From an uncultured Gammaproteobacteria bacterium (lineage in GTDB: Bacteria; Patescibacteriota; Microgenomatia; CAYXHB01): DNA of 54,454 bases. Of this stretch, positions 1 to 54,454 are shown piece by piece. Numbering within the stretch: the stretch's first letter is position 1; every line of letters starts with the position of its first letter. Under the pieces are notes generated by a model, which saw only the letters and a program-made list of their open reading frames with translations, ran no database searches and had not been told where the DNA came from. The stretch covers positions 1-54,454 of the forward strand of contig CAZLQM010000005.1 of NCBI GenBank assembly GCA_964561945.1. The letters are read 5' to 3'. The position numbers and the translations under genes were made by a program.

Positions 1-40
1 GAATTGAAATTAAGATTTCTCCGATAAAATTATTTTTCAT
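1..40 (-). CDS. 5' fragment of a probable membrane protein (MKNNFIGEILISI...), runs off the window
   Basis: ATG at 40-38 overlaps the end of the XRE gene; open frame to the window edge. Confidence 0.45.
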   Translation of the reverse strand, partial: MKNNFIGEILISI

Positions 41-242
41 TTTTGTAAATAAATACTTCTTCAATATTTTTGCTAAAAAATTTGGCAATTTTTAAACCTA
101 GTAATAGAGAAGGTGTGTAATTGCCTTTTTCGATTGCAATTATTGTCTGTCTAGATACTTGTAAAATGGTTGCCAATTCTTCTTGAGTTACATTTTTTTC
201 TTTGCGAAATTGTGAAACTCGATTAATTATATATTCATTCAT
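30..242 (-). CDS. XRE/Cro-C1 family HTH transcriptional regulator
   Basis: TQEELATILQVSRQTIIAIEKGNYTPSL is a classic HTH_3 motif; ATG 242 preferred to GTG 251. Confidence 0.92.
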   Translation of the reverse strand: MNEYIINRVSQFRKEKNVTQEELATILQVSRQTIIAIEKGNYTPSLLLGLKIAKFFSKNIEEVFIYKNEK

Positions 243-251
243 ATCAACCAC

Positions 252-279
252 AATGTCAAGTTAACTTAACATTATTCTA
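252..279 (-). promoter_or_regulatory. Palindromic operator with adjacent -10 upstream of the XRE gene
   Basis: AATGTCAAGTTAACTTAACATT (252-273) is a 22-bp palindrome with one mismatched pair; TAGAAT on the minus strand at 279-274. Confidence 0.6.
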
Positions 280-362
280 TTGGTAAAATTTATTATTGTA
301 TAGATCGAAAACTGATAATCACCTTTTAGCTATTTAATGATTTGCGTGCTATAATCTCATGA

Positions 363-905
363 ATGGCATATTTAATAGATAGAAGGAATAACTCAAGAGA
401 CCGACGATCAGGTGGAAATAGAGGTCGTGGTGGATCAGAATCAAGGCAGATGTTTAAGGCGATTTGTGACGGATGTGGTAATAATTGTGAAGTTCCTTTT
501 CGTCCGACTGAAGGCAAACCTGTATATTGCAGTGATTGTTTTAGAAAAAACCAACCTTCTGATGATCGTCGAGACGATAGACGATCTGATAGTCGTTTCT
601 CACCAAGATCGTACAATGATAGTTCAAGAAACGCACCTGAACAAAGAAGTAATGCCCCCACACAAGCTGAATTCAAAGGTCAGTTTTTGGAATTAAATAA
701 TAAGCTAGATAAAATACTTAAATTATTACAACCAGAGGTTAAAAAAGTAATTGATAATAAACCTGAATCTGAGGTAAAAGCTAAAGCAGAAGAAAAAACA
801 ACCAAGTCCAAAGATCCTAAAGAGGGAAAACCAGTTGCAGAAAAGAAAGCACCAGCAAAAAAAGTAGGTAAGACAGCCACTAAAAAAGCAACTAAATCCA
901 AGTAA
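363..905 (+). CDS. CxxC-x17-CxxC zinc-binding domain protein with Lys-rich tail
   Basis: CDGCGNNCEVPFRPTEGKPVYCSDC; Arg/Gly-rich N-terminus; TGCTATAAT 7 nt before ATG. Confidence 0.88.
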   Translation: MAYLIDRRNNSRDRRSGGNRGRGGSESRQMFKAICDGCGNNCEVPFRPTEGKPVYCSDCFRKNQPSDDRRDDRRSDSRFSPRSYNDSSRNAPEQRSNAPTQAEFKGQFLELNNKLDKILKLLQPEVKKVIDNKPESEVKAKAEEKTTKSKDPKEGKPVAEKKAPAKKVGKTATKKATKSK

Positions 906-988
906 GACTCCTGTGTTTTGTGATATGAAAAGCCAAGGTTGAGAAAAAAATAAAATTGAATTGGATACCTTTGTGTATTACTTTGATT

Positions 989-2818
989 TTATTTACCAAT
1001 CTTAAGACCTCCCCATTCAACTAATGTAAAACCTTTGCGAGTTGGCGCGGTAAAAGTCTGAGGATTTAATCCTTGAGGTTTATCCAACCCTTGATAATCT
1101 AGGAAAACCCTGATTACGGTTTGTGGTTGAGGGGAGACCTCCAAGGGGGCAAGTACATTCATCTCTTGCGTAGTTAGCCAAGTGAGGCGAGTATAAGGAG
1201 TAGTTGGCATTAATGGTAACCAGTAGTCTAAGAAATCTTGAGACTCCTGAGAATTAAGACCCTGGGCAAATAGTTGTTTTCTAAGAGTGCTCTCAAGATT
1301 GGACTTCTCTACTATGGTTCCGCGATCGGTAAGATCGGGATATCGACCATGTCCAATTCCGTCCCAGAATAAATATGGATATGTTTTACCTTGGTATGAC
1401 AATAATCCTGAAGGATTGGCTGTAACCTGCCAACCAGTCTTAGGATAAATAGGATCAGACTGGCGGATGTCAGCTCCAACTTGGACAGAAACTGATTGCT
1501 CGATTTCTGGGTAAAGATAAATTACAGGCTTGGCACACTCCGCTAAGATTGCATAATCCTGATTGATGAAAAATTGCCAGTCTCCGAGTTTGTCCTGCCA
1601 CAAGAAATGATTAGGTCGAGTAGCAAACTGAGCAATTGTTAGCGGATCATCACGGTAACTTGCATACGAGTCTTTGTAGAGGAATTTGACAAGATCGTTG
1701 TTTGGATCTATCAGCTGATAAATTGGATCGCCAGTTTTGGTTTTGCCGACCTGTGTCAACCCCGACAAAATTGGTGAGTTATCAACTATTACTGGACTAC
1801 CGGCAACTCCAGCACCACAGCCACCTGTTCGAAGAGATTCATATCCTGCAACCGCTCGACCATCACTCCAATTAATCAGTGGCGTACGGTCGTCAGAAAA
1901 GAGTTCATTCTTAAGGCTATATGGAGCAATTGTGTTGTCCTTGAGTTGGAGGAAAATCTGACGTCCATATAAATCTTTGAGTTCAAAGATTTTTTGACGA
2001 TCTTGATACAAGGGGCCAGCATCTGTGTCGGCTATTTTTTGGGGGTTTTTGAGGGTTGTGATCAATTCCCCTGCGTATCCATATGGATCACGGGTAAAAA
2101 TAATACTATCTACGCCAAGCGTCTCAGGCATGTCCCAGCCCTTGATGACACTCGTAATATATTCAATATCTGGAAGAAGGATATTATCAGTATAAGTCCA
2201 GTTATCATGATATTTCTGAACCAAGTATTTGGAGTCAGATGTTTCAATTAACCGAACAGGAAAAATGTATGTACCCATTCCTTCAATTGGCACATAGACA
2301 TTTATAAGTCTGCCTGATGGAGACAAATTGGCAACATGGAAAAATTTAGATTCCTCAAGTTTGTAATCTTCGTCTTTGAGATTACTTGAGTCTATAAATA
2401 TCGGTAGCTTGGTTATTTCTACTGGCTTGGGTAGCCATTCTACTTTATCGAAAATGACTTTCGATTCTTGGCGTACGACTTTTGGCGTTTGAGAAATATC
2501 AGATGTGGGATATCCCTCGGGATTTATAGATGGTACTGATGCAACGGTAGGGTAATTGTCATTAGTAATAACGTCATCATTATTAATATCCGGCGAAGAA
2601 TTTGAATTGCGGATTAGAAAGTCTGGTTTTATGAATAAAACCAGAGTCACGATATTTGAAATCATCAGCAATGCAACAAAGATAAGTAAGATATTTTTGC
2701 GAAGCAAAGGTGGTCGGTCTTGAACTGAGGGCGATGATGAAATTGTATCGATTGGTTTAAGGGGTGGAGCTACCTCTTGAGGTGCTTCTAAATCTGGTGA
2801 CAGCGTATTGGGTTCCAT
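989..2818 (-). CDS. Membrane-anchored protein with C-terminal KPVIYLYP...VEWGG conserved domain
   Basis: 609-aa ORF, single N-terminal TM helix, motifs CAKPVIYLYP, YPYLFWDG, LVEWGG. Confidence 0.8.
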   Translation of the reverse strand: MEPNTLSPDLEAPQEVAPPLKPIDTISSSPSVQDRPPLLRKNILLIFVALLMISNIVTLVLFIKPDFLIRNSNSSPDINNDDVITNDNYPTVASVPSINPEGYPTSDISQTPKVVRQESKVIFDKVEWLPKPVEITKLPIFIDSSNLKDEDYKLEESKFFHVANLSPSGRLINVYVPIEGMGTYIFPVRLIETSDSKYLVQKYHDNWTYTDNILLPDIEYITSVIKGWDMPETLGVDSIIFTRDPYGYAGELITTLKNPQKIADTDAGPLYQDRQKIFELKDLYGRQIFLQLKDNTIAPYSLKNELFSDDRTPLINWSDGRAVAGYESLRTGGCGAGVAGSPVIVDNSPILSGLTQVGKTKTGDPIYQLIDPNNDLVKFLYKDSYASYRDDPLTIAQFATRPNHFLWQDKLGDWQFFINQDYAILAECAKPVIYLYPEIEQSVSVQVGADIRQSDPIYPKTGWQVTANPSGLLSYQGKTYPYLFWDGIGHGRYPDLTDRGTIVEKSNLESTLRKQLFAQGLNSQESQDFLDYWLPLMPTTPYTRLTWLTTQEMNVLAPLEVSPQPQTVIRVFLDYQGLDKPQGLNPQTFTAPTRKGFTLVEWGGLKIGK

Positions 2819-2820
2819 AC

Positions 2821-4032
2821 TTAATCTAATATAAATGTACCACTATCTAGATCTACATTTAAATAGGTATCTTTAAATAGTTTTTGCAAAGCATTTTTCT
2901 TGGATTCGGAACGTAAGAAAAAATGAGTCACTGGATCAATCGGCAGAATTGTAATCAACTTTGAATTATTAGTAACCGAACCACTGATGATAAAATCTTG
3001 TCCTAGATGAATATTAAGCTGTTTATCTTGGTATGAAATACTTGAGATGTCTGATGGTCTGATTTTGATTTGCGGATCCGGTTGATAAGGTTGATTTAGT
3101 TGAGTATCAATATAATCAACACCGTAGAAAAATCTATCGCCAACTGTTTGGGATGATGCGTCACGATCAAGATTAGTGGCTAGAGTGAAATTCTGGGCTG
3201 AATTATTTGAATTTAAGTTGAAATTCAAGGTTCTTGAGTAAGAAGCCATGACATGGCTAGTGGACTCGACATCGTAGTTTTTGGTTAACTTGCCTGAATT
3301 AGTATGTGCGTAGATTTTGAAATTACGAGCATTGTGAAGTTGAGCAAATCTCATTGATATATATAGTGACTGAGGACTATCGACTTCAAGGTTTTGATAT
3401 GACTGAATATCTAGTGAAGAAAGTATCTTTTGAGAATAAATATCATGAATATCAGCCAATGGCGGGGGTAAATAATGGGAAAAATCGACCGAGGAAATGA
3501 TCAAACAGTCAGATAAACAGTGTTGATTAAAGGTTGAGACTAAATTTACAAGTTGATGTTGAGAAACATGACTTCCAATTAGGATTGGTATGATACTGGC
3601 TTGGGGAAAGTTGGATTTGATTTGTGAAAGTAAATTAAAAATTCCGTGATCCTGATATATGAGAGAAGGGTTGTTATTTTGATTCTTAGTTATTAATGAG
3701 CCGATATCGACATCATAATTAAGCAAACCATTGGAAAGATTCCAGTCATGGGGACTATATGAAATTTGGTTTTGAGATGGAGAAAAATGATCTGGTGATA
3801 AAACAATTATTGTTTTAGTTGCGAAGCGAGAGCGGGAAACTTGGTTGAGATAATCATTTCGAATGTCTGCCACGACATTGTGGTGAGGGACAATTGCAAC
3901 CTGAGGCTGGAAATGTATTTTTTGGAGTAGATAAATTTGAATAATTTGGAAAGATAGGAGGGTTGCGATAACTGCATATTTGGCAATTTTGAGAAATGAA
4001 CTAGGAAATTGAATTTTGTATTTTTGTATCAT
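2821..4032 (-). CDS. MEMO1-like (AmmeMemoRadiSam protein B family) membrane-anchored protein
   Basis: IVPHH, LSPDHF, DHGI, SSVDFSHYLP, EVDSP, STSH motifs. Confidence 0.78.
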   Translation of the reverse strand: MIQKYKIQFPSSFLKIAKYAVIATLLSFQIIQIYLLQKIHFQPQVAIVPHHNVVADIRNDYLNQVSRSRFATKTIIVLSPDHFSPSQNQISYSPHDWNLSNGLLNYDVDIGSLITKNQNNNPSLIYQDHGIFNLLSQIKSNFPQASIIPILIGSHVSQHQLVNLVSTFNQHCLSDCLIISSVDFSHYLPPPLADIHDIYSQKILSSLDIQSYQNLEVDSPQSLYISMRFAQLHNARNFKIYAHTNSGKLTKNYDVESTSHVMASYSRTLNFNLNSNNSAQNFTLATNLDRDASSQTVGDRFFYGVDYIDTQLNQPYQPDPQIKIRPSDISSISYQDKQLNIHLGQDFIISGSVTNNSKLITILPIDPVTHFFLRSESKKNALQKLFKDTYLNVDLDSGTFILD

Positions 4033-4158
4033 CTATTTATCATAGCAAGGAATAAATATGAATCTAAAAATGATGATAGCTTTCAAAATAAATTATTTTC
4101 ATTTTTAATTTACCCAATAAACTTTCAAATGGGGGAATTTGGCATAGCAATATGGATA

Positions 4159-5067
4159 TTATTGAATATCTCCTCCTTGTATCATCCAATTTTCTGAATT
4201 TAATAAAGATTTAACATTTGTTTTAACTGTAAAATACACACCTGAATTCCTCTGGAAAAAATATTTAGGTAAAAATTTATTCCACACATTATTTGGTAAA
4301 TATGTAAAGCTTGTTACAAGACAACCTTTATTAAAGGCATAAGATTTAATTGATTTAATACAATCGCTTAGTAATTCCAAAGTTAGCGGCAGAATGCATA
4401 GAAGTTCGCATTTAAAAAAGCTGTTTCTAATAACAGCATTACCTATGATTTTCCCTTTTTTTGTAATTTCTAAAAATATAAATTTAATTTTGGGATTTCG
4501 ATAAAACCTCCAGTCTAAATAATCCGTATTTTTATAAAGTTCATACTTTTGAGATTTGTTTACACTTAGAATTTTATAGTTAAGGGCAAACACTTCATTA
4601 ACTGAAACACCATTATACCGAGGCAAAGATATCATATATCTAGTAATCATCTGCCCTAATATTTGATAATTAATTCTTTTTGAGTGCAAGTCAATTTTTA
4701 CACCACTGATATTTGAAAAACCTAAGTAATTAGTATCTTTCGGTAGAGAAATCTCTATTATCTGGGTAAGATCACTTACGATGCCACGTCTTCTATAATC
4801 TGGATGAGTAGCCTGAACCGAACATGAGTAAAAAAGATAATTGTTTTCTTTATTTTTAATATTCAATGGATCAAAGCATACGAAAGCGACAACTTTTTGG
4901 TGGTCAATTGCAATCATTGATTTCTGTCTACCTTGAAAATAATTGTCGATATGTTTCCATTCAAAAGAATTTTTATTTATGTTTTTACCCTTAAAACAAA
5001 TATTGAGTAAATTAATTACTTCATTTTCATATTTTTCTGAGTATTCTTCGTAAACTATATTAATCAT
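4159..5067 (-). CDS. GNAT family N-acetyltransferase
   Basis: Acetyl-CoA motif A ATHPDYRRRGI; YLDWRF; C-terminal GGD. Confidence 0.85.
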   Translation of the reverse strand: MINIVYEEYSEKYENEVINLLNICFKGKNINKNSFEWKHIDNYFQGRQKSMIAIDHQKVVAFVCFDPLNIKNKENNYLFYSCSVQATHPDYRRRGIVSDLTQIIEISLPKDTNYLGFSNISGVKIDLHSKRINYQILGQMITRYMISLPRYNGVSVNEVFALNYKILSVNKSQKYELYKNTDYLDWRFYRNPKIKFIFLEITKKGKIIGNAVIRNSFFKCELLCILPLTLELLSDCIKSIKSYAFNKGCLVTSFTYLPNNVWNKFLPKYFFQRNSGVYFTVKTNVKSLLNSENWMIQGGDIQ

Positions 5068-5070
5068 AAC

Positions 5071-6159
5071 CTACTCTAATTGAGGTGATTCTTTATAATT
5101 TTCTGGATCAAATAATGAATATTTTATTCCACCTGTTGAAACTACGATTTCTCCTGCCTTGGAGTGCCTTACTTTTAATAATAATTTTTGATTAAAATTT
5201 TCCTGATCTTCAAGTACATCGCTCATTTTATTAACCTTGCCACACGGAACATTTAAATCATGAAGCATTTTAAGGATTTCTTCAGTTGAATACTTATTAA
5301 ATGCTAATTCAATTTGATTTTTCAAGAGTTTGATACTAGATAGACGCAGTGAATTAGTTAAAAACAATTCTTTTTTGAAATTAGGGTTTTCTTTACATAA
5401 AAATGTTGAAAAGCTGTCCCAAATAGAATTATTTCCTATAGCTAGCATTATTTGACCATCATTTGTTTTAAAAAGTCCAAATGGTGCAATTGCATTATCC
5501 ATATTGCCAACTTTTTCTGGATTTCTACCTGTAACAAAAGATGAAATTAAATTTTGTTCCAATAAATCAAATGCAGAACCTTTCATCGAAACACTTAATT
5601 TTTGTCCTTTGCCAGTCTTTTCTCGATAATATAGTGCTGTACTAATTGCAAATGCTAGTTTCATTCCTGAAAAAGCATCAACTATTGATGTTGATATTTT
5701 CATGTCATCATCTTCACCATTCAGCGAAATCAACCCCGACTCTGCTTGTGCTATAGCATCATAGTACTTTCTGTCTATGTCATCACTAATTCCATTGATG
5801 GATGCATAAATTATTTTGGGGTTGGTTTTAATAATATGTTCATAATTAATTTTTAAACGCTTCTTAACATTTGCTGAGAAATTTTCAACTAATACATCTG
5901 CATCTTTAGATAAACTGTATAATTTATTTAAATCATTTTTATTTTTTAAATCAAGAAATAGTGATTTTTTGTTGTGATTTAGTATTTCAAAATATCCACT
6001 CCAATTACCCATCATTGGGGGGAAATACCTAGAATCATCACCATACAATGGTTCAATTTTAATCACCTCTGCCCCGTATTCTGCAAAATGCAGAGTGGCA
6101 AAGGGACCACTAAAAACTCTTGTTAAATCAATTATTTTAACACCTGAAAAGATATTCAT
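5071..6159 (-). CDS. Family III CoA-transferase (CaiB/BaiF, formyl-CoA transferase-like)
   Basis: GVKIIDLTRVFSGPFAT, GAEVIKIEP, GDDSR, NHNKKS, ADVLVENF, catalytic Asp in YYDAIAQAESG. Confidence 0.93.
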   Translation of the reverse strand: MNIFSGVKIIDLTRVFSGPFATLHFAEYGAEVIKIEPLYGDDSRYFPPMMGNWSGYFEILNHNKKSLFLDLKNKNDLNKLYSLSKDADVLVENFSANVKKRLKINYEHIIKTNPKIIYASINGISDDIDRKYYDAIAQAESGLISLNGEDDDMKISTSIVDAFSGMKLAFAISTALYYREKTGKGQKLSVSMKGSAFDLLEQNLISSFVTGRNPEKVGNMDNAIAPFGLFKTNDGQIMLAIGNNSIWDSFSTFLCKENPNFKKELFLTNSLRLSSIKLLKNQIELAFNKYSTEEILKMLHDLNVPCGKVNKMSDVLEDQENFNQKLLLKVRHSKAGEIVVSTGGIKYSLFDPENYKESPQLE

Positions 6160-6230
6160 CTAAATATAATTTAATGTTACGAAAGACTTATTTGTAAAGG
6201 AGATTGTAAAATATTAAAGCCCTGATCACA

Positions 6231-9074
6231 TTAGTTCGGCCAGTGGCACTTCTTGTACTTCTTGCCTGAACCACACCAACAAGGATCGTTGCGACTAATG
6301 TTTTTGGATACTCTACCTTGGGTTGCTGTTGAGGTAGTCTTGGTAGCTCCCAGTTCATCTTTGACTGCACTCATGGCCGATGCAAAGTCATTTAATGCAG
6401 AATTAGTGGCTTTGGATGTCTTAGTCTCATTGACCTCTGGCAATTGATCAGGAATATTTTGGGGGAGTTTGATGGGGGATTTCTCAACAGGATTAGTGAC
6501 ACTAAGCTGTGACATGTCTATTTCTGGCGAACGGAAATTATTGTCTTGGGGTGCATTGCTAAATTGAACTTGAACTCGCAATATCCTACGAGCTACTTGA
6601 TAGTCAATTTGATTAATCAAATTTTCGAATTGACCGTAAGCTTCTTGCTTGTATTCAACTAACGGGTCTTTCTGTGCGTAGCTACGAAGTCCGATACCTT
6701 CTCGTATGTTTTCGATACTATCCAGATGATCTACCCATAATTGGTCAATGGCAGTACGGATTGTATGGCGTTCTATTTCCTGCATGATATCATCTCCATA
6801 TTTGCTATTCTTGGATTCAAAAGCTTGACTGATCTTGTCGTGTAGTAACTCTTGCAATGATACCGCGTCTTGAACTTGAGCCAAATCATTTCGGAGTTGT
6901 TTAAGGTCGGCATCATTAGTAGGCACTATTTCGGCAAACTCTTGGCTAAGTTTATCTATTTCTTGGGAGACATAACCGTCTGGCGCGTAGAGATTGATAA
7001 GTTGATCAATTTGTTTTTTGGATTTGGTGATAATTTCTTCGTGAAAATTATAGTTTTCGATAGTCTTTTGACGGAGTTTGTAGATAATCTCACGTTGTTT
7101 ATTAAGGACATCGTCATACTCAACTAAATATTTGCGTTGATCGAAGTGGAAACCTTCAACTTTGACTTGAGCTTGTTCTATGGCTTTGGAAACGAGTCTA
7201 GCATCAAGCGGTTGGTCTTCGGGGAGGTTAAAAGCTGTCATCATCTTGGCAACCTGCTCACCACCGAAAATACGCATTATTTCATCATCGAGTGAAACGA
7301 AAAATTGTGAGGCTCCTGGATCGCCTTGTCGACCAGATCGACCTCTTAGCTGATTATCAATTCTGCGAGATTCATGTCGTTCTGTACCAATGACATAGAC
7401 TCCCCCAGCTGCGATAACTTCCTCATGAGCTTTTTGCCACGCTGTAAGAGCCTTTTGATAAGACTGCTTTGCCTTAGCACTAGCTGAATCAGAAACCGGA
7501 TTTGGCTTGGCTCCACCCAAAACAATATCTACACCTCGACCAGCGATATTAGTAGCGACAGTAACTGCACCTGGCATACCCGCTTGAGCGATGATATTGG
7601 CTTCACGTTCGTGGTTTTTGGCATTGAGGACTTGATGAGGGATTTTCTTACGAGTTAGTAATTGGGCAATGATTTCATTCTTTTGAATTGAGGTTGTACC
7701 TATCAAAACTGGCTGTTTTTTTGCTTGTAATGTTTGTACTAAATTAGCTATTGCGGTGTATTTGGCTCGAGTAGTTTTGTAGATAATATCGTGATGGTCT
7801 TTCCGGGCGACGGGTCTATGAGTTGGGATAATGACTACTTCAAGATTGTATATTTTGCGGAACTCCTCGCCTTCGGTGGCTGCAGTTCCTGTCATACCTG
7901 CAAGTTTTGTGTACATACGGAAGAAATTCTGGAGCGAAACGGTGGCAAGTGTTTTGGATTCTTGTTGAATTTTGACACCTTCTTTAGCTTCCACTGCTTG
8001 GTGTAAGCCATCGGACCAGCGACGACCTGGCATCAAACGGCCTGTAAATTCATCAACGATGACAATCTGATTCTCGCGAATGACATAATGTCGATCAAGA
8101 GTAAATAACATCTTGGCTTTGAGGGCATTCTCAAGATGATGAATGGTATCGAAATCCTTTTCGTAGAGGTTTTCGACTCCAAGGAGTTTTTCGATTTTTT
8201 TGATGCCATGTTCTGTTAAAGCAACACTGCGGAGTTTTTCGTCGATGTTGAAATCTGTATCTGATTGAAGTTTGCCTGCGAGATTGGCAAACTGTAGATA
8301 TTTTTCAGTTGGTTCGGCGTCAGGTGCAGAAATTATCAAAGGAGTTCTGGCCTCATCGATAAGAATAGAATCTACCTCGTCTACAATTGCAAAATGATAA
8401 CCACACTGGACTTGATCATTGGCATTTTGGGCCATATTGTCGCGCAGATAATCAAACCCGAACTCTGTATTAGTACCGTAAGTTATATCAGCTTGATAGG
8501 CTTCCTTACGAGTACACGGTCTCATATGCATTAAGCGGAGATCATCATGCTCTGGGTCAGTATATTCTGGATCATAGATGTATCCTCGCAATTGCTCACT
8601 GTGAATAACAACTCCTGTAGATAATCCGAGTAGGTGAAATATGGGTCCGTTCCATCCTGCGTCACGTCGTGCAAGATAATCATTGACTGTGACTAAATGA
8701 GCCCCCTTGCCACTTAAAGAGTTGAGGTACAAAGCAGGAACAGCTGAAAGAGTCTTGCCTTCACCAGTTTTTTGTTCTGCGATCTTACCTTCGTGGAAAG
8801 CAATAGCAGCCATCAACTGGACATCGTAATGGCTTAATCCCAACACTCTGTTAGTTGCTTCGCGAACTAAAGCAAATGCTTCTGGTAAAAGATCATCAAG
8901 ATTAGCTCCCTCGGTTAATCTTTGTTTAAGTTGGCTAGTTTGAACTGGAAAATCGGCTTCTTTGAGTTTTTGATATTTTTTTGCATGCAGATTAATCCGT
9001 TCTACCATGGCACTATAGCGATCAATGTCACGTTTGTTTGTATCTAGTAGATTTTTGAGAAATGAAAAAGCCAT
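6231..9074 (-). CDS. secA: Preprotein translocase ATPase SecA
   Basis: KTGEGKT, VTVNDYLARRD, VDEVDSILIDEARTPLIIS, RRIDNQLRGRSGRQGDPG, C-terminal SEC-C CWCGSGKKYKKCH. Confidence 0.99.
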   Translation of the reverse strand: MAFSFLKNLLDTNKRDIDRYSAMVERINLHAKKYQKLKEADFPVQTSQLKQRLTEGANLDDLLPEAFALVREATNRVLGLSHYDVQLMAAIAFHEGKIAEQKTGEGKTLSAVPALYLNSLSGKGAHLVTVNDYLARRDAGWNGPIFHLLGLSTGVVIHSEQLRGYIYDPEYTDPEHDDLRLMHMRPCTRKEAYQADITYGTNTEFGFDYLRDNMAQNANDQVQCGYHFAIVDEVDSILIDEARTPLIISAPDAEPTEKYLQFANLAGKLQSDTDFNIDEKLRSVALTEHGIKKIEKLLGVENLYEKDFDTIHHLENALKAKMLFTLDRHYVIRENQIVIVDEFTGRLMPGRRWSDGLHQAVEAKEGVKIQQESKTLATVSLQNFFRMYTKLAGMTGTAATEGEEFRKIYNLEVVIIPTHRPVARKDHHDIIYKTTRAKYTAIANLVQTLQAKKQPVLIGTTSIQKNEIIAQLLTRKKIPHQVLNAKNHEREANIIAQAGMPGAVTVATNIAGRGVDIVLGGAKPNPVSDSASAKAKQSYQKALTAWQKAHEEVIAAGGVYVIGTERHESRRIDNQLRGRSGRQGDPGASQFFVSLDDEIMRIFGGEQVAKMMTAFNLPEDQPLDARLVSKAIEQAQVKVEGFHFDQRKYLVEYDDVLNKQREIIYKLRQKTIENYNFHEEIITKSKKQIDQLINLYAPDGYVSQEIDKLSQEFAEIVPTNDADLKQLRNDLAQVQDAVSLQELLHDKISQAFESKNSKYGDDIMQEIERHTIRTAIDQLWVDHLDSIENIREGIGLRSYAQKDPLVEYKQEAYGQFENLINQIDYQVARRILRVQVQFSNAPQDNNFRSPEIDMSQLSVTNPVEKSPIKLPQNIPDQLPEVNETKTSKATNSALNDFASAMSAVKDELGATKTTSTATQGRVSKNISRNDPCWCGSGKKYKKCHWPN

Positions 9075-9254
9075 ATTAACACCAAACTTGATTGTAACAG
9101 ATTATTGTTTAAACATATCTAATTACGACGCAGATGGTCGTTTGATGACGTAGTCACAATTTAGGTCGTTTAATACTTAGTAAATATTATAATTTAATTA
9201 ATTAAATTGCCTTAAATACAATTTCCTATTGGCTTGTTTTTTGAACTTAATTAA

Positions 9255-9349
9255 ATATAACGCAAACAATCAGCTCACGTTAACGCGGCTGATTGTTGCG
9301 AGATCCTGAGGCACACATCTTTCGCGGTGCGAAATATGGTGTGACACTA
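9255..9349 (-). ncRNA. Candidate small structured RNA or attenuating leader between serS and secA
   Basis: Two hairpins directly downstream of a near-consensus promoter; no family recognised. Confidence 0.4.
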
Positions 9350-9355
9350 ATGACG

Positions 9356-9384
9356 ATATTAAGGCAAATAAATACAATTGTCAA
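9356..9384 (-). promoter_or_regulatory. Sigma70-type promoter TTGACA-N17-TAATAT
   Basis: -35 at 9384-9379, -10 at 9361-9356. Confidence 0.65.
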
Positions 9385-9410
9385 TGGAATATATATCCAA
9401 TGTGTAATAT

Positions 9411-10658
9411 TTATTTTCGATTAATTAAAGTCCTACCACCCATGTAAGGTTGTAGGACTTTGGGAATCGCAACTTCTTGATTTTTAGTTTGGAAATTCTC
9501 TAGGATTGCAACAATTGCTCTGCTTACCGCTATGGCTGTGCCGTTTAAGGTGTGAGTAAATTGATTTTTGCCTTCGTTGTTTTGATACTTAATATTTAGT
9601 CTGCGGGCTTGGAATTCTGTGGTGTTAGAAGTTGAAGTTATCTCTCCCCATTCGCCATTTTCGCCTTTACCTGGCATCCAAGCTTCAAGATCGTATTTTC
9701 GTACCGCTTGAGCACCCAAATCTGCATCGCACATCTCAAGAACACGATATGGAATCTCTAGGCCTTGCCAGATTTTTTCTTCTAGATTGAGGAAATCAGT
9801 ATGCATCTGGTCAGATTGCTGTGGAGTACAAAAAGCATACATCTCAATTTTGGTAAATTGGTGGACTCTATACAAGCCCTTGGAATATTTACCATATGCT
9901 CCTGCCTCTTGTCTGAAGCAGTGAGAAACTCCTACATATTTTTGGGGTAAATCCTTGTAATTGAATACATGATCTGCGTGATATCCCGCTAGGGTTACTT
10001 CTGCCGTGGCAATCAACCCCAGATCTTCGTCTTTGATAACGTATGTTTGGGCTTCTTGGCCTTTGGGCTGATAACCAGTTCCAAGATAAAAACGTGACTT
10101 TGCAAGATCTGGCGTCATCAATGGGGTGAAGCCTTCTTTGATTAATAAATCTAGCGCATAATTAATTAAAGCCAATTCTAGTAGAACGGCTTCATTTTTG
10201 AGATAGTAAAACTGTGATCCTGAGACTTGAGCTCCTGATTCAAAGTCAATCAAATCAAGTTGCTTACTAAGCTCCACATGATCTTTGGGGACAAAATCAA
10301 ATGAGGGCTTTGACCCTACTTGGCGGAGTTCCACGTTGTCTTCTTCTCCTTGACCTTTAGGAGTTAGTTTGTGAACTAGATTGGGGATTTGGAGAAGTAG
10401 TTGCTCGCGCTGTTGTTTATAATCTTTGAGTGTCGGTTCAAGTTCTTGGAGTTTTCGTTTAATCTGTGAGCCTTTATCTTTATCTGCTTTGGTTAGCGTA
10501 TTTCGTTGCGATCTAAGAGTTTCAACAGATTCGAGAGTTTCTCGATATAGACGATCTACTGTCAAAACTTGATTGACTAAATCAGGATCAAATTTTTTGC
10601 GGAGACAGGAATCTTTGACAATCTCTGGTTGGTCTCGAAGTAATTGGATGTCAATCAT
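9411..10658 (-). CDS. serS: Serine--tRNA ligase
   Basis: MIDIQLLR start, LIATAEVT, CFRQEAG, GLYRVHQFTKIE, EITSTSN, HTLNGTAIA. Confidence 0.98.
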   Translation of the reverse strand: MIDIQLLRDQPEIVKDSCLRKKFDPDLVNQVLTVDRLYRETLESVETLRSQRNTLTKADKDKGSQIKRKLQELEPTLKDYKQQREQLLLQIPNLVHKLTPKGQGEEDNVELRQVGSKPSFDFVPKDHVELSKQLDLIDFESGAQVSGSQFYYLKNEAVLLELALINYALDLLIKEGFTPLMTPDLAKSRFYLGTGYQPKGQEAQTYVIKDEDLGLIATAEVTLAGYHADHVFNYKDLPQKYVGVSHCFRQEAGAYGKYSKGLYRVHQFTKIEMYAFCTPQQSDQMHTDFLNLEEKIWQGLEIPYRVLEMCDADLGAQAVRKYDLEAWMPGKGENGEWGEITSTSNTTEFQARRLNIKYQNNEGKNQFTHTLNGTAIAVSRAIVAILENFQTKNQEVAIPKVLQPYMGGRTLINRK

Positions 10659-10672
10659 ACAATGGGGCAATT

Positions 10673-11302
10673 TTACTCTATATTGCCCTCAAGTTCTAGA
10701 TGCTTTACCTCATTGATCTGAACAACAAGAGCGTGACTTTTTTCCCAATTAATAATTGAGTATCCAGCATTGTCAATGTCAAACATCCATATATCACGTA
10801 GAGTTCTCATTAGAAGTTTGACTAGTAGACACCTAATAACTACTCCATGAGTCACCACTATAATCCGACTCTCGGGATCTTGGTCATATTTTTCTTGGCA
10901 AAATGAATAGATTCTATTTGTGGCGCTCTCTAGTGATTCGCTATTGGGAATTTGACTCAGCTCAGGATCTGACTCCCAAATCTGGAGTTGACCTGGATAT
11001 CGAGATTCGATTTGATCAGCAGTTAAACCTTCCCAATCGCCAAAACTAATTTCATTAAGCTGAGGATCAACAATTGGTTCACCTATAAATAAGTTGTGAC
11101 TTATGGCTTGAGCCGTTTGGATGGCTCGTGTTTGTGAGCTGGAGTATACGGCATTGACTTGAGTTAGAGTTTGGGCCAAGTGTCTGGCTAATTTATCAAC
11201 TTGTTTGATGCCTGCTGAAGTAAGAGGACTGTCCTGGGTACCTGAATACAAAAGCTTAACATTGGCATCTGATTCTGCATGCCGAACAAGAATTATTTCC
11301 AT
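10673..11302 (-). CDS. Histidine phosphatase / phosphoglycerate mutase family protein
   Basis: LVRHAES, SSSQTRAIQTA, LNEISFGDWEG, VTHG; start taken at MEII. Confidence 0.92.
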   Translation of the reverse strand: MEIILVRHAESDANVKLLYSGTQDSPLTSAGIKQVDKLARHLAQTLTQVNAVYSSSQTRAIQTAQAISHNLFIGEPIVDPQLNEISFGDWEGLTADQIESRYPGQLQIWESDPELSQIPNSESLESATNRIYSFCQEKYDQDPESRIIVVTHGVVIRCLLVKLLMRTLRDIWMFDIDNAGYSIINWEKSHALVVQINEVKHLELEGNIE

Positions 11303-11342
11303 AACAAAAGATCGCCTTAAGATTGTACAAGGATAAATGTCA

Positions 11343-12143
11343 TTACTCAACTTTTTTATCTATCTCATAAACCATAATCATTCCTAGCAAAATGACTTGG
11401 GCGATGTAGTAAAGCCAATATAAATAAACAATGATGGTGCCTGCAGTTCCAAAAAGTTCGGGAAATTTATACAAATGTATAAGCGAGTCAATTAAAATTC
11501 TAGCAAAAATTAAAAGTAAACTGGTGTATAAGCTACCGATTAAACTAGATTTAAAGGCAATTGGTTTGGGAAATACCGTTAGATATAACCATGTTAAACA
11601 AAACCAAAGGAGAATGATTCCACTGATAAGTTTGGTGAATATAATGATTAATTGAGAGACACCTGCTGGTAATAATATGTAGTTAAACCAAACTAGTATG
11701 GCATCTATATTTAATAAAGTTAGGAATAATCCAAGTAAAATCACGATTAAAAATGCATGGATTTGTTTGGTGAAAGTTGGTTTGGAAAAAGTAGTATGAG
11801 TAACCTGTAGAAAGGACAATTGTAAATTGCGGGTCCAAGAAAATACCGAGTAGATTATTATCGCCAAACTAAGCAAACCGATACCTTGGTTTTCAATTAA
11901 ATTGTAGGCGGTGGTCACGGCAAGCTCTACAGTCTGGAAAGCAACAGGATCAATGGTATGGCGGAGCGAAGTAGCTAGTTGCGAGGTGATTTCATCTGGA
12001 CCAAGAATTTGACTGATAATAATGAGCGAAAGTACAAATAAAGAAACTAATGCAAATAAAGAGTAGTATGCAATACTAGCTGCTATAAATGAACCTTGTC
12101 TGTGGCGATAAATTTGGATTGATTTGGTGATTATTTTGAACAT
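11343..12143 (-). CDS. YihY/virulence factor BrkB family membrane protein
   Basis: AASIAYYSLFAL, FGTAGTIIVYLYWLYYIAQVILLG; multiple TM helices. Confidence 0.88.
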   Translation of the reverse strand: MFKIITKSIQIYRHRQGSFIAASIAYYSLFALVSLFVLSLIIISQILGPDEITSQLATSLRHTIDPVAFQTVELAVTTAYNLIENQGIGLLSLAIIIYSVFSWTRNLQLSFLQVTHTTFSKPTFTKQIHAFLIVILLGLFLTLLNIDAILVWFNYILLPAGVSQLIIIFTKLISGIILLWFCLTWLYLTVFPKPIAFKSSLIGSLYTSLLLIFARILIDSLIHLYKFPELFGTAGTIIVYLYWLYYIAQVILLGMIMVYEIDKKVE

Positions 12144-12451
12144 TATTTAGCCAATTGAAATATATAGCGAATGATTTTTTCCCAAAGGGGAGTCTGCTGT
12201 TTGAATTTGGATCGGGGTGATGCCCAACAGGTGAGAATTATTTTTTGATTTTGGTCAATTTTGACAATTACTTCAATTAATTTAGTTGTGGTCACTTGAC
12301 GGTATTTGATGGACCGAGAGGCGGTTCCCTGAGTTGAAGTAGTGGGGTTGTTGATAGCAGAAAACACCTCTGATTGGGTCAAGTTGCGATCTTTGAGGCG
12401 AGTCAAGGCATGTTTGGTCCAGACGTAATCTCCATATTTAGGGTTAGCCAT
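12143..12451 (-). CDS. DUF4258-like small protein
   Basis: WTKHALTRLKDRNLT pattern, IILTCW. Confidence 0.65.
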   Translation of the reverse strand: MANPKYGDYVWTKHALTRLKDRNLTQSEVFSAINNPTTSTQGTASRSIKYRQVTTTKLIEVIVKIDQNQKIILTCWASPRSKFKQQTPLWEKIIRYIFQLAK

Positions 12452-12487
12452 AACAAGTTTAATTATGACAGTAAATGCAAATTTTGG

Positions 12488-13213
12488 TTAATTAGAAGAA
12501 GGAGTTGCCTCAACAGCTGAATCAGAAGAAGGTGTAATTGGCAAAGTATCAGGATTAATTTGGTTCATAGCTTGCTTAATCCCATCCTGTAAAGATTGAA
12601 GTCGGGTTTGGTTGTTATTAGATGGGAGCAGTTTGCCGTTGATAAAGAAACTTGGAGTATAGCTGACACCAATTTGCATTGCTGTATCTGAGTCGTTTTT
12701 TACGATATTAGCAATTTCATCACTTTTGCGATCTTGGTCAAATTGATCCATGTTTAGATCAATACTAATAGCTATCTCTCGAAGTAAAGCATCACCCTCT
12801 TTTTCGAGTCTATCTTGGTTAGCAAAAATCCCATCGAGCATCTGATTAAATTTGCCTTGTTTACCGGCGGCTTCGACTGCACGTGAGGCGGGAATTGATT
12901 GATTGTGGATAGGAAGAGGAAAGTGTCGATAAACTAGCTTTACAAGCCCTTGATATTGATCAAGTATAGATGTGGCATCTTGGGCTGCGTCTTTGCACGC
13001 TGGGCATTGAGGATCAGAAAATTCGACAATCGTGATAGGTGCTTGCTGGGAACCTCTGGTGTTATATGTTCGATCACTAATTAAAACTTCTGGGGCAATC
13101 GACTGATCAGGGCTAACACGTGGAGTCTGAGATGTGGCCCAGACAACTGCTCCGACTAAAATCCCTATGGTTACAATTATTGTGATTACAATAAATTTCT
13201 TATCCGCGTCCAT
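12488..13213 (-). CDS. DsbA-family thioredoxin-fold oxidoreductase, membrane-anchored
   Basis: EFSDPQCPAC, YRHFPL, GVSYTPSFFING. Confidence 0.93.
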   Translation of the reverse strand: MDADKKFIVITIIVTIGILVGAVVWATSQTPRVSPDQSIAPEVLISDRTYNTRGSQQAPITIVEFSDPQCPACKDAAQDATSILDQYQGLVKLVYRHFPLPIHNQSIPASRAVEAAGKQGKFNQMLDGIFANQDRLEKEGDALLREIAISIDLNMDQFDQDRKSDEIANIVKNDSDTAMQIGVSYTPSFFINGKLLPSNNNQTRLQSLQDGIKQAMNQINPDTLPITPSSDSAVEATPSSN

Positions 13214-13272
13214 GTTGAGCAATTTTAGGAGATTATATTGTATTTGGATAGAGTTAATTTATAATGTAAATT

Positions 13273-13422
13273 ATGATTGTAGGAATTATCTTGATTTTGA
13301 TTGGTGGATTATTGTTATTAGAGAAATTAGGTTTACTACAAAATACGTTTGAGTATCTATGGCCAATCTTAATGATGATCATCGGATTGTTCTTGGTATG
13401 GAGATCCCGAAAATCTAAGTAA
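13273..13422 (+). CDS. Small two-TM protein (LiaF/DUF5668-like), not in ORF track
   Basis: MIVGIILILIGGLLLLEKLGLLQNTFEYLWPILMMIIGLFLVWRSRKSK; TATAAT 7 nt upstream of ATG. Confidence 0.8.
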   Translation: MIVGIILILIGGLLLLEKLGLLQNTFEYLWPILMMIIGLFLVWRSRKSK

Positions 13423-13450
13423 GTATAGTTTGAAGAAAAAAAGAATAAAT

Positions 13451-14779
13451 TTAGAAAGGTTTGTTGTCGTGCCACAGAGTGCCTGCATAAACTGCTTTGT
13501 CTCCTAGTGATTCCTCGATACGGAGAAGCTGATTGTATTTGGCAATTCTATCTGTACGGCTGGCTGAGCCGGTTTTGATCTGACCTGTCCCAAGACCTAC
13601 CACTAAGTCAGAAATGAAAGTGTCTTCAGTTTCACCAGAACGGTGTGAAACCATTGCATTCATGTGGTTGGTCTGAGCAAGTTTGATAGCGTTGATGGCT
13701 TCGGTGAGTGTCCCAATTTGGTTAACTTTGACTAGTATGGCAGTAGTAGCCTGAGTGTCAATTGCTTTTTGGAGACGTTCCACATTAGTAACAAGAAAAT
13801 CATCCCCAACGGTTTGGGCGTTGTTTTTGATTTTTTCGGTTAACAAAGTCCAGCCTTCCCATGCATCTTGATCTAGACCATCTTCTAATGACACAATCGG
13901 AAATTGATTTATGAGGTCTACCCAGTATTCGATCATTTGGTCTTGTGTTAGTTGTCTGTTTTCGCGTGCGAGGTTGTATGTCATTGAATCTGATGAATAA
14001 AGTTCCGATACAGCGGGGTCAAGAGCTATAGCAATTTGGCTACCTGGCTGATATCCTGCTGACTGAATCGCTTGCATGAGAAATTCTAAAGGCTCATCAT
14101 TACGAGAAAATGCAGGAGCAAAACCACCCTCGTCTCCAACAAGTGTTGGTAGGCCTGCATCATGAAGAATTTTCTTAAGGTGATGGAAAACTGTAACTCC
14201 TGCTTGGAGCCCTAAAGAAAAAGTTGGGAAGCCATGAGGCACAATCATAAATTCTTGGAAGTCCACTCCCCCGATAGCATGTTTGCCACCGTTGATTACA
14301 TTCATGAAAGGAACTGGCAAAATATATTTGCCTTGATTGGCAAAAGATTGGGCTGGAGAATTAGGATCGATGAAATAATTGAGGTATTGGAATAAAGCTA
14401 GGTTTTGCAATTGGGCGGCACCTCTGGCGGTAGCAAGAGAAACAGCTAGGATAGCGTTAGCTCCCAGTGATGATTTGTTGGCAGTGGCGTCTAAATCTAT
14501 CATCAATTGGTCAATCAAGCCCTGATTTTCTACTTCTTGTCCAATTAAAACGGGTGAAATTTTTTGGTTAACATTATCAACGGCTTTAAGTACACCTTTA
14601 CCAAGAAAGATGGATTTATCTTCGTCGCGCAGTTCCCAAGCTTCGTGGATACCAGTTGAAGCTCCACTAGGAACCGCAGCTCTGCCCATGATGCCATTCT
14701 CGAGGATGACATCTGCTTCAACTGTAGGCAGACCACGTGAGTCGAGAATTTGGCGGGCATGAACTGATTGAATTTTCAT
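13451..14779 (-). CDS. eno: Enolase (phosphopyruvate hydratase)
   Basis: DSRGLPTVE, VPSGASTG, DFQEFMI, VGDEGGFAP, SHRSGETED, QIKTGS, KYNQLLRIEE. Confidence 0.99.
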   Translation of the reverse strand: MKIQSVHARQILDSRGLPTVEADVILENGIMGRAAVPSGASTGIHEAWELRDEDKSIFLGKGVLKAVDNVNQKISPVLIGQEVENQGLIDQLMIDLDATANKSSLGANAILAVSLATARGAAQLQNLALFQYLNYFIDPNSPAQSFANQGKYILPVPFMNVINGGKHAIGGVDFQEFMIVPHGFPTFSLGLQAGVTVFHHLKKILHDAGLPTLVGDEGGFAPAFSRNDEPLEFLMQAIQSAGYQPGSQIAIALDPAVSELYSSDSMTYNLARENRQLTQDQMIEYWVDLINQFPIVSLEDGLDQDAWEGWTLLTEKIKNNAQTVGDDFLVTNVERLQKAIDTQATTAILVKVNQIGTLTEAINAIKLAQTNHMNAMVSHRSGETEDTFISDLVVGLGTGQIKTGSASRTDRIAKYNQLLRIEESLGDKAVYAGTLWHDNKPF

Positions 14780-14782
14780 AGT

Positions 14783-16699
14783 TTATTTTTTGCGTTTATT
14801 AAGACGATGTTTATTTTTGGAGATATTTACTTCATTACGAGCAATATCATGAGAAATACTGACCAACCTGTCTGGTGTAACAATAATTCCTGTGACGCCC
14901 CATTTGATTATTTTTTGGACTATATCAGGGTCATAAATAACTGTATCACCTTGAATATAACAGTCAAGTCGTAAGTTATTTACAGTACTAGTAACTAACT
15001 GTTCAATGATTCCCAAAATATGGGGATCGTGAATATCCCCTCGATCAGAGTCTCCACTTAAGGCAGAAATTAATCGGTCTATATTAATAACAATTCCGTC
15101 TAAACCATCTGAGGCGAATTCAGATAAATGCCAAACAACTGAGGGCGCAGTAACGTGTAAGTAAAATTTGAAACTGGCTGAGCGTTTGAGTCCGTAGTAG
15201 TAAAGTTGCTTTTTAGTAGTTTTGAACTGCTCGAGAGTTGCAAGTGGCGGGATGACTAAATGTAAATTGGAAACGTGCTTACGGGCCGCCCTAATGGCAT
15301 ATAGCTCCGCATCTACATATTCATTGGAAAAGATTGTCGGTTCAATTAATAACGGACTTTCTTGCATTAGAGATTGGGTCACAAGAAGCTCTGATAATCT
15401 TGAAGATATATTCTTGATATTATTTGAACGGGCTTGAGAATCTGTTAATCCCATTAGAGATGACCAAACAGAAGATAGAGGCATATAAATACCTGAGGAG
15501 TCAGGTTCTAGGACAAGGTTATTGGCTTGGAGGAGGATCTGAGCTTTGGTTTTGGCGATTTGGGTTGTATCTGGCAAATCGTATTGGGGAAGAGTTAGAG
15601 TTCCTAAGTGTCCATCGATAACGACCGTTTGACCTTCAATAAGATATGTAAAAGAATTAAAATCGGAAACTGAGATCATAGGAATACGATGATAACGTGC
15701 AAAAATTGCAATTTCTTGGTTGTAATGAGTATCTTGGGTAATCAGTCCTCGAGGCAGGTTGGTAATCTGAGAAGGGGTGATGGAATGGGCTGCGACAATG
15801 GATTGCTCAAGGGATGAATCAACTTGTGAATTGGCAGATAAATAATGTAACGGTCCACTAACAGCACCTTGGCTTAACGACAAGCCTCGGGCAAGGGGTT
15901 TAGTGACTTTTTTTTTATCATATAATTGCTCTAAGGCTAGCATGTCATGGAAATTGGCTTGCTCAAGACTTTGGATGGAAATGTTATCAGGTGACGCAAC
16001 GAAGTGTAGGAAGTTAAACTCATGAGCATATTTGTTTACATTTGTAACAAGATTGATTAATTCTTTTTCGAAATCGGGAGAAAGAGGATCTTGATCAGGT
16101 GATTGTTTTGTGACTAGACGCGAACCTTGTACTTGAGAAAAATATTGTGATTCACGATATTCCCGGGAGATAACTTGGTGAGTTTCTAAGTTGACAAGGA
16201 GATTATCAGCTGAGGCGATTTCGGTGGGGTGCCAGAATCCACGATTAATCCAGACTTTGGCGTGACGGGTGCCTGTGGCACTTTGTTGGTATAACGCAAT
16301 ACCAGAATACTTAAGATCAGGAACAAGTTGAACCAAGATTGATGCTCCTGCATGGATGTCCCATAATCGATAAAGCGAATCAATTAAAGTAGATTCACTA
16401 TCTGCTAGATCATAAGTCGGAATTGATAAATCGTGAGCTTGGTTAAGGCTGGTTAATAATAATGACTGATTAAGCTGAGGAGAGATCTGACTATATGATT
16501 GGATGATTTGGGTGATGCGATCATCAGATAATTGATTTGCTTCTTGATAATAATATGCAAATTGAGGTGGAATAACAAAACCCGTAAGAACAGGCAGTTG
16601 CAGATGCATAAGTCTGTTAAGGCTAACGGCAGATTGGCCAACTAGAGCGATGTGGTTTTGAGTAAGTTTAGAAATAGGCAGTGTTGTGTTTGAATTCAT
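14783..16699 (-). CDS. Degenerate PEP synthase/PPDK-like (PEP-utilising) protein
   Basis: LPVLTGFVI, ARGLSLSQGAVSG, AIFARYHRIP, GQTVVIDGHLG, GLDGIVI..D, WGVTGI; phospho-His motif altered. Confidence 0.72.
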   Translation of the reverse strand: MNSNTTLPISKLTQNHIALVGQSAVSLNRLMHLQLPVLTGFVIPPQFAYYYQEANQLSDDRITQIIQSYSQISPQLNQSLLLTSLNQAHDLSIPTYDLADSESTLIDSLYRLWDIHAGASILVQLVPDLKYSGIALYQQSATGTRHAKVWINRGFWHPTEIASADNLLVNLETHQVISREYRESQYFSQVQGSRLVTKQSPDQDPLSPDFEKELINLVTNVNKYAHEFNFLHFVASPDNISIQSLEQANFHDMLALEQLYDKKKVTKPLARGLSLSQGAVSGPLHYLSANSQVDSSLEQSIVAAHSITPSQITNLPRGLITQDTHYNQEIAIFARYHRIPMISVSDFNSFTYLIEGQTVVIDGHLGTLTLPQYDLPDTTQIAKTKAQILLQANNLVLEPDSSGIYMPLSSVWSSLMGLTDSQARSNNIKNISSRLSELLVTQSLMQESPLLIEPTIFSNEYVDAELYAIRAARKHVSNLHLVIPPLATLEQFKTTKKQLYYYGLKRSASFKFYLHVTAPSVVWHLSEFASDGLDGIVINIDRLISALSGDSDRGDIHDPHILGIIEQLVTSTVNNLRLDCYIQGDTVIYDPDIVQKIIKWGVTGIIVTPDRLVSISHDIARNEVNISKNKHRLNKRKK

Positions 16700-16718
16700 G
16701 AGTATTGAATCTCCTTAT

Positions 16719-16970
16719 TTAATAGTAGATTAGGAAGCTCAGCGGTGCAAGGGCGATTAGGGCAATTAAGAAATATTCAATGGCAACTCGTTTGAGGAAA
16801 ACAGGACTTGAACTATAGTGATCAAATATTCCCCAAGCTGTGTATGCAAATGCAAAAATAGTTAGTAAGGAAAGCTTGGCGGTTGGAGTATGCGCAAAAT
16901 TGATCATTACTGGAATAATGGTACAAAGTAGGAGTATGGAAAAGATGGTGGGTAGAAAATTTTTTTTCAT
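16719..16970 (-). CDS. Small three-TM membrane protein
   Basis: Hydrophobic, YTAWGIFDH...EYFLIA; ATGA-coupled to the upstream CAP gene. Confidence 0.7.
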   Translation of the reverse strand: MKKNFLPTIFSILLLCTIIPVMINFAHTPTAKLSLLTIFAFAYTAWGIFDHYSSSPVFLKRVAIEYFLIALIALAPLSFLIYY

Positions 16971-17812
16971 TTGGTTAATAGATAGCCAATGGCTGAACAA
17001 GAAATGAGAAATGTCATGTGCGCCCAGTATTTTGCACTTATACGAGGGATTTTTTTGTGGTGTTTAAGCAAAATAATATCAAGAGTGAGAATCAGCATAA
17101 GGGCGCCAATAGAAATAAAAGCAATCATTTGGGTGGAAAAAAATGAAAGATTGTGACTACCTTCAATTTGATTGGAAAGACTACCTGCGAGTTTAAAGAC
17201 TTCACTCTGGTCAACGGGATCCTGGCCAACAGTACTAATGCTACCTATTGGAGCGGGTGAGGCGAAAAACTGGACGATCAAGATAGTTGGTTTACCATCA
17301 ATCTGTCCTTCTCCGATCGCAACTCCAATGTCCGTGTATTCTGGCTTGAGAATATTTGCTTTATGTCCTTCGGATGCCATCCAAGCAGCGACCAAGTTCT
17401 CTGATGTAGTGAAATCTCGGCCTAAATTTTCACCAGCAAACTGATATGAATAACCGCTATCGAGAATGAATTTCCAAGGCGCTCTTTGGGAAGGAGAGTA
17501 ATGATTCCAGTAGTTAAACTCAAACATATCATTGAGTTTGAGTTGCGCAGCTTGAGACAGTTCTTGATTCATAGTTAGCGGAGCAAGTCCGATTGAAATT
17601 CGCTCTTGATTGGTGAGTTCGATAATCTTAATTGGAGTTAAGTCAGTACTTGCTCCTAAAACCTGTGTGGGGGATGGGCGAAAAATAAAGGATATAAATT
17701 GAAGTGCTATGACAGAAACCAATATTAAGGTCAAACTGAAATTGTGAAGAAGTTTTGCCTTGTAGTTGTTGGCTCGATTTGGTACAAATAAATTGGCTAG
17801 TTTTAATGGCAT
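16967..17812 (-). CDS. CAP/SCP domain membrane protein
   Basis: LTNQER, LSQAAQLK, YWNHYSP, AGENLG, WMASEGHKANIL. Confidence 0.92.
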   Translation of the reverse strand: MPLKLANLFVPNRANNYKAKLLHNFSLTLILVSVIALQFISFIFRPSPTQVLGASTDLTPIKIIELTNQERISIGLAPLTMNQELSQAAQLKLNDMFEFNYWNHYSPSQRAPWKFILDSGYSYQFAGENLGRDFTTSENLVAAWMASEGHKANILKPEYTDIGVAIGEGQIDGKPTILIVQFFASPAPIGSISTVGQDPVDQSEVFKLAGSLSNQIEGSHNLSFFSTQMIAFISIGALMLILTLDIILLKHHKKIPRISAKYWAHMTFLISCSAIGYLLTK

Positions 17813-17846
17813 ATATTAACTATAACTTAAGGTTAGCCTCCCGCCT

Positions 17847-18356
17847 ATGTTTGATAAACTGCTTTTGACTCTAATGTTACTACTCTTGCCAGTGAGTGCT
17901 CTATTGACTCGTTATTATTTGCAAAAAAGTGCTAATCCTACTGTGACTATTGAGTCGCTGGAAAAAGTTGATACTATGCTAAGCCAACTACAGGAATCAA
18001 TTAATAAAAAAGAAAGTTCTATCAAAGATCCTGAGCTTCTCGTGACGACTGTTTTCTATGCTACTGAGTCAGGAGTTTTGACAGTTTCTGGTGTAGCACC
18101 CAAGGGGAATCTGAGTGTGAGAGTTTCGACAATTGAAGTCGGAAGCAAAACAAATAAAAAAGATGCTAGCGAAAGTGCTGTTTTAGGAGAAGCAATTACT
18201 GAACGAGCAATTAATACCAGTCAGGATGGAGTATTTAGTTACGAATATGAAGTTGATAATAACAAACTTGATTCTGTTGAAATGAGATTCGAGCAGGGTC
18301 AGGCGAGTAAAACCGTAGTTTATAATTTTGGAAAGAAGACGTTTGAGCAGATATAG
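17847..18356 (+). CDS. Hypothetical membrane-anchored protein with beta-rich C-terminal domain
   Basis: 169-aa ORF with N-terminal hydrophobic helix. Confidence 0.7.
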   Translation: MFDKLLLTLMLLLLPVSALLTRYYLQKSANPTVTIESLEKVDTMLSQLQESINKKESSIKDPELLVTTVFYATESGVLTVSGVAPKGNLSVRVSTIEVGSKTNKKDASESAVLGEAITERAINTSQDGVFSYEYEVDNNKLDSVEMRFEQGQASKTVVYNFGKKTFEQI

Positions 18357-18373
18357 AATGTATTTCAAATAAA

Positions 18374-18631
18374 ATGAAATTGTTTGTAGATTTTAAAAAA
18401 CAATATGCAAGAAATCCGATATTGATAACTGTATTGTTGATGACCAGTTTGACTTCGATTGCACTATTATTTTGGCTTTATGGGAATCCAGTTATATATT
18501 TTATATTTGAGGGAGGAAAACTAGCAGTAAACAAATTATTATACCTAGTGAATTACCTAAAACTAATATTTGGGATTGGAATACTCTCAGTATATTGTTT
18601 GATTACTGGGCAAGATTGTTCAATCAATTAA
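18374..18631 (+). CDS. Hypothetical small membrane protein
   Basis: 85 aa, two hydrophobic segments. Confidence 0.55.
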   Translation: MKLFVDFKKQYARNPILITVLLMTSLTSIALLFWLYGNPVIYFIFEGGKLAVNKLLYLVNYLKLIFGIGILSVYCLITGQDCSIN

Positions 18632-18657
18632 CGGCATAGAGCAATATTTGTAACAGA

Positions 18658-21399
18658 TTAGTATGTTGGAGTGATGGTGTAAACGATATGTCCTGAGTAT
18701 GTATCTGTAGGCTGGAGAACATTCACTTCCAGAGCGTAAACAACGTCTGCCGTGGTGCCTGAATCAACACCAGATGAATACATAACAGGTCGCGGTGTGG
18801 TACTGAGTGGTCCAAATTTGGCCGATCCGCTACTCCAACCACTGACCCTAGTGTCTGATGTCCCTGCTCCGATCCAGCCAGTATTTACATTGCTAACTGT
18901 TCCATTGGGGGTACTCCAGGTAACAGGTGTAGTCCAACTAGCACCAAGTGCCGCAAATGGATCGATGAAATTAGAAGGATCTAAACCCTGAATTACAGAA
19001 GTACTTAACATATTGAGGAGGACGGTATACCCGCTAACTGAGTTAGTGGAGACGGATAATCGCTGAGCTATGTATTTTGGGGTGCCAACTGATATTGAAC
19101 CGAAGGGTAAAGATGTGATGGTACTAGATACAGAGGTGTTAATTCCATTAGCTAATGTGTTGGCCCCAATGGCTGAAATGGAGAAAGTAAGCGATGGGTC
19201 TTCCCAAGATCCAAATGTGCTATCTGATTGAAATCTGCCTGATTGATCACTTCCCCAGTATGCAATATTAGGAGCAAGGGAAAAATTAGACAGTCCCGTC
19301 AAACTGGCCCTAGTTGGGCCATCAATTTTGAGGCGCAAGGTGCCTGATGCTGAAGTGTAGTCTAATTCGATGAAATAAGATTGATTAGCCAAAATTGCTC
19401 CCGAAGCATCATAAGTGGTTGTAGAAACACTACCGTTACGAACGGTTCGTAAAGTTATGGTGTTGGCACTACTCCAATATAGTTGGATCGTGTCATTAGC
19501 AGATCTGTACCATTCTCCAATGTAAACATTAGTACTACTGTCAGATTGAAATGAAAGAGCAGAAGCTGCTGAATGTCTGGGTGTGTATTTAAATTTTATA
19601 TTACCAGCGGAAACTCCAAGTTGAGTTATCGGTTGGGTTACCGTATCCATACCATCGATTCGAATGCCTGAGGTTTCGGTAGAACTGGAGAGGGAAGCTG
19701 GAGTAACAGTAAGAGAGACATTGGTAAGGGGGATGAAATATAGATCATCAAGGTAGAAAGTTTGGCTATTGTTACTTAAATACTGGGCAGAGACAGAGCT
19801 ACTGGACGCTCTTACAACTCCGTGCAAGGGCTCCCAGTTATTAGTGCTTGAGGTAGTCAAAATCTGGGTTCCATCTTGAAGAGACTGATTAAGATCTACG
19901 CTATCGGTTACAGGATAGACATACCCTCCTAACGCGTAGAAATTGTCTGCAGTAGTAGTTATAGATCTGGTAACTCCCTCATCAAGTGCGTCGGTAATTA
20001 CTTCCCAACTATTACTGCCACTTCGAGATTGGGTAGTGGATTGAGATGAGCTAGTGGGAGTACCGACACTTGAAGGGGGTGTGCCACCTTCATAGGATGG
20101 GTCATTGTAGGAATTAGTTAAAAGCTCTACTGAGTGCCAGCTGCAAGTTCCACTTGAGGCAGTATTTAGTAAATTTACTCGCAAGGTTTTGGATCCTGAC
20201 CCCGTGATCTGGCCTGTAACTATTAATGCTGAAGGAGAAGTTCGACTAGTATTATTACTGCCGTCTATGTATCCAATGGAAAGGGATGAAGTTTGGTCGT
20301 ATAGTTGTAGTCTCGGAATGCAGTTAGCATCAGCGTGAACTATGGCTCGAGCGAGAAAATCGTCGCCTCCGTTAACTGTTACATCTTGATAGTAACCTTC
20401 ATTGGAAGCACTTGAAGTCCAGTAATAGCCTGATGCAAAAAGCTGATTTGGAGCACTCAACGAACCGTTGGCAGATGGCGTACCGATTTGGCTCCAATTA
20501 GTCCAAGCTGTAGCGTTGGTGAGGAACCCATTTGATAATAAATTATTTGCATGAGGATAAGTCCAAGCGTATCCTGTGCCACTAGACAATGAACCAACGT
20601 TTCCGTCTAAAGGTATTGCCATTACTACGTCAAAGGAACCTGTCACATTTGTTGGGTCACGACCACTACCGCCATTGTAAATTAAATTGATTTCATCACC
20701 GTTACCAATATTTATCCCGTTATTCCCATCGTATAAAACTCGACGATAAATAGTAAATCCTTCGATCAACCCAGAGATAGCTTCATCAGCACCATCGCTG
20801 CCTAAATAGAAACTAGTTGACGGCTGAGTGCTAGTTGGTTGGGTTGTAATACCACAACTATGAGAATCATTAATTGATAAACATGAATAGTTACTGCCGT
20901 TGATAAAATTATTAGTATCGTATCTGAGAACTATTGAATAAGAAGAGCCTGCACTAATAACTGAATCAATGGTCATTGACTGACCTCCCACTGTGATTGA
21001 ATATCTATCGTTAGCATAGTCGTAACCTAAGTTATAGTTCGAGTCTGCGTACCAAAGATAATTAATACCCGATGATAAATTGTTGGAACTATACTCCGGC
21101 GTCCAGAACAAAACGATTGATCCTTGGGATGAGTCAAATGTTTGATAGAAACTTCCTCCGATTTGGGAGCCGCGACCATAAGCTATAGAGTCATCGGTTA
21201 ATGTGTCTTGGTTGCTGGGTTCACCTTGGAGAAATACTCCAACAGCGAATGGACCTTGGCTGATTCTTTTGGCAATTGATGGAGTGAAAGTAAGGTCGCT
21301 AGGATTGATGGTTAATGAAGAAGCATGAATTGTTGACGTGAAGGAAATATTAAGAATGAAAAATACAATTAAAATCAGAATTTTGTGGGGATTTGCCAT
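18658..21399 (-). CDS. Large secreted Ser/Thr-rich beta-sandwich protein (LamG/CBM-like modules) with C-terminal domain shared with two paralogs
   Basis: Signal peptide (..IHA), LamG-like segments (GSIVLFWTP, FYLGSD, IAYWGSD), CBM-like FYLDD; C-terminal DPSLTF...VYTITPTY. Confidence 0.8.
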   Translation of the reverse strand: MANPHKILILIVFFILNISFTSTIHASSLTINPSDLTFTPSIAKRISQGPFAVGVFLQGEPSNQDTLTDDSIAYGRGSQIGGSFYQTFDSSQGSIVLFWTPEYSSNNLSSGINYLWYADSNYNLGYDYANDRYSITVGGQSMTIDSVISAGSSYSIVLRYDTNNFINGSNYSCLSINDSHSCGITTQPTSTQPSTSFYLGSDGADEAISGLIEGFTIYRRVLYDGNNGINIGNGDEINLIYNGGSGRDPTNVTGSFDVVMAIPLDGNVGSLSSGTGYAWTYPHANNLLSNGFLTNATAWTNWSQIGTPSANGSLSAPNQLFASGYYWTSSASNEGYYQDVTVNGGDDFLARAIVHADANCIPRLQLYDQTSSLSIGYIDGSNNTSRTSPSALIVTGQITGSGSKTLRVNLLNTASSGTCSWHSVELLTNSYNDPSYEGGTPPSSVGTPTSSSQSTTQSRSGSNSWEVITDALDEGVTRSITTTADNFYALGGYVYPVTDSVDLNQSLQDGTQILTTSSTNNWEPLHGVVRASSSSVSAQYLSNNSQTFYLDDLYFIPLTNVSLTVTPASLSSSTETSGIRIDGMDTVTQPITQLGVSAGNIKFKYTPRHSAASALSFQSDSSTNVYIGEWYRSANDTIQLYWSSANTITLRTVRNGSVSTTTYDASGAILANQSYFIELDYTSASGTLRLKIDGPTRASLTGLSNFSLAPNIAYWGSDQSGRFQSDSTFGSWEDPSLTFSISAIGANTLANGINTSVSSTITSLPFGSISVGTPKYIAQRLSVSTNSVSGYTVLLNMLSTSVIQGLDPSNFIDPFAALGASWTTPVTWSTPNGTVSNVNTGWIGAGTSDTRVSGWSSGSAKFGPLSTTPRPVMYSSGVDSGTTADVVYALEVNVLQPTDTYSGHIVYTITPTY

Positions 21400-21472
21400 A
21401 TTAAATCTCAGGAGTGAGATGATTCCATATTACCAGTTTTTGAGTCTATTAAGCTATCTTTGAATGAAGAAA

Positions 21473-22567
21473 TTAGTATGTAGCAGTGGCGGTATACACC
21501 AGTGTTCCACTATACACATCGGCAGGCTGGTAAACATTCACTTCGATTGCATAGTTTATGTAGACAGGATTGATGCCATTATCCGGTCCATTACTAAGCA
21601 TGACTGTATTATTGGTTAATTCAACTGGTCCGAATTCCGTAGGGTCAAACTGAGAAACATCGCTATCTGAAGTATAAGCACCGATCCAACCTGTATCAGT
21701 ATTTGGTACAGAACCAGTTGGTTCGGTCCAAGCTTTAGGGGTTGACCATGTAGTTCCTGGAGAAGCATATGGGTCAATGTTGTTAGATGTATAAGAACCT
21801 GTCATTTGACTGACCATCCGCATACTGACGGTATAACCTGAGTTGGAGTTGGTGGTAACGTTGAGTCTGTGGGCTGAATATTTGGGAGTTCCAGCGGTAA
21901 GATTGCCAAAAGGCAAGGTACTAATGGTAGAAGCAACGTTCGTGGTGACACCTCCAACGACAGTATTAATTCCAACAGGAGAAATAACAAAAGTGAATGA
22001 TGGATCTACCGTAGCACTTACAGTTACAGCTTGAACGACTGTATACATGACTGTAGTTTCATCAACTACTGCCGTATCCCAAGCACCTGTGGCTGTTGCA
22101 GATTGAATCTGGACAAAACAACTATCAGATGAAGTCTCAACATCGCAGTCTGCAATACCGCTATTGGTAATGGACTGGAGCGGAATCGTAACTACAGAAT
22201 TTACCAAATTCTGACCACCATTCGTATGTTGAAGGGTTATCAATCCTGATGGAGCATTTGAGGTGTTGATGGTCCAACCTGCGTCTAAATTAACAAGAGT
22301 TCCAATGCTAGTACTATTTAGAACTAATCCCGTCGGTTTGGCACTGCCAGAAGGCAAAGTGGAGAACTGAAAACGAATTTCGTTGATAGTAGCACTTGAA
22401 GGAACAGTAAATTGAAACGTATGGGTACTACTGACACCCGCACGAGGGTCAGAAATGAAATCTTTGGCACTTGAAAAAGTACCTGCCTCTACATTTTTGG
22501 CTAAGAAAAAAGGTAGGAAAGAAAATATAGCGATAAATAAAACAATGCGAGGCAGATGTAAACGCAT
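21473..22567 (-). CDS. Secreted two-domain beta protein, paralog B (putative pilin/surface subunit)
   Basis: Signal peptide (..VEA), full-length similarity to 28290..29408, ends YSGTLVYTATATY. Confidence 0.82.
   Translation of the reverse strand: MRLHLPRIVLFIAIFSFLPFFLAKNVEAGTFSSAKDFISDPRAGVSSTHTFQFTVPSSATINEIRFQFSTLPSGSAKPTGLVLNSTSIGTLVNLDAGWTINTSNAPSGLITLQHTNGGQNLVNSVVTIPLQSITNSGIADCDVETSSDSCFVQIQSATATGAWDTAVVDETTVMYTVVQAVTVSATVDPSFTFVISPVGINTVVGGVTTNVASTISTLPFGNLTAGTPKYSAHRLNVTTNSNSGYTVSMRMVSQMTGSYTSNNIDPYASPGTTWSTPKAWTEPTGSVPNTDTGWIGAYTSDSDVSQFDPTEFGPVELTNNTVMLSNGPDNGINPVYINYAIEVNVYQPADVYSGTLVYTATATY
21677..21733. repeat. 57-bp exact direct repeat, copy 1
   Basis: agcaccgatccaacctgtatcagtatttggtacagaaccagttggttcggtccaagc, identical to 28497-28553. 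Confidence 0.93.
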
Positions 22568-22577
22568 ATACCTATTA

Positions 22578-22607
22578 ACCTTATGACATAAAAGCCATAC
22601 CTGTCAA
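22578..22607 (-). promoter_or_regulatory. Putative promoter TTGACA-N18-TAAGGT for paralog B
   Basis: -35 at 22607-22602, -10 at 22583-22578, 10 nt before ATG. Confidence 0.5.
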
Positions 22608-22638
22608 TGGAAATGAGGAGGGAAAAATGTTGTATTTA

Positions 22639-24291
22639 CTAAACAGTTGGAGGAGCTGAATTGTTTTGTAGACTTGCTTGATATTTGGGATATTTTTTTT
22701 GGAAATCTTGGATGAATTGATCGACTAATGGATCTAGGTCTTCGACTTTTTTACCTTCGAGCGCCATATGTTTGAAATTGTCATATCCGCCTTGGCGATA
22801 AAACTCAATTAATTCCTTTTTGAAATCGCTCATAATCTCAAGCTCTAGCGAATCAATTCGACCGGATGTAACTAAGATTAACAGAAGTATTTGTTCATCA
22901 GTAAATAAATTAAGCCCCGTAACTTGAGCAAACATTTCCAAAACTCGTTTACCTCGACGAATATCGCGAAGTGTGTCTTCGGAAACTTCAGTATTAATAG
23001 TTTCAAATGACTTAACCTCGTTATAACGCGCCATTTGACGACCACTAACTTCACCTAATTTACGCAGGATAGGGATCTGCACAGCTCCACCGATACGAGA
23101 AACTGACAGTCCTGAATTAACCGCTGGCATGATACCCTCATTCATCATGCCAGCATCGAGGAAAATGTGGCCATCAGTAATGGACATCAAATTAGTAATA
23201 ATATATTCAGAGACATCACCACCGATGGTTTGAGCCACAGGCAAAGCGGTCATGGAACCACCACCAAGTCGAGAATGGAGTTTGGAGGCTCGCTCGAGTA
23301 GGCGTGAATGAAGGAAGAAAATATCTCCAGGATAAGCATCTCGCCCTGGGGATCTCTTGAGTAGCAACGAAACTTGGCGGTAGGCTTTGGCTTGCTTGGA
23401 AAGGTCGTCGTAAACTATCAAGACGTGCTTGCCCCTGTACATAAAGAATTCAGCAATGGCAGCTCCTGCATAGGGGGACAGATACTGCATAGTAGGCGGA
23501 TCATCAGAGAAAGACATGACAACAGCCGTATGCTCTAATGCGCCCCTTTTTTTGAGAAGATTGACAACTTCCTTGGCCTTGGCAGTTTGCATCCCGACGC
23601 CAACATAAACACAAAGCACACCCCTGCCAATTTGGTTGCAAATGGCATCAACTACAACTCGAGTTTTACCTGTCTTACGATCTCCAATCACTAATTCACG
23701 CTGACCTTTACCGACAGGAATAGTAGCATCAATAACCATCAAACCCGTATTCATGGGATCTTTGATTGGCTCACGCATCATAATGGAAGGACCCGCAAAC
23801 TCAAGGGGGCGCATTTCCTCCGGCTCGATTTCTCCCAGCCCATCGATGGGAACACCCATGGGGTCAACCACTCTACCCAACGAGTTTGAACCCGTCGGGA
23901 CGAGGATCTTGTTGCCAGTAGAAACAGCTTGGTCCCCACGTTTGACTTGAGTGTAGTCACCTAAAACCACTGTCTCTACTAAGCCTTTGTCAATTCCCAA
24001 AACTAGCGACGGGACAAGTCCGCCCTCGGTTTTGATATTGATCACTTCTTCTATCTTTGCATCATCGATACCACTAATTTTGACCACAGCATCACCTACA
24101 TACTGGACCTGACCAATTTGGGAGATTGTTTCTCCTTTGGAATTTTGGGGGAAAGTAAAGTCTAAGACATCACTAAATTCAAACTCATCATCCACCTCTT
24201 GAGGGGGAGGAACTAAATCAATATCAACACCTTTGATGGATGAATTGGAGTTGTTGAGAAATTCTTCTAGTTTGCGTAGTTGTTTGGCCAT
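22639..24291 (-). CDS. atpA: F-type ATPase subunit alpha (divergent, acidic N-terminal extension)
   Basis: GKGQRELVIGDRKTGKT, YDDLSKQA, RDAYPGDIFFLHSRLLERA, SITDGHIFL, Arg finger SVSRIGG. Confidence 0.96.
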   Translation of the reverse strand: MAKQLRKLEEFLNNSNSSIKGVDIDLVPPPQEVDDEFEFSDVLDFTFPQNSKGETISQIGQVQYVGDAVVKISGIDDAKIEEVINIKTEGGLVPSLVLGIDKGLVETVVLGDYTQVKRGDQAVSTGNKILVPTGSNSLGRVVDPMGVPIDGLGEIEPEEMRPLEFAGPSIMMREPIKDPMNTGLMVIDATIPVGKGQRELVIGDRKTGKTRVVVDAICNQIGRGVLCVYVGVGMQTAKAKEVVNLLKKRGALEHTAVVMSFSDDPPTMQYLSPYAGAAIAEFFMYRGKHVLIVYDDLSKQAKAYRQVSLLLKRSPGRDAYPGDIFFLHSRLLERASKLHSRLGGGSMTALPVAQTIGGDVSEYIITNLMSITDGHIFLDAGMMNEGIMPAVNSGLSVSRIGGAVQIPILRKLGEVSGRQMARYNEVKSFETINTEVSEDTLRDIRRGKRVLEMFAQVTGLNLFTDEQILLLILVTSGRIDSLELEIMSDFKKELIEFYRQGGYDNFKHMALEGKKVEDLDPLVDQFIQDFQKKYPKYQASLQNNSAPPTV

Positions 24292-24303
24292 GATTGGGGA
24301 AAA

Positions 24304-24888
24304 TTAATTAGATTCTTGAGTAAGCAAATCATTAGTAGAGATAAGACTATCAATCCATTTTTTTTGGAATCTCTCAAGCTTGGCTTTGAGACTGTAATCA
24401 AAAACATAATTACCAACCCGAACTTGAGCTCCGCCAAGAATGGCGGGATTTACTACATGGCTGATGACGGCATGTTTCTTGAGGAGGGTGGCAAATAGTT
24501 TACCAATTTTGCGAAGTTCATCGTCTTCAAGGTCAATCGAGGTACTAATATAAACTATTTCAATATTGTCTGCTTCAAGTTGGAAACTTTTAACGAAGGT
24601 GTCAAAATGATCAAATTTATGTGAATCGAACAACCAGAATTGATAGGCTTCAAACATTGAAGTGAAGAATTGATTAACTTGAGGCAAGTTGATTTTGGCA
24701 ATTAATCTGATAAGTTCGCGGGATTTTTGGGCATCGTTAAGGTTGTCATCAGTAACAACATCGTACATACGTTGCTTGAATTGGTGGTTAGCGCTTAATG
24801 ATTCAAGTAAAAGTGATACCCGCTTGAGATCGCGACTAGTATACAAACTATTAATCAAACTTTGAGCTGCCAGTTGGACTTGGTTCAT
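24304..24888 (-). CDS. atpH: F-type ATPase subunit delta
   Basis: C-terminal VNPAILGGAQVRVGNYVFDYSLKAKL; position between b and alpha. Confidence 0.88.
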   Translation of the reverse strand: MNQVQLAAQSLINSLYTSRDLKRVSLLLESLSANHQFKQRMYDVVTDDNLNDAQKSRELIRLIAKINLPQVNQFFTSMFEAYQFWLFDSHKFDHFDTFVKSFQLEADNIEIVYISTSIDLEDDELRKIGKLFATLLKKHAVISHVVNPAILGGAQVRVGNYVFDYSLKAKLERFQKKWIDSLISTNDLLTQESN

Positions 24889-24894
24889 AGAAGA

Positions 24895-25413
24895 TTACAT
24901 TTTGATTTTTTGGGATTTGACCTCGTCAAGCGATTTGTAAATCAGGTCAACATGATCCTGACGTGTGAGTGTCGTGCCCATGACTTTTTCGGTGACATTG
25001 ATAACTAATTTGACTAAATCTGATTCAACTTCATGCAGTCGTTCTTTGCGATAATCGTCCAAGTCATGAGTTGCGTGCATGCGGATAGCCTCGGCTTCAT
25101 CTCTAGACTTTTTGATAATAAGTTCAGCTTCGGCACGAGCGTCTTCGATGGTTTTTTGGTATTGGACTGCGATTTCTTTGTCCATCTCAACAGCCACTTG
25201 TTGCATGATGCTCATGGCTGCCATGACTTTGGAGATTTTCTGGTGCTGACGTTTGTGGACACTTTGTTTGTGGAGATCTAGCTGAAGTTTGGATTGTTGG
25301 AGGAATTTCTCCAGTTCTTGCTCATGAATCCGAGTTCGACGCCAAAAGAAAACTACGAGAAGCAAAATGTAAACGGCGGTGATTGCAGTATATATCAACC
25401 AAATATCATCCAT
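24895..25413 (-). CDS. atpF: F-type ATPase subunit b-like stator protein
   Basis: N-terminal TM, long coiled coil (IEDARAEAELII), C-terminal LVINVTEKVM...DHVDLI. Confidence 0.78.
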   Translation of the reverse strand: MDDIWLIYTAITAVYILLLVVFFWRRTRIHEQELEKFLQQSKLQLDLHKQSVHKRQHQKISKVMAAMSIMQQVAVEMDKEIAVQYQKTIEDARAEAELIIKKSRDEAEAIRMHATHDLDDYRKERLHEVESDLVKLVINVTEKVMGTTLTRQDHVDLIYKSLDEVKSQKIKM

Positions 25414-25452
25414 AGGCAGGAAATAGCAGACTTAATTAGTCTACCCTATTAA

Positions 25453-27483
25453 TTATCTTACAATAAATACAGCCGCCGCAACCGCCATCCCTGCAGCAGT
25501 TACAAATGCAAAAATACTGGCGTACAAATTAAGTTGCAATTTGCCCTTGGCATAGGGATTACGACCAATGGCTTCAAGCCCTCGACTGGCCATAATACCA
25601 CCGCCAACACTGGCACCTAAAATACCAAACCCTGCGGCAAGACCTGCGCCAATGTAACGCAAGACGGAGAACCTATCCAGTCCTTGGGTTTTGAATAATT
25701 GCGATATCAATGCAGCAGAGTCCGAAGCCCCTTTGACTCCACCTGCACCTGATCCACCACCTCCGTTGGGATTGATATCTTTGAGTTTGGGATCGCCTTG
25801 AACTTCGAAGATGTTACTAACCCCTACCATTCCATCACCTGCCACGCTGATGACAACTTCTGGATCGGCGAGTGAAATTATCCCTTGGACATACCACAAG
25901 CCTTCTGCCGAAGGGCTAGCAACAGCAGGATTAAGTGTCCCAGTTGTGTCGCTTAATGCAATTGGTCCAGTGTAATCGGTAACTTGCTCATTTAGCGAAT
26001 TCTTAGCCGCGATTGAAATCAGGAAAGGCTGACCTACTGTTTGAGGGCTTTGGATGTCTTCAATTACTAGCCGGCGGTTTAATCCTGTGCCAACGCTACC
26101 AACAATTCGAGCGGTTTTGGCGACACTACCTTGATTGGCGGTTATAGTCACCGTGCCAATGCCATTATCGGACGCGGTAAGAAGCACAGTGTTCCCTGCA
26201 GCTTGACTCAAGACTCCCAAATCACCTGTGACTTCGAATTGGTAATTAACACCTGTAACAGGGTTCCCATAGATATCAACTCCTTGGGCTGTAATGGGAA
26301 TAGTTGCACCACGCAAGGCTGCAATTATTTCTGGGTCAATATTGACTGAATTAAGTACGCCTGCTGCGGGAGTGGGGCTGATGGCTAAGGTTGGAGTAGG
26401 GGTAGGGGTTGGTGGAATGGGAGTGGGGGTATTGGTGGGAGCAAGAGTTGGGGTCGGTGTAGGAGTACCTGCCCATGAACCAACGCCACCTGTTTCAATA
26501 ACTGTAACTGAAGCAGTTGAGCCGACACTACCCGACTGGACTCTGACGGTGTTAAGGAAAGTATTGGCAGTTGTGCCTGCAAAGAAAATCCCAGTTGAGT
26601 CTATAGTGCCTCCTCCATTAACGACGCTCCAAGTTGGTGAGGGAACCGTGACTTCGTTGTAATACATATCATAACCAACTACGCTAAAGGGGAAATAATT
26701 AGCAATCGGAACAGTAGCCCATATGGGAAGAATGGAAAGTGAAACCAAACTTGCAGGGATAGCTGTTTCGTAGAAAGTAGCAGCATTCGTAATCCCGCTG
26801 GCAAGTGTAGCCGTGACAATATAAGAACCTTTCTTGCGACCCAGAGTCAGACTGGTTGAAGCATATCCCGAGATATTGGAATTACTTGCAAGTAGATTAA
26901 GCTGTTGAGTGCTAGCTCCTGGTGGATAGCTAGTAATAGCCCAGTTAACCCCGACGTTATTGAGAGGATTGCCGTATGGATCAACAACTCTAACGGTAAG
27001 TGGTGTGGTGAGAGTCGTGTTTACTAATGCGTTTTGGTTATTGCCTGCTGTGATAGTCAGGAATTTGATGCGACTATCAGCTTGGACGGTAAATGGAGTT
27101 GATGTGGCAACTACTGATCCCGAAGATACGACTATTTGTGTATTGGTCGTGGCTTGGGGAATGTAAACAGTGCCTCGCCAAATACCTGATTGAAAACTGC
27201 CAGAATTGCTAGGGACAATTGTACTGGTGTTGTCCCAAATTGAAACATTGCCTGTAAAATTAACTTCAATTTGATTGCTGGCATCACGTGCATAGATGGT
27301 TAGGTAGAAAGGTACGCCTGCAATTTTGGTACCTGAAGTAAAATCATCAAAGGTAAAGTGATCTAGCGCCGCAAAGGTGGAGGAAGTGAAATGCAAAAAG
27401 AAAAACCCTAAAGATCCAAGAAAAAGAAAAATATTGAAGATATATTTGGTTACTGGTATTAAGACACCCTTTTTGTCTATCAT
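25453..27483 (-). CDS. Secreted Ig-repeat protein fused to a C-terminal ATP synthase subunit c-like hairpin lacking the ion-binding carboxylate
   Basis: Signal/TM, about five Ig-like modules (VVDPYGNP, GYDMYYNE, GVDIYGNP), PT linker, then IGAGLAAGFGILGASVGGGIMASRGLEAIGRNP...; sits at the atpE position before atpF-atpH-atpA. Confidence 0.85.
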   Translation of the reverse strand: MIDKKGVLIPVTKYIFNIFLFLGSLGFFFLHFTSSTFAALDHFTFDDFTSGTKIAGVPFYLTIYARDASNQIEVNFTGNVSIWDNTSTIVPSNSGSFQSGIWRGTVYIPQATTNTQIVVSSGSVVATSTPFTVQADSRIKFLTITAGNNQNALVNTTLTTPLTVRVVDPYGNPLNNVGVNWAITSYPPGASTQQLNLLASNSNISGYASTSLTLGRKKGSYIVTATLASGITNAATFYETAIPASLVSLSILPIWATVPIANYFPFSVVGYDMYYNEVTVPSPTWSVVNGGGTIDSTGIFFAGTTANTFLNTVRVQSGSVGSTASVTVIETGGVGSWAGTPTPTPTLAPTNTPTPIPPTPTPTPTLAISPTPAAGVLNSVNIDPEIIAALRGATIPITAQGVDIYGNPVTGVNYQFEVTGDLGVLSQAAGNTVLLTASDNGIGTVTITANQGSVAKTARIVGSVGTGLNRRLVIEDIQSPQTVGQPFLISIAAKNSLNEQVTDYTGPIALSDTTGTLNPAVASPSAEGLWYVQGIISLADPEVVISVAGDGMVGVSNIFEVQGDPKLKDINPNGGGGSGAGGVKGASDSAALISQLFKTQGLDRFSVLRYIGAGLAAGFGILGASVGGGIMASRGLEAIGRNPYAKGKLQLNLYASIFAFVTAAGMAVAAAVFIVR
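26368..26470 (-). repeat. Pro/Thr low-complexity linker
   Basis: GTPTPTPTLAPTNTPTPIPPTPTPTPTLAISPTP. Confidence 0.85.
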
Positions 27484-27531
27484 GATAATACAACTGTACA
27501 CTAATTAGAGCGTATCCAACAGTATTTTAAT

Positions 27532-28104
27532 ATGAATGACACTGCCCAGATAGTCAATCGATTTGTAGACGATAATCACAAAATCGATAAGGAAAAATTA
27601 CGTTTATTTGTGAATCAAAAACTCAGCTCTCAACTAGCTTGGGTAACATATTGGCTACATGGAACTGCCCATTTGCATAATTGGAATCGGCTGGCTGATT
27701 TTATCGCTAGCCATGATCGGGATCCCAAAAGCCAAAATTGGCAAAAAGGCTTGGATCAAATCATGGGACTGCCTGCGACCATCCGTGGGTGGAATAGTGA
27801 TCACTGCGAGAGCATCGAACGCCTTGAGTTTTCGATAGCATCCAAAGCTGCAGAATTAGCAACAGGCGATGATAATCAAGATTACTATACGGCTCTAACT
27901 ATCAGGCATGATCAGCTGCTTGCATGCACCCAAGTGATGGATACAGCGATTGAAAACTTGGGACAATTAGTCAAATTAGATAACATGGAAGAAATGATCC
28001 AGAGCGAGCCATTTGGGTGGTTCATGAATAAAGACATTGATACATATATTTACGAAAGCGCTCGGGAAGTCTACGAATTGAGAAATAAATTAACGGAAAA
28101 TTAA
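27532..28104 (+). CDS. Hypothetical soluble, probably helical protein, opposite strand within the ATPase locus
   Basis: 190-aa ORF with no competing ORF; no family recognised. Confidence 0.7.
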   Translation: MNDTAQIVNRFVDDNHKIDKEKLRLFVNQKLSSQLAWVTYWLHGTAHLHNWNRLADFIASHDRDPKSQNWQKGLDQIMGLPATIRGWNSDHCESIERLEFSIASKAAELATGDDNQDYYTALTIRHDQLLACTQVMDTAIENLGQLVKLDNMEEMIQSEPFGWFMNKDIDTYIYESAREVYELRNKLTEN

Positions 28105-28240
28105 GCAGAAAAATTAAACTAAGAATAGAAATTCTAGTATGGGAGATATACTAATCTAAAATGTAATTAGGGAAAGCAAATTGAATTGGACTTTGGTTTT
28201 TGAGAAATTTGGATTTAGTAAGTAAAAGTTTTCTTCCAAC

Positions 28241-28269
28241 AAAAAAGCACGCTATCGAGCGTGCTTTTT
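28241..28269. terminator. Bidirectional intrinsic terminator
   Basis: aaaaaagcacgct-atcg-agcgtgcttttt between convergent genes. Confidence 0.88.
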
Positions 28270-28289
28270 GTGGTTAATCACAACTTATA

Positions 28290-29408
28290 CTAGTAAGTTG
28301 GAGTAGCCGTGTACACGAGTGTACCTGTATAGACGTCAGCTGGCTGATAAACGTTAGCTTCGATTGCGTAAGCAACGTGAACACCAGTAATACCATTATC
28401 TGAGGTAGTAGATCTCATGACGTTATTATTCGTATTATTAACAGGACCAAAGGTCGCTGGAGTTACGAATTGAGTTAAATCGGCATCTGTTGAGAGAGCA
28501 CCGATCCAACCTGTATCAGTATTTGGTACAGAACCAGTTGGTTCGGTCCAAGCAGTTGGGGTCGCCCAAGTGGTGCTTGGAGCTGCGTATGGATCAATGT
28601 TGTTACTTGCATATGTTCCAGTCATTGGTGTTTCCATGCGCATAGTCACGGTATAGCCCGAATTGGCGTTAGTGGTGACATTAAGTCTGTGTGCGGCATA
28701 CTTTGGAGTGCCAGCAGTCAAATTACCAAAAGGCAATGTGGTGACTGTTGAAGCAACTGTTGTTGTGACTCCTCCAATTGCAGTACTGGCTCCGACGGGA
28801 CTAATCACAAAGGTGAATGTCGGGTCGACAGTCGCACTGACAGTAACGGCTTGAATTACAGTGTATGTGGTAGTGGTTGCATCTACGACAGATGTGTCCC
28901 ATGCTCCAACAGCAGTAGATGTTTGAATACGCACGAAACAAGTATCAGAAGATGCTGTTCCGGCGTCACAGTCTGTAATACCGCTGTTGGTAATCGTCTG
29001 GAAAGGAATAGTAACGATTGCACCGTTAAGATCCTGACCGGCACCAGTGTGTTGGACACTAAGTAATCCTGATGGGGCATTTGTTGTGTTGAGAGTCCAG
29101 GCACCGTCCATATTTGATAAAGCTCCTAAGGTAGCATTTTCTAAATTCAAACCAGTTGGTTTGGAATTACCAGTTGCGGTTGTTGCAAATTGAAAACGGA
29201 TTGATTTCAATGTACCAGCAGAAGGAACTGTAAACTGAAAAGTATGAGTACTAGAAGTACCTACACGAGGATCTGAAAGTGTGTCTTTGGCACCAGCAAG
29301 ATATGCAGCGTCGACAGGTCGAACTGCAAAAAACAATCCTAGTGTGAAAACATGTACGATCAGTCCGAGTGATAGGACTAAACTTAGAAATTTGCGAGCA
29401 GTTTGCAT
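28290..29408 (-). CDS. Secreted Thr-rich two-domain beta protein, paralog A (putative major pilin/surface subunit)
   Basis: Signal peptide (..VDA), Cys pair DCD...TCF, ends YTGTLVYTATPTY; strong SD GGAGGTG. Confidence 0.85.
   Translation of the reverse strand: MQTARKFLSLVLSLGLIVHVFTLGLFFAVRPVDAAYLAGAKDTLSDPRVGTSSTHTFQFTVPSAGTLKSIRFQFATTATGNSKPTGLNLENATLGALSNMDGAWTLNTTNAPSGLLSVQHTGAGQDLNGAIVTIPFQTITNSGITDCDAGTASSDTCFVRIQTSTAVGAWDTSVVDATTTTYTVIQAVTVSATVDPTFTFVISPVGASTAIGGVTTTVASTVTTLPFGNLTAGTPKYAAHRLNVTTNANSGYTVTMRMETPMTGTYASNNIDPYAAPSTTWATPTAWTEPTGSVPNTDTGWIGALSTDADLTQFVTPATFGPVNNTNNNVMRSTTSDNGITGVHVAYAIEANVYQPADVYTGTLVYTATPTY
28497..28553. repeat. 57-bp exact direct repeat, copy 2
   Basis: Identical to 21677-21733. 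Confidence 0.93.
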
Positions 29409-29467
29409 GTTTTCACCTCCCTTCGGGATATGAGGAACTTTTATAAATAATTCCTCACCTAGAATTC

Positions 29468-29497
29468 ATAGTAAGGATACTTTTGCATAGATGTCAA
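29468..29497 (-). promoter_or_regulatory. Sigma70-type promoter TTGACA-N18-TACTAT for paralog A
   Basis: -35 at 29497-29492, -10 at 29473-29468. Confidence 0.72.
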
Positions 29498-29509
29498 GCA
29501 TCAACTAAA

Positions 29510-29785
29510 TCATTTTTGCTTTGTATCGGTATCTTCATCAAATCCTACTATGACGGTAACTTGATTTTGTGAGGCTCGGATGATCCCGCCATCAATAGGG
29601 ATTTTTTCAATATCTCCTTGGGCATAAATCTCAATATCCCCTTTGGCAAGTTGAGTGTAGAAGGGAGTGTGGTCCGGCAGGATGGCAATCTCGCCTTGAG
29701 GGCCTGGCGCCATCACTCGCTCAACCTCACCTTCAAAGACTGTATCGTCAGGCGTAGTAATTACAAGTTGGAGGGAAGAAGCCAT
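29510..29785 (-). CDS. atpC: F-type ATPase subunit epsilon, N-terminal beta-sandwich domain only
   Basis: LVITTPD..FEGEV..V.APG.QGEIAILPDHTP, IDGG; no C-terminal helical hairpin. Confidence 0.9.
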   Translation of the reverse strand: MASSLQLVITTPDDTVFEGEVERVMAPGPQGEIAILPDHTPFYTQLAKGDIEIYAQGDIEKIPIDGGIIRASQNQVTVIVGFDEDTDTKQK

Positions 29786-29797
29786 ATTAATAATTGT

Positions 29798-31291
<1,494 letters not shown>

Positions 31292-31324
31292 TTAAGCATA
31301 CAAGAAAGATCATAAAATAAGATA

Positions 31325-32197
31325 CTAATCGGCATCTGACCACAAAGCTCGACCTGCTTGAACTTCTTGAATTTTCTTATCAATTAATTTGCGACGTTCT
31401 TTGTTATATTGCAGTTGCAAATCTTTGAGCAGATCTTTGGCGTTATCTGTAGCTGTTTGCATGGCAATCATTTGTGAGGCATAGAGAGCGAGCTTAGATT
31501 CGAGAATTTGTTGACGGAAAAGAGCATAACGCAACTTGGCTGAAACATTATCGATTAATGTATCAATCGCTGGTTCAAAGATAAACTTGGTTTTGGCCTT
31601 AAGATCAGTTGATTGATCAACGGCATTTTCGGGAACTGTCAACTCCTCGAAAACAATTTCACGAACAATTGGATTGATATATTTGGAATAAACTAAATTG
31701 ATTTTGTCATAACGAGGAAACATCCGAATTAGAGATTGAAGATGTTTGATTTCTAAAAATTCAGGGATGTTATAAGGAAAAAACTTGACTCCATATTTGC
31801 GAACTAGTCTACGAAAATATTCCTGACCTTTGGTACCAAGTACAAAGTAATCTGCTTCTTTGTTTTGGGGAACAATAGTGTCAAGCTTTTTGAAAATCTC
31901 ATTATTGTATGAACCACACAAACCTTGATTTGAAGTTATTACAATAATGGCGTGTTTATTAGTCGACATTTTGTAATTGCGAATTACTTTTTGCATTTCT
32001 TGCTGAGTGGCTCGGCGTTGTTCAACACGAAGCTCACGCAAAATAGCAGTTGTTTCATCCACGAACCTACGACTCTTGAGCACGACCTTGCGCAAAGACG
32101 CCATGCGAGAAGCTGAAATTTGTTGTAAGCTGTTGGCAAAATCACCTACAGATTTAACGACGGTTTTTTGCTCTTTGATTTCATTGATCTTGGCCAT
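31325..32197 (-). CDS. atpG: F-type ATPase subunit gamma
   Basis: MAKINEIK, ITSNQGLCGSYN, FEP, MIAMQTATDNA, YNKERR...IQEV. Confidence 0.93.
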   Translation of the reverse strand: MAKINEIKEQKTVVKSVGDFANSLQQISASRMASLRKVVLKSRRFVDETTAILRELRVEQRRATQQEMQKVIRNYKMSTNKHAIIVITSNQGLCGSYNNEIFKKLDTIVPQNKEADYFVLGTKGQEYFRRLVRKYGVKFFPYNIPEFLEIKHLQSLIRMFPRYDKINLVYSKYINPIVREIVFEELTVPENAVDQSTDLKAKTKFIFEPAIDTLIDNVSAKLRYALFRQQILESKLALYASQMIAMQTATDNAKDLLKDLQLQYNKERRKLIDKKIQEVQAGRALWSDAD

Positions 32198-33695
32198 TTG
32201 TATTTACAAGATACAGGATTGCAGACCCTGACTGCCAGATGGGTTGTAGAAATTGGTAGTTAGGAAGCTGATGATTGGCTATTGCATCTTCCTCAGTTCC
32301 ACAATAAACGAGTGTAATCTGATGTGATGATAAGTATTGTATAGCTTGAGTAGAATTAAATTTTCCTGTGTAAAATGGATATAAATTATCAATTTCCCTC
32401 CCAGAATTGGGGCTTAAGTAAGGATGACCAACAACGACATGATGATCGGTGTATGCCGGGGTTAAATTGGAAGCTTGAACAGCACTAAGAACCACAGTTG
32501 GCGTTTGGGTTTGGAGAAATTGTAAATAGCTATCAAATCGATCTGAATAGAAAGATAGTGGACTGGGGTGGCGGATAATTTGCACAGGGATGGCGATCAT
32601 TCCTATGATGGAAATTGCGATTAGAGCAAAATAGAAACGTCGCGGTAGATGGGCAAGAGAAGGAATCGCAAGCAAGGCAAACGGAATCCATAAGCCCCTG
32701 ATCATAAGACGTTGATAATCAAAAGGTAAATAAATAATAGTGGCTTGAACGAAGAACCAGATAATAAGGAAATTAGAAGCTTTGCGTCTAATAGAAAGAA
32801 ATACAAAAGGGATTAATAGAGCAAAAGATAATAGGAAATATCCAATGGGTGGCGAAGGATGAGGTGCTAGGATTAATCCTTGGGTACTGGGTGAATGATT
32901 TACTGGAAGCGCGATAAAGAAATAAACAAGGATCGAAATAATTGTAAATAAAACAAAGGGCTGCAATTGAAAATATGAGAACTTGTGCTGGATGATTAAA
33001 AACAATTGATAAGTTGCCATGATGGCAATCATGGGAATTATCATAAAGCCGTGAATTAGACTGGTGATAAAAAATCCCAAGCAGGATAGGAGAAGAAAGC
33101 GTTTGTGTGGAGTTGATACAAATCTGTAATATGCACAGATTGTGAGGAGGAAAGTAGCCAAGCTCAAGCCATCATGTGGGGTACGCCAAGCGCTGTATAA
33201 TGTGACGTGGGGAATGGTGAAGTCTGGTAATTGCAGATGAAATAAATAGAAGAAAACCCAACCTAGCCCACTGCCTAAGGTGATGAGAATAAAAGATAAT
33301 TTGGTAAATCGCGGATTAAAAATATTTACCGCCCAATAGCAAATTAATAACAGAATAAAAGAAGTAAAAATTCCTAACAGGTGAAACAATAACCATGGTG
33401 AAATAGGTAGCCATTGGAAAATAAAGCCAGACAAAGTATAAAACAAATATACTGGCAATCTTGCTTGGGATTGGAAGTCATATTGATTAAGATAAAGCAA
33501 ATTCCCCGCCAATCCTTGGCGCAAAGCAGAGACATAAACGGGCAAATCAATACCGTCTAGCCATGATGCATGACCTGCGAAGTTAACACCTGTTGGCGTA
33601 TTTAGATAAACGTAGAGATCTGGACCTCTGGCAATAAGATTAACGAGGAGAAAAATTAACCAGAAATACTTTGGTAATTTGATAAATTGAATCAT
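32181..33695 (-). CDS. Polytopic membrane protein, putative GT-C glycosyltransferase
   Basis: More than 10 TM segments, luminal loop DLPVYVSALRQG, soluble C-terminal domain; overlaps atpG start by 17 nt. Confidence 0.6.
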   Translation of the reverse strand: MIQFIKLPKYFWLIFLLVNLIARGPDLYVYLNTPTGVNFAGHASWLDGIDLPVYVSALRQGLAGNLLYLNQYDFQSQARLPVYLFYTLSGFIFQWLPISPWLLFHLLGIFTSFILLLICYWAVNIFNPRFTKLSFILITLGSGLGWVFFYLFHLQLPDFTIPHVTLYSAWRTPHDGLSLATFLLTICAYYRFVSTPHKRFLLLSCLGFFITSLIHGFMIIPMIAIMATYQLFLIIQHKFSYFQLQPFVLFTIISILVYFFIALPVNHSPSTQGLILAPHPSPPIGYFLLSFALLIPFVFLSIRRKASNFLIIWFFVQATIIYLPFDYQRLMIRGLWIPFALLAIPSLAHLPRRFYFALIAISIIGMIAIPVQIIRHPSPLSFYSDRFDSYLQFLQTQTPTVVLSAVQASNLTPAYTDHHVVVGHPYLSPNSGREIDNLYPFYTGKFNSTQAIQYLSSHQITLVYCGTEEDAIANHQLPNYQFLQPIWQSGSAILYLVNTNGQDQ

Positions 33696-33698
33696 GAT

Positions 33699-35084
33699 TT
33701 ATGATTGGAAATTCGGATTGCGAAGCAAAACAACAAATTTATCTTGGTAAATAATTGACCAACGTTCTACTTCAATTAAATTACGAGTTAGCGGATACTC
33801 GTGGTTGAGCAGTGCATAGTCAAAATTGTATGAATGAAATAATTGACGTGAGTTAGGCAAACTATAAATCATAGTCTGATAATCACGGAAAGGGACAAGG
33901 TTCTGTGTTTGCCAGAGAGTCATGCGGCCATCGATAAATACTGGCATTTGTGGATATTGATAGATCAGATGTCCCCCAAGACGATACGCATTGAATAGTT
34001 TGCCTACAATGTGGTTTTGATTAATGAAATCAATAGCTCCTTGTGAACAGTGAATTTCACTAGCACAATAGGTTTGCCAATTTTGATTTGTAATAGTTTC
34101 GAATCTATAAATCAAAATTAATACAGATATTGCTAATGAAGAAAAAATAACAGCCGTTGATTGGGAATATTTGGATGGAAATTGCTTAGCTAAATATCTA
34201 GAAATTATTGGGAGTGAAAAGATAACAACGTAGGGAATCATGCGACGGGAGGTTAATGCCAAGACACTTAGGAGTAGCATAACAATTAAGTCACTTAATC
34301 TCGATTTGCGATCTTGGTACAGAAGCCATGTAGAGAAAATTATTGAAATGTATAGCCCAAAGGTTCGCAATCCCCATGGCCAAGGTTGCCATTCAGTTAC
34401 TCCTTGAAGTAGCGGATTACCGATGTAACTTAATATATCCAAGTGCAGTCGGTAGCCCCAAGGATTAACAAATGTAACTAACAAGCTAGCTAATACTATT
34501 ACGAAAAAGTGTTGGTTAATTTTTTTATGTTTAATTGAATCCACGATGAAGTAAATTGCGACGACGCACAAACCAAACAAAAACTGACCATGGAGATTGG
34601 ACCAGAGGAAGAAAATTAAAGGAAGGAGAAAGTGATATTTAGTTTGTTTTAAGTCTATAATTTTAATAATTAAAGCAAACATTAGTAAACTTATATAATG
34701 ACTTTTCAGTCCCGTGGATAAAAGTGGCGATGCAAGATACCAACCAAATGGCAAGATTAATAAAGAATAAAGAGTGGGCTGAAGCATGATTGCAAAACTA
34801 ATGCCAATCAATAGACCACCAAAAAATGAGACGGTTGGAAATTGTCCAATTTTATTAATTAAAGCGACGATAATATCGTACATCCATGAATGATTTATCC
34901 ATTGGTAATCTGTCATGGTGTATGAAAAAACATTGGCTCTAAGAATTTGATAGTTGTTTAGGAAATACTCTCCGTATCGCAAATGCCAGCCTAAGTCTGC
35001 GTCTGATACAGGATAGAGAAAAAGAGCCGATGCCATGATTAGTATTACAATACGAAAGAGGAGAGTTCGTGAAATATGGATCAT
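33699..35084 (-). CDS. Polytopic membrane protein, putative GT-C glycosyltransferase
   Basis: DADLGWHLRYGE, WINHSW, LWSNLHGQF, TEW, VFIDGR motifs. Confidence 0.68.
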   Translation of the reverse strand: MIHISRTLLFRIVILIMASALFLYPVSDADLGWHLRYGEYFLNNYQILRANVFSYTMTDYQWINHSWMYDIIVALINKIGQFPTVSFFGGLLIGISFAIMLQPTLYSLLILPFGWYLASPLLSTGLKSHYISLLMFALIIKIIDLKQTKYHFLLPLIFFLWSNLHGQFLFGLCVVAIYFIVDSIKHKKINQHFFVIVLASLLVTFVNPWGYRLHLDILSYIGNPLLQGVTEWQPWPWGLRTFGLYISIIFSTWLLYQDRKSRLSDLIVMLLLSVLALTSRRMIPYVVIFSLPIISRYLAKQFPSKYSQSTAVIFSSLAISVLILIYRFETITNQNWQTYCASEIHCSQGAIDFINQNHIVGKLFNAYRLGGHLIYQYPQMPVFIDGRMTLWQTQNLVPFRDYQTMIYSLPNSRQLFHSYNFDYALLNHEYPLTRNLIEVERWSIIYQDKFVVLLRNPNFQS

Positions 35085-35173
35085 TGATTTATGCTAGCAT
35101 TATGCGAATTGTTTGTATATTTTGAAGAAATTGAATTGTAGTTTCTACATTTAGCGGTATACTATGTGAACCT

Positions 35174-36310
35174 ATGCAAAGGAAGTTGCGGATTGTTTTG
35201 AGTTCGGTTTATCACATTTCACAGTATTATGGTGGTAATGAGAATTACTTACATAACTTGGCATTAGGACTAGCTAAAGATGGTCATGAAGTAACTTATC
35301 TAACAGCATTTGCTAAATCTGAGATTAATAAGTATCCTTATGACCTTAAGATTGTGCCAGTTGGAACTCTGATGGGCAAACCACTCCCCTCGCTGGAATG
35401 GACCAATACAGTTGTTGGGATCAAGCCTGATGTTTTTCATGGGTCGGGTTCGGGACTGCCTATGGTGCTGAGCGCTGGAATTCTCAAGCACAATTACGAA
35501 ATTCCCACTGTTTTGACTTTTCAAGCTCCGCTTCACCCTGACAACAAGCTTATGCAACTTGCGGGCAAGGGAGAAACCTTCGTGTCAGGCAGAGCTTTCG
35601 ATGCAGTAATTGCAACTGGACCGCAAAACCAAGCCATGCTTCGCTCTTGGTGGCCCTGGGTTAAGATTGAGCTAATTCCAATGATGTTGGCTGATCATTT
35701 TTTTGCAAAACAACCGACTCCAACGGAAGCGAGAAGAAAATTGAAGTTAGGCGAGGATAGGCCAACTGTATTGTTTGCAGGCAAGCTTGATACGCACCAT
35801 TACTATAAAGGTGTGGACTTTTTGTTACAGGCAACCTCATTATTGCCCAAAGAATACCAAGTTGTAATCATTGGGGATGGCAATACACGTCAAGTATATG
35901 AAACTAAGGCAAAAGAACTGAGAATTAGTAATCAAGTTATCTTTGTGGGATTTGTTAGAGACGAAACAGTTCGCGATTATATGGTGGGTAGTGATGTGTT
36001 CGTACTGCCATCAACTTCGGACAGTGAGGGCTTTGGTTTGGTTTTGATTGAGGCTATGGCATGCAATACTCCTGTTGTTACGACTACAGTAATTGGATCT
36101 GCATCGTGGCTGAAAGCAGAAAAAGTCGCAACACTAGTTCCCGCAAAAGATGCCAAGGCACTAGCTAAAGCTATCGTCAAACAAGCTGAACATCGAGATG
36201 ACAAACAAGTGGCACGAGCTAGAAAGATTGCATTGTCATTTACAAAAGAAAAAATGGTTGAGAGTACCGTTAAACTGTATCGAGAGTTAATAAACAAGAA
36301 ACAAAAGTAA
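35174..36310 (+). CDS. Glycosyltransferase family 4
   Basis: GGNE, LFAGKL..KGV, DVFVLPS..EGFGLVLIEAMACNTPVV. Confidence 0.95.
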   Translation: MQRKLRIVLSSVYHISQYYGGNENYLHNLALGLAKDGHEVTYLTAFAKSEINKYPYDLKIVPVGTLMGKPLPSLEWTNTVVGIKPDVFHGSGSGLPMVLSAGILKHNYEIPTVLTFQAPLHPDNKLMQLAGKGETFVSGRAFDAVIATGPQNQAMLRSWWPWVKIELIPMMLADHFFAKQPTPTEARRKLKLGEDRPTVLFAGKLDTHHYYKGVDFLLQATSLLPKEYQVVIIGDGNTRQVYETKAKELRISNQVIFVGFVRDETVRDYMVGSDVFVLPSTSDSEGFGLVLIEAMACNTPVVTTTVIGSASWLKAEKVATLVPAKDAKALAKAIVKQAEHRDDKQVARARKIALSFTKEKMVESTVKLYRELINKKQK

Positions 36311-36350
36311 AAAATAGGTGTTTGATTAATAAAATTGATAAGATGCATTA

Positions 36351-37496
36351 ATGAAACGAGTCTTGTTTCTAAACGAAAATCCTCTACCCTCGCAATTTAG
36401 CCAAGGGACAATATCAGGCAAAGAATTGCGCTTGAGAAGTGCAATTGAAGAAATTGATGAAGTACACGTCCTAGCTCGTCGGGGAACAAGCTATGTAGTC
36501 AAGCCCGGCAAAGCAAATCAAACCCGAACAAACCTTGAGAAGAAAATCTTCGTGCATTACCTGCCTCCTTGGCCTTATTATTTTTCGTCTATTGGACTAT
36601 TTATCTGGGGATGGTACTGGATGTGGAAATTGAAACCTGTGGTTGTGGAAGCTGAAAGTCCCCTTTGGTCAGGTCCTGCAGTAGTAATTCTAGGGAAATT
36701 ATTCCATGTGCCAAGTGTAGTCGAGATTCGAGCTTCATACATTTATCTACTTAAACACAGAGCTAAATGGATACCAGAGAAAATCAAAATATATTTACAT
36801 GATTTAATTTATTGGCCAGTATTAAAAAATGCAGATGCGGTAATAGCTAACTCTAAATATTATAAAAAACAAGTTGCCAAACGTCGAATCAAAGCTGTCG
36901 AAATTAATCCTGGAATTCAATTCCCGCCAAAAGTTAATAAAAGCTTAGAGCACAAAAACACAATTGGATTCATCGGTCGATTGGTTAATGAGAAAGGAGT
37001 TGATTTATTAATTCAAGCCTTTGGTCTGGCAAATAAACAATTAAAGAATAAATGGAAACTCGAGATTGTGGGCAATGGACCAGAGAAAAATATGTTACAA
37101 AACATGACTTTCCATCGTGGAATTGCACATTTAATTGAATTCTATGGAGTGCAAGATAATTACAAAAGCATCGCTAGATGGTCAATATTGATTAATACAA
37201 CTACTGTGGCTGCTCCGCTTGAGATGGTAAACGCTGAAGCAGCATATTTGGGAGTGCCGGTTGTATGTTTTGGTGACAAATACTTACCAGAAACGGTAGT
37301 AGATGGAGTTACGGGGTACAAAGTACCCACCCAAGATGTACTGTCTTTGGCTGATGCGATTGTTAATCTGACAAGCAATCCTAAGCTAAGAAACAAGTTT
37401 GGAGAAAACGGACGTACGTTTGCAATGACAAATTATAGTGTTGAAGATCAAGTACATAAATTAAAAAAACTATATCGGAAACTGAAGATAATTTAG
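36351..37496 (+). CDS. Glycosyltransferase family 4
   Basis: GFIGRLVNEKGVDLLI, EAAYLGVPVV, ETVVDGVTG. Confidence 0.9.
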   Translation: MKRVLFLNENPLPSQFSQGTISGKELRLRSAIEEIDEVHVLARRGTSYVVKPGKANQTRTNLEKKIFVHYLPPWPYYFSSIGLFIWGWYWMWKLKPVVVEAESPLWSGPAVVILGKLFHVPSVVEIRASYIYLLKHRAKWIPEKIKIYLHDLIYWPVLKNADAVIANSKYYKKQVAKRRIKAVEINPGIQFPPKVNKSLEHKNTIGFIGRLVNEKGVDLLIQAFGLANKQLKNKWKLEIVGNGPEKNMLQNMTFHRGIAHLIEFYGVQDNYKSIARWSILINTTTVAAPLEMVNAEAAYLGVPVVCFGDKYLPETVVDGVTGYKVPTQDVLSLADAIVNLTSNPKLRNKFGENGRTFAMTNYSVEDQVHKLKKLYRKLKII

Positions 37497-38227
37497 TTGT
37501 GGATTTCTCCAATGACAATTGCTTGGGCGTTGTTATAGTAAGAAGCATATTTTAGATTGCGGACTTGGGAGGCTGTAGCAATTTGCCACTGGTTGTTCCA
37601 GCTTGAGCGAATGAGGAAATTAAGTTTGTTAAAGATTGAGTTTGAATCAAAGATAAGTCTGTCTAAGGCGGGATTGTAACCAATTGGAGCAGTGAAGAAT
37701 ATTTTACCGTTGGGTTTGAGGAGTTTCTGACAATGCGTAAAAGTTTTGGCTATTTTAGTCGGATCCATTTTGTCATCGTCAAAGCCAATGTGCTCTATGG
37801 TTGAGACTGAGATAATCAAATCAAATTTGGTTTTGGGGCGGTAATCGATAATATCTTGCTGGATAATCTCACGATCCTTCTCGAATTTATCAACAATTGT
37901 ATGTGTGAATTTGCGATAATAACTTAATACATGACCCAATTCGAGAATTTGGTGGGGTTTGTATTGAGATACAATATTTAGAGCAATAGGTATTTCTACT
38001 GATCTTTCGCTAAACGACGTGTCGTTATACGGATTATTAAGATAGGAAAGCTTGCGATTTTGGAATTTGAAGTGTTTAGATCGTGGATGTAAATAAGCTA
38101 TTATTTTTGAAATTTGGAGTTGGAGTGCATGCTTTAACTTGACAACTAAGCCTCGTATGCCTTGAGTCTTAAGTATAAATCTAGCGTAGGCAAGCCCACG
38201 AGGAGAATCAAGAGTATAGATATGCAT
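37493..38227 (-). CDS. Class I SAM-dependent methyltransferase
   Basis: ILELG, FDLIISVSTIEHIG, LKPNG. Confidence 0.85.
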   Translation of the reverse strand: MHIYTLDSPRGLAYARFILKTQGIRGLVVKLKHALQLQISKIIAYLHPRSKHFKFQNRKLSYLNNPYNDTSFSERSVEIPIALNIVSQYKPHQILELGHVLSYYRKFTHTIVDKFEKDREIIQQDIIDYRPKTKFDLIISVSTIEHIGFDDDKMDPTKIAKTFTHCQKLLKPNGKIFFTAPIGYNPALDRLIFDSNSIFNKLNFLIRSSWNNQWQIATASQVRNLKYASYYNNAQAIVIGEIHN

Positions 38228-38233
38228 AAATAA

Positions 38234-38905
38234 TTAGAGTCGAAGATAAAGAGGTTGTGATTGCTTGCCGTATTCGTGATTATCGGAAACGATGACGAAC
38301 CAATACTCAAAATCTTGATTATTGCGAGGAATGATGATTGTATGGCTACTGGCTCTCATCCCTTGGTTGCTATTGATGATTTTGTATCGATCTTCGGAAA
38401 TAGTTTTGTATTTGAGTTGACCGAGTGTCGGCTTGTCGGTTTGCCATAGGAGTGTAACCTCATCTTGTGAAACGCGAACGATGACGTTGCGCGGTGTGGC
38501 ACTGGCTTCTGCTTGGATGGTTGGGCGGGTGGGATTAATCAAATACTGGCTTAAAGTGACAGCTGAAACAGCACCTGCAAATAGGAGCCAAATAGAGAAG
38601 ATGCGACCCATGACATTCCAAGTTAATTTGTGCAACAGCCAAGTAATGTTGGCAACTACAACAGCAATAAATAATCCAGTTGCAATTATGATCAATGTAA
38701 TCAAGTATGTTTCTTCGCTACTGCCACTACCCGCAAAGACCTCAAGAGCGGGTGCAAGTAACACTTCTGGATCTTCACGGACTTGAGCAAGCACGGATTG
38801 AACTTGGGGATGATGTGTGAAAGCTGTAATTAGTAAAAGTATAATTTGGGGCAGGCGAAAAGTTGATTTAATGTAATGTGTAATTGAGGAAAAATGGGAT
38901 TTCAT
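38234..38905 (-). CDS. Membrane protein with C-terminal FN3-like domain
   Basis: TM helices then PRNV...VTLLWQTDKPTLGQLKY...HTIII...YWFVI. Confidence 0.7.
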   Translation of the reverse strand: MKSHFSSITHYIKSTFRLPQIILLLITAFTHHPQVQSVLAQVREDPEVLLAPALEVFAGSGSSEETYLITLIIIATGLFIAVVVANITWLLHKLTWNVMGRIFSIWLLFAGAVSAVTLSQYLINPTRPTIQAEASATPRNVIVRVSQDEVTLLWQTDKPTLGQLKYKTISEDRYKIINSNQGMRASSHTIIIPRNNQDFEYWFVIVSDNHEYGKQSQPLYLRL

Positions 38906-38953
38906 AGAAGTCTAATCAACGGTATCATAAGGTGATAGGATGAGGCAAAGGAT

Positions 38954-41023
38954 ATGAGTGTATTGAAAATTATAAGAAAAAACTTCGGGACAGTCGGAGC
39001 GGTTATTGTCTTGGGAATTATTTACTTTTTGACGATGTCACATAATGTGACTGGATATGCTGATAGTGATGAACTAGTTTTGGCAGCTAAACTTGGAGGT
39101 GTAGCTCATCCTCCCAGCTATCCTGTTTACACGCTGTTACTGAGTTTTTGGTTGAAGTTAGGGTGGAGTAATTATATTTGGGCGGGAAGTCTACTATCAG
39201 GAATCATGCAACTTGGAACGATCGTGGCATTGGGGTGGGTGGTAAAAAAAATAATGCCTGGAATTAATCAGATGATTCTGAGTTTGGGGTTGGTGGCTGT
39301 AGGATTGAGTAATGGATTCTGGACGCATGCGGTGGTGACGGAAGTTTTTGGATTGAGTAATTTGTTGATCATGCTTACGATTGGAGGATTTGTAGCTGTT
39401 TATAAAAAGGAAAACTGGAGCAAAACTCAGTACCTACTTTTGGGGATAGTCTGGGGCTTAGGACTAACCCATCATCCAACTTACCGTGCTATGATGCCGC
39501 TGGTGATTTATACGGGCTGGCTGATTTGGAATAGAGATAAAAATAGTAAATATCTAAGTGGCATTGGCGCTGTCTTAGGTATCTTCACCTACTTGGGATT
39601 GTGGTTATTGGATGGAAACAAGGCAAGTTATTCTTGGCCCATTGGGAACGGACTGGGAGGGCTGTGGCAAACCTGGAACTATCAAATTTACACAAGTGAA
39701 GGTTCAGCCGTCGAAATGCTCAAAGAAGCTTGGGGATTGGGAAACATATGGCATTCGATTACAAGCTATGCTGGTTTGTATTATCAAGAGTATGGGATAG
39801 CGGGCATTATATTTAGTGCAATTGGTAGTTGGTGGTTATATCGTCAGGACAAGAAACTGTTTATAGGATTAATTGGAACATTTGGGTTGCTGGGGCTAGG
39901 AATTGCTGTGTATATGAAATTTCCAGATGCACAGAACATTAGTGATGCGGGTTATTACTGGGGAACTGCGTTGCGATATCGAATGTTACTGAGTTCGTTT
40001 GTGATAAATGGAATGTTTTGGGCATTTGGAATAACTACTTTGATTAATGAAATTAAGCGTATTAGATATAAGCTACTTATGTTGGGATTAATAGTTATTT
40101 GGGTTGGCATGAATGGATATGGGAAGTTTGGAGATATGAATTTGTCTGATGCTAATTTTACTGATTACTATACTCAAACAATATTGGGAACTTTGCCTCA
40201 AGATTCAGTTTTGATTGTCGATGATGATTTGGTGTTTAGCCTCCTCTATCAGCAATTAGTAATGGGATTAAGAAGTGATGTAGCAATTTTGCCTGCTACA
40301 TGGCAGATGAGACACTACTGGGTAGATGAAAATCAAGAACTTATCGGTCATCTATATAGGAATCGTCAAGAACAAATAATTTTTGGAGTGGCAAATCTTT
40401 TATCTCAAGGCAAACGTGTCTTGGTATATGGACTAGACAGCCAAACGTATGAGCAATTGGGAATTAACGGAAATCCTTATTTTGCTGTTCCCAATCAATA
40501 TACAATTGAAATAGTAGTTAAACCTCAAGTTCCTATTACAGCTTACGACTATGGAATAACTCAACAATTAACTCAACTTAAAAATAAGCGACTGTCTACA
40601 TGGAATAAAGGATTGATGGGGCATGTATCTTTGGTTCATACATTTATCGGATACTTGCAATCTGGCTGGGGAAATTCACAAGCAGGCGATATGCATCTGG
40701 AAATTGCCCAACACCTTGCTCAATTAGATAGTAATAAACAACAGATACAAGATTTGCGATCAGGTATAACAAAAATAACCCCATGGAACGCGAATTTGAA
40801 ACTGATAACTCCAGTTGAATGGCAGATGCTTGCTAAGCAGTCTTGGGCGGAAGGAAATTACGATTTGGCTAAGTTCCAAGCACAAAGAGCTGTGATGCTT
40901 GAGTCAAGAAATCTAGTGGCTCGACAGTTGTTAATTGAAATATTGAGTAATACCAACTCTCCCTCACTTGCGGATCAAGTGGAAATTTATCAACAGCAGA
41001 CACAGGAAAATCTGGAATTATGA
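38954..41023 (+). CDS. DUF2723 (TMEM260-like) putative protein O-glycosyltransferase with C-terminal TPR-like helices
   Basis: ADSDEL, GVAHPPSYPVY, TEVFGL, GLTHHP. Confidence 0.85.
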   Translation: MSVLKIIRKNFGTVGAVIVLGIIYFLTMSHNVTGYADSDELVLAAKLGGVAHPPSYPVYTLLLSFWLKLGWSNYIWAGSLLSGIMQLGTIVALGWVVKKIMPGINQMILSLGLVAVGLSNGFWTHAVVTEVFGLSNLLIMLTIGGFVAVYKKENWSKTQYLLLGIVWGLGLTHHPTYRAMMPLVIYTGWLIWNRDKNSKYLSGIGAVLGIFTYLGLWLLDGNKASYSWPIGNGLGGLWQTWNYQIYTSEGSAVEMLKEAWGLGNIWHSITSYAGLYYQEYGIAGIIFSAIGSWWLYRQDKKLFIGLIGTFGLLGLGIAVYMKFPDAQNISDAGYYWGTALRYRMLLSSFVINGMFWAFGITTLINEIKRIRYKLLMLGLIVIWVGMNGYGKFGDMNLSDANFTDYYTQTILGTLPQDSVLIVDDDLVFSLLYQQLVMGLRSDVAILPATWQMRHYWVDENQELIGHLYRNRQEQIIFGVANLLSQGKRVLVYGLDSQTYEQLGINGNPYFAVPNQYTIEIVVKPQVPITAYDYGITQQLTQLKNKRLSTWNKGLMGHVSLVHTFIGYLQSGWGNSQAGDMHLEIAQHLAQLDSNKQQIQDLRSGITKITPWNANLKLITPVEWQMLAKQSWAEGNYDLAKFQAQRAVMLESRNLVARQLLIEILSNTNSPSLADQVEIYQQQTQENLEL

Positions 41024-43071
41024 AGAAACTGGAGGTAATCAAAATGGAAGAGAGACGTTTTGGTAATTGGAAAAACTGGCAAGTAATAATTGGCGCCCTA
41101 ATACCAATAATGGTTTTGTATAGTTTGACACTAGGGACAAGTCCTATTCCATTTGCCGACTCCCTAGAGTTAATAACCGCAGGTAAAATTGCAAGTTTGG
41201 CTCATCCTCCTGGATATGGTTTGCACACCTTGATATTACACGGACTTTTGGGATTGATTGAAGGTAAAAAAGTTGCTTGGGTGTCCAATGTTTATTCGGC
41301 TGGACTGCAAATCATGACTCTGGGAGTTATTGGTTTAATTATTGGAAAATTGAGTGACAGTTGGGGAGTGGTAGATAAAAGGAAAAGATTATCAATCGTC
41401 CTAACTATTTGGATAATAGGCTTAGGGAGATATTTTTGGTTTAGTGCTAGTCTATTAGAAGTTTTTAGTTTGAATAATTTTTTGATAGTTTGTTTGATTT
41501 ATCTTGGCATGAAGATTGTAGAAAATGGTAAGGGGAAATTCACAAATTATCTTTGGGGGTTGATTGCAGGGCTGGCTCTAGGTCATCAACAAATAAGTAT
41601 CTTAATTAGTTTGCCATTACTAGTGGGATTATGTGTTTGGTTATTCAAACGGAAATTACAAAAATCGGCGGGCCAGTTAATCATTGGATTAATAGTAGGT
41701 TTGTTATTTAGCGCTGTGATTACCTTTTATTTTGGGGTTAGTGGGAGTGAGAAATGGGTTAGTTGGAGGATGGTCCCTGATTGGCAAGGTGTGTGGTCTA
41801 TTATGACAAGAGCAGATTACACAGGAATGCTTGTGGAACAAAGAGGTGAATCCCATGCATATTTGAAACGATTTGATTTAGGCGAAAGTTGGCAAGGAAT
41901 TTTGAAATATGGCAAGTTGTTGATTGACAACTATGGACTTGTGGGAATTTTATTAATAACTTGGACGGGATATGCTGTCTGGAGAGAAAAAAGAAAAAGG
42001 TGGGGCAAAGCTCTATTGGGCTTGTTGATTGTAAACGGACTGGGAATGGCTGTTTATTTGCCAATAGTTAACTATCAGGATATTGGGTATAAAATCGAGG
42101 CAATATTGGTTGAAAGAATATATTCACAAGGTTATATTTTGGCGGGACTATTAATTGGAATTGGAATCATCAAGTTATTGAAGATATTAGGAAGAAAGGA
42201 AGCTAAGTTATTTGTAATTTTGATGTTATTGGGGATATTTAATCAAGGATTAGGAAATTATGAGTATGCTAATGTATCAAGGTTAAAAGAACCTTGGGTT
42301 GAGATTAAAAATGGACTTAATAAGTTGCCAGAGAGAAGCGTTTTGTTTTGTTTCGGAGATTGGTCATGCTTTGGGACAATTTATGCACAAGCTGTTGAGA
42401 ATGTAAGGAAGGATGTTTTGATTGTTCCCGTTACTCCACAGATAAGGTTGAAAAATTTGAAGGACATTAATTTGGTGGTTAATTATCCTGATAATCCTTG
42501 GCGAATGAGTGAATGGTTTGGCTGGGCAAGGAGAGAAAATAGACCAATTGCGGTAATGGAAATCAGCGATAATTACAAAAACTGGTTGGGATTCAATGAT
42601 GGGAACGGACACTTAAATACCGTTAGCGACAATTTCCCGATGTGGCAATGTGGAGAAAAGAAAATGCAAGATGAGACTCTGTTAAATTTAACTGAAGGTG
42701 GAAAGTCACCCGCTCATGAATACATGAGATTAACGCGACAAAACAATTTAGAAAATAATTGGAGGATTCAAAATCGAGATAATGAAAAAGAGATCCCCGT
42801 GTGTTTGAGCGCAACAGATCTATACAAAAAGGCAAGGATTTGTAAAGCCAAGAACGAGCCGTGTGCTTGGAATAATTACATGCAAGCGATTATGCTTGAT
42901 CCTAGGAATATTGAGATTAGACTTGATTTGGCAAATTATTTACTACCATTGACTCCAGAACTTGCCAAGCGTGAGTATAAATTAGTATTAAATTTGGATG
43001 CGGATAACAAAGTGGCAAAATCTATGCTTAACGAAATGAGAAGTGTGGTAGATCTGGATAAAGAATGGTAA
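41020..43071 (+). CDS. DUF2723 (TMEM260-like) paralog with C-terminal TPR
   Basis: ADSLEL, LAHPPGYGL, LEVFSL, LGHQQ, YMQAIMLDPRN. Confidence 0.85.
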   Translation: MKKLEVIKMEERRFGNWKNWQVIIGALIPIMVLYSLTLGTSPIPFADSLELITAGKIASLAHPPGYGLHTLILHGLLGLIEGKKVAWVSNVYSAGLQIMTLGVIGLIIGKLSDSWGVVDKRKRLSIVLTIWIIGLGRYFWFSASLLEVFSLNNFLIVCLIYLGMKIVENGKGKFTNYLWGLIAGLALGHQQISILISLPLLVGLCVWLFKRKLQKSAGQLIIGLIVGLLFSAVITFYFGVSGSEKWVSWRMVPDWQGVWSIMTRADYTGMLVEQRGESHAYLKRFDLGESWQGILKYGKLLIDNYGLVGILLITWTGYAVWREKRKRWGKALLGLLIVNGLGMAVYLPIVNYQDIGYKIEAILVERIYSQGYILAGLLIGIGIIKLLKILGRKEAKLFVILMLLGIFNQGLGNYEYANVSRLKEPWVEIKNGLNKLPERSVLFCFGDWSCFGTIYAQAVENVRKDVLIVPVTPQIRLKNLKDINLVVNYPDNPWRMSEWFGWARRENRPIAVMEISDNYKNWLGFNDGNGHLNTVSDNFPMWQCGEKKMQDETLLNLTEGGKSPAHEYMRLTRQNNLENNWRIQNRDNEKEIPVCLSATDLYKKARICKAKNEPCAWNNYMQAIMLDPRNIEIRLDLANYLLPLTPELAKREYKLVLNLDADNKVAKSMLNEMRSVVDLDKEW

Positions 43072-43117
43072 ATATTTATATATATTGACTAGAAGTAACC
43101 TGGTGAAATCAAAAAGT

Positions 43118-43163
43118 TAGAAGGCGAATCGAGTGTCTCTCCTCATTGATTCGCCTTCTATTT
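43118..43163. terminator. Stem-loop terminator between convergent genes
   Basis: 13-bp stem tagaaggcgaatc / gattcgccttcta followed by ttt. Confidence 0.7.
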
Positions 43164-43183
43164 GAAAACTGTATATTGTTTTG

Positions 43184-43507
43184 CTAAGTTGGAGGTGCTC
43201 TTATCCCTGGAACGCCCCCGGGATAATTGATAGGAATGAGCGAGCTGATCGGGATGAATTTGAAATTTGAGTGAAACGGGAATAAGTGCGACAGATTAAA
43301 TTCCTGCAGATCATTGCGTCTGTATTTCTTTAATATTTTGGCCCCCGTAAATACAACCGATAGTGCAGGAAGTGTCCAAATTCTAGGAATTTGGAAAACT
43401 GTCCCTGTCCATATTGCTGCGCTTACCACGGCAATCCCGACAGTGTTAATTCCTAATCGTCTCCGGGAGATTGATGCACCTCCTTTCTGAAAAATTGATT
43501 TAATCAT
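43184..43507 (-). CDS. Hypothetical small membrane protein
   Basis: 107 aa, two hydrophobic segments; divergent from the response regulator. Confidence 0.45.
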   Translation of the reverse strand: MIKSIFQKGGASISRRRLGINTVGIAVVSAAIWTGTVFQIPRIWTLPALSVVFTGAKILKKYRRNDLQEFNLSHLFPFHSNFKFIPISSLIPINYPGGVPGIRAPPT

Positions 43508-43573
43508 GATTTAAATATAAAGAATTGAAGATGTGAATATGCTGAGTGCCATCTGGTAGTTGTGCAAGAAATG

Positions 43574-43618
43574 TGTGAGATAATTCTCACGTTACTCTCA
43601 TAGATTTGGCGTTATAAT
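43574..43618 (+). promoter_or_regulatory. Response-regulator promoter with 11-bp-periodic direct repeat (probable OmpR-family box)
   Basis: ATTCTCAC (43583-90) and ACTCTCAT (43594-601) cover the -35 zone; TATAAT at 43613-18. Confidence 0.55.
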
Positions 43619-43626
43619 GGTCGCCG

Positions 43627-44307
43627 ATGCATATACTAATAGTTGAAGATGAATTGAAAATTGCTAATTTCTTGCGTCGTGGGTTGAAAGAAGAGCATTA
43701 TGCAGTTGATGTGGCATATGATGGGGAAGATGCTTTGGATAAGTTTGAGATTAATGCTTATGATTTGATTTTGCTTGATCTAATGATTCCCAAGATAGAT
43801 GGCATTGCGGTTTGTAAGAAAATAAGGAGTTTAAATACTAATATTCCGATTCTAATGTTAACTGCCAAGGACTCAGTTGAAAGCAAGGTGGCCGGACTTG
43901 ATGCTGGAGCTGATGATTATCTTACTAAACCTTTTTCATTCGCTGAGCTCTCAGCCCGAGTTCGAGCCTTATTGCGCAGAGGCACTCGAGCAGGTGATCA
44001 TGTCGTGTTGGAAATTGATGATTTGAGATTAAATCCTGCTACCAAACAAGTAACTCGAAATAACAAATCAATTGCATTGACTGCGCGTGAGTTTGCGTTA
44101 CTGGAATATTTTATGCGTAATCCCAATACAGTTTTGACTAAGACTCAACTACTCGAACATGTGTGGGATTATAGTTATGACGGACTATCAAATATCGTTG
44201 AAACATATGTAAAATACTTAAGGAAAAAGTTGCACCTAAATGCTAAAGCCAAAGAACTGATTCATACTCGACGAGGTTCTGGCTATATTATGACAACCGA
44301 AATATGA
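43627..44307 (+). CDS. OmpR/PhoB family response regulator
   Basis: IVEDE, LLDLMIP, LTAKD, GADDYLTKPF, LTAREFALL, IHTRRGSGY. Confidence 0.97.
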   Translation: MHILIVEDELKIANFLRRGLKEEHYAVDVAYDGEDALDKFEINAYDLILLDLMIPKIDGIAVCKKIRSLNTNIPILMLTAKDSVESKVAGLDAGADDYLTKPFSFAELSARVRALLRRGTRAGDHVVLEIDDLRLNPATKQVTRNNKSIALTAREFALLEYFMRNPNTVLTKTQLLEHVWDYSYDGLSNIVETYVKYLRKKLHLNAKAKELIHTRRGSGYIMTTEI

Positions 44308-44310
44308 TCT

Positions 44311-45303
44311 ATGTTTACAAGTGCTCAAGTGAAACTTACTTTTTGGTATAGTCTGTTATTTTTTGTAATTTTTTGGGCTTTTTCTAGTGCGATATATGTT
44401 TGGATGTCACGGGAATTAGGTACAAGTTATATCAGCCAAGTTCGTCAACATCAGGGAATTGAATACTGGAGTCCATATGACGAAGGTAAGACAACTGTTG
44501 TAACACTAGCTGGCGAAGTAGCCTTGGCACAATTAAGACGGGTTTTAGTGATGCTAGATTTGTTATTTTTGGTAATTATTCCGCCGATGTCTTGGATCTT
44601 GGTCAAATGGACTCTGGAGCCCATACAGGCAAGTCATGTTAAACAAAAACAATTTATATCAGATGCTTCACACGAACTACGAACACCTCTTTCGATAATC
44701 AGTGGTGAAATTGAAGTTGCCTTGGGTAAAAACCGTAAGGTTGATGAGTATAGAAATATTCTTTCAAGTACTAAGGAAGAAATTGATCGATTGTCGAAAC
44801 TAGTTAAGAATCTATTGTTACTTGCGCGGAACGATCGAGATGAATTAGTACGAGAATTGGTTGATTTGACCGACTTACTGGGCGGCGTCATCGCGGGGTT
44901 AACTCCCAAGGCAAAAAAGAAAAAGCAAACAATCGAGTTCATGCCTGCGGAAAATCCATCAATGGTGATGGGTAATAGTAGCTTAATCTCCCAAGTGTTT
45001 TATAACTTGATTGATAATGCGATAACTTACAGTCCGATTAAAAGTAAAGTTGAAGTTATTTTAATTAACAAACGTAAATCTGTAATCGTACAAATAAAAG
45101 ATAAAGGAATTGGAATGTCCAAAGAAGATGTGACGAGGGTCTTTGACCGATTTTATCGAGCGGATGAGTCGCGCTCAGGTGTCCGAGGATACGGATTAGG
45201 GTTAGCGATCTGCCAAAGTGTAATAACCAAGCATGGTGGAACAATAATGGTCAGTTCCAAGGAAGGGGCTGGTTCTACATTTACCGTTGAGTTACCAGAA
45301 TAA
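44311..45303 (+). CDS. Sensor histidine kinase
   Basis: Two TM, H-box DASHELRTPL, NLIDNA, DKGIG, FDRFYR, GYGLGL. Confidence 0.97.
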   Translation: MFTSAQVKLTFWYSLLFFVIFWAFSSAIYVWMSRELGTSYISQVRQHQGIEYWSPYDEGKTTVVTLAGEVALAQLRRVLVMLDLLFLVIIPPMSWILVKWTLEPIQASHVKQKQFISDASHELRTPLSIISGEIEVALGKNRKVDEYRNILSSTKEEIDRLSKLVKNLLLLARNDRDELVRELVDLTDLLGGVIAGLTPKAKKKKQTIEFMPAENPSMVMGNSSLISQVFYNLIDNAITYSPIKSKVEVILINKRKSVIVQIKDKGIGMSKEDVTRVFDRFYRADESRSGVRGYGLGLAICQSVITKHGGTIMVSSKEGAGSTFTVELPE

Positions 45304-45340
45304 TTTGCGTTTTATTTGGCAATTGGTACATAATTGAAGA

Positions 45341-45613
45341 ATGACGCAGAATCCCCTAAGCCCACCGCATCTTGAGCAAAAAGTGTCAAAGCCAAAAGTA
45401 GCAAGAAAAGAAAATGGTGTATTGATCATTGTCTTGATGTTGTTATTTAGCTTAATAATTGGACTGGGAATCGGGTATGTGGTCGGTAATACTGTGAAAG
45501 GTGAAAATAGCAATGATGATGCCGTGGCGTGCACCTTGGACGCGCTAATGTGCCCTGATGGAACAGCTGTGGGAAGAATTCCACCAAATTGCGAGTTTGC
45601 ACCATGTCCATAA
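45341..45613 (+). CDS. Small membrane protein with Cys-rich ACTxDAxxCPDG...CEFAPCP motif
   Basis: One TM then a 4-Cys motif. Confidence 0.8.
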   Translation: MTQNPLSPPHLEQKVSKPKVARKENGVLIIVLMLLFSLIIGLGIGYVVGNTVKGENSNDDAVACTLDALMCPDGTAVGRIPPNCEFAPCP

Positions 45614-45629
45614 TGTCTATAAAAAAACC

Positions 45630-46790
45630 TTAAGGTTGATAGAGCTGAAGCATTTGGGATTGACTATCTTGAAGTGATTTGCTGAGGTTTTCGATTTTGC
45701 CCAAAGTGGAGTTACCACGACCTGCTGGAATGAGATTGGGTTGAGCAATGTTCTGGATAAATGTTGGCTTTAGATAAATGCCAGCAACTTGATTACGGAA
45801 GAAATTAAGTTCTACGATCAAGCCTTCACGAGTTGAAGTTGACCACATTTGGTCAAAGATTAGATTCCCAAGTGAATAAAAGATTGGTTTTTCTTTATAT
45901 ACTTCAACTCCTTGGACCCAATGAGAATGATGGCCGATAATGACATCCGCACCTGCATCAATTGCCGTATAAGCTAATAATCTTTGACTCACACTGGGCT
46001 GAGGCTGGTATTCACTCCCCCAGTGAAAATTGACAATTTGAAGATCTGAAATTTTGGATACTTGGGAAAGGCTTGATTGAATATTCTCTCTATCTAACTG
46101 GGACAATCTGTCATTGTTGCTAAAAGCACTAAACCCCAGAATGGCTACTTTGACTCCTCTAATTTCTAGAATTGTTGTTTGATTATCAAGTCCAGTATAA
46201 CGAATTTGGGATTGTGATAAATATTTGAGAGTCTGATCAAGACCTTGATTGCCATAATTAAGAGTATGATTGTTTGCTAGATTAACCACATCAATACTGG
46301 CATATTCGAGTCCCAACAAAGTACCTGGAGAACTGCAGAAAGTCATTCCCTCAGAAGTCAGCGGACAATTATCAATTACTGGATTTTCTAGATTGACCAT
46401 AGCAATGTCTGCAGTTTGAAATACTGGCGCGACTAGTTGGAAGGGGTAAGTGAAGTCTTGAAGGCGAGTTATATTGACACCTACTTCTCGACCCAACATG
46501 ACATCGCCTCCTGCTACGATTTGAATCACTTCATTCTGAGGAAGGTGGGAGAGTTTGACTCGATTGTTTTGGTAACTGTCATTCATAATAGTATCAAGGC
46601 TTAAAGTATTAATATTGGGAATGGAAGTAGGAGTCGGAGTTAAGGTAGGATTTGGAATGGAAATTTGGTCGGTGGCTTGAAGGGGTGGAGTTGGATTGTT
46701 ATTAAATATTAAAGGCAAAAAACCCAGAATAAGAGCAAAACTAAATCCCATTGCTAGGGAAATGCTGAGAATTGTTTTATTTATATGCAT
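45630..46790 (-). CDS. CapA/PgsA-family metallophosphoesterase
   Basis: GGDVMLGR, VNLE, LANNHTLNYG, FHWGSEY, IIGHHSH, YSLGNLIFDQ; start taken at MHINK. Confidence 0.93.
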   Translation of the reverse strand: MHINKTILSISLAMGFSFALILGFLPLIFNNNPTPPLQATDQISIPNPTLTPTPTSIPNINTLSLDTIMNDSYQNNRVKLSHLPQNEVIQIVAGGDVMLGREVGVNITRLQDFTYPFQLVAPVFQTADIAMVNLENPVIDNCPLTSEGMTFCSSPGTLLGLEYASIDVVNLANNHTLNYGNQGLDQTLKYLSQSQIRYTGLDNQTTILEIRGVKVAILGFSAFSNNDRLSQLDRENIQSSLSQVSKISDLQIVNFHWGSEYQPQPSVSQRLLAYTAIDAGADVIIGHHSHWVQGVEVYKEKPIFYSLGNLIFDQMWSTSTREGLIVELNFFRNQVAGIYLKPTFIQNIAQPNLIPAGRGNSTLGKIENLSKSLQDSQSQMLQLYQP

Positions 46791-46865
46791 ATAAATTCGT
46801 TGACAGTGTATTTGAGACCGTGTTAGGCTGATTATATTGTAATATACCGAAAGGAGGTGTGTCCT

Positions 46866-47081
46866 GTGCCTGCCAAGACAATTAAAAAAACTGCCAAAAA
46901 AACTAAAAGTCAAGCAAAAACTCAAGCTGTCCGCAAACCGGTTACGAAAAAAGTAGTAACTAAAGTTGTGAGTGAAACGCCTGACGAGATTCAAGTTTCG
47001 ATCACACGAGCTTTGCTAGGAATAATTGCGATTGCTGTGTTTATTAGTTTTTTCTTAAATAGACCGTTCTTTTTTAAGTAA
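46866..47081 (+). CDS. Small Lys-rich protein with C-terminal TM helix
   Basis: Strong SD upstream of GTG 46866; terminator downstream. Confidence 0.75.
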   Translation: MPAKTIKKTAKKTKSQAKTQAVRKPVTKKVVTKVVSETPDEIQVSITRALLGIIAIAVFISFFLNRPFFFK

Positions 47082-47095
47082 ATTAATCGATAAAT

Positions 47096-47127
47096 AAAAA
47101 CGCACGGGTTTAGATTCGTGCGTTTTT
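47096..47127. terminator. Bidirectional intrinsic terminator
   Basis: aaaaacgcacgg...tcgtgcgttttt. Confidence 0.85.
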
Positions 47128-47188
47128 GTGTGTGTAAATTAAATTATAGATTTGAAATTGAGAATAAAATCAGTGAGAAATTCGTGGA

Positions 47189-47338
47189 CTAGCGAGTAAA
47201 AGCATAGCCGAGAAGAACAGCTAGTATCGTGAAAGAAACAATTAGAGCTTTGTAAATGTCTCTTTTGAGTAAGGGAAGAGGTATTTCGTAAATTGATTCT
47301 TCACTTTGGATGTTGGTTTTTTTTGCGTTTGATGACAT
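47189..47338 (-). CDS. Small single-TM protein (49 aa), not in ORF track
   Basis: MSSNAKKTNIQSEESIYEIPLPLLKRDIYKALIVSFTILAVLLGYAFTR; TATAGT 6 nt upstream. Confidence 0.65.
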   Translation of the reverse strand: MSSNAKKTNIQSEESIYEIPLPLLKRDIYKALIVSFTILAVLLGYAFTR

Positions 47339-47469
47339 GCGCTTACTATATCATTGTATGGAAATTTTGTTAATCCAAACTGAGAATCGAGAAATTAATA
47401 ACAAGAAAAAGGAATTGATTAATCTTAGCCATTGACAAGAAGTTTGTCTGTCTGTGACAATTTGGAAGT

Positions 47470-48705
47470 ATGTCAAAGAAAATAAGTTTTGGGTTGGTAA
47501 TGGTGTTACTTTATTTTGTTTCTGCTGGTGGCTCATATTTGGCATTTAGCTCGATGAATTCAACAGACCCTGATCGAGTGTTAGTATCGCCTGAGTCAAT
47601 GACAGAGGAGGAAACGGCAGAAGCAAGATCTAGAGTAAATCCTGACGAACCCAAGACAGCATCTTGTCCGATAAATGGAGGAATGTTTACCAAATCTGAG
47701 GAACAAATTTGGGCAACACGAAGACCGCTTGCTGTAATGATCGAGAATCACGTAGATGCCCGCCCTCAATCTGGGTTAAATGATGCTGATGTGGTTTATG
47801 AAACATTGGCCGAAGGCGGAATTACAAGGTTTATGGGAGTGTTTTATTGTGGTGCTGCTGGTGGAGATGTAGAAGTAGGGCCAGTAAGATCTGCTCGGAC
47901 TTACTTCTTGGATTGGGTTTCGGAATATGGTGAAAATCCAATTTATGCCCATGTGGGTGGGGGAAATTGTAACAAAGAAACAGGTTCTGGTTGTGCCAAT
48001 GGAGCAAAAGCAGATGCAATTGGTCAAATAGCCAAGTATGGCTGGAGATTTTATAACGACATTGATGGTCTATATATTGGCTTACCTGTATTTAAACGAG
48101 ACAATAGATTGGAGAAATTTACTGGAAATCAAAATATTGCAGTAGAACACACCATGTATTCATCGACAGACAAGCTCTATGCGGAGGCTGAGAAAAGGGG
48201 CCTAACAAGCGTTGATGCCAAAGGCGTGGCATGGAATTCAAGCTTTGTACCTTGGAAATTTAAGGAAGATGCACCAAGTGTAAGTACAAATGCAAACGAC
48301 ATCAATTATATGTTCTGGGAACAGTTTGCTGATTCTTACTTAGTTGATTGGAAGTATGATAGTGCAACGAATAGTTATCTTAGAAGCAATGGCGGTCAAT
48401 CACACATTGATTTGAACACACAGAAACAAATTTTAGCAAAGACAGTAATTTTACAAATAATGAAAGAGTCGCGAGCTAATGATGGATATGAGAATAATTT
48501 GCATTTACTATATGCAAACAAAGGAACGGGCAAAGCAATGGTTTTCCAAGATGGAACAGTAACTGAAGGCACTTGGAAGAAAGCTGATCGAACATCTCGA
48601 ACTGTGTTTTATGACAAAGCAGGCAAAGAAATAGCTCTCAATAGGGGTAAGGTTTGGATAAGTACAATTCCAGCTCAGAGCGAGTCGATGATTAAGTATC
48701 AGTAA
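47470..48705 (+). CDS. DUF3048 domain protein, membrane-anchored
   Basis: RPLAVMIENH..ARPQSGL..ADVVYE..AEGGITRF, GPVRSAR; promoter TTGACA-N18-GACAAT. Confidence 0.92.
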   Translation: MSKKISFGLVMVLLYFVSAGGSYLAFSSMNSTDPDRVLVSPESMTEEETAEARSRVNPDEPKTASCPINGGMFTKSEEQIWATRRPLAVMIENHVDARPQSGLNDADVVYETLAEGGITRFMGVFYCGAAGGDVEVGPVRSARTYFLDWVSEYGENPIYAHVGGGNCNKETGSGCANGAKADAIGQIAKYGWRFYNDIDGLYIGLPVFKRDNRLEKFTGNQNIAVEHTMYSSTDKLYAEAEKRGLTSVDAKGVAWNSSFVPWKFKEDAPSVSTNANDINYMFWEQFADSYLVDWKYDSATNSYLRSNGGQSHIDLNTQKQILAKTVILQIMKESRANDGYENNLHLLYANKGTGKAMVFQDGTVTEGTWKKADRTSRTVFYDKAGKEIALNRGKVWISTIPAQSESMIKYQ

Positions 48706-48836
48706 AGGTTTGTTAAATTGAGAAGCGGATACTCTATATTAAAATGCTAAAAATTACAGGTTGATTTATTTGTAGAGTGTCGAAGAAAATTGATTAACTT
48801 CTGTACTCGTTGTAATATCTGACGTACAATTAAGGT

Positions 48837-49421
48837 ATGGCGTCATTACTAAAAAATATTTTTGTATCACGGGTCAGAATAAAATTGCTGGAAGTATTGC
48901 TATCGACACCCGGTGATTTATTTTATGTGCGACAATTAGTGAGAGCCACCAATGAAGAAATTAATGCCGTTCGACGTGAATTAGCAAATCTGCAAAGTGC
49001 CGGAATGATTATTAGAGAGAATAGAGCAAATAGGGTCTACTACTATTTTAATAAGAAAAATGTTTTATATGAAGAGTTGTTATCGATGATCAACAAGACA
49101 ATTGGATTAGGGAAATTGTTTATAAAGCAGAGGCAAAAATTAGGCAAAATAAAGGCTGTTTATTTTTCACTGGCATTCGCAGAAAAACAACCTTATTCAG
49201 AAGAAGCTGTAGATGTAGTAATAATTGGAGATGTCGTACTGCCAGAAATAAGTGCATTAATTGGGGCTGAGCAAGTCAAATTAGATAGGGAAATTAATTA
49301 TACTGTTTTGGATATAGAAGAATATACATATCGCAAAACCAAACGAGATCCGTTTGTGCTTACCCTATTAACGATGCCCAGAGTGATGATTGTTGGTAAT
49401 CAGTTCGATTTATTTAATTGA
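48837..49421 (+). CDS. Winged-helix + degenerate nucleotidyltransferase-like domain protein
   Basis: SRVRIKLL..YVRQL..NAVRRELANL; VDVVIIGD, REINY. Confidence 0.75.
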   Translation: MASLLKNIFVSRVRIKLLEVLLSTPGDLFYVRQLVRATNEEINAVRRELANLQSAGMIIRENRANRVYYYFNKKNVLYEELLSMINKTIGLGKLFIKQRQKLGKIKAVYFSLAFAEKQPYSEEAVDVVIIGDVVLPEISALIGAEQVKLDREINYTVLDIEEYTYRKTKRDPFVLTLLTMPRVMIVGNQFDLFN

Positions 49422-49464
49422 ACTATTTATTAATTATCAATTTAAGTTAATATAAGGAAGTTTT

Positions 49465-49650
49465 ATGTTTCGCCAATCTATTTATAAAGCTGGGAATAGT
49501 TTGTGTATTAGTATACCTTCACGCTTAGTAAAGAAGTTTGGAATTGAAGCAGGACAAAGTGCTCAAGTAGATGTATTATGGGAAGATTGCACTCTAAAAG
49601 TGCATTTTCCAGAGGCTCACCAATTATCATTATTAAATAAAAGAAAATAA
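49465..49650 (+). CDS. AbrB/MazE/SpoVT family DNA-binding protein
   Basis: KAGNSLCISIPS...FGIEAG. Confidence 0.8.
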   Translation: MFRQSIYKAGNSLCISIPSRLVKKFGIEAGQSAQVDVLWEDCTLKVHFPEAHQLSLLNKRK

Positions 49651-49651
49651 A

Positions 49652-50989
49652 ATGCGCAAACATCCTAGATTAGTTTTGTTGCTTATTGCTTTGTTAGCGA
49701 TGTGGTCGTTTTGGATAAATTTACCGACAGCTACAGCTTGGAATTTTAATGTGCTTGGCAAAAATATAAAAATCCCTTTAAATCGTGACATAAAAATTCC
49801 CTTTGCAAACAAATCGCTAACTCATAACTATGACATCAAAACAGGCTTAGATATACAAGGCGGTTCTCATTTGATTTTTGAGGCTGATATGAATGGAATT
49901 AAAGATAGTGATCGATTAACAGCACTGGAAGCTGCTAAGACTAACATCCTTGGGAGAGTTGATTCCTTAGGTGTGGGAGAGCCTGTAGTCCAAACTTCAC
50001 AAAGTGGTCAAACTTACCGAATCTTAGTCGAGTTGCCAGGAGTGAAAAATACTCAGGAAGCAATTAATCTGATTGGTCAGACAGCACAATTAGATTTTCG
50101 AGTTCCTAATCCTGCTACAGAAAGTGGCGAGCTATTCTTAGAGACAGGATTGACTGGAAAAAACTTGAGTAGTGCGACTCCGTCAATTGATCCCAATTCT
50201 GGGGCAAATACAGTGCAGATTGTATTTGATGATGAAGGACGAGATTTGTTTGGGAAGTTGACTACTGAGTATGTAGGAAGACAGATATACATATTTTTGG
50301 ATGACAAGCCATTAAGTGCACCCGTAGTTAATCAACCAATTACAGGTGGTAATGCCATTATTACAGGTGGGAATCCTGGATTTACTGCAGAGGAAACTAA
50401 ACAATTGTCTATTGCCTTGAACGCAGGGGCTCTCCCTGTCCCTGTGAAGTTAGTCCAGCAACAGACAGTCGGAGCAACACTGGGATCTGAGTCAATAAAT
50501 GCCAGTATAAAAGCAGGTTTGATCGGATTATTTACTGTGGCAGTATTTATGTTGGTATATTACGGACGACTAGGAATTGTGGCTTTATTAGGATTAGTTA
50601 TTTATGCTCTTTTAAGTTTTACTGTTTATAAATTGTTGGGAATTACTTTAAGTCTACCTGGAATAACCGGATTTTTGCTGTCTGTTGGAATGGCGGTTGA
50701 TGCTAACATCTTAATATTTGAACGGTATAAAGAAGAAATTAGACTCAAGAGGTCTCCACAGTTAGCAATGGAACAAGCCTTTGGTAGAGCTTGGGACTCA
50801 ATTCGAGACGCAAATGTCTGCACGTTGGCAACTTCGTTTATACTCTACTCTACTACTAATTCTGTTGTTAGAGGGTTTGCCGTGACATTGAGTTTGGGTA
50901 TATTTATAAGCTTATTTACAGGAATAGTGGTTTCACGAACTTTATTAAGATCTGTTATGCCAAGGCCACGAAGAATTAAAATAAAATAA
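49652..50989 (+). CDS. secD: Protein translocase subunit SecD
   Basis: GLDIQGG, RVDSLGVGEP, VELPG, GALPVP, GMAVDANILIFER. Confidence 0.98.
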   Translation: MRKHPRLVLLLIALLAMWSFWINLPTATAWNFNVLGKNIKIPLNRDIKIPFANKSLTHNYDIKTGLDIQGGSHLIFEADMNGIKDSDRLTALEAAKTNILGRVDSLGVGEPVVQTSQSGQTYRILVELPGVKNTQEAINLIGQTAQLDFRVPNPATESGELFLETGLTGKNLSSATPSIDPNSGANTVQIVFDDEGRDLFGKLTTEYVGRQIYIFLDDKPLSAPVVNQPITGGNAIITGGNPGFTAEETKQLSIALNAGALPVPVKLVQQQTVGATLGSESINASIKAGLIGLFTVAVFMLVYYGRLGIVALLGLVIYALLSFTVYKLLGITLSLPGITGFLLSVGMAVDANILIFERYKEEIRLKRSPQLAMEQAFGRAWDSIRDANVCTLATSFILYSTTNSVVRGFAVTLSLGIFISLFTGIVVSRTLLRSVMPRPRRIKIK

Positions 50990-50993
50990 TTAT

Positions 50994-51890
50994 ATGAACT
51001 TTTTGAAATTTAAATTTGGATATATGGGAGTGTCTTTAGTGTTGGTATTAATTAGCATTGGACTCTTAATTGGAGTTGGATTTAATCCTTCGATAGATTT
51101 TACGGGGGGAAGTCTTTTGGAGGTGGAATTTAATAATCAAATTCCTAATGATGAAGTTATTAGAAATGTTGTTAATGAAAAAACAGGAGTCCAACCTGCA
51201 GCTATTCAGACGAGTGATGGTAATCGTATAATTATCAAGCTTGATACTATTAATCAGGAGCAGGCCACCTTAGTGGTCAATGAATTTAGTAAGGTAACTG
51301 AGCAAGAAGTTCGCGAGTTGAGATTTGAAACAATTGGTCCAGTATTGGGACAAGAATTATTACACAAAACACTAATTGCGGTATTATTGGCATCACTGTT
51401 TATCATGGGGTATGTTGCTTGGGTATTTAAAAATGGAATTTATGGGTTGAGTGCCATACTGGCGATGTTTCATGATACTTTGATTCTTTTGGGAGCATTT
51501 GTGTTATTGGGGGAACTATATGGGGTTGAGGTAGATAGTTTATTTGTGACAGCAGTATTGACTACCTTATCATTTTCAGTTCACGACACTGTTGTAGTTT
51601 ATGATCGAATCCGTGAATCAAAACGTAAATATCCCAGAGCTTCGCTGGTGGAAATTGCGAATAAGTCTATAACCGAAACTTTGCCACGATCTTTGAATAA
51701 TTCAATGACAATTATATTTATGTTAACTGCATTGTTGTTATTAGGTGGAACTTCAATTAAATGGATGTCAGCAGCGCTATTACTTGGAACTGTTTTAGGA
51801 ACGTATTCGTCGCCGTTCGTAGCGGTACCATTATTAGTAACCATTCAAGAATGGCGAGTAAATAAAAATAAGGATAAACAAAAAAGGTAA
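50994..51890 (+). CDS. secF: Protein translocase subunit SecF
   Basis: IDFTGGS, IGPVLGQEL, FHD, SVHDTVVVYDRIRE, GTYSS. Confidence 0.98.
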   Translation: MNFLKFKFGYMGVSLVLVLISIGLLIGVGFNPSIDFTGGSLLEVEFNNQIPNDEVIRNVVNEKTGVQPAAIQTSDGNRIIIKLDTINQEQATLVVNEFSKVTEQEVRELRFETIGPVLGQELLHKTLIAVLLASLFIMGYVAWVFKNGIYGLSAILAMFHDTLILLGAFVLLGELYGVEVDSLFVTAVLTTLSFSVHDTVVVYDRIRESKRKYPRASLVEIANKSITETLPRSLNNSMTIIFMLTALLLLGGTSIKWMSAALLLGTVLGTYSSPFVAVPLLVTIQEWRVNKNKDKQKR

Positions 51891-51918
51891 TTTATAATTT
51901 AAGTTTTATGGCAGGGTT

Positions 51919-51949
51919 GGCTTAAAATTTAAATTTTAAGCCTATTTTT
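51919..51949 (+). terminator. Palindromic terminator after secF
   Basis: Perfect 24-bp palindrome ggcttaaaatttaaattttaagcc followed by tattttt. Confidence 0.65.
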
Positions 51950-51984
51950 AAAACACGGGCAGTTATTTTCGAAAATTGGAACTG

Positions 51985-52749
51985 TTAGTTCGTTAATTGT
52001 GAATTGTAAATTTGATTTATAAAAGTAATGAATTGCGAAGGAATTGCTCGACATCCAAAGTATCGCTTGCCCCAATATGCTTTTTGCCATGGGTATTGCG
52101 ATATTTTTTTAATTACTGATTTGGGACCTTGATAGAAACATGGTTTAAGTTTATCAGATTGGCGACTGCCGACGATAAGAATACAAGCTAGGTTTTGGAG
52201 ATTACAGATGGCTGAAATCAAAGTCATGGATTGAGGAGCTTCGTAGATAATTAATAAGCTAGGGAATGGTCGATATGCGGCATCAATTAACTGCTGACAT
52301 TTAGATTTGAAAATTTGAAATTCTTGATCTGAGGTAAAATTCTTGCGATATCCAGTTTCCCAGATTTTTAGTATTTTTGATTTGTATTTAGGGAATTTCT
52401 TAATAGTGTGGTAAAGGAAATCACTGTCAATTGAAGCGATTATTTGTTGATTGAGATTAGGTTTGATATTTAATAACTTGAGCACTTGCAATAAAGATGA
52501 AGGCTGATTACTAAGATGATTATGATGATCTATAAGAATTGCATCTTTTGCATGAATTTTAGGCTTACACTCAACGAATACTAGTTGTTTATCTTGAGCA
52601 GATTGTGGCAGATCTGTTGTTGAAACTACGATCTCTCCCCATTTGGATTGGGGTTGGATATAGGGAATGTTTAATGAAGTTAAAACAGACTTAATTTCTG
52701 CCATTTCATTGTCTTGACCACCTAGAATAAAAAAGTATGCCGTTTCCAT
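51985..52749 (-). CDS. DHH-like phosphoesterase (possibly NrN-like)
   Basis: FILGGQDNEM, LIDHHN, PSSLLQV, IASID motifs. Confidence 0.6.
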   Translation of the reverse strand: METAYFFILGGQDNEMAEIKSVLTSLNIPYIQPQSKWGEIVVSTTDLPQSAQDKQLVFVECKPKIHAKDAILIDHHNHLSNQPSSLLQVLKLLNIKPNLNQQIIASIDSDFLYHTIKKFPKYKSKILKIWETGYRKNFTSDQEFQIFKSKCQQLIDAAYRPFPSLLIIYEAPQSMTLISAICNLQNLACILIVGSRQSDKLKPCFYQGPKSVIKKISQYPWQKAYWGKRYFGCRAIPSQFITFINQIYNSQLTN

Positions 52750-52792
52750 ATGTATGTCATCTAATCAATTGATTATACTTAGTATTGTAAAT

Positions 52793-53218
52793 ATGAACTT
52801 AAGAATAGTGTTTAGATTTTTGTATGCATGGGTTCCTGTATTGATATGCATGGTGCTTATTTTTTATTTGTCGTCTTTGCCTGGTGAGAAGGTGACCATT
52901 AGTCAAACTGCTTGGATTGAGCGCAATTTGAAGAATATATTACATGGAATTCAGTATGCAGTTCTTTGGCTACTTCAACTCAGAGCATTGAAGTTGTCAG
53001 GGATGAAAAATAAAACTGCATTTGTACTGACTTGGATTATTACTGTACTGTTTGCATTCAGCGATGAATATCATCAAAGATTTACACCACGGCGTGAATC
53101 TAGCATTGGAGATATTTTCTTTGATATTACTGGAATGAGTTTAGCGTATTTAAATGTGTCATTGTTCAGAAATAAAAAAATTGCCAAGTTACTTGCAACG
53201 ATTGGTTTTTGGGGTTAG
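52793..53218 (+). CDS. VanZ family membrane protein
   Basis: LIFYLSS, H...YAVL, FAFSDEYHQRFTPRRESSIGD. Confidence 0.9.
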   Translation: MNLRIVFRFLYAWVPVLICMVLIFYLSSLPGEKVTISQTAWIERNLKNILHGIQYAVLWLLQLRALKLSGMKNKTAFVLTWIITVLFAFSDEYHQRFTPRRESSIGDIFFDITGMSLAYLNVSLFRNKKIAKLLATIGFWG

Positions 53219-53226
53219 CATAACTT

Positions 53227-54246
53227 ATGGGTAAGATTATAGTTACTGGGGGGGCTGGATATATTGGCAGTCATACAGTATTAGGTTTGTTGAACGCGGG
53301 ATATGATGTGGTAGTTATTGACAACCTAAAACGTGGTTATGAAGAATCAATTCGGAGAGTTGAGACTTTGACCGGTAAGAGAATAGACTTGGAGAAGATG
53401 AGTTTAGATAATGTTGAGGGTCTTAACCAAGTTTTGACAAAGAATAATGATGCGAGTTGCGTAGTTCATTTTGCCGCTTACAAAAATGTTGGGGAAGCAG
53501 AAAAAAATCCTGATATGTACTTTGGTAATAATGTTATAGGGTCGTTAAACTTGCTAAACGCAATGAAAGCAAATAATATCAAGTCAATTGTTTTTTCTAG
53601 TACTTCAGCAGTTTATGGAGACTCACTTGTCCTACCAATGCATGAGAATTTACCAATTCAACCAAAAAACGCTTACGGACAAAGTAAGGCAACCGTGGAA
53701 TGGATGATACAGGACTACGTCAAAGCATATGGTATGTCTGGTATTGCTCTTAGATACTTCAATGCCGCGGGAGCTGATGAAAGTGGACAAATTGGTGAAG
53801 ACCCCCGTCTGAGCGGAAATGTAATTCCATTAATAATGCAGACTTTAGTTGGCAAAAGAGAAGAATTTGTTTTGTATGGAGATGAGTTTCCAACTCAAGA
53901 TGGAACACAAGAAAGAGACTATATCCATGTGATGGACTTGGCAAGCGGACATGTAGCTGCTGTAGAAAGACTGTCTCACACACAAGGGTATAGCGTGTAT
54001 AACTTGGGAACCGGTGTAGCAATTAGTAACAAAAAGTTAATTGAAATATCCGAAAATGTATCAGGCAATAAATTAAATTATCGTAGTGACGCTCCTCGTG
54101 AAGGAGATCCTGTGATCACGGTGAGCGACCCATCATTGGCTTTGGCAGAATTAAATTGGAAAGCGAAGTATGATATTTATAAAATTGTTGAGGATCAATG
54201 GAGATGGGTAAAAATGAACCCTAATGGATATGAGACTGCCGTATGA
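53227..54246 (+). CDS. galE: UDP-glucose 4-epimerase
   Basis: VTGGAGYIGSH, HFAAYK, FSSTSAVYG, YGQSK, LRYFNAAGA, RDYIHVMDLA. Confidence 0.96.
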   Translation: MGKIIVTGGAGYIGSHTVLGLLNAGYDVVVIDNLKRGYEESIRRVETLTGKRIDLEKMSLDNVEGLNQVLTKNNDASCVVHFAAYKNVGEAEKNPDMYFGNNVIGSLNLLNAMKANNIKSIVFSSTSAVYGDSLVLPMHENLPIQPKNAYGQSKATVEWMIQDYVKAYGMSGIALRYFNAAGADESGQIGEDPRLSGNVIPLIMQTLVGKREEFVLYGDEFPTQDGTQERDYIHVMDLASGHVAAVERLSHTQGYSVYNLGTGVAISNKKLIEISENVSGNKLNYRSDAPREGDPVITVSDPSLALAELNWKAKYDIYKIVEDQWRWVKMNPNGYETAV

Positions 54247-54454
54247 AAAGTATAGTTGTATTGGTGGTGGCTTTTGTGGTTTTATATATTTTGGGAGTGT
54301 GGAGTGTAAAAGAATATATTATTCCTGTTATTGAGAAGAACTCCAGTATTACGAATAATAAAATAAAGAAAATGCCCATTGACGAGAATAAACAATTGGT
54401 AGCTCCTTCAGTTTCTCCTGGTAAAAATGATGTAAATTTATATCAAGATGAAAA
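54243..54454 (+). CDS. 5' fragment of a membrane-anchored protein, runs off the window
   Basis: ATGA overlap with galE stop; MKSIVVLVVAFVVLYILGVWSV... Confidence 0.6.
   Translation, partial: MKSIVVLVVAFVVLYILGVWSVKEYIIPVIEKNSSITNNKIKKMPIDENKQLVAPSVSPGKNDVNLYQDE

Follow-up and report, generated by a model that had tools for sequence, protein, structure and literature searches.

A Surface Protein Fused to a Subunit-c-Type Hairpin Lacking the Membrane Carboxylate, Encoded Within an Accessory F-Type ATPase Gene Set of a CPR Bacterium

Rotary ATPases are textbook ion-coupled energy converters. In the stretch of DNA analyzed here (54,454 nucleotides, hereafter the window), F1, the central stalk, the peripheral stalk and a rotor-type subunit are all kept, the ion path is lost, and the rotor-type subunits each carry a surface protein. 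The analysis below indicates that this second ATP-synthase-like machine of the genome probably uses ATP for a surface structure rather than for ATP synthesis.

Architecture of the fused gene

The fused gene, which we call ecto-c, and its parts are arranged as follows.

25453..27501, minus strand: fused c-like gene ecto-c, 682 aa from GTG, with signal peptide, Ig-like ectodomain and C-terminal subunit-c-type hairpin
27370..27453, minus strand: hydrophobic helix at the N-terminus, interpreted as a Sec signal peptide or as a transmembrane segment (AlphaFold2 helix 11-32 of the 676-aa form)
25786..27372, minus strand: ectodomain of five beta-sandwich modules A, Big_1, B, B' and A', with a PT linker (26374-26487) between B and B'
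25675..25767, minus strand: Gly-rich low-confidence linker and short helix before the hairpin (AlphaFold2 pLDDT <50 at residues 573-603; helix 589-599)
25456..25677, minus strand: subunit-c-type hairpin, with Gly-rich helix 1, loop RGLEAIGRNPYAK and helix 2 without an acidic residue

An alternative ATG start at 27483 yields a protein of 676 aa. This form equals the open reading frame given in the first-pass annotation, whose three quoted stretches were all found within the last 74 aa (25456-25677). Its module layout was likewise recovered by AlphaFold2, which returned five beta modules, a disordered PT linker, the Gly linker and two terminal helices (mean pLDDT 83.8). The signal peptide would presumably be cleaved after ...STFA. 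A Big_1 match covers residues 154-242, and when the whole model was compared with the PDB by Foldseek, the only matches were generic ones to Ig, S-layer and cadherin structures. BLAST self-comparison detected no internal repeats; these were revealed only by profile comparison with hhalign, in which module 1 matched module 5 (probability 98.9%, E 3e-17) and module 3 matched module 4 (probability 96.3%, E 1.6e-9). A promoter and terminator scan returned fewer sites than were found in shuffles and was left unused. Two 151-nt contigs from an RNA run of another study lie at 27097-27427, too little for an expression claim.

That a frameshift or misassembly joined two genes, a scenario raised in the first-pass annotation, is almost inconceivable. 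The fusion architecture is common to 86 protein clusters and 27 genomic loci, and the contig of a second sequencing run covers 24514-25990, across the junction of hairpin and ectodomain, without differences. Contigs of other runs also bridge this junction and contain no indel inside the ecto-c reading frame. The fusion is genuine.

A subunit-c-type hairpin without a carboxylate

The C-terminal hairpin is subunit-c-like, as had been proposed from the sequence. PF00137 (ATP-synt_C) matched the whole protein with 25.1 bits and the last 74 aa with 26.7 bits (cut-off 24), covering only profile positions 1-38 of 60, which correspond to the first helix plus the loop. Among the NCBIfam subunit-C models the highest score was 30 bits (cut-off 71). 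When PDB sequences were searched with phmmer, 36 of the 37 matches at E<=10 were F-type c subunits, with 7wem_A as the best (E 1.6e-6). AlphaFold2 predicts a two-helix hairpin (helices 605-639 and 646-675, pLDDT 67-81), and the predicted hairpin of a paralogous 264-aa family can be superimposed on c subunits of known structure, with an rmsd of 1.2 A over 67 residues and a TM of 0.88 for 9itt_I. Of the six Gly positions in Bacillus PS3 subunit c, helix 1 of ecto-c keeps five in the phmmer alignment; helix 1 of a short-type family of relatives lacks the Gly-rich motif. In F1Fo the loop of subunit c contacts gamma and epsilon. The loop motif EAIGRNP is common to ecto-c and the canonical c of the same genome, and GRNP is present in all Ig-type (86/86) and all short-type (65/65) relatives. 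A prediction of a four-copy hairpin complex scored 0.02 and carries no weight for or against a ring.

The carboxylate itself is missing. Its position in Bacillus PS3 aligns to T in ecto-c (phmmer alignment with 7wem_A), while ungapped comparison with the genome's own c subunit places V there. Ecto-c contains no D or E anywhere past the GRNP loop; the canonical c of the genome has its Glu at +18 after the loop. The loss extends to homologs: D or E after the loop was found in 0/86 Ig-type relatives, and at +10 to +28 in 0/65 short-type relatives. Inspection by eye of eight giant or distant versions likewise revealed no acidic residue after the loop.

A family of CPR proteins ending in an EAIGRNP hairpin had been suggested in the first-pass annotation, and this family is indeed real and widespread, with 86 Ig-type and 65 short-type clusters. 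In a phylum sample of 401 genomes, the Ig or giant type occurs in 11 and the short type in at least 54; as one genome (G000) enters both tallies, at least 64 distinct genomes are involved. A phmmer search with the hairpin against 1.84 billion representatives gave 156 matches at E<=0.001, which mix fused forms, canonical c and multi-hairpin proteins and are not a clean family count. Ectodomain length varies across the family, from about 190 aa up to about 2,500 aa. The giant versions were obtained from genome scans, and a search for longer hairpin homologues gave none at E<=0.01.

An accessory ATPase gene set with pilin-like neighbors

Ecto-c is surrounded by genes for F1 and stalk subunits and by one conserved gene on the opposite strand.

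31325..32197, minus strand: accessory gamma, moved upstream here and located after alpha in relatives
29798..31282, minus strand: accessory beta, catalytic motifs intact including Walker B (TIGR01039, 604 bits, cut-off 463)
29510..29785, minus strand: accessory epsilon, 91 aa, N-terminal beta-sandwich only, matching positions 1-86 of 130-136-aa profiles
27532..28104, plus strand: 190-aa cytoplasmic protein, divergently transcribed and conserved, upstream of ecto-c in 17/27 loci
24895..25413, minus strand: accessory b-like stalk subunit, one N-terminal transmembrane helix and a coiled coil (NCBIfam subunit-B models, E 1.3e-7, below cut-offs)
24304..24888, minus strand: accessory delta (OSCP), full length, 194 aa (PF00213, E 5.9e-16)
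22639..24291, minus strand: accessory alpha, 550 aa, with an N-terminal extension of ~50 aa (TIGR00962, 521.7 bits, cut-off 484)

Ecto-c stands directly before the b-like gene, so that its assignment to the atpE slot in the first-pass annotation holds, and the two genes adjoin in 21 of the 27 loci. The gene order in relatives is ecto-c, b, delta, alpha, gamma, beta, epsilon. Accessory alpha retains the P-loop and the SVSR arginine. Accessory epsilon is devoid of the C-terminal helical domain and measures 91 aa versus 153 aa in the canonical set. The 190-aa neighbor had no match in Pfam, NCBIfam or Atlas.

A complete canonical operon is encoded on another contig of the genome, C17, and comprises a, a 72-aa c with Glu, b, a short delta, alpha, gamma, beta and a full-length epsilon. 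The sole PF00119 (subunit a) match of the genome lies there, beside the canonical c. No subunit a was matched among the open reading frames of the 27 related loci, and the window set also lacks one. The other carrier genomes (10/10) have exactly one subunit a, located elsewhere, and all carrier genomes examined also possess a canonical operon. A third ATPase set in the genome contains a 264-aa fused c-like protein. In a beta tree, the accessory beta subunits (19/19) form one clade with an SH-aLRT of 100, apart from 6 canonical beta subunits; the tree is a quick LG+G4 search with long branches flagged, in which some rows come from the same genome and one pair is identical. The window genes are a paralogous accessory set and not the ATP synthase of the organism.

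These data bear on two other ways to read the fused protein. Its place in the atpE slot of a window without subunit a had led to the proposal that ecto-c is the organism's own c subunit and that the rotor of the cell's ATP synthase is ion-blind. The C17 operon, with its subunit a (151 bits) and Glu-containing 72-aa c (73.8 bits), contradicts this proposal, which we consider extremely improbable. Alternatively, the fused protein could join the canonical c-ring in few copies, where it would display an adhesin or alter the ion/ATP ratio. The shared EAIGRNP motif and the canonical operon in every carrier genome examined are in line with such a role. However, ecto-c invariably precedes a b, delta, alpha, gamma, beta and epsilon set of its own, the accessory beta subunits form their separate clade, and the canonical operon is found on another contig or far off, which makes mixed rings very improbable.

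Three genes for secreted proteins lie within the same string of genes.

28290..29408, minus strand: secreted Pam-pilin-like protein of 372 aa, separated from the upstream epsilon gene by 101 bp (NF058581 positions 4-148/148, E 1.3e-8, 34.5 bits, cut-off 55)
21473..22567, minus strand: secreted Pam-pilin-like paralogue of 364 aa, separated from the upstream alpha gene by 71 bp (23.7 bits, below the cut-off of 55)
18658..21399, minus strand: secreted protein of 913 aa, alignable over its C-terminal ~380 aa to both pilin-like proteins (jackhmmer E 3.3e-86; NF058581 E 0.095, weak)

These are the only three matches of the genome to NF058581 (CPR Pam pilin). They cover the model at full length with 34.5, 23.7 and 12.3 bits (cut-off 55), and directly flank the accessory ATPase genes, following epsilon and alpha. 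This interleaving had been missed in the first-pass annotation. A pilin-like gene is found 1.2-1.6 kb from accessory beta in two other genomes (G317 and G285); G009 and G383 have their Pam match about 90 kb away or on a different contig. Among the 11 loci with at least 2 kb of sequence downstream of epsilon, four have a pilin-like gene there and seven do not. For the short type, eight genomes place the gene 1.3-6.9 kb from Pam matches above cut-off. When the five ectodomain modules were compared with the pilin-like proteins by hhalign, probabilities stayed <1%, and a pilin-type identity for the ectodomain was therefore rejected.

A possible surface machine and its relation to known systems

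On balance we favor, with due caution, the reading of ecto-c as the membrane subunit belonging to an accessory F-type ATPase that is specific to CPR and has lost its ion path; this ATPase would hydrolyze ATP and act on a surface pilus. The fused protein would be exported by its signal peptide and would keep the C-terminal hairpin in the membrane, with the EAIGRNP loop toward the cytoplasm. By homology with F1Fo, this loop may dock to the gamma/epsilon foot of an accessory F1 (alpha3beta3), itself presumably held by its own b and delta stalk. Because subunit a and the membrane carboxylate are both missing, the complex should be unable to couple to ions. With an intact catalytic site in beta and no inhibitory C-terminal domain in epsilon, the complex most likely hydrolyzes ATP. 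Torque or tension would then be passed via a ring or cluster of hairpins to the external Ig-like ectodomains. Since Pam-type pilin-like genes share these gene strings, a Pam-like surface pilus may be what the complex anchors, assembles or turns.

Some observations count against this mechanism. Without subunit a, the stator has no obvious anchor against torque, its b subunit having a single transmembrane helix and an outside tail of 3 residues. The pilin-like neighbors score below the NCBIfam cut-off, and the hairpin misses the NCBIfam subunit-C cut-offs and matches PF00137 by helix 1 and loop only. In its most specific form, the mechanism would be a carboxylate-free c-ring with Ig-like arms, spun by its own F1 to turn, wind or assemble a pilus of the donor-strand-exchange (Pam) type; this we regard as possible but doubtful. 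Another reading, which we judge unlikely, takes the hairpin as a mere two-helix anchor of a surface adhesin, inherited from subunit c. F1 may then bind the loop while nothing rotates, and ATP would be hydrolyzed for regulation, assembly or extraction, as by FliI/FliH/FliJ in export, and not for rotary work. The lack of an obvious stator anchor speaks for such a static role, as do the short-type helix 1 without Gly-rich motif and the ectodomains of ~190 to ~2,500 aa, which are difficult to accommodate around the inner helices of a closely packed ring. It is at odds with the retention and co-conservation of full-length gamma, epsilon, b and delta, with a gamma/epsilon-contacting loop whose GRNP is invariant in both groups of relatives, and with the Gly positions that helix 1 still shares with Bacillus PS3 c.

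If the favored complex turns, cytoplasmic ATP could drive a surface structure in bacteria without an outer membrane, and the unexplained "ATP synthase genes" beside CPR Pam and Omnitrophota pili would gain a mechanism. A rotary complex would further add a prokaryotic rotary surface machine to the flagellum and the archaellum. There is also a consequence for annotation: because public records label these genes "ATP synthase F0 subunit C" and atpA/atpD, CPR metabolic reconstructions can mistake a non-energy-conserving machine for an ATP synthase.

Compared with F1Fo (atpBEFHAGDC), ecto-c shares with subunit c (AtpE, PF00137) the hairpin fold, the Gly-rich helix 1, the R-N-P cytoplasmic loop and the slot before atpF, and accessory alpha and beta exceed the NCBIfam atpA and atpD equivalog cut-offs. 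In contrast to F1Fo, the set has no carboxylate, no subunit a and no epsilon C-terminal domain, its c-type protein bears a signal peptide and an N-terminal 600-aa ectodomain, and it is a second copy alongside a canonical operon. The N-ATPase (alternate F1Fo) is likewise a second, laterally spread F-type operon, but retains subunit a and an ion-binding c, and the window subunits fall below the alt_F1F0 alpha, beta, gamma and epsilon cut-offs (459.9 vs 750.5; 504.4 vs 752).

ATP synthase genes beside CPR and Omnitrophota pili have already been noted in papers; the fusion is not described in the passages of these papers that were covered, and literature searches found no published description of a surface protein fused to a c hairpin. 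ATP synthase genes consistently adjoin the pam operon of CPR bacteria (Troman et al., bioRxiv 10.64898/2026.03.03.709456). In the available portion of that preprint they are read as a link to ATP production, no trans-envelope machine is proposed, and subunit c, F-type and rotary are not mentioned. The three secreted neighbors in the window match the Pam pilin C-domain model at full length, but with scores below cut-off. In Omnitrophota, a "symbiotic" non-respiratory F-type ATPase adjoins type-4a pili, and its beta subunit clusters with Saccharimonadia (Seymour 2023, PMC10066038); subunit a, c subunit and c-ring are not mentioned in the accessible text of that paper. As far as that text describes it, this is also a second F-type ATPase co-located with pilus genes, though its partner is a type-4a pilus where ours are Pam-like pilins, a comparison by description only.

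A further parallel is found in mycoplasmas, where Type 2/3 F1-like X0 ATPases are non-respiratory and tied to gliding and to MIB-MIP antibody cleavage (Beven 2012, PMC3369863; Berlureau 2026, PMC12994834). As in the window, the published accounts available describe an extra F1-like ATPase in a small-genome, host-dependent bacterium, linked to a surface function. MMCAP2_0577 of the mycoplasma cluster is described as a membrane protein that begins with a signal peptide, has globular domains outside the cell and ends in two transmembrane helices (PMC12994834); the architecture so described is the same as that of ecto-c. The main text of that paper, as available, does not use the words c-ring, c subunit or rotor. 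According to the same accounts, mycoplasma clusters lack b and delta and include a 12-transmembrane-helix protein, whereas the conserved neighbors of ecto-c include b and delta and no 12-helix protein. Alpha and beta of the window stay below the cut-offs of the MSC_0619/0618 and MMOB1660/1670 families (273/520, 406.7/570, 358/600 and 420/850 bits). The hairpin may offer a recognizable c-type relative for the enigmatic X0 sector, and if the rotary reading is true, the accessory set would be a CPR counterpart, and possibly an evolutionary intermediate, of the mycoplasma F1-like X0 machines.

A surface protein fused to a c-type hairpin

The reading frame of the fused gene runs for 682 codons if it starts at a GTG and for 676 codons from the ATG at 27483. 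It has a divergent neighbor, and genes for protein O-mannosylation and large membrane proteins lie near the operon:

25453..27501, minus strand: fused gene
27532-28104, plus strand: 190-aa cytoplasmic protein of no known family, divergent from the fused gene
38954-43071 (plus strand) and 32181-35084 (minus strand): two adjacent genes for TMEM260-like protein O-mannosyltransferases and two large multi-pass membrane proteins without family match

Pfam scans placed a Big_1 domain at residues 154-242 of the fused protein (E 8.7e-9) and an ATP-synt_C match (PF00137) at its extreme C-terminus. The latter scored 25.1 bits against a cut-off of 24, and 26.7 bits when the last 74 residues were scanned alone, and is confined to helix 1 and the loop (profile positions 1-38 of 60). 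When these 74 residues were compared with all PDB sequences using phmmer, 36 of the 37 sequences found at E<=10 were F-type c subunits (best 7wem_A, 1.6e-6). In the phmmer alignment, five of the six helix-1 glycines of the Bacillus PS3 c subunit are retained and Thr occupies the PS3 carboxylate column; Val takes this place when the hairpin is set ungapped against the c subunit of the same genome. AlphaFold2 modeling of the whole protein (82-sequence alignment, mean pLDDT 83.8) predicted five confident beta modules with an N-terminal helix ahead of them and two helices at the end of the chain, plus two linkers, one Pro/Thr and disordered, the other Gly-rich. The Pro/Thr linker would be a plausible target of O-glycosylation, and the TMEM260-like genes lie close to the operon.

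The first-pass annotation had described ORF 25453-27483 as a palindrome of Ig-like modules ending in a subunit c-like hairpin without the acidic residue. This description holds in all details, including start, modules, hairpin and missing carboxylate. The palindromic layout is borne out by profile-profile comparison, matching module 1 with module 5 (probability 98.9%) and module 3 with module 4 (96.3%), and the c-like nature of the hairpin by the PF00137 and PDB matches.

A search with the C-terminal region of the fused protein recovered 86 protein clusters of 392-818 aa, most of about 650 aa, many of them carrying Big_1 and/or PF00137. Some bear the title "ATP synthase F0 subunit C [Candidatus Beckwithbacteria]" or belong to a Microgenomates genome. 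The GRNP loop is present in all 86 clusters and an Asp or Glu past this loop in none, hence the loss of the carboxylate is consistent among these relatives. Relatives are encoded at 27 genomic loci; Saccharimonadales and CPR3 records among them contain giant versions of 1,000 to 2,590 aa, about 30% identical, which share the loop and a helix 2 without carboxylate. Thirteen loci (L006, L007, L010-L012, L014-L017, L019, L021, L029, and L030) are titled 'uncultured Pseudomonadales' or 'Gammaproteobacteria'; judged by gene content and closest relatives, which are Patescibacteria, these titles are probably automatic mislabels. A frameshift or misassembly does not explain the fusion. Three DNA runs of one study, one of which may be the source, yielded contigs that cover the gene, and no joint or indel was found inside the ORF in these contigs. 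One of them spans 24514-25990, across the junction of hairpin and ectodomain, with zero differences. Together with the 27 loci and 86 clusters, this shows that the fusion is conserved and not an artefact.

Three F-type gene sets in one genome

The window makes up an entire contig; the genome it belongs to measures 1.10 Mb, is 96% complete and contains three F-type gene sets:

Set 1, contig C17: canonical operon with a, 72-aa c, then b, 107-aa delta, alpha, gamma, beta and 153-aa epsilon
Set 2, window: one string with the fused gene, b-like, delta and alpha; a second string, upstream, with gamma, beta and epsilon
Set 3, C54:1610-3592 and C38:70-4128: on C54 a 264-aa protein, then b-like and delta-like; on C38 alpha, gamma, beta and 80-aa epsilon

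Subunit a of set 1 (151 bits) is the genome's sole match to PF00119, even with the limit set at E<=10; set 2 contains no subunit a. The 72-aa c subunit of set 1 scores 73.8 bits over the full profile and carries a Glu at position +18 past the loop. The 264-aa protein of set 3 combines a signal peptide, an ectodomain of about 165 aa and a carboxylate-free c-like hairpin with the motif VEAIGRNPLAK; we infer that the two halves of set 3 belong together. The canonical delta (C17:13988-14311) is short, 107 aa, compared with the full-length 194-aa delta of the accessory set; short delta subunits in CPR have been linked to extra peripheral stalks (2026 preprint).

The fused gene had initially been read as a rotor subunit of the ATP synthase of the cell. 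Since a canonical operon with subunit a and a Glu-bearing c is encoded on C17, the fused gene is not that rotor and belongs to an accessory set. The earlier interpretation was thus right on the hairpin, but wrong on its place in the cell.

Among the 27 loci, the ATPase genes adjoining the fused gene always match set 2 best, and no match to subunit a lies next to it. Where contigs permit, the order is fused c, b, delta, alpha, gamma, beta, epsilon. By clustering, b was found at 21 loci, delta at 20, alpha/beta at 17 and gamma at 16, and many loci stop inside the operon, so that missing genes are no evidence of absence. The divergent 190-aa protein, encoded upstream of the fused gene at 17 of the 27 loci, is a candidate regulator or assembly factor. 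At 11 of the 27 loci there is a homologue of the 689-aa multi-pass membrane protein. In the Saccharimonadia-type locus L027, the fused protein has 2,571 aa, with NHL-like and Ig-like repeats seen by eye in the translation. Three genes (L027:12981-16616) separate it from b; by eye they appear to encode an FN3-repeat membrane protein, an ABC ATPase and an FtsX-like permease, and are followed by b, delta, alpha, gamma, beta and an 86-aa epsilon.

In a phylum sample of 401 genomes, Ig-type or giant fused c occurs in 11: the genome under study (G000), G285, G317, G079 (two copies), G028, G364, G055, G009, G383, G005, and G108. Each of the ten others has exactly one subunit a, located beside a canonical beta on another contig or at a distance. 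The short type of set 3 comprises 65 clusters and is spread more widely, with full-length matches in at least 54 of the 401 genomes; its ectodomain recurs as a module within giant ORFs. In a maximum-likelihood tree of 25 beta subunits, rooted on the three alpha subunits of G000, all 19 accessory beta subunits form one clade (SH-aLRT 100) with the six canonical ones outside, and three subclades match the three fused-c types; the tree is a short LG+G4 search with flagged long branches and at least one pair of rows from the same genome.

Pilin-like genes beside the accessory operon

The NCBIfam model NF058581 (Pam pilus system pilin subunit) has only three matches in the whole genome, all in the window and all in genes on the strand of the ATPase genes; a promoter-like match and one further gene of the region are listed after them:

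28293-28742, minus strand: match in a pilin-like gene 101 bp past epsilon
21476-21922, minus strand: match in a pilin-like gene 71 bp past alpha
18661-19113, minus strand: weak match in a gene 73 bp past the second pilin-like gene
29468-29497, minus strand: sigma-70-like match, the region's best (10 of 12 positions), lying past epsilon and ahead of the 372-aa pilin-like gene
16967-17812, minus strand: secreted CAP-domain protein (cysteine-rich secretory protein family), just downstream of the 913-aa pilin-like gene

The model is covered in full, below its cut-off, in the secreted neighbors of 372 and 364 aa. The three pilin-like proteins align with each other and with operon neighbors in the related loci L011 and L023. 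The 372-aa gene may have its own promoter, in a scan that overall gave fewer sites than shuffled sequence.

The accessory beta of G285 and of G317 has a pilin-like gene at a distance of 1.2-1.6 kb, and in G079 such a gene lies 5 kb from a short-type beta; in G009 and G383 the pilin-like gene is not adjacent to the accessory beta. A gene of this kind is found within the available sequence in 4 of the 11 loci that have epsilon and at least 2 kb beyond. Across the phylum sample, 118 of 401 genomes match the Pam model at E<=0.001 and 33 score above its cut-off, both tallies including one unpublished genome (G154). Of the 11 carriers of an Ig-type or giant fused c, all except G285 (E 0.0012) belong to these 118. 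In eight genomes (G218, G305, G370, G109, G131, G344, G087, and G151) a full-length short-type gene and above-cut-off Pam matches share a contig, 1.3-6.9 kb apart; since related genomes are not independent, such adjacency counts describe a pattern and are no statistic. The common gap of about 6.5 kb equals the size of b through epsilon.

Predicted working and relation to known systems

From the sequences, the fused gene is predicted to encode the c-type membrane subunit of an accessory F-type ATPase without subunit a and without carboxylate, and genomic comparison indicates that many CPR lineages have conserved this ATPase, with a genomic tie to Pam-type pilin genes. Accessory beta retains the P-loop, the catalytic GERTREG glutamate and Walker B, and accessory alpha the P-loop and the SVSR arginine. 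Both score above the NCBIfam equivalog cut-offs of atpD and atpA, respectively, and below those of the N-ATPase and mycoplasma Type 2/3 models. In bacterial F1, the C-terminal helices of epsilon inhibit ATP hydrolysis. The accessory epsilon subunits (91 aa in set 2, 80 aa in set 3; canonical 153 aa) consist of the beta-sandwich only, and lack of the inhibitory helices fits a hydrolyzing enzyme. The c-subunit loop of F1Fo touches gamma and epsilon, and this loop is the most conserved part in all three fused-c types. The predicted short-type hairpin superposes on solved c subunits with an rmsd of 1.2-1.8 Å over 66-72 residues. The short-type ectodomain has a weak likeness to the C-terminal domain of phage phi29 gp12 and to capsid-decoration domains (E ~2e-4, TM ~0.5).

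Because subunit a and the carboxylate are both missing, coupling of the accessory set to ions is excluded on present knowledge; any output would have to be mechanical, via the ectodomain. Most likely, the hairpin assembly would transmit ATP hydrolysis to a surface structure. This assembly may, but need not, be a rotating ring. Accessory b crosses the membrane with a single helix and has next to nothing outside, and how such a subunit would resist torque is the weakest point of the rotary model.

A literature search, supplements not covered, found no published description of a fusion between a surface protein and a c hairpin. A 2026 preprint on rotary ATPase evolution mentions, in its methods only, "unusual genomic neighbourhoods of beta homologs from CPR" (in the portion available). 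Pam pili of a Saccharimonadia bacterium have been structurally solved; the pam operon was reported to have ATP synthase genes as a consistent neighbor, which was read as coupling to ATP production (Troman et al., bioRxiv 10.64898/2026.03.03.709456); the available part of that text puts forward no trans-envelope machine and does not contain the terms subunit c, F-type or rotary. In Omnitrophota, a "symbiotic" F-type ATPase with no respiratory role is encoded next to type-4a pili, and its beta clusters with that of Saccharimonadia (Seymour et al. 2023, PMC10066038); subunit a, c subunit and c-ring are not among the terms in the accessible portion. The F1-like X0 ATPases of mycoplasmas (Beven 2012, PMC3369863; Berlureau 2026, PMC12994834) are likewise described without the terms c-ring, c subunit or rotor in the part of the latter account available. 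According to the accessible parts of these accounts, one protein of the mycoplasma cluster has a signal peptide, globular domains on the outside and two transmembrane helices at its C-terminus (PMC12994834), and this protein co-purifies with the F1-like subunits.
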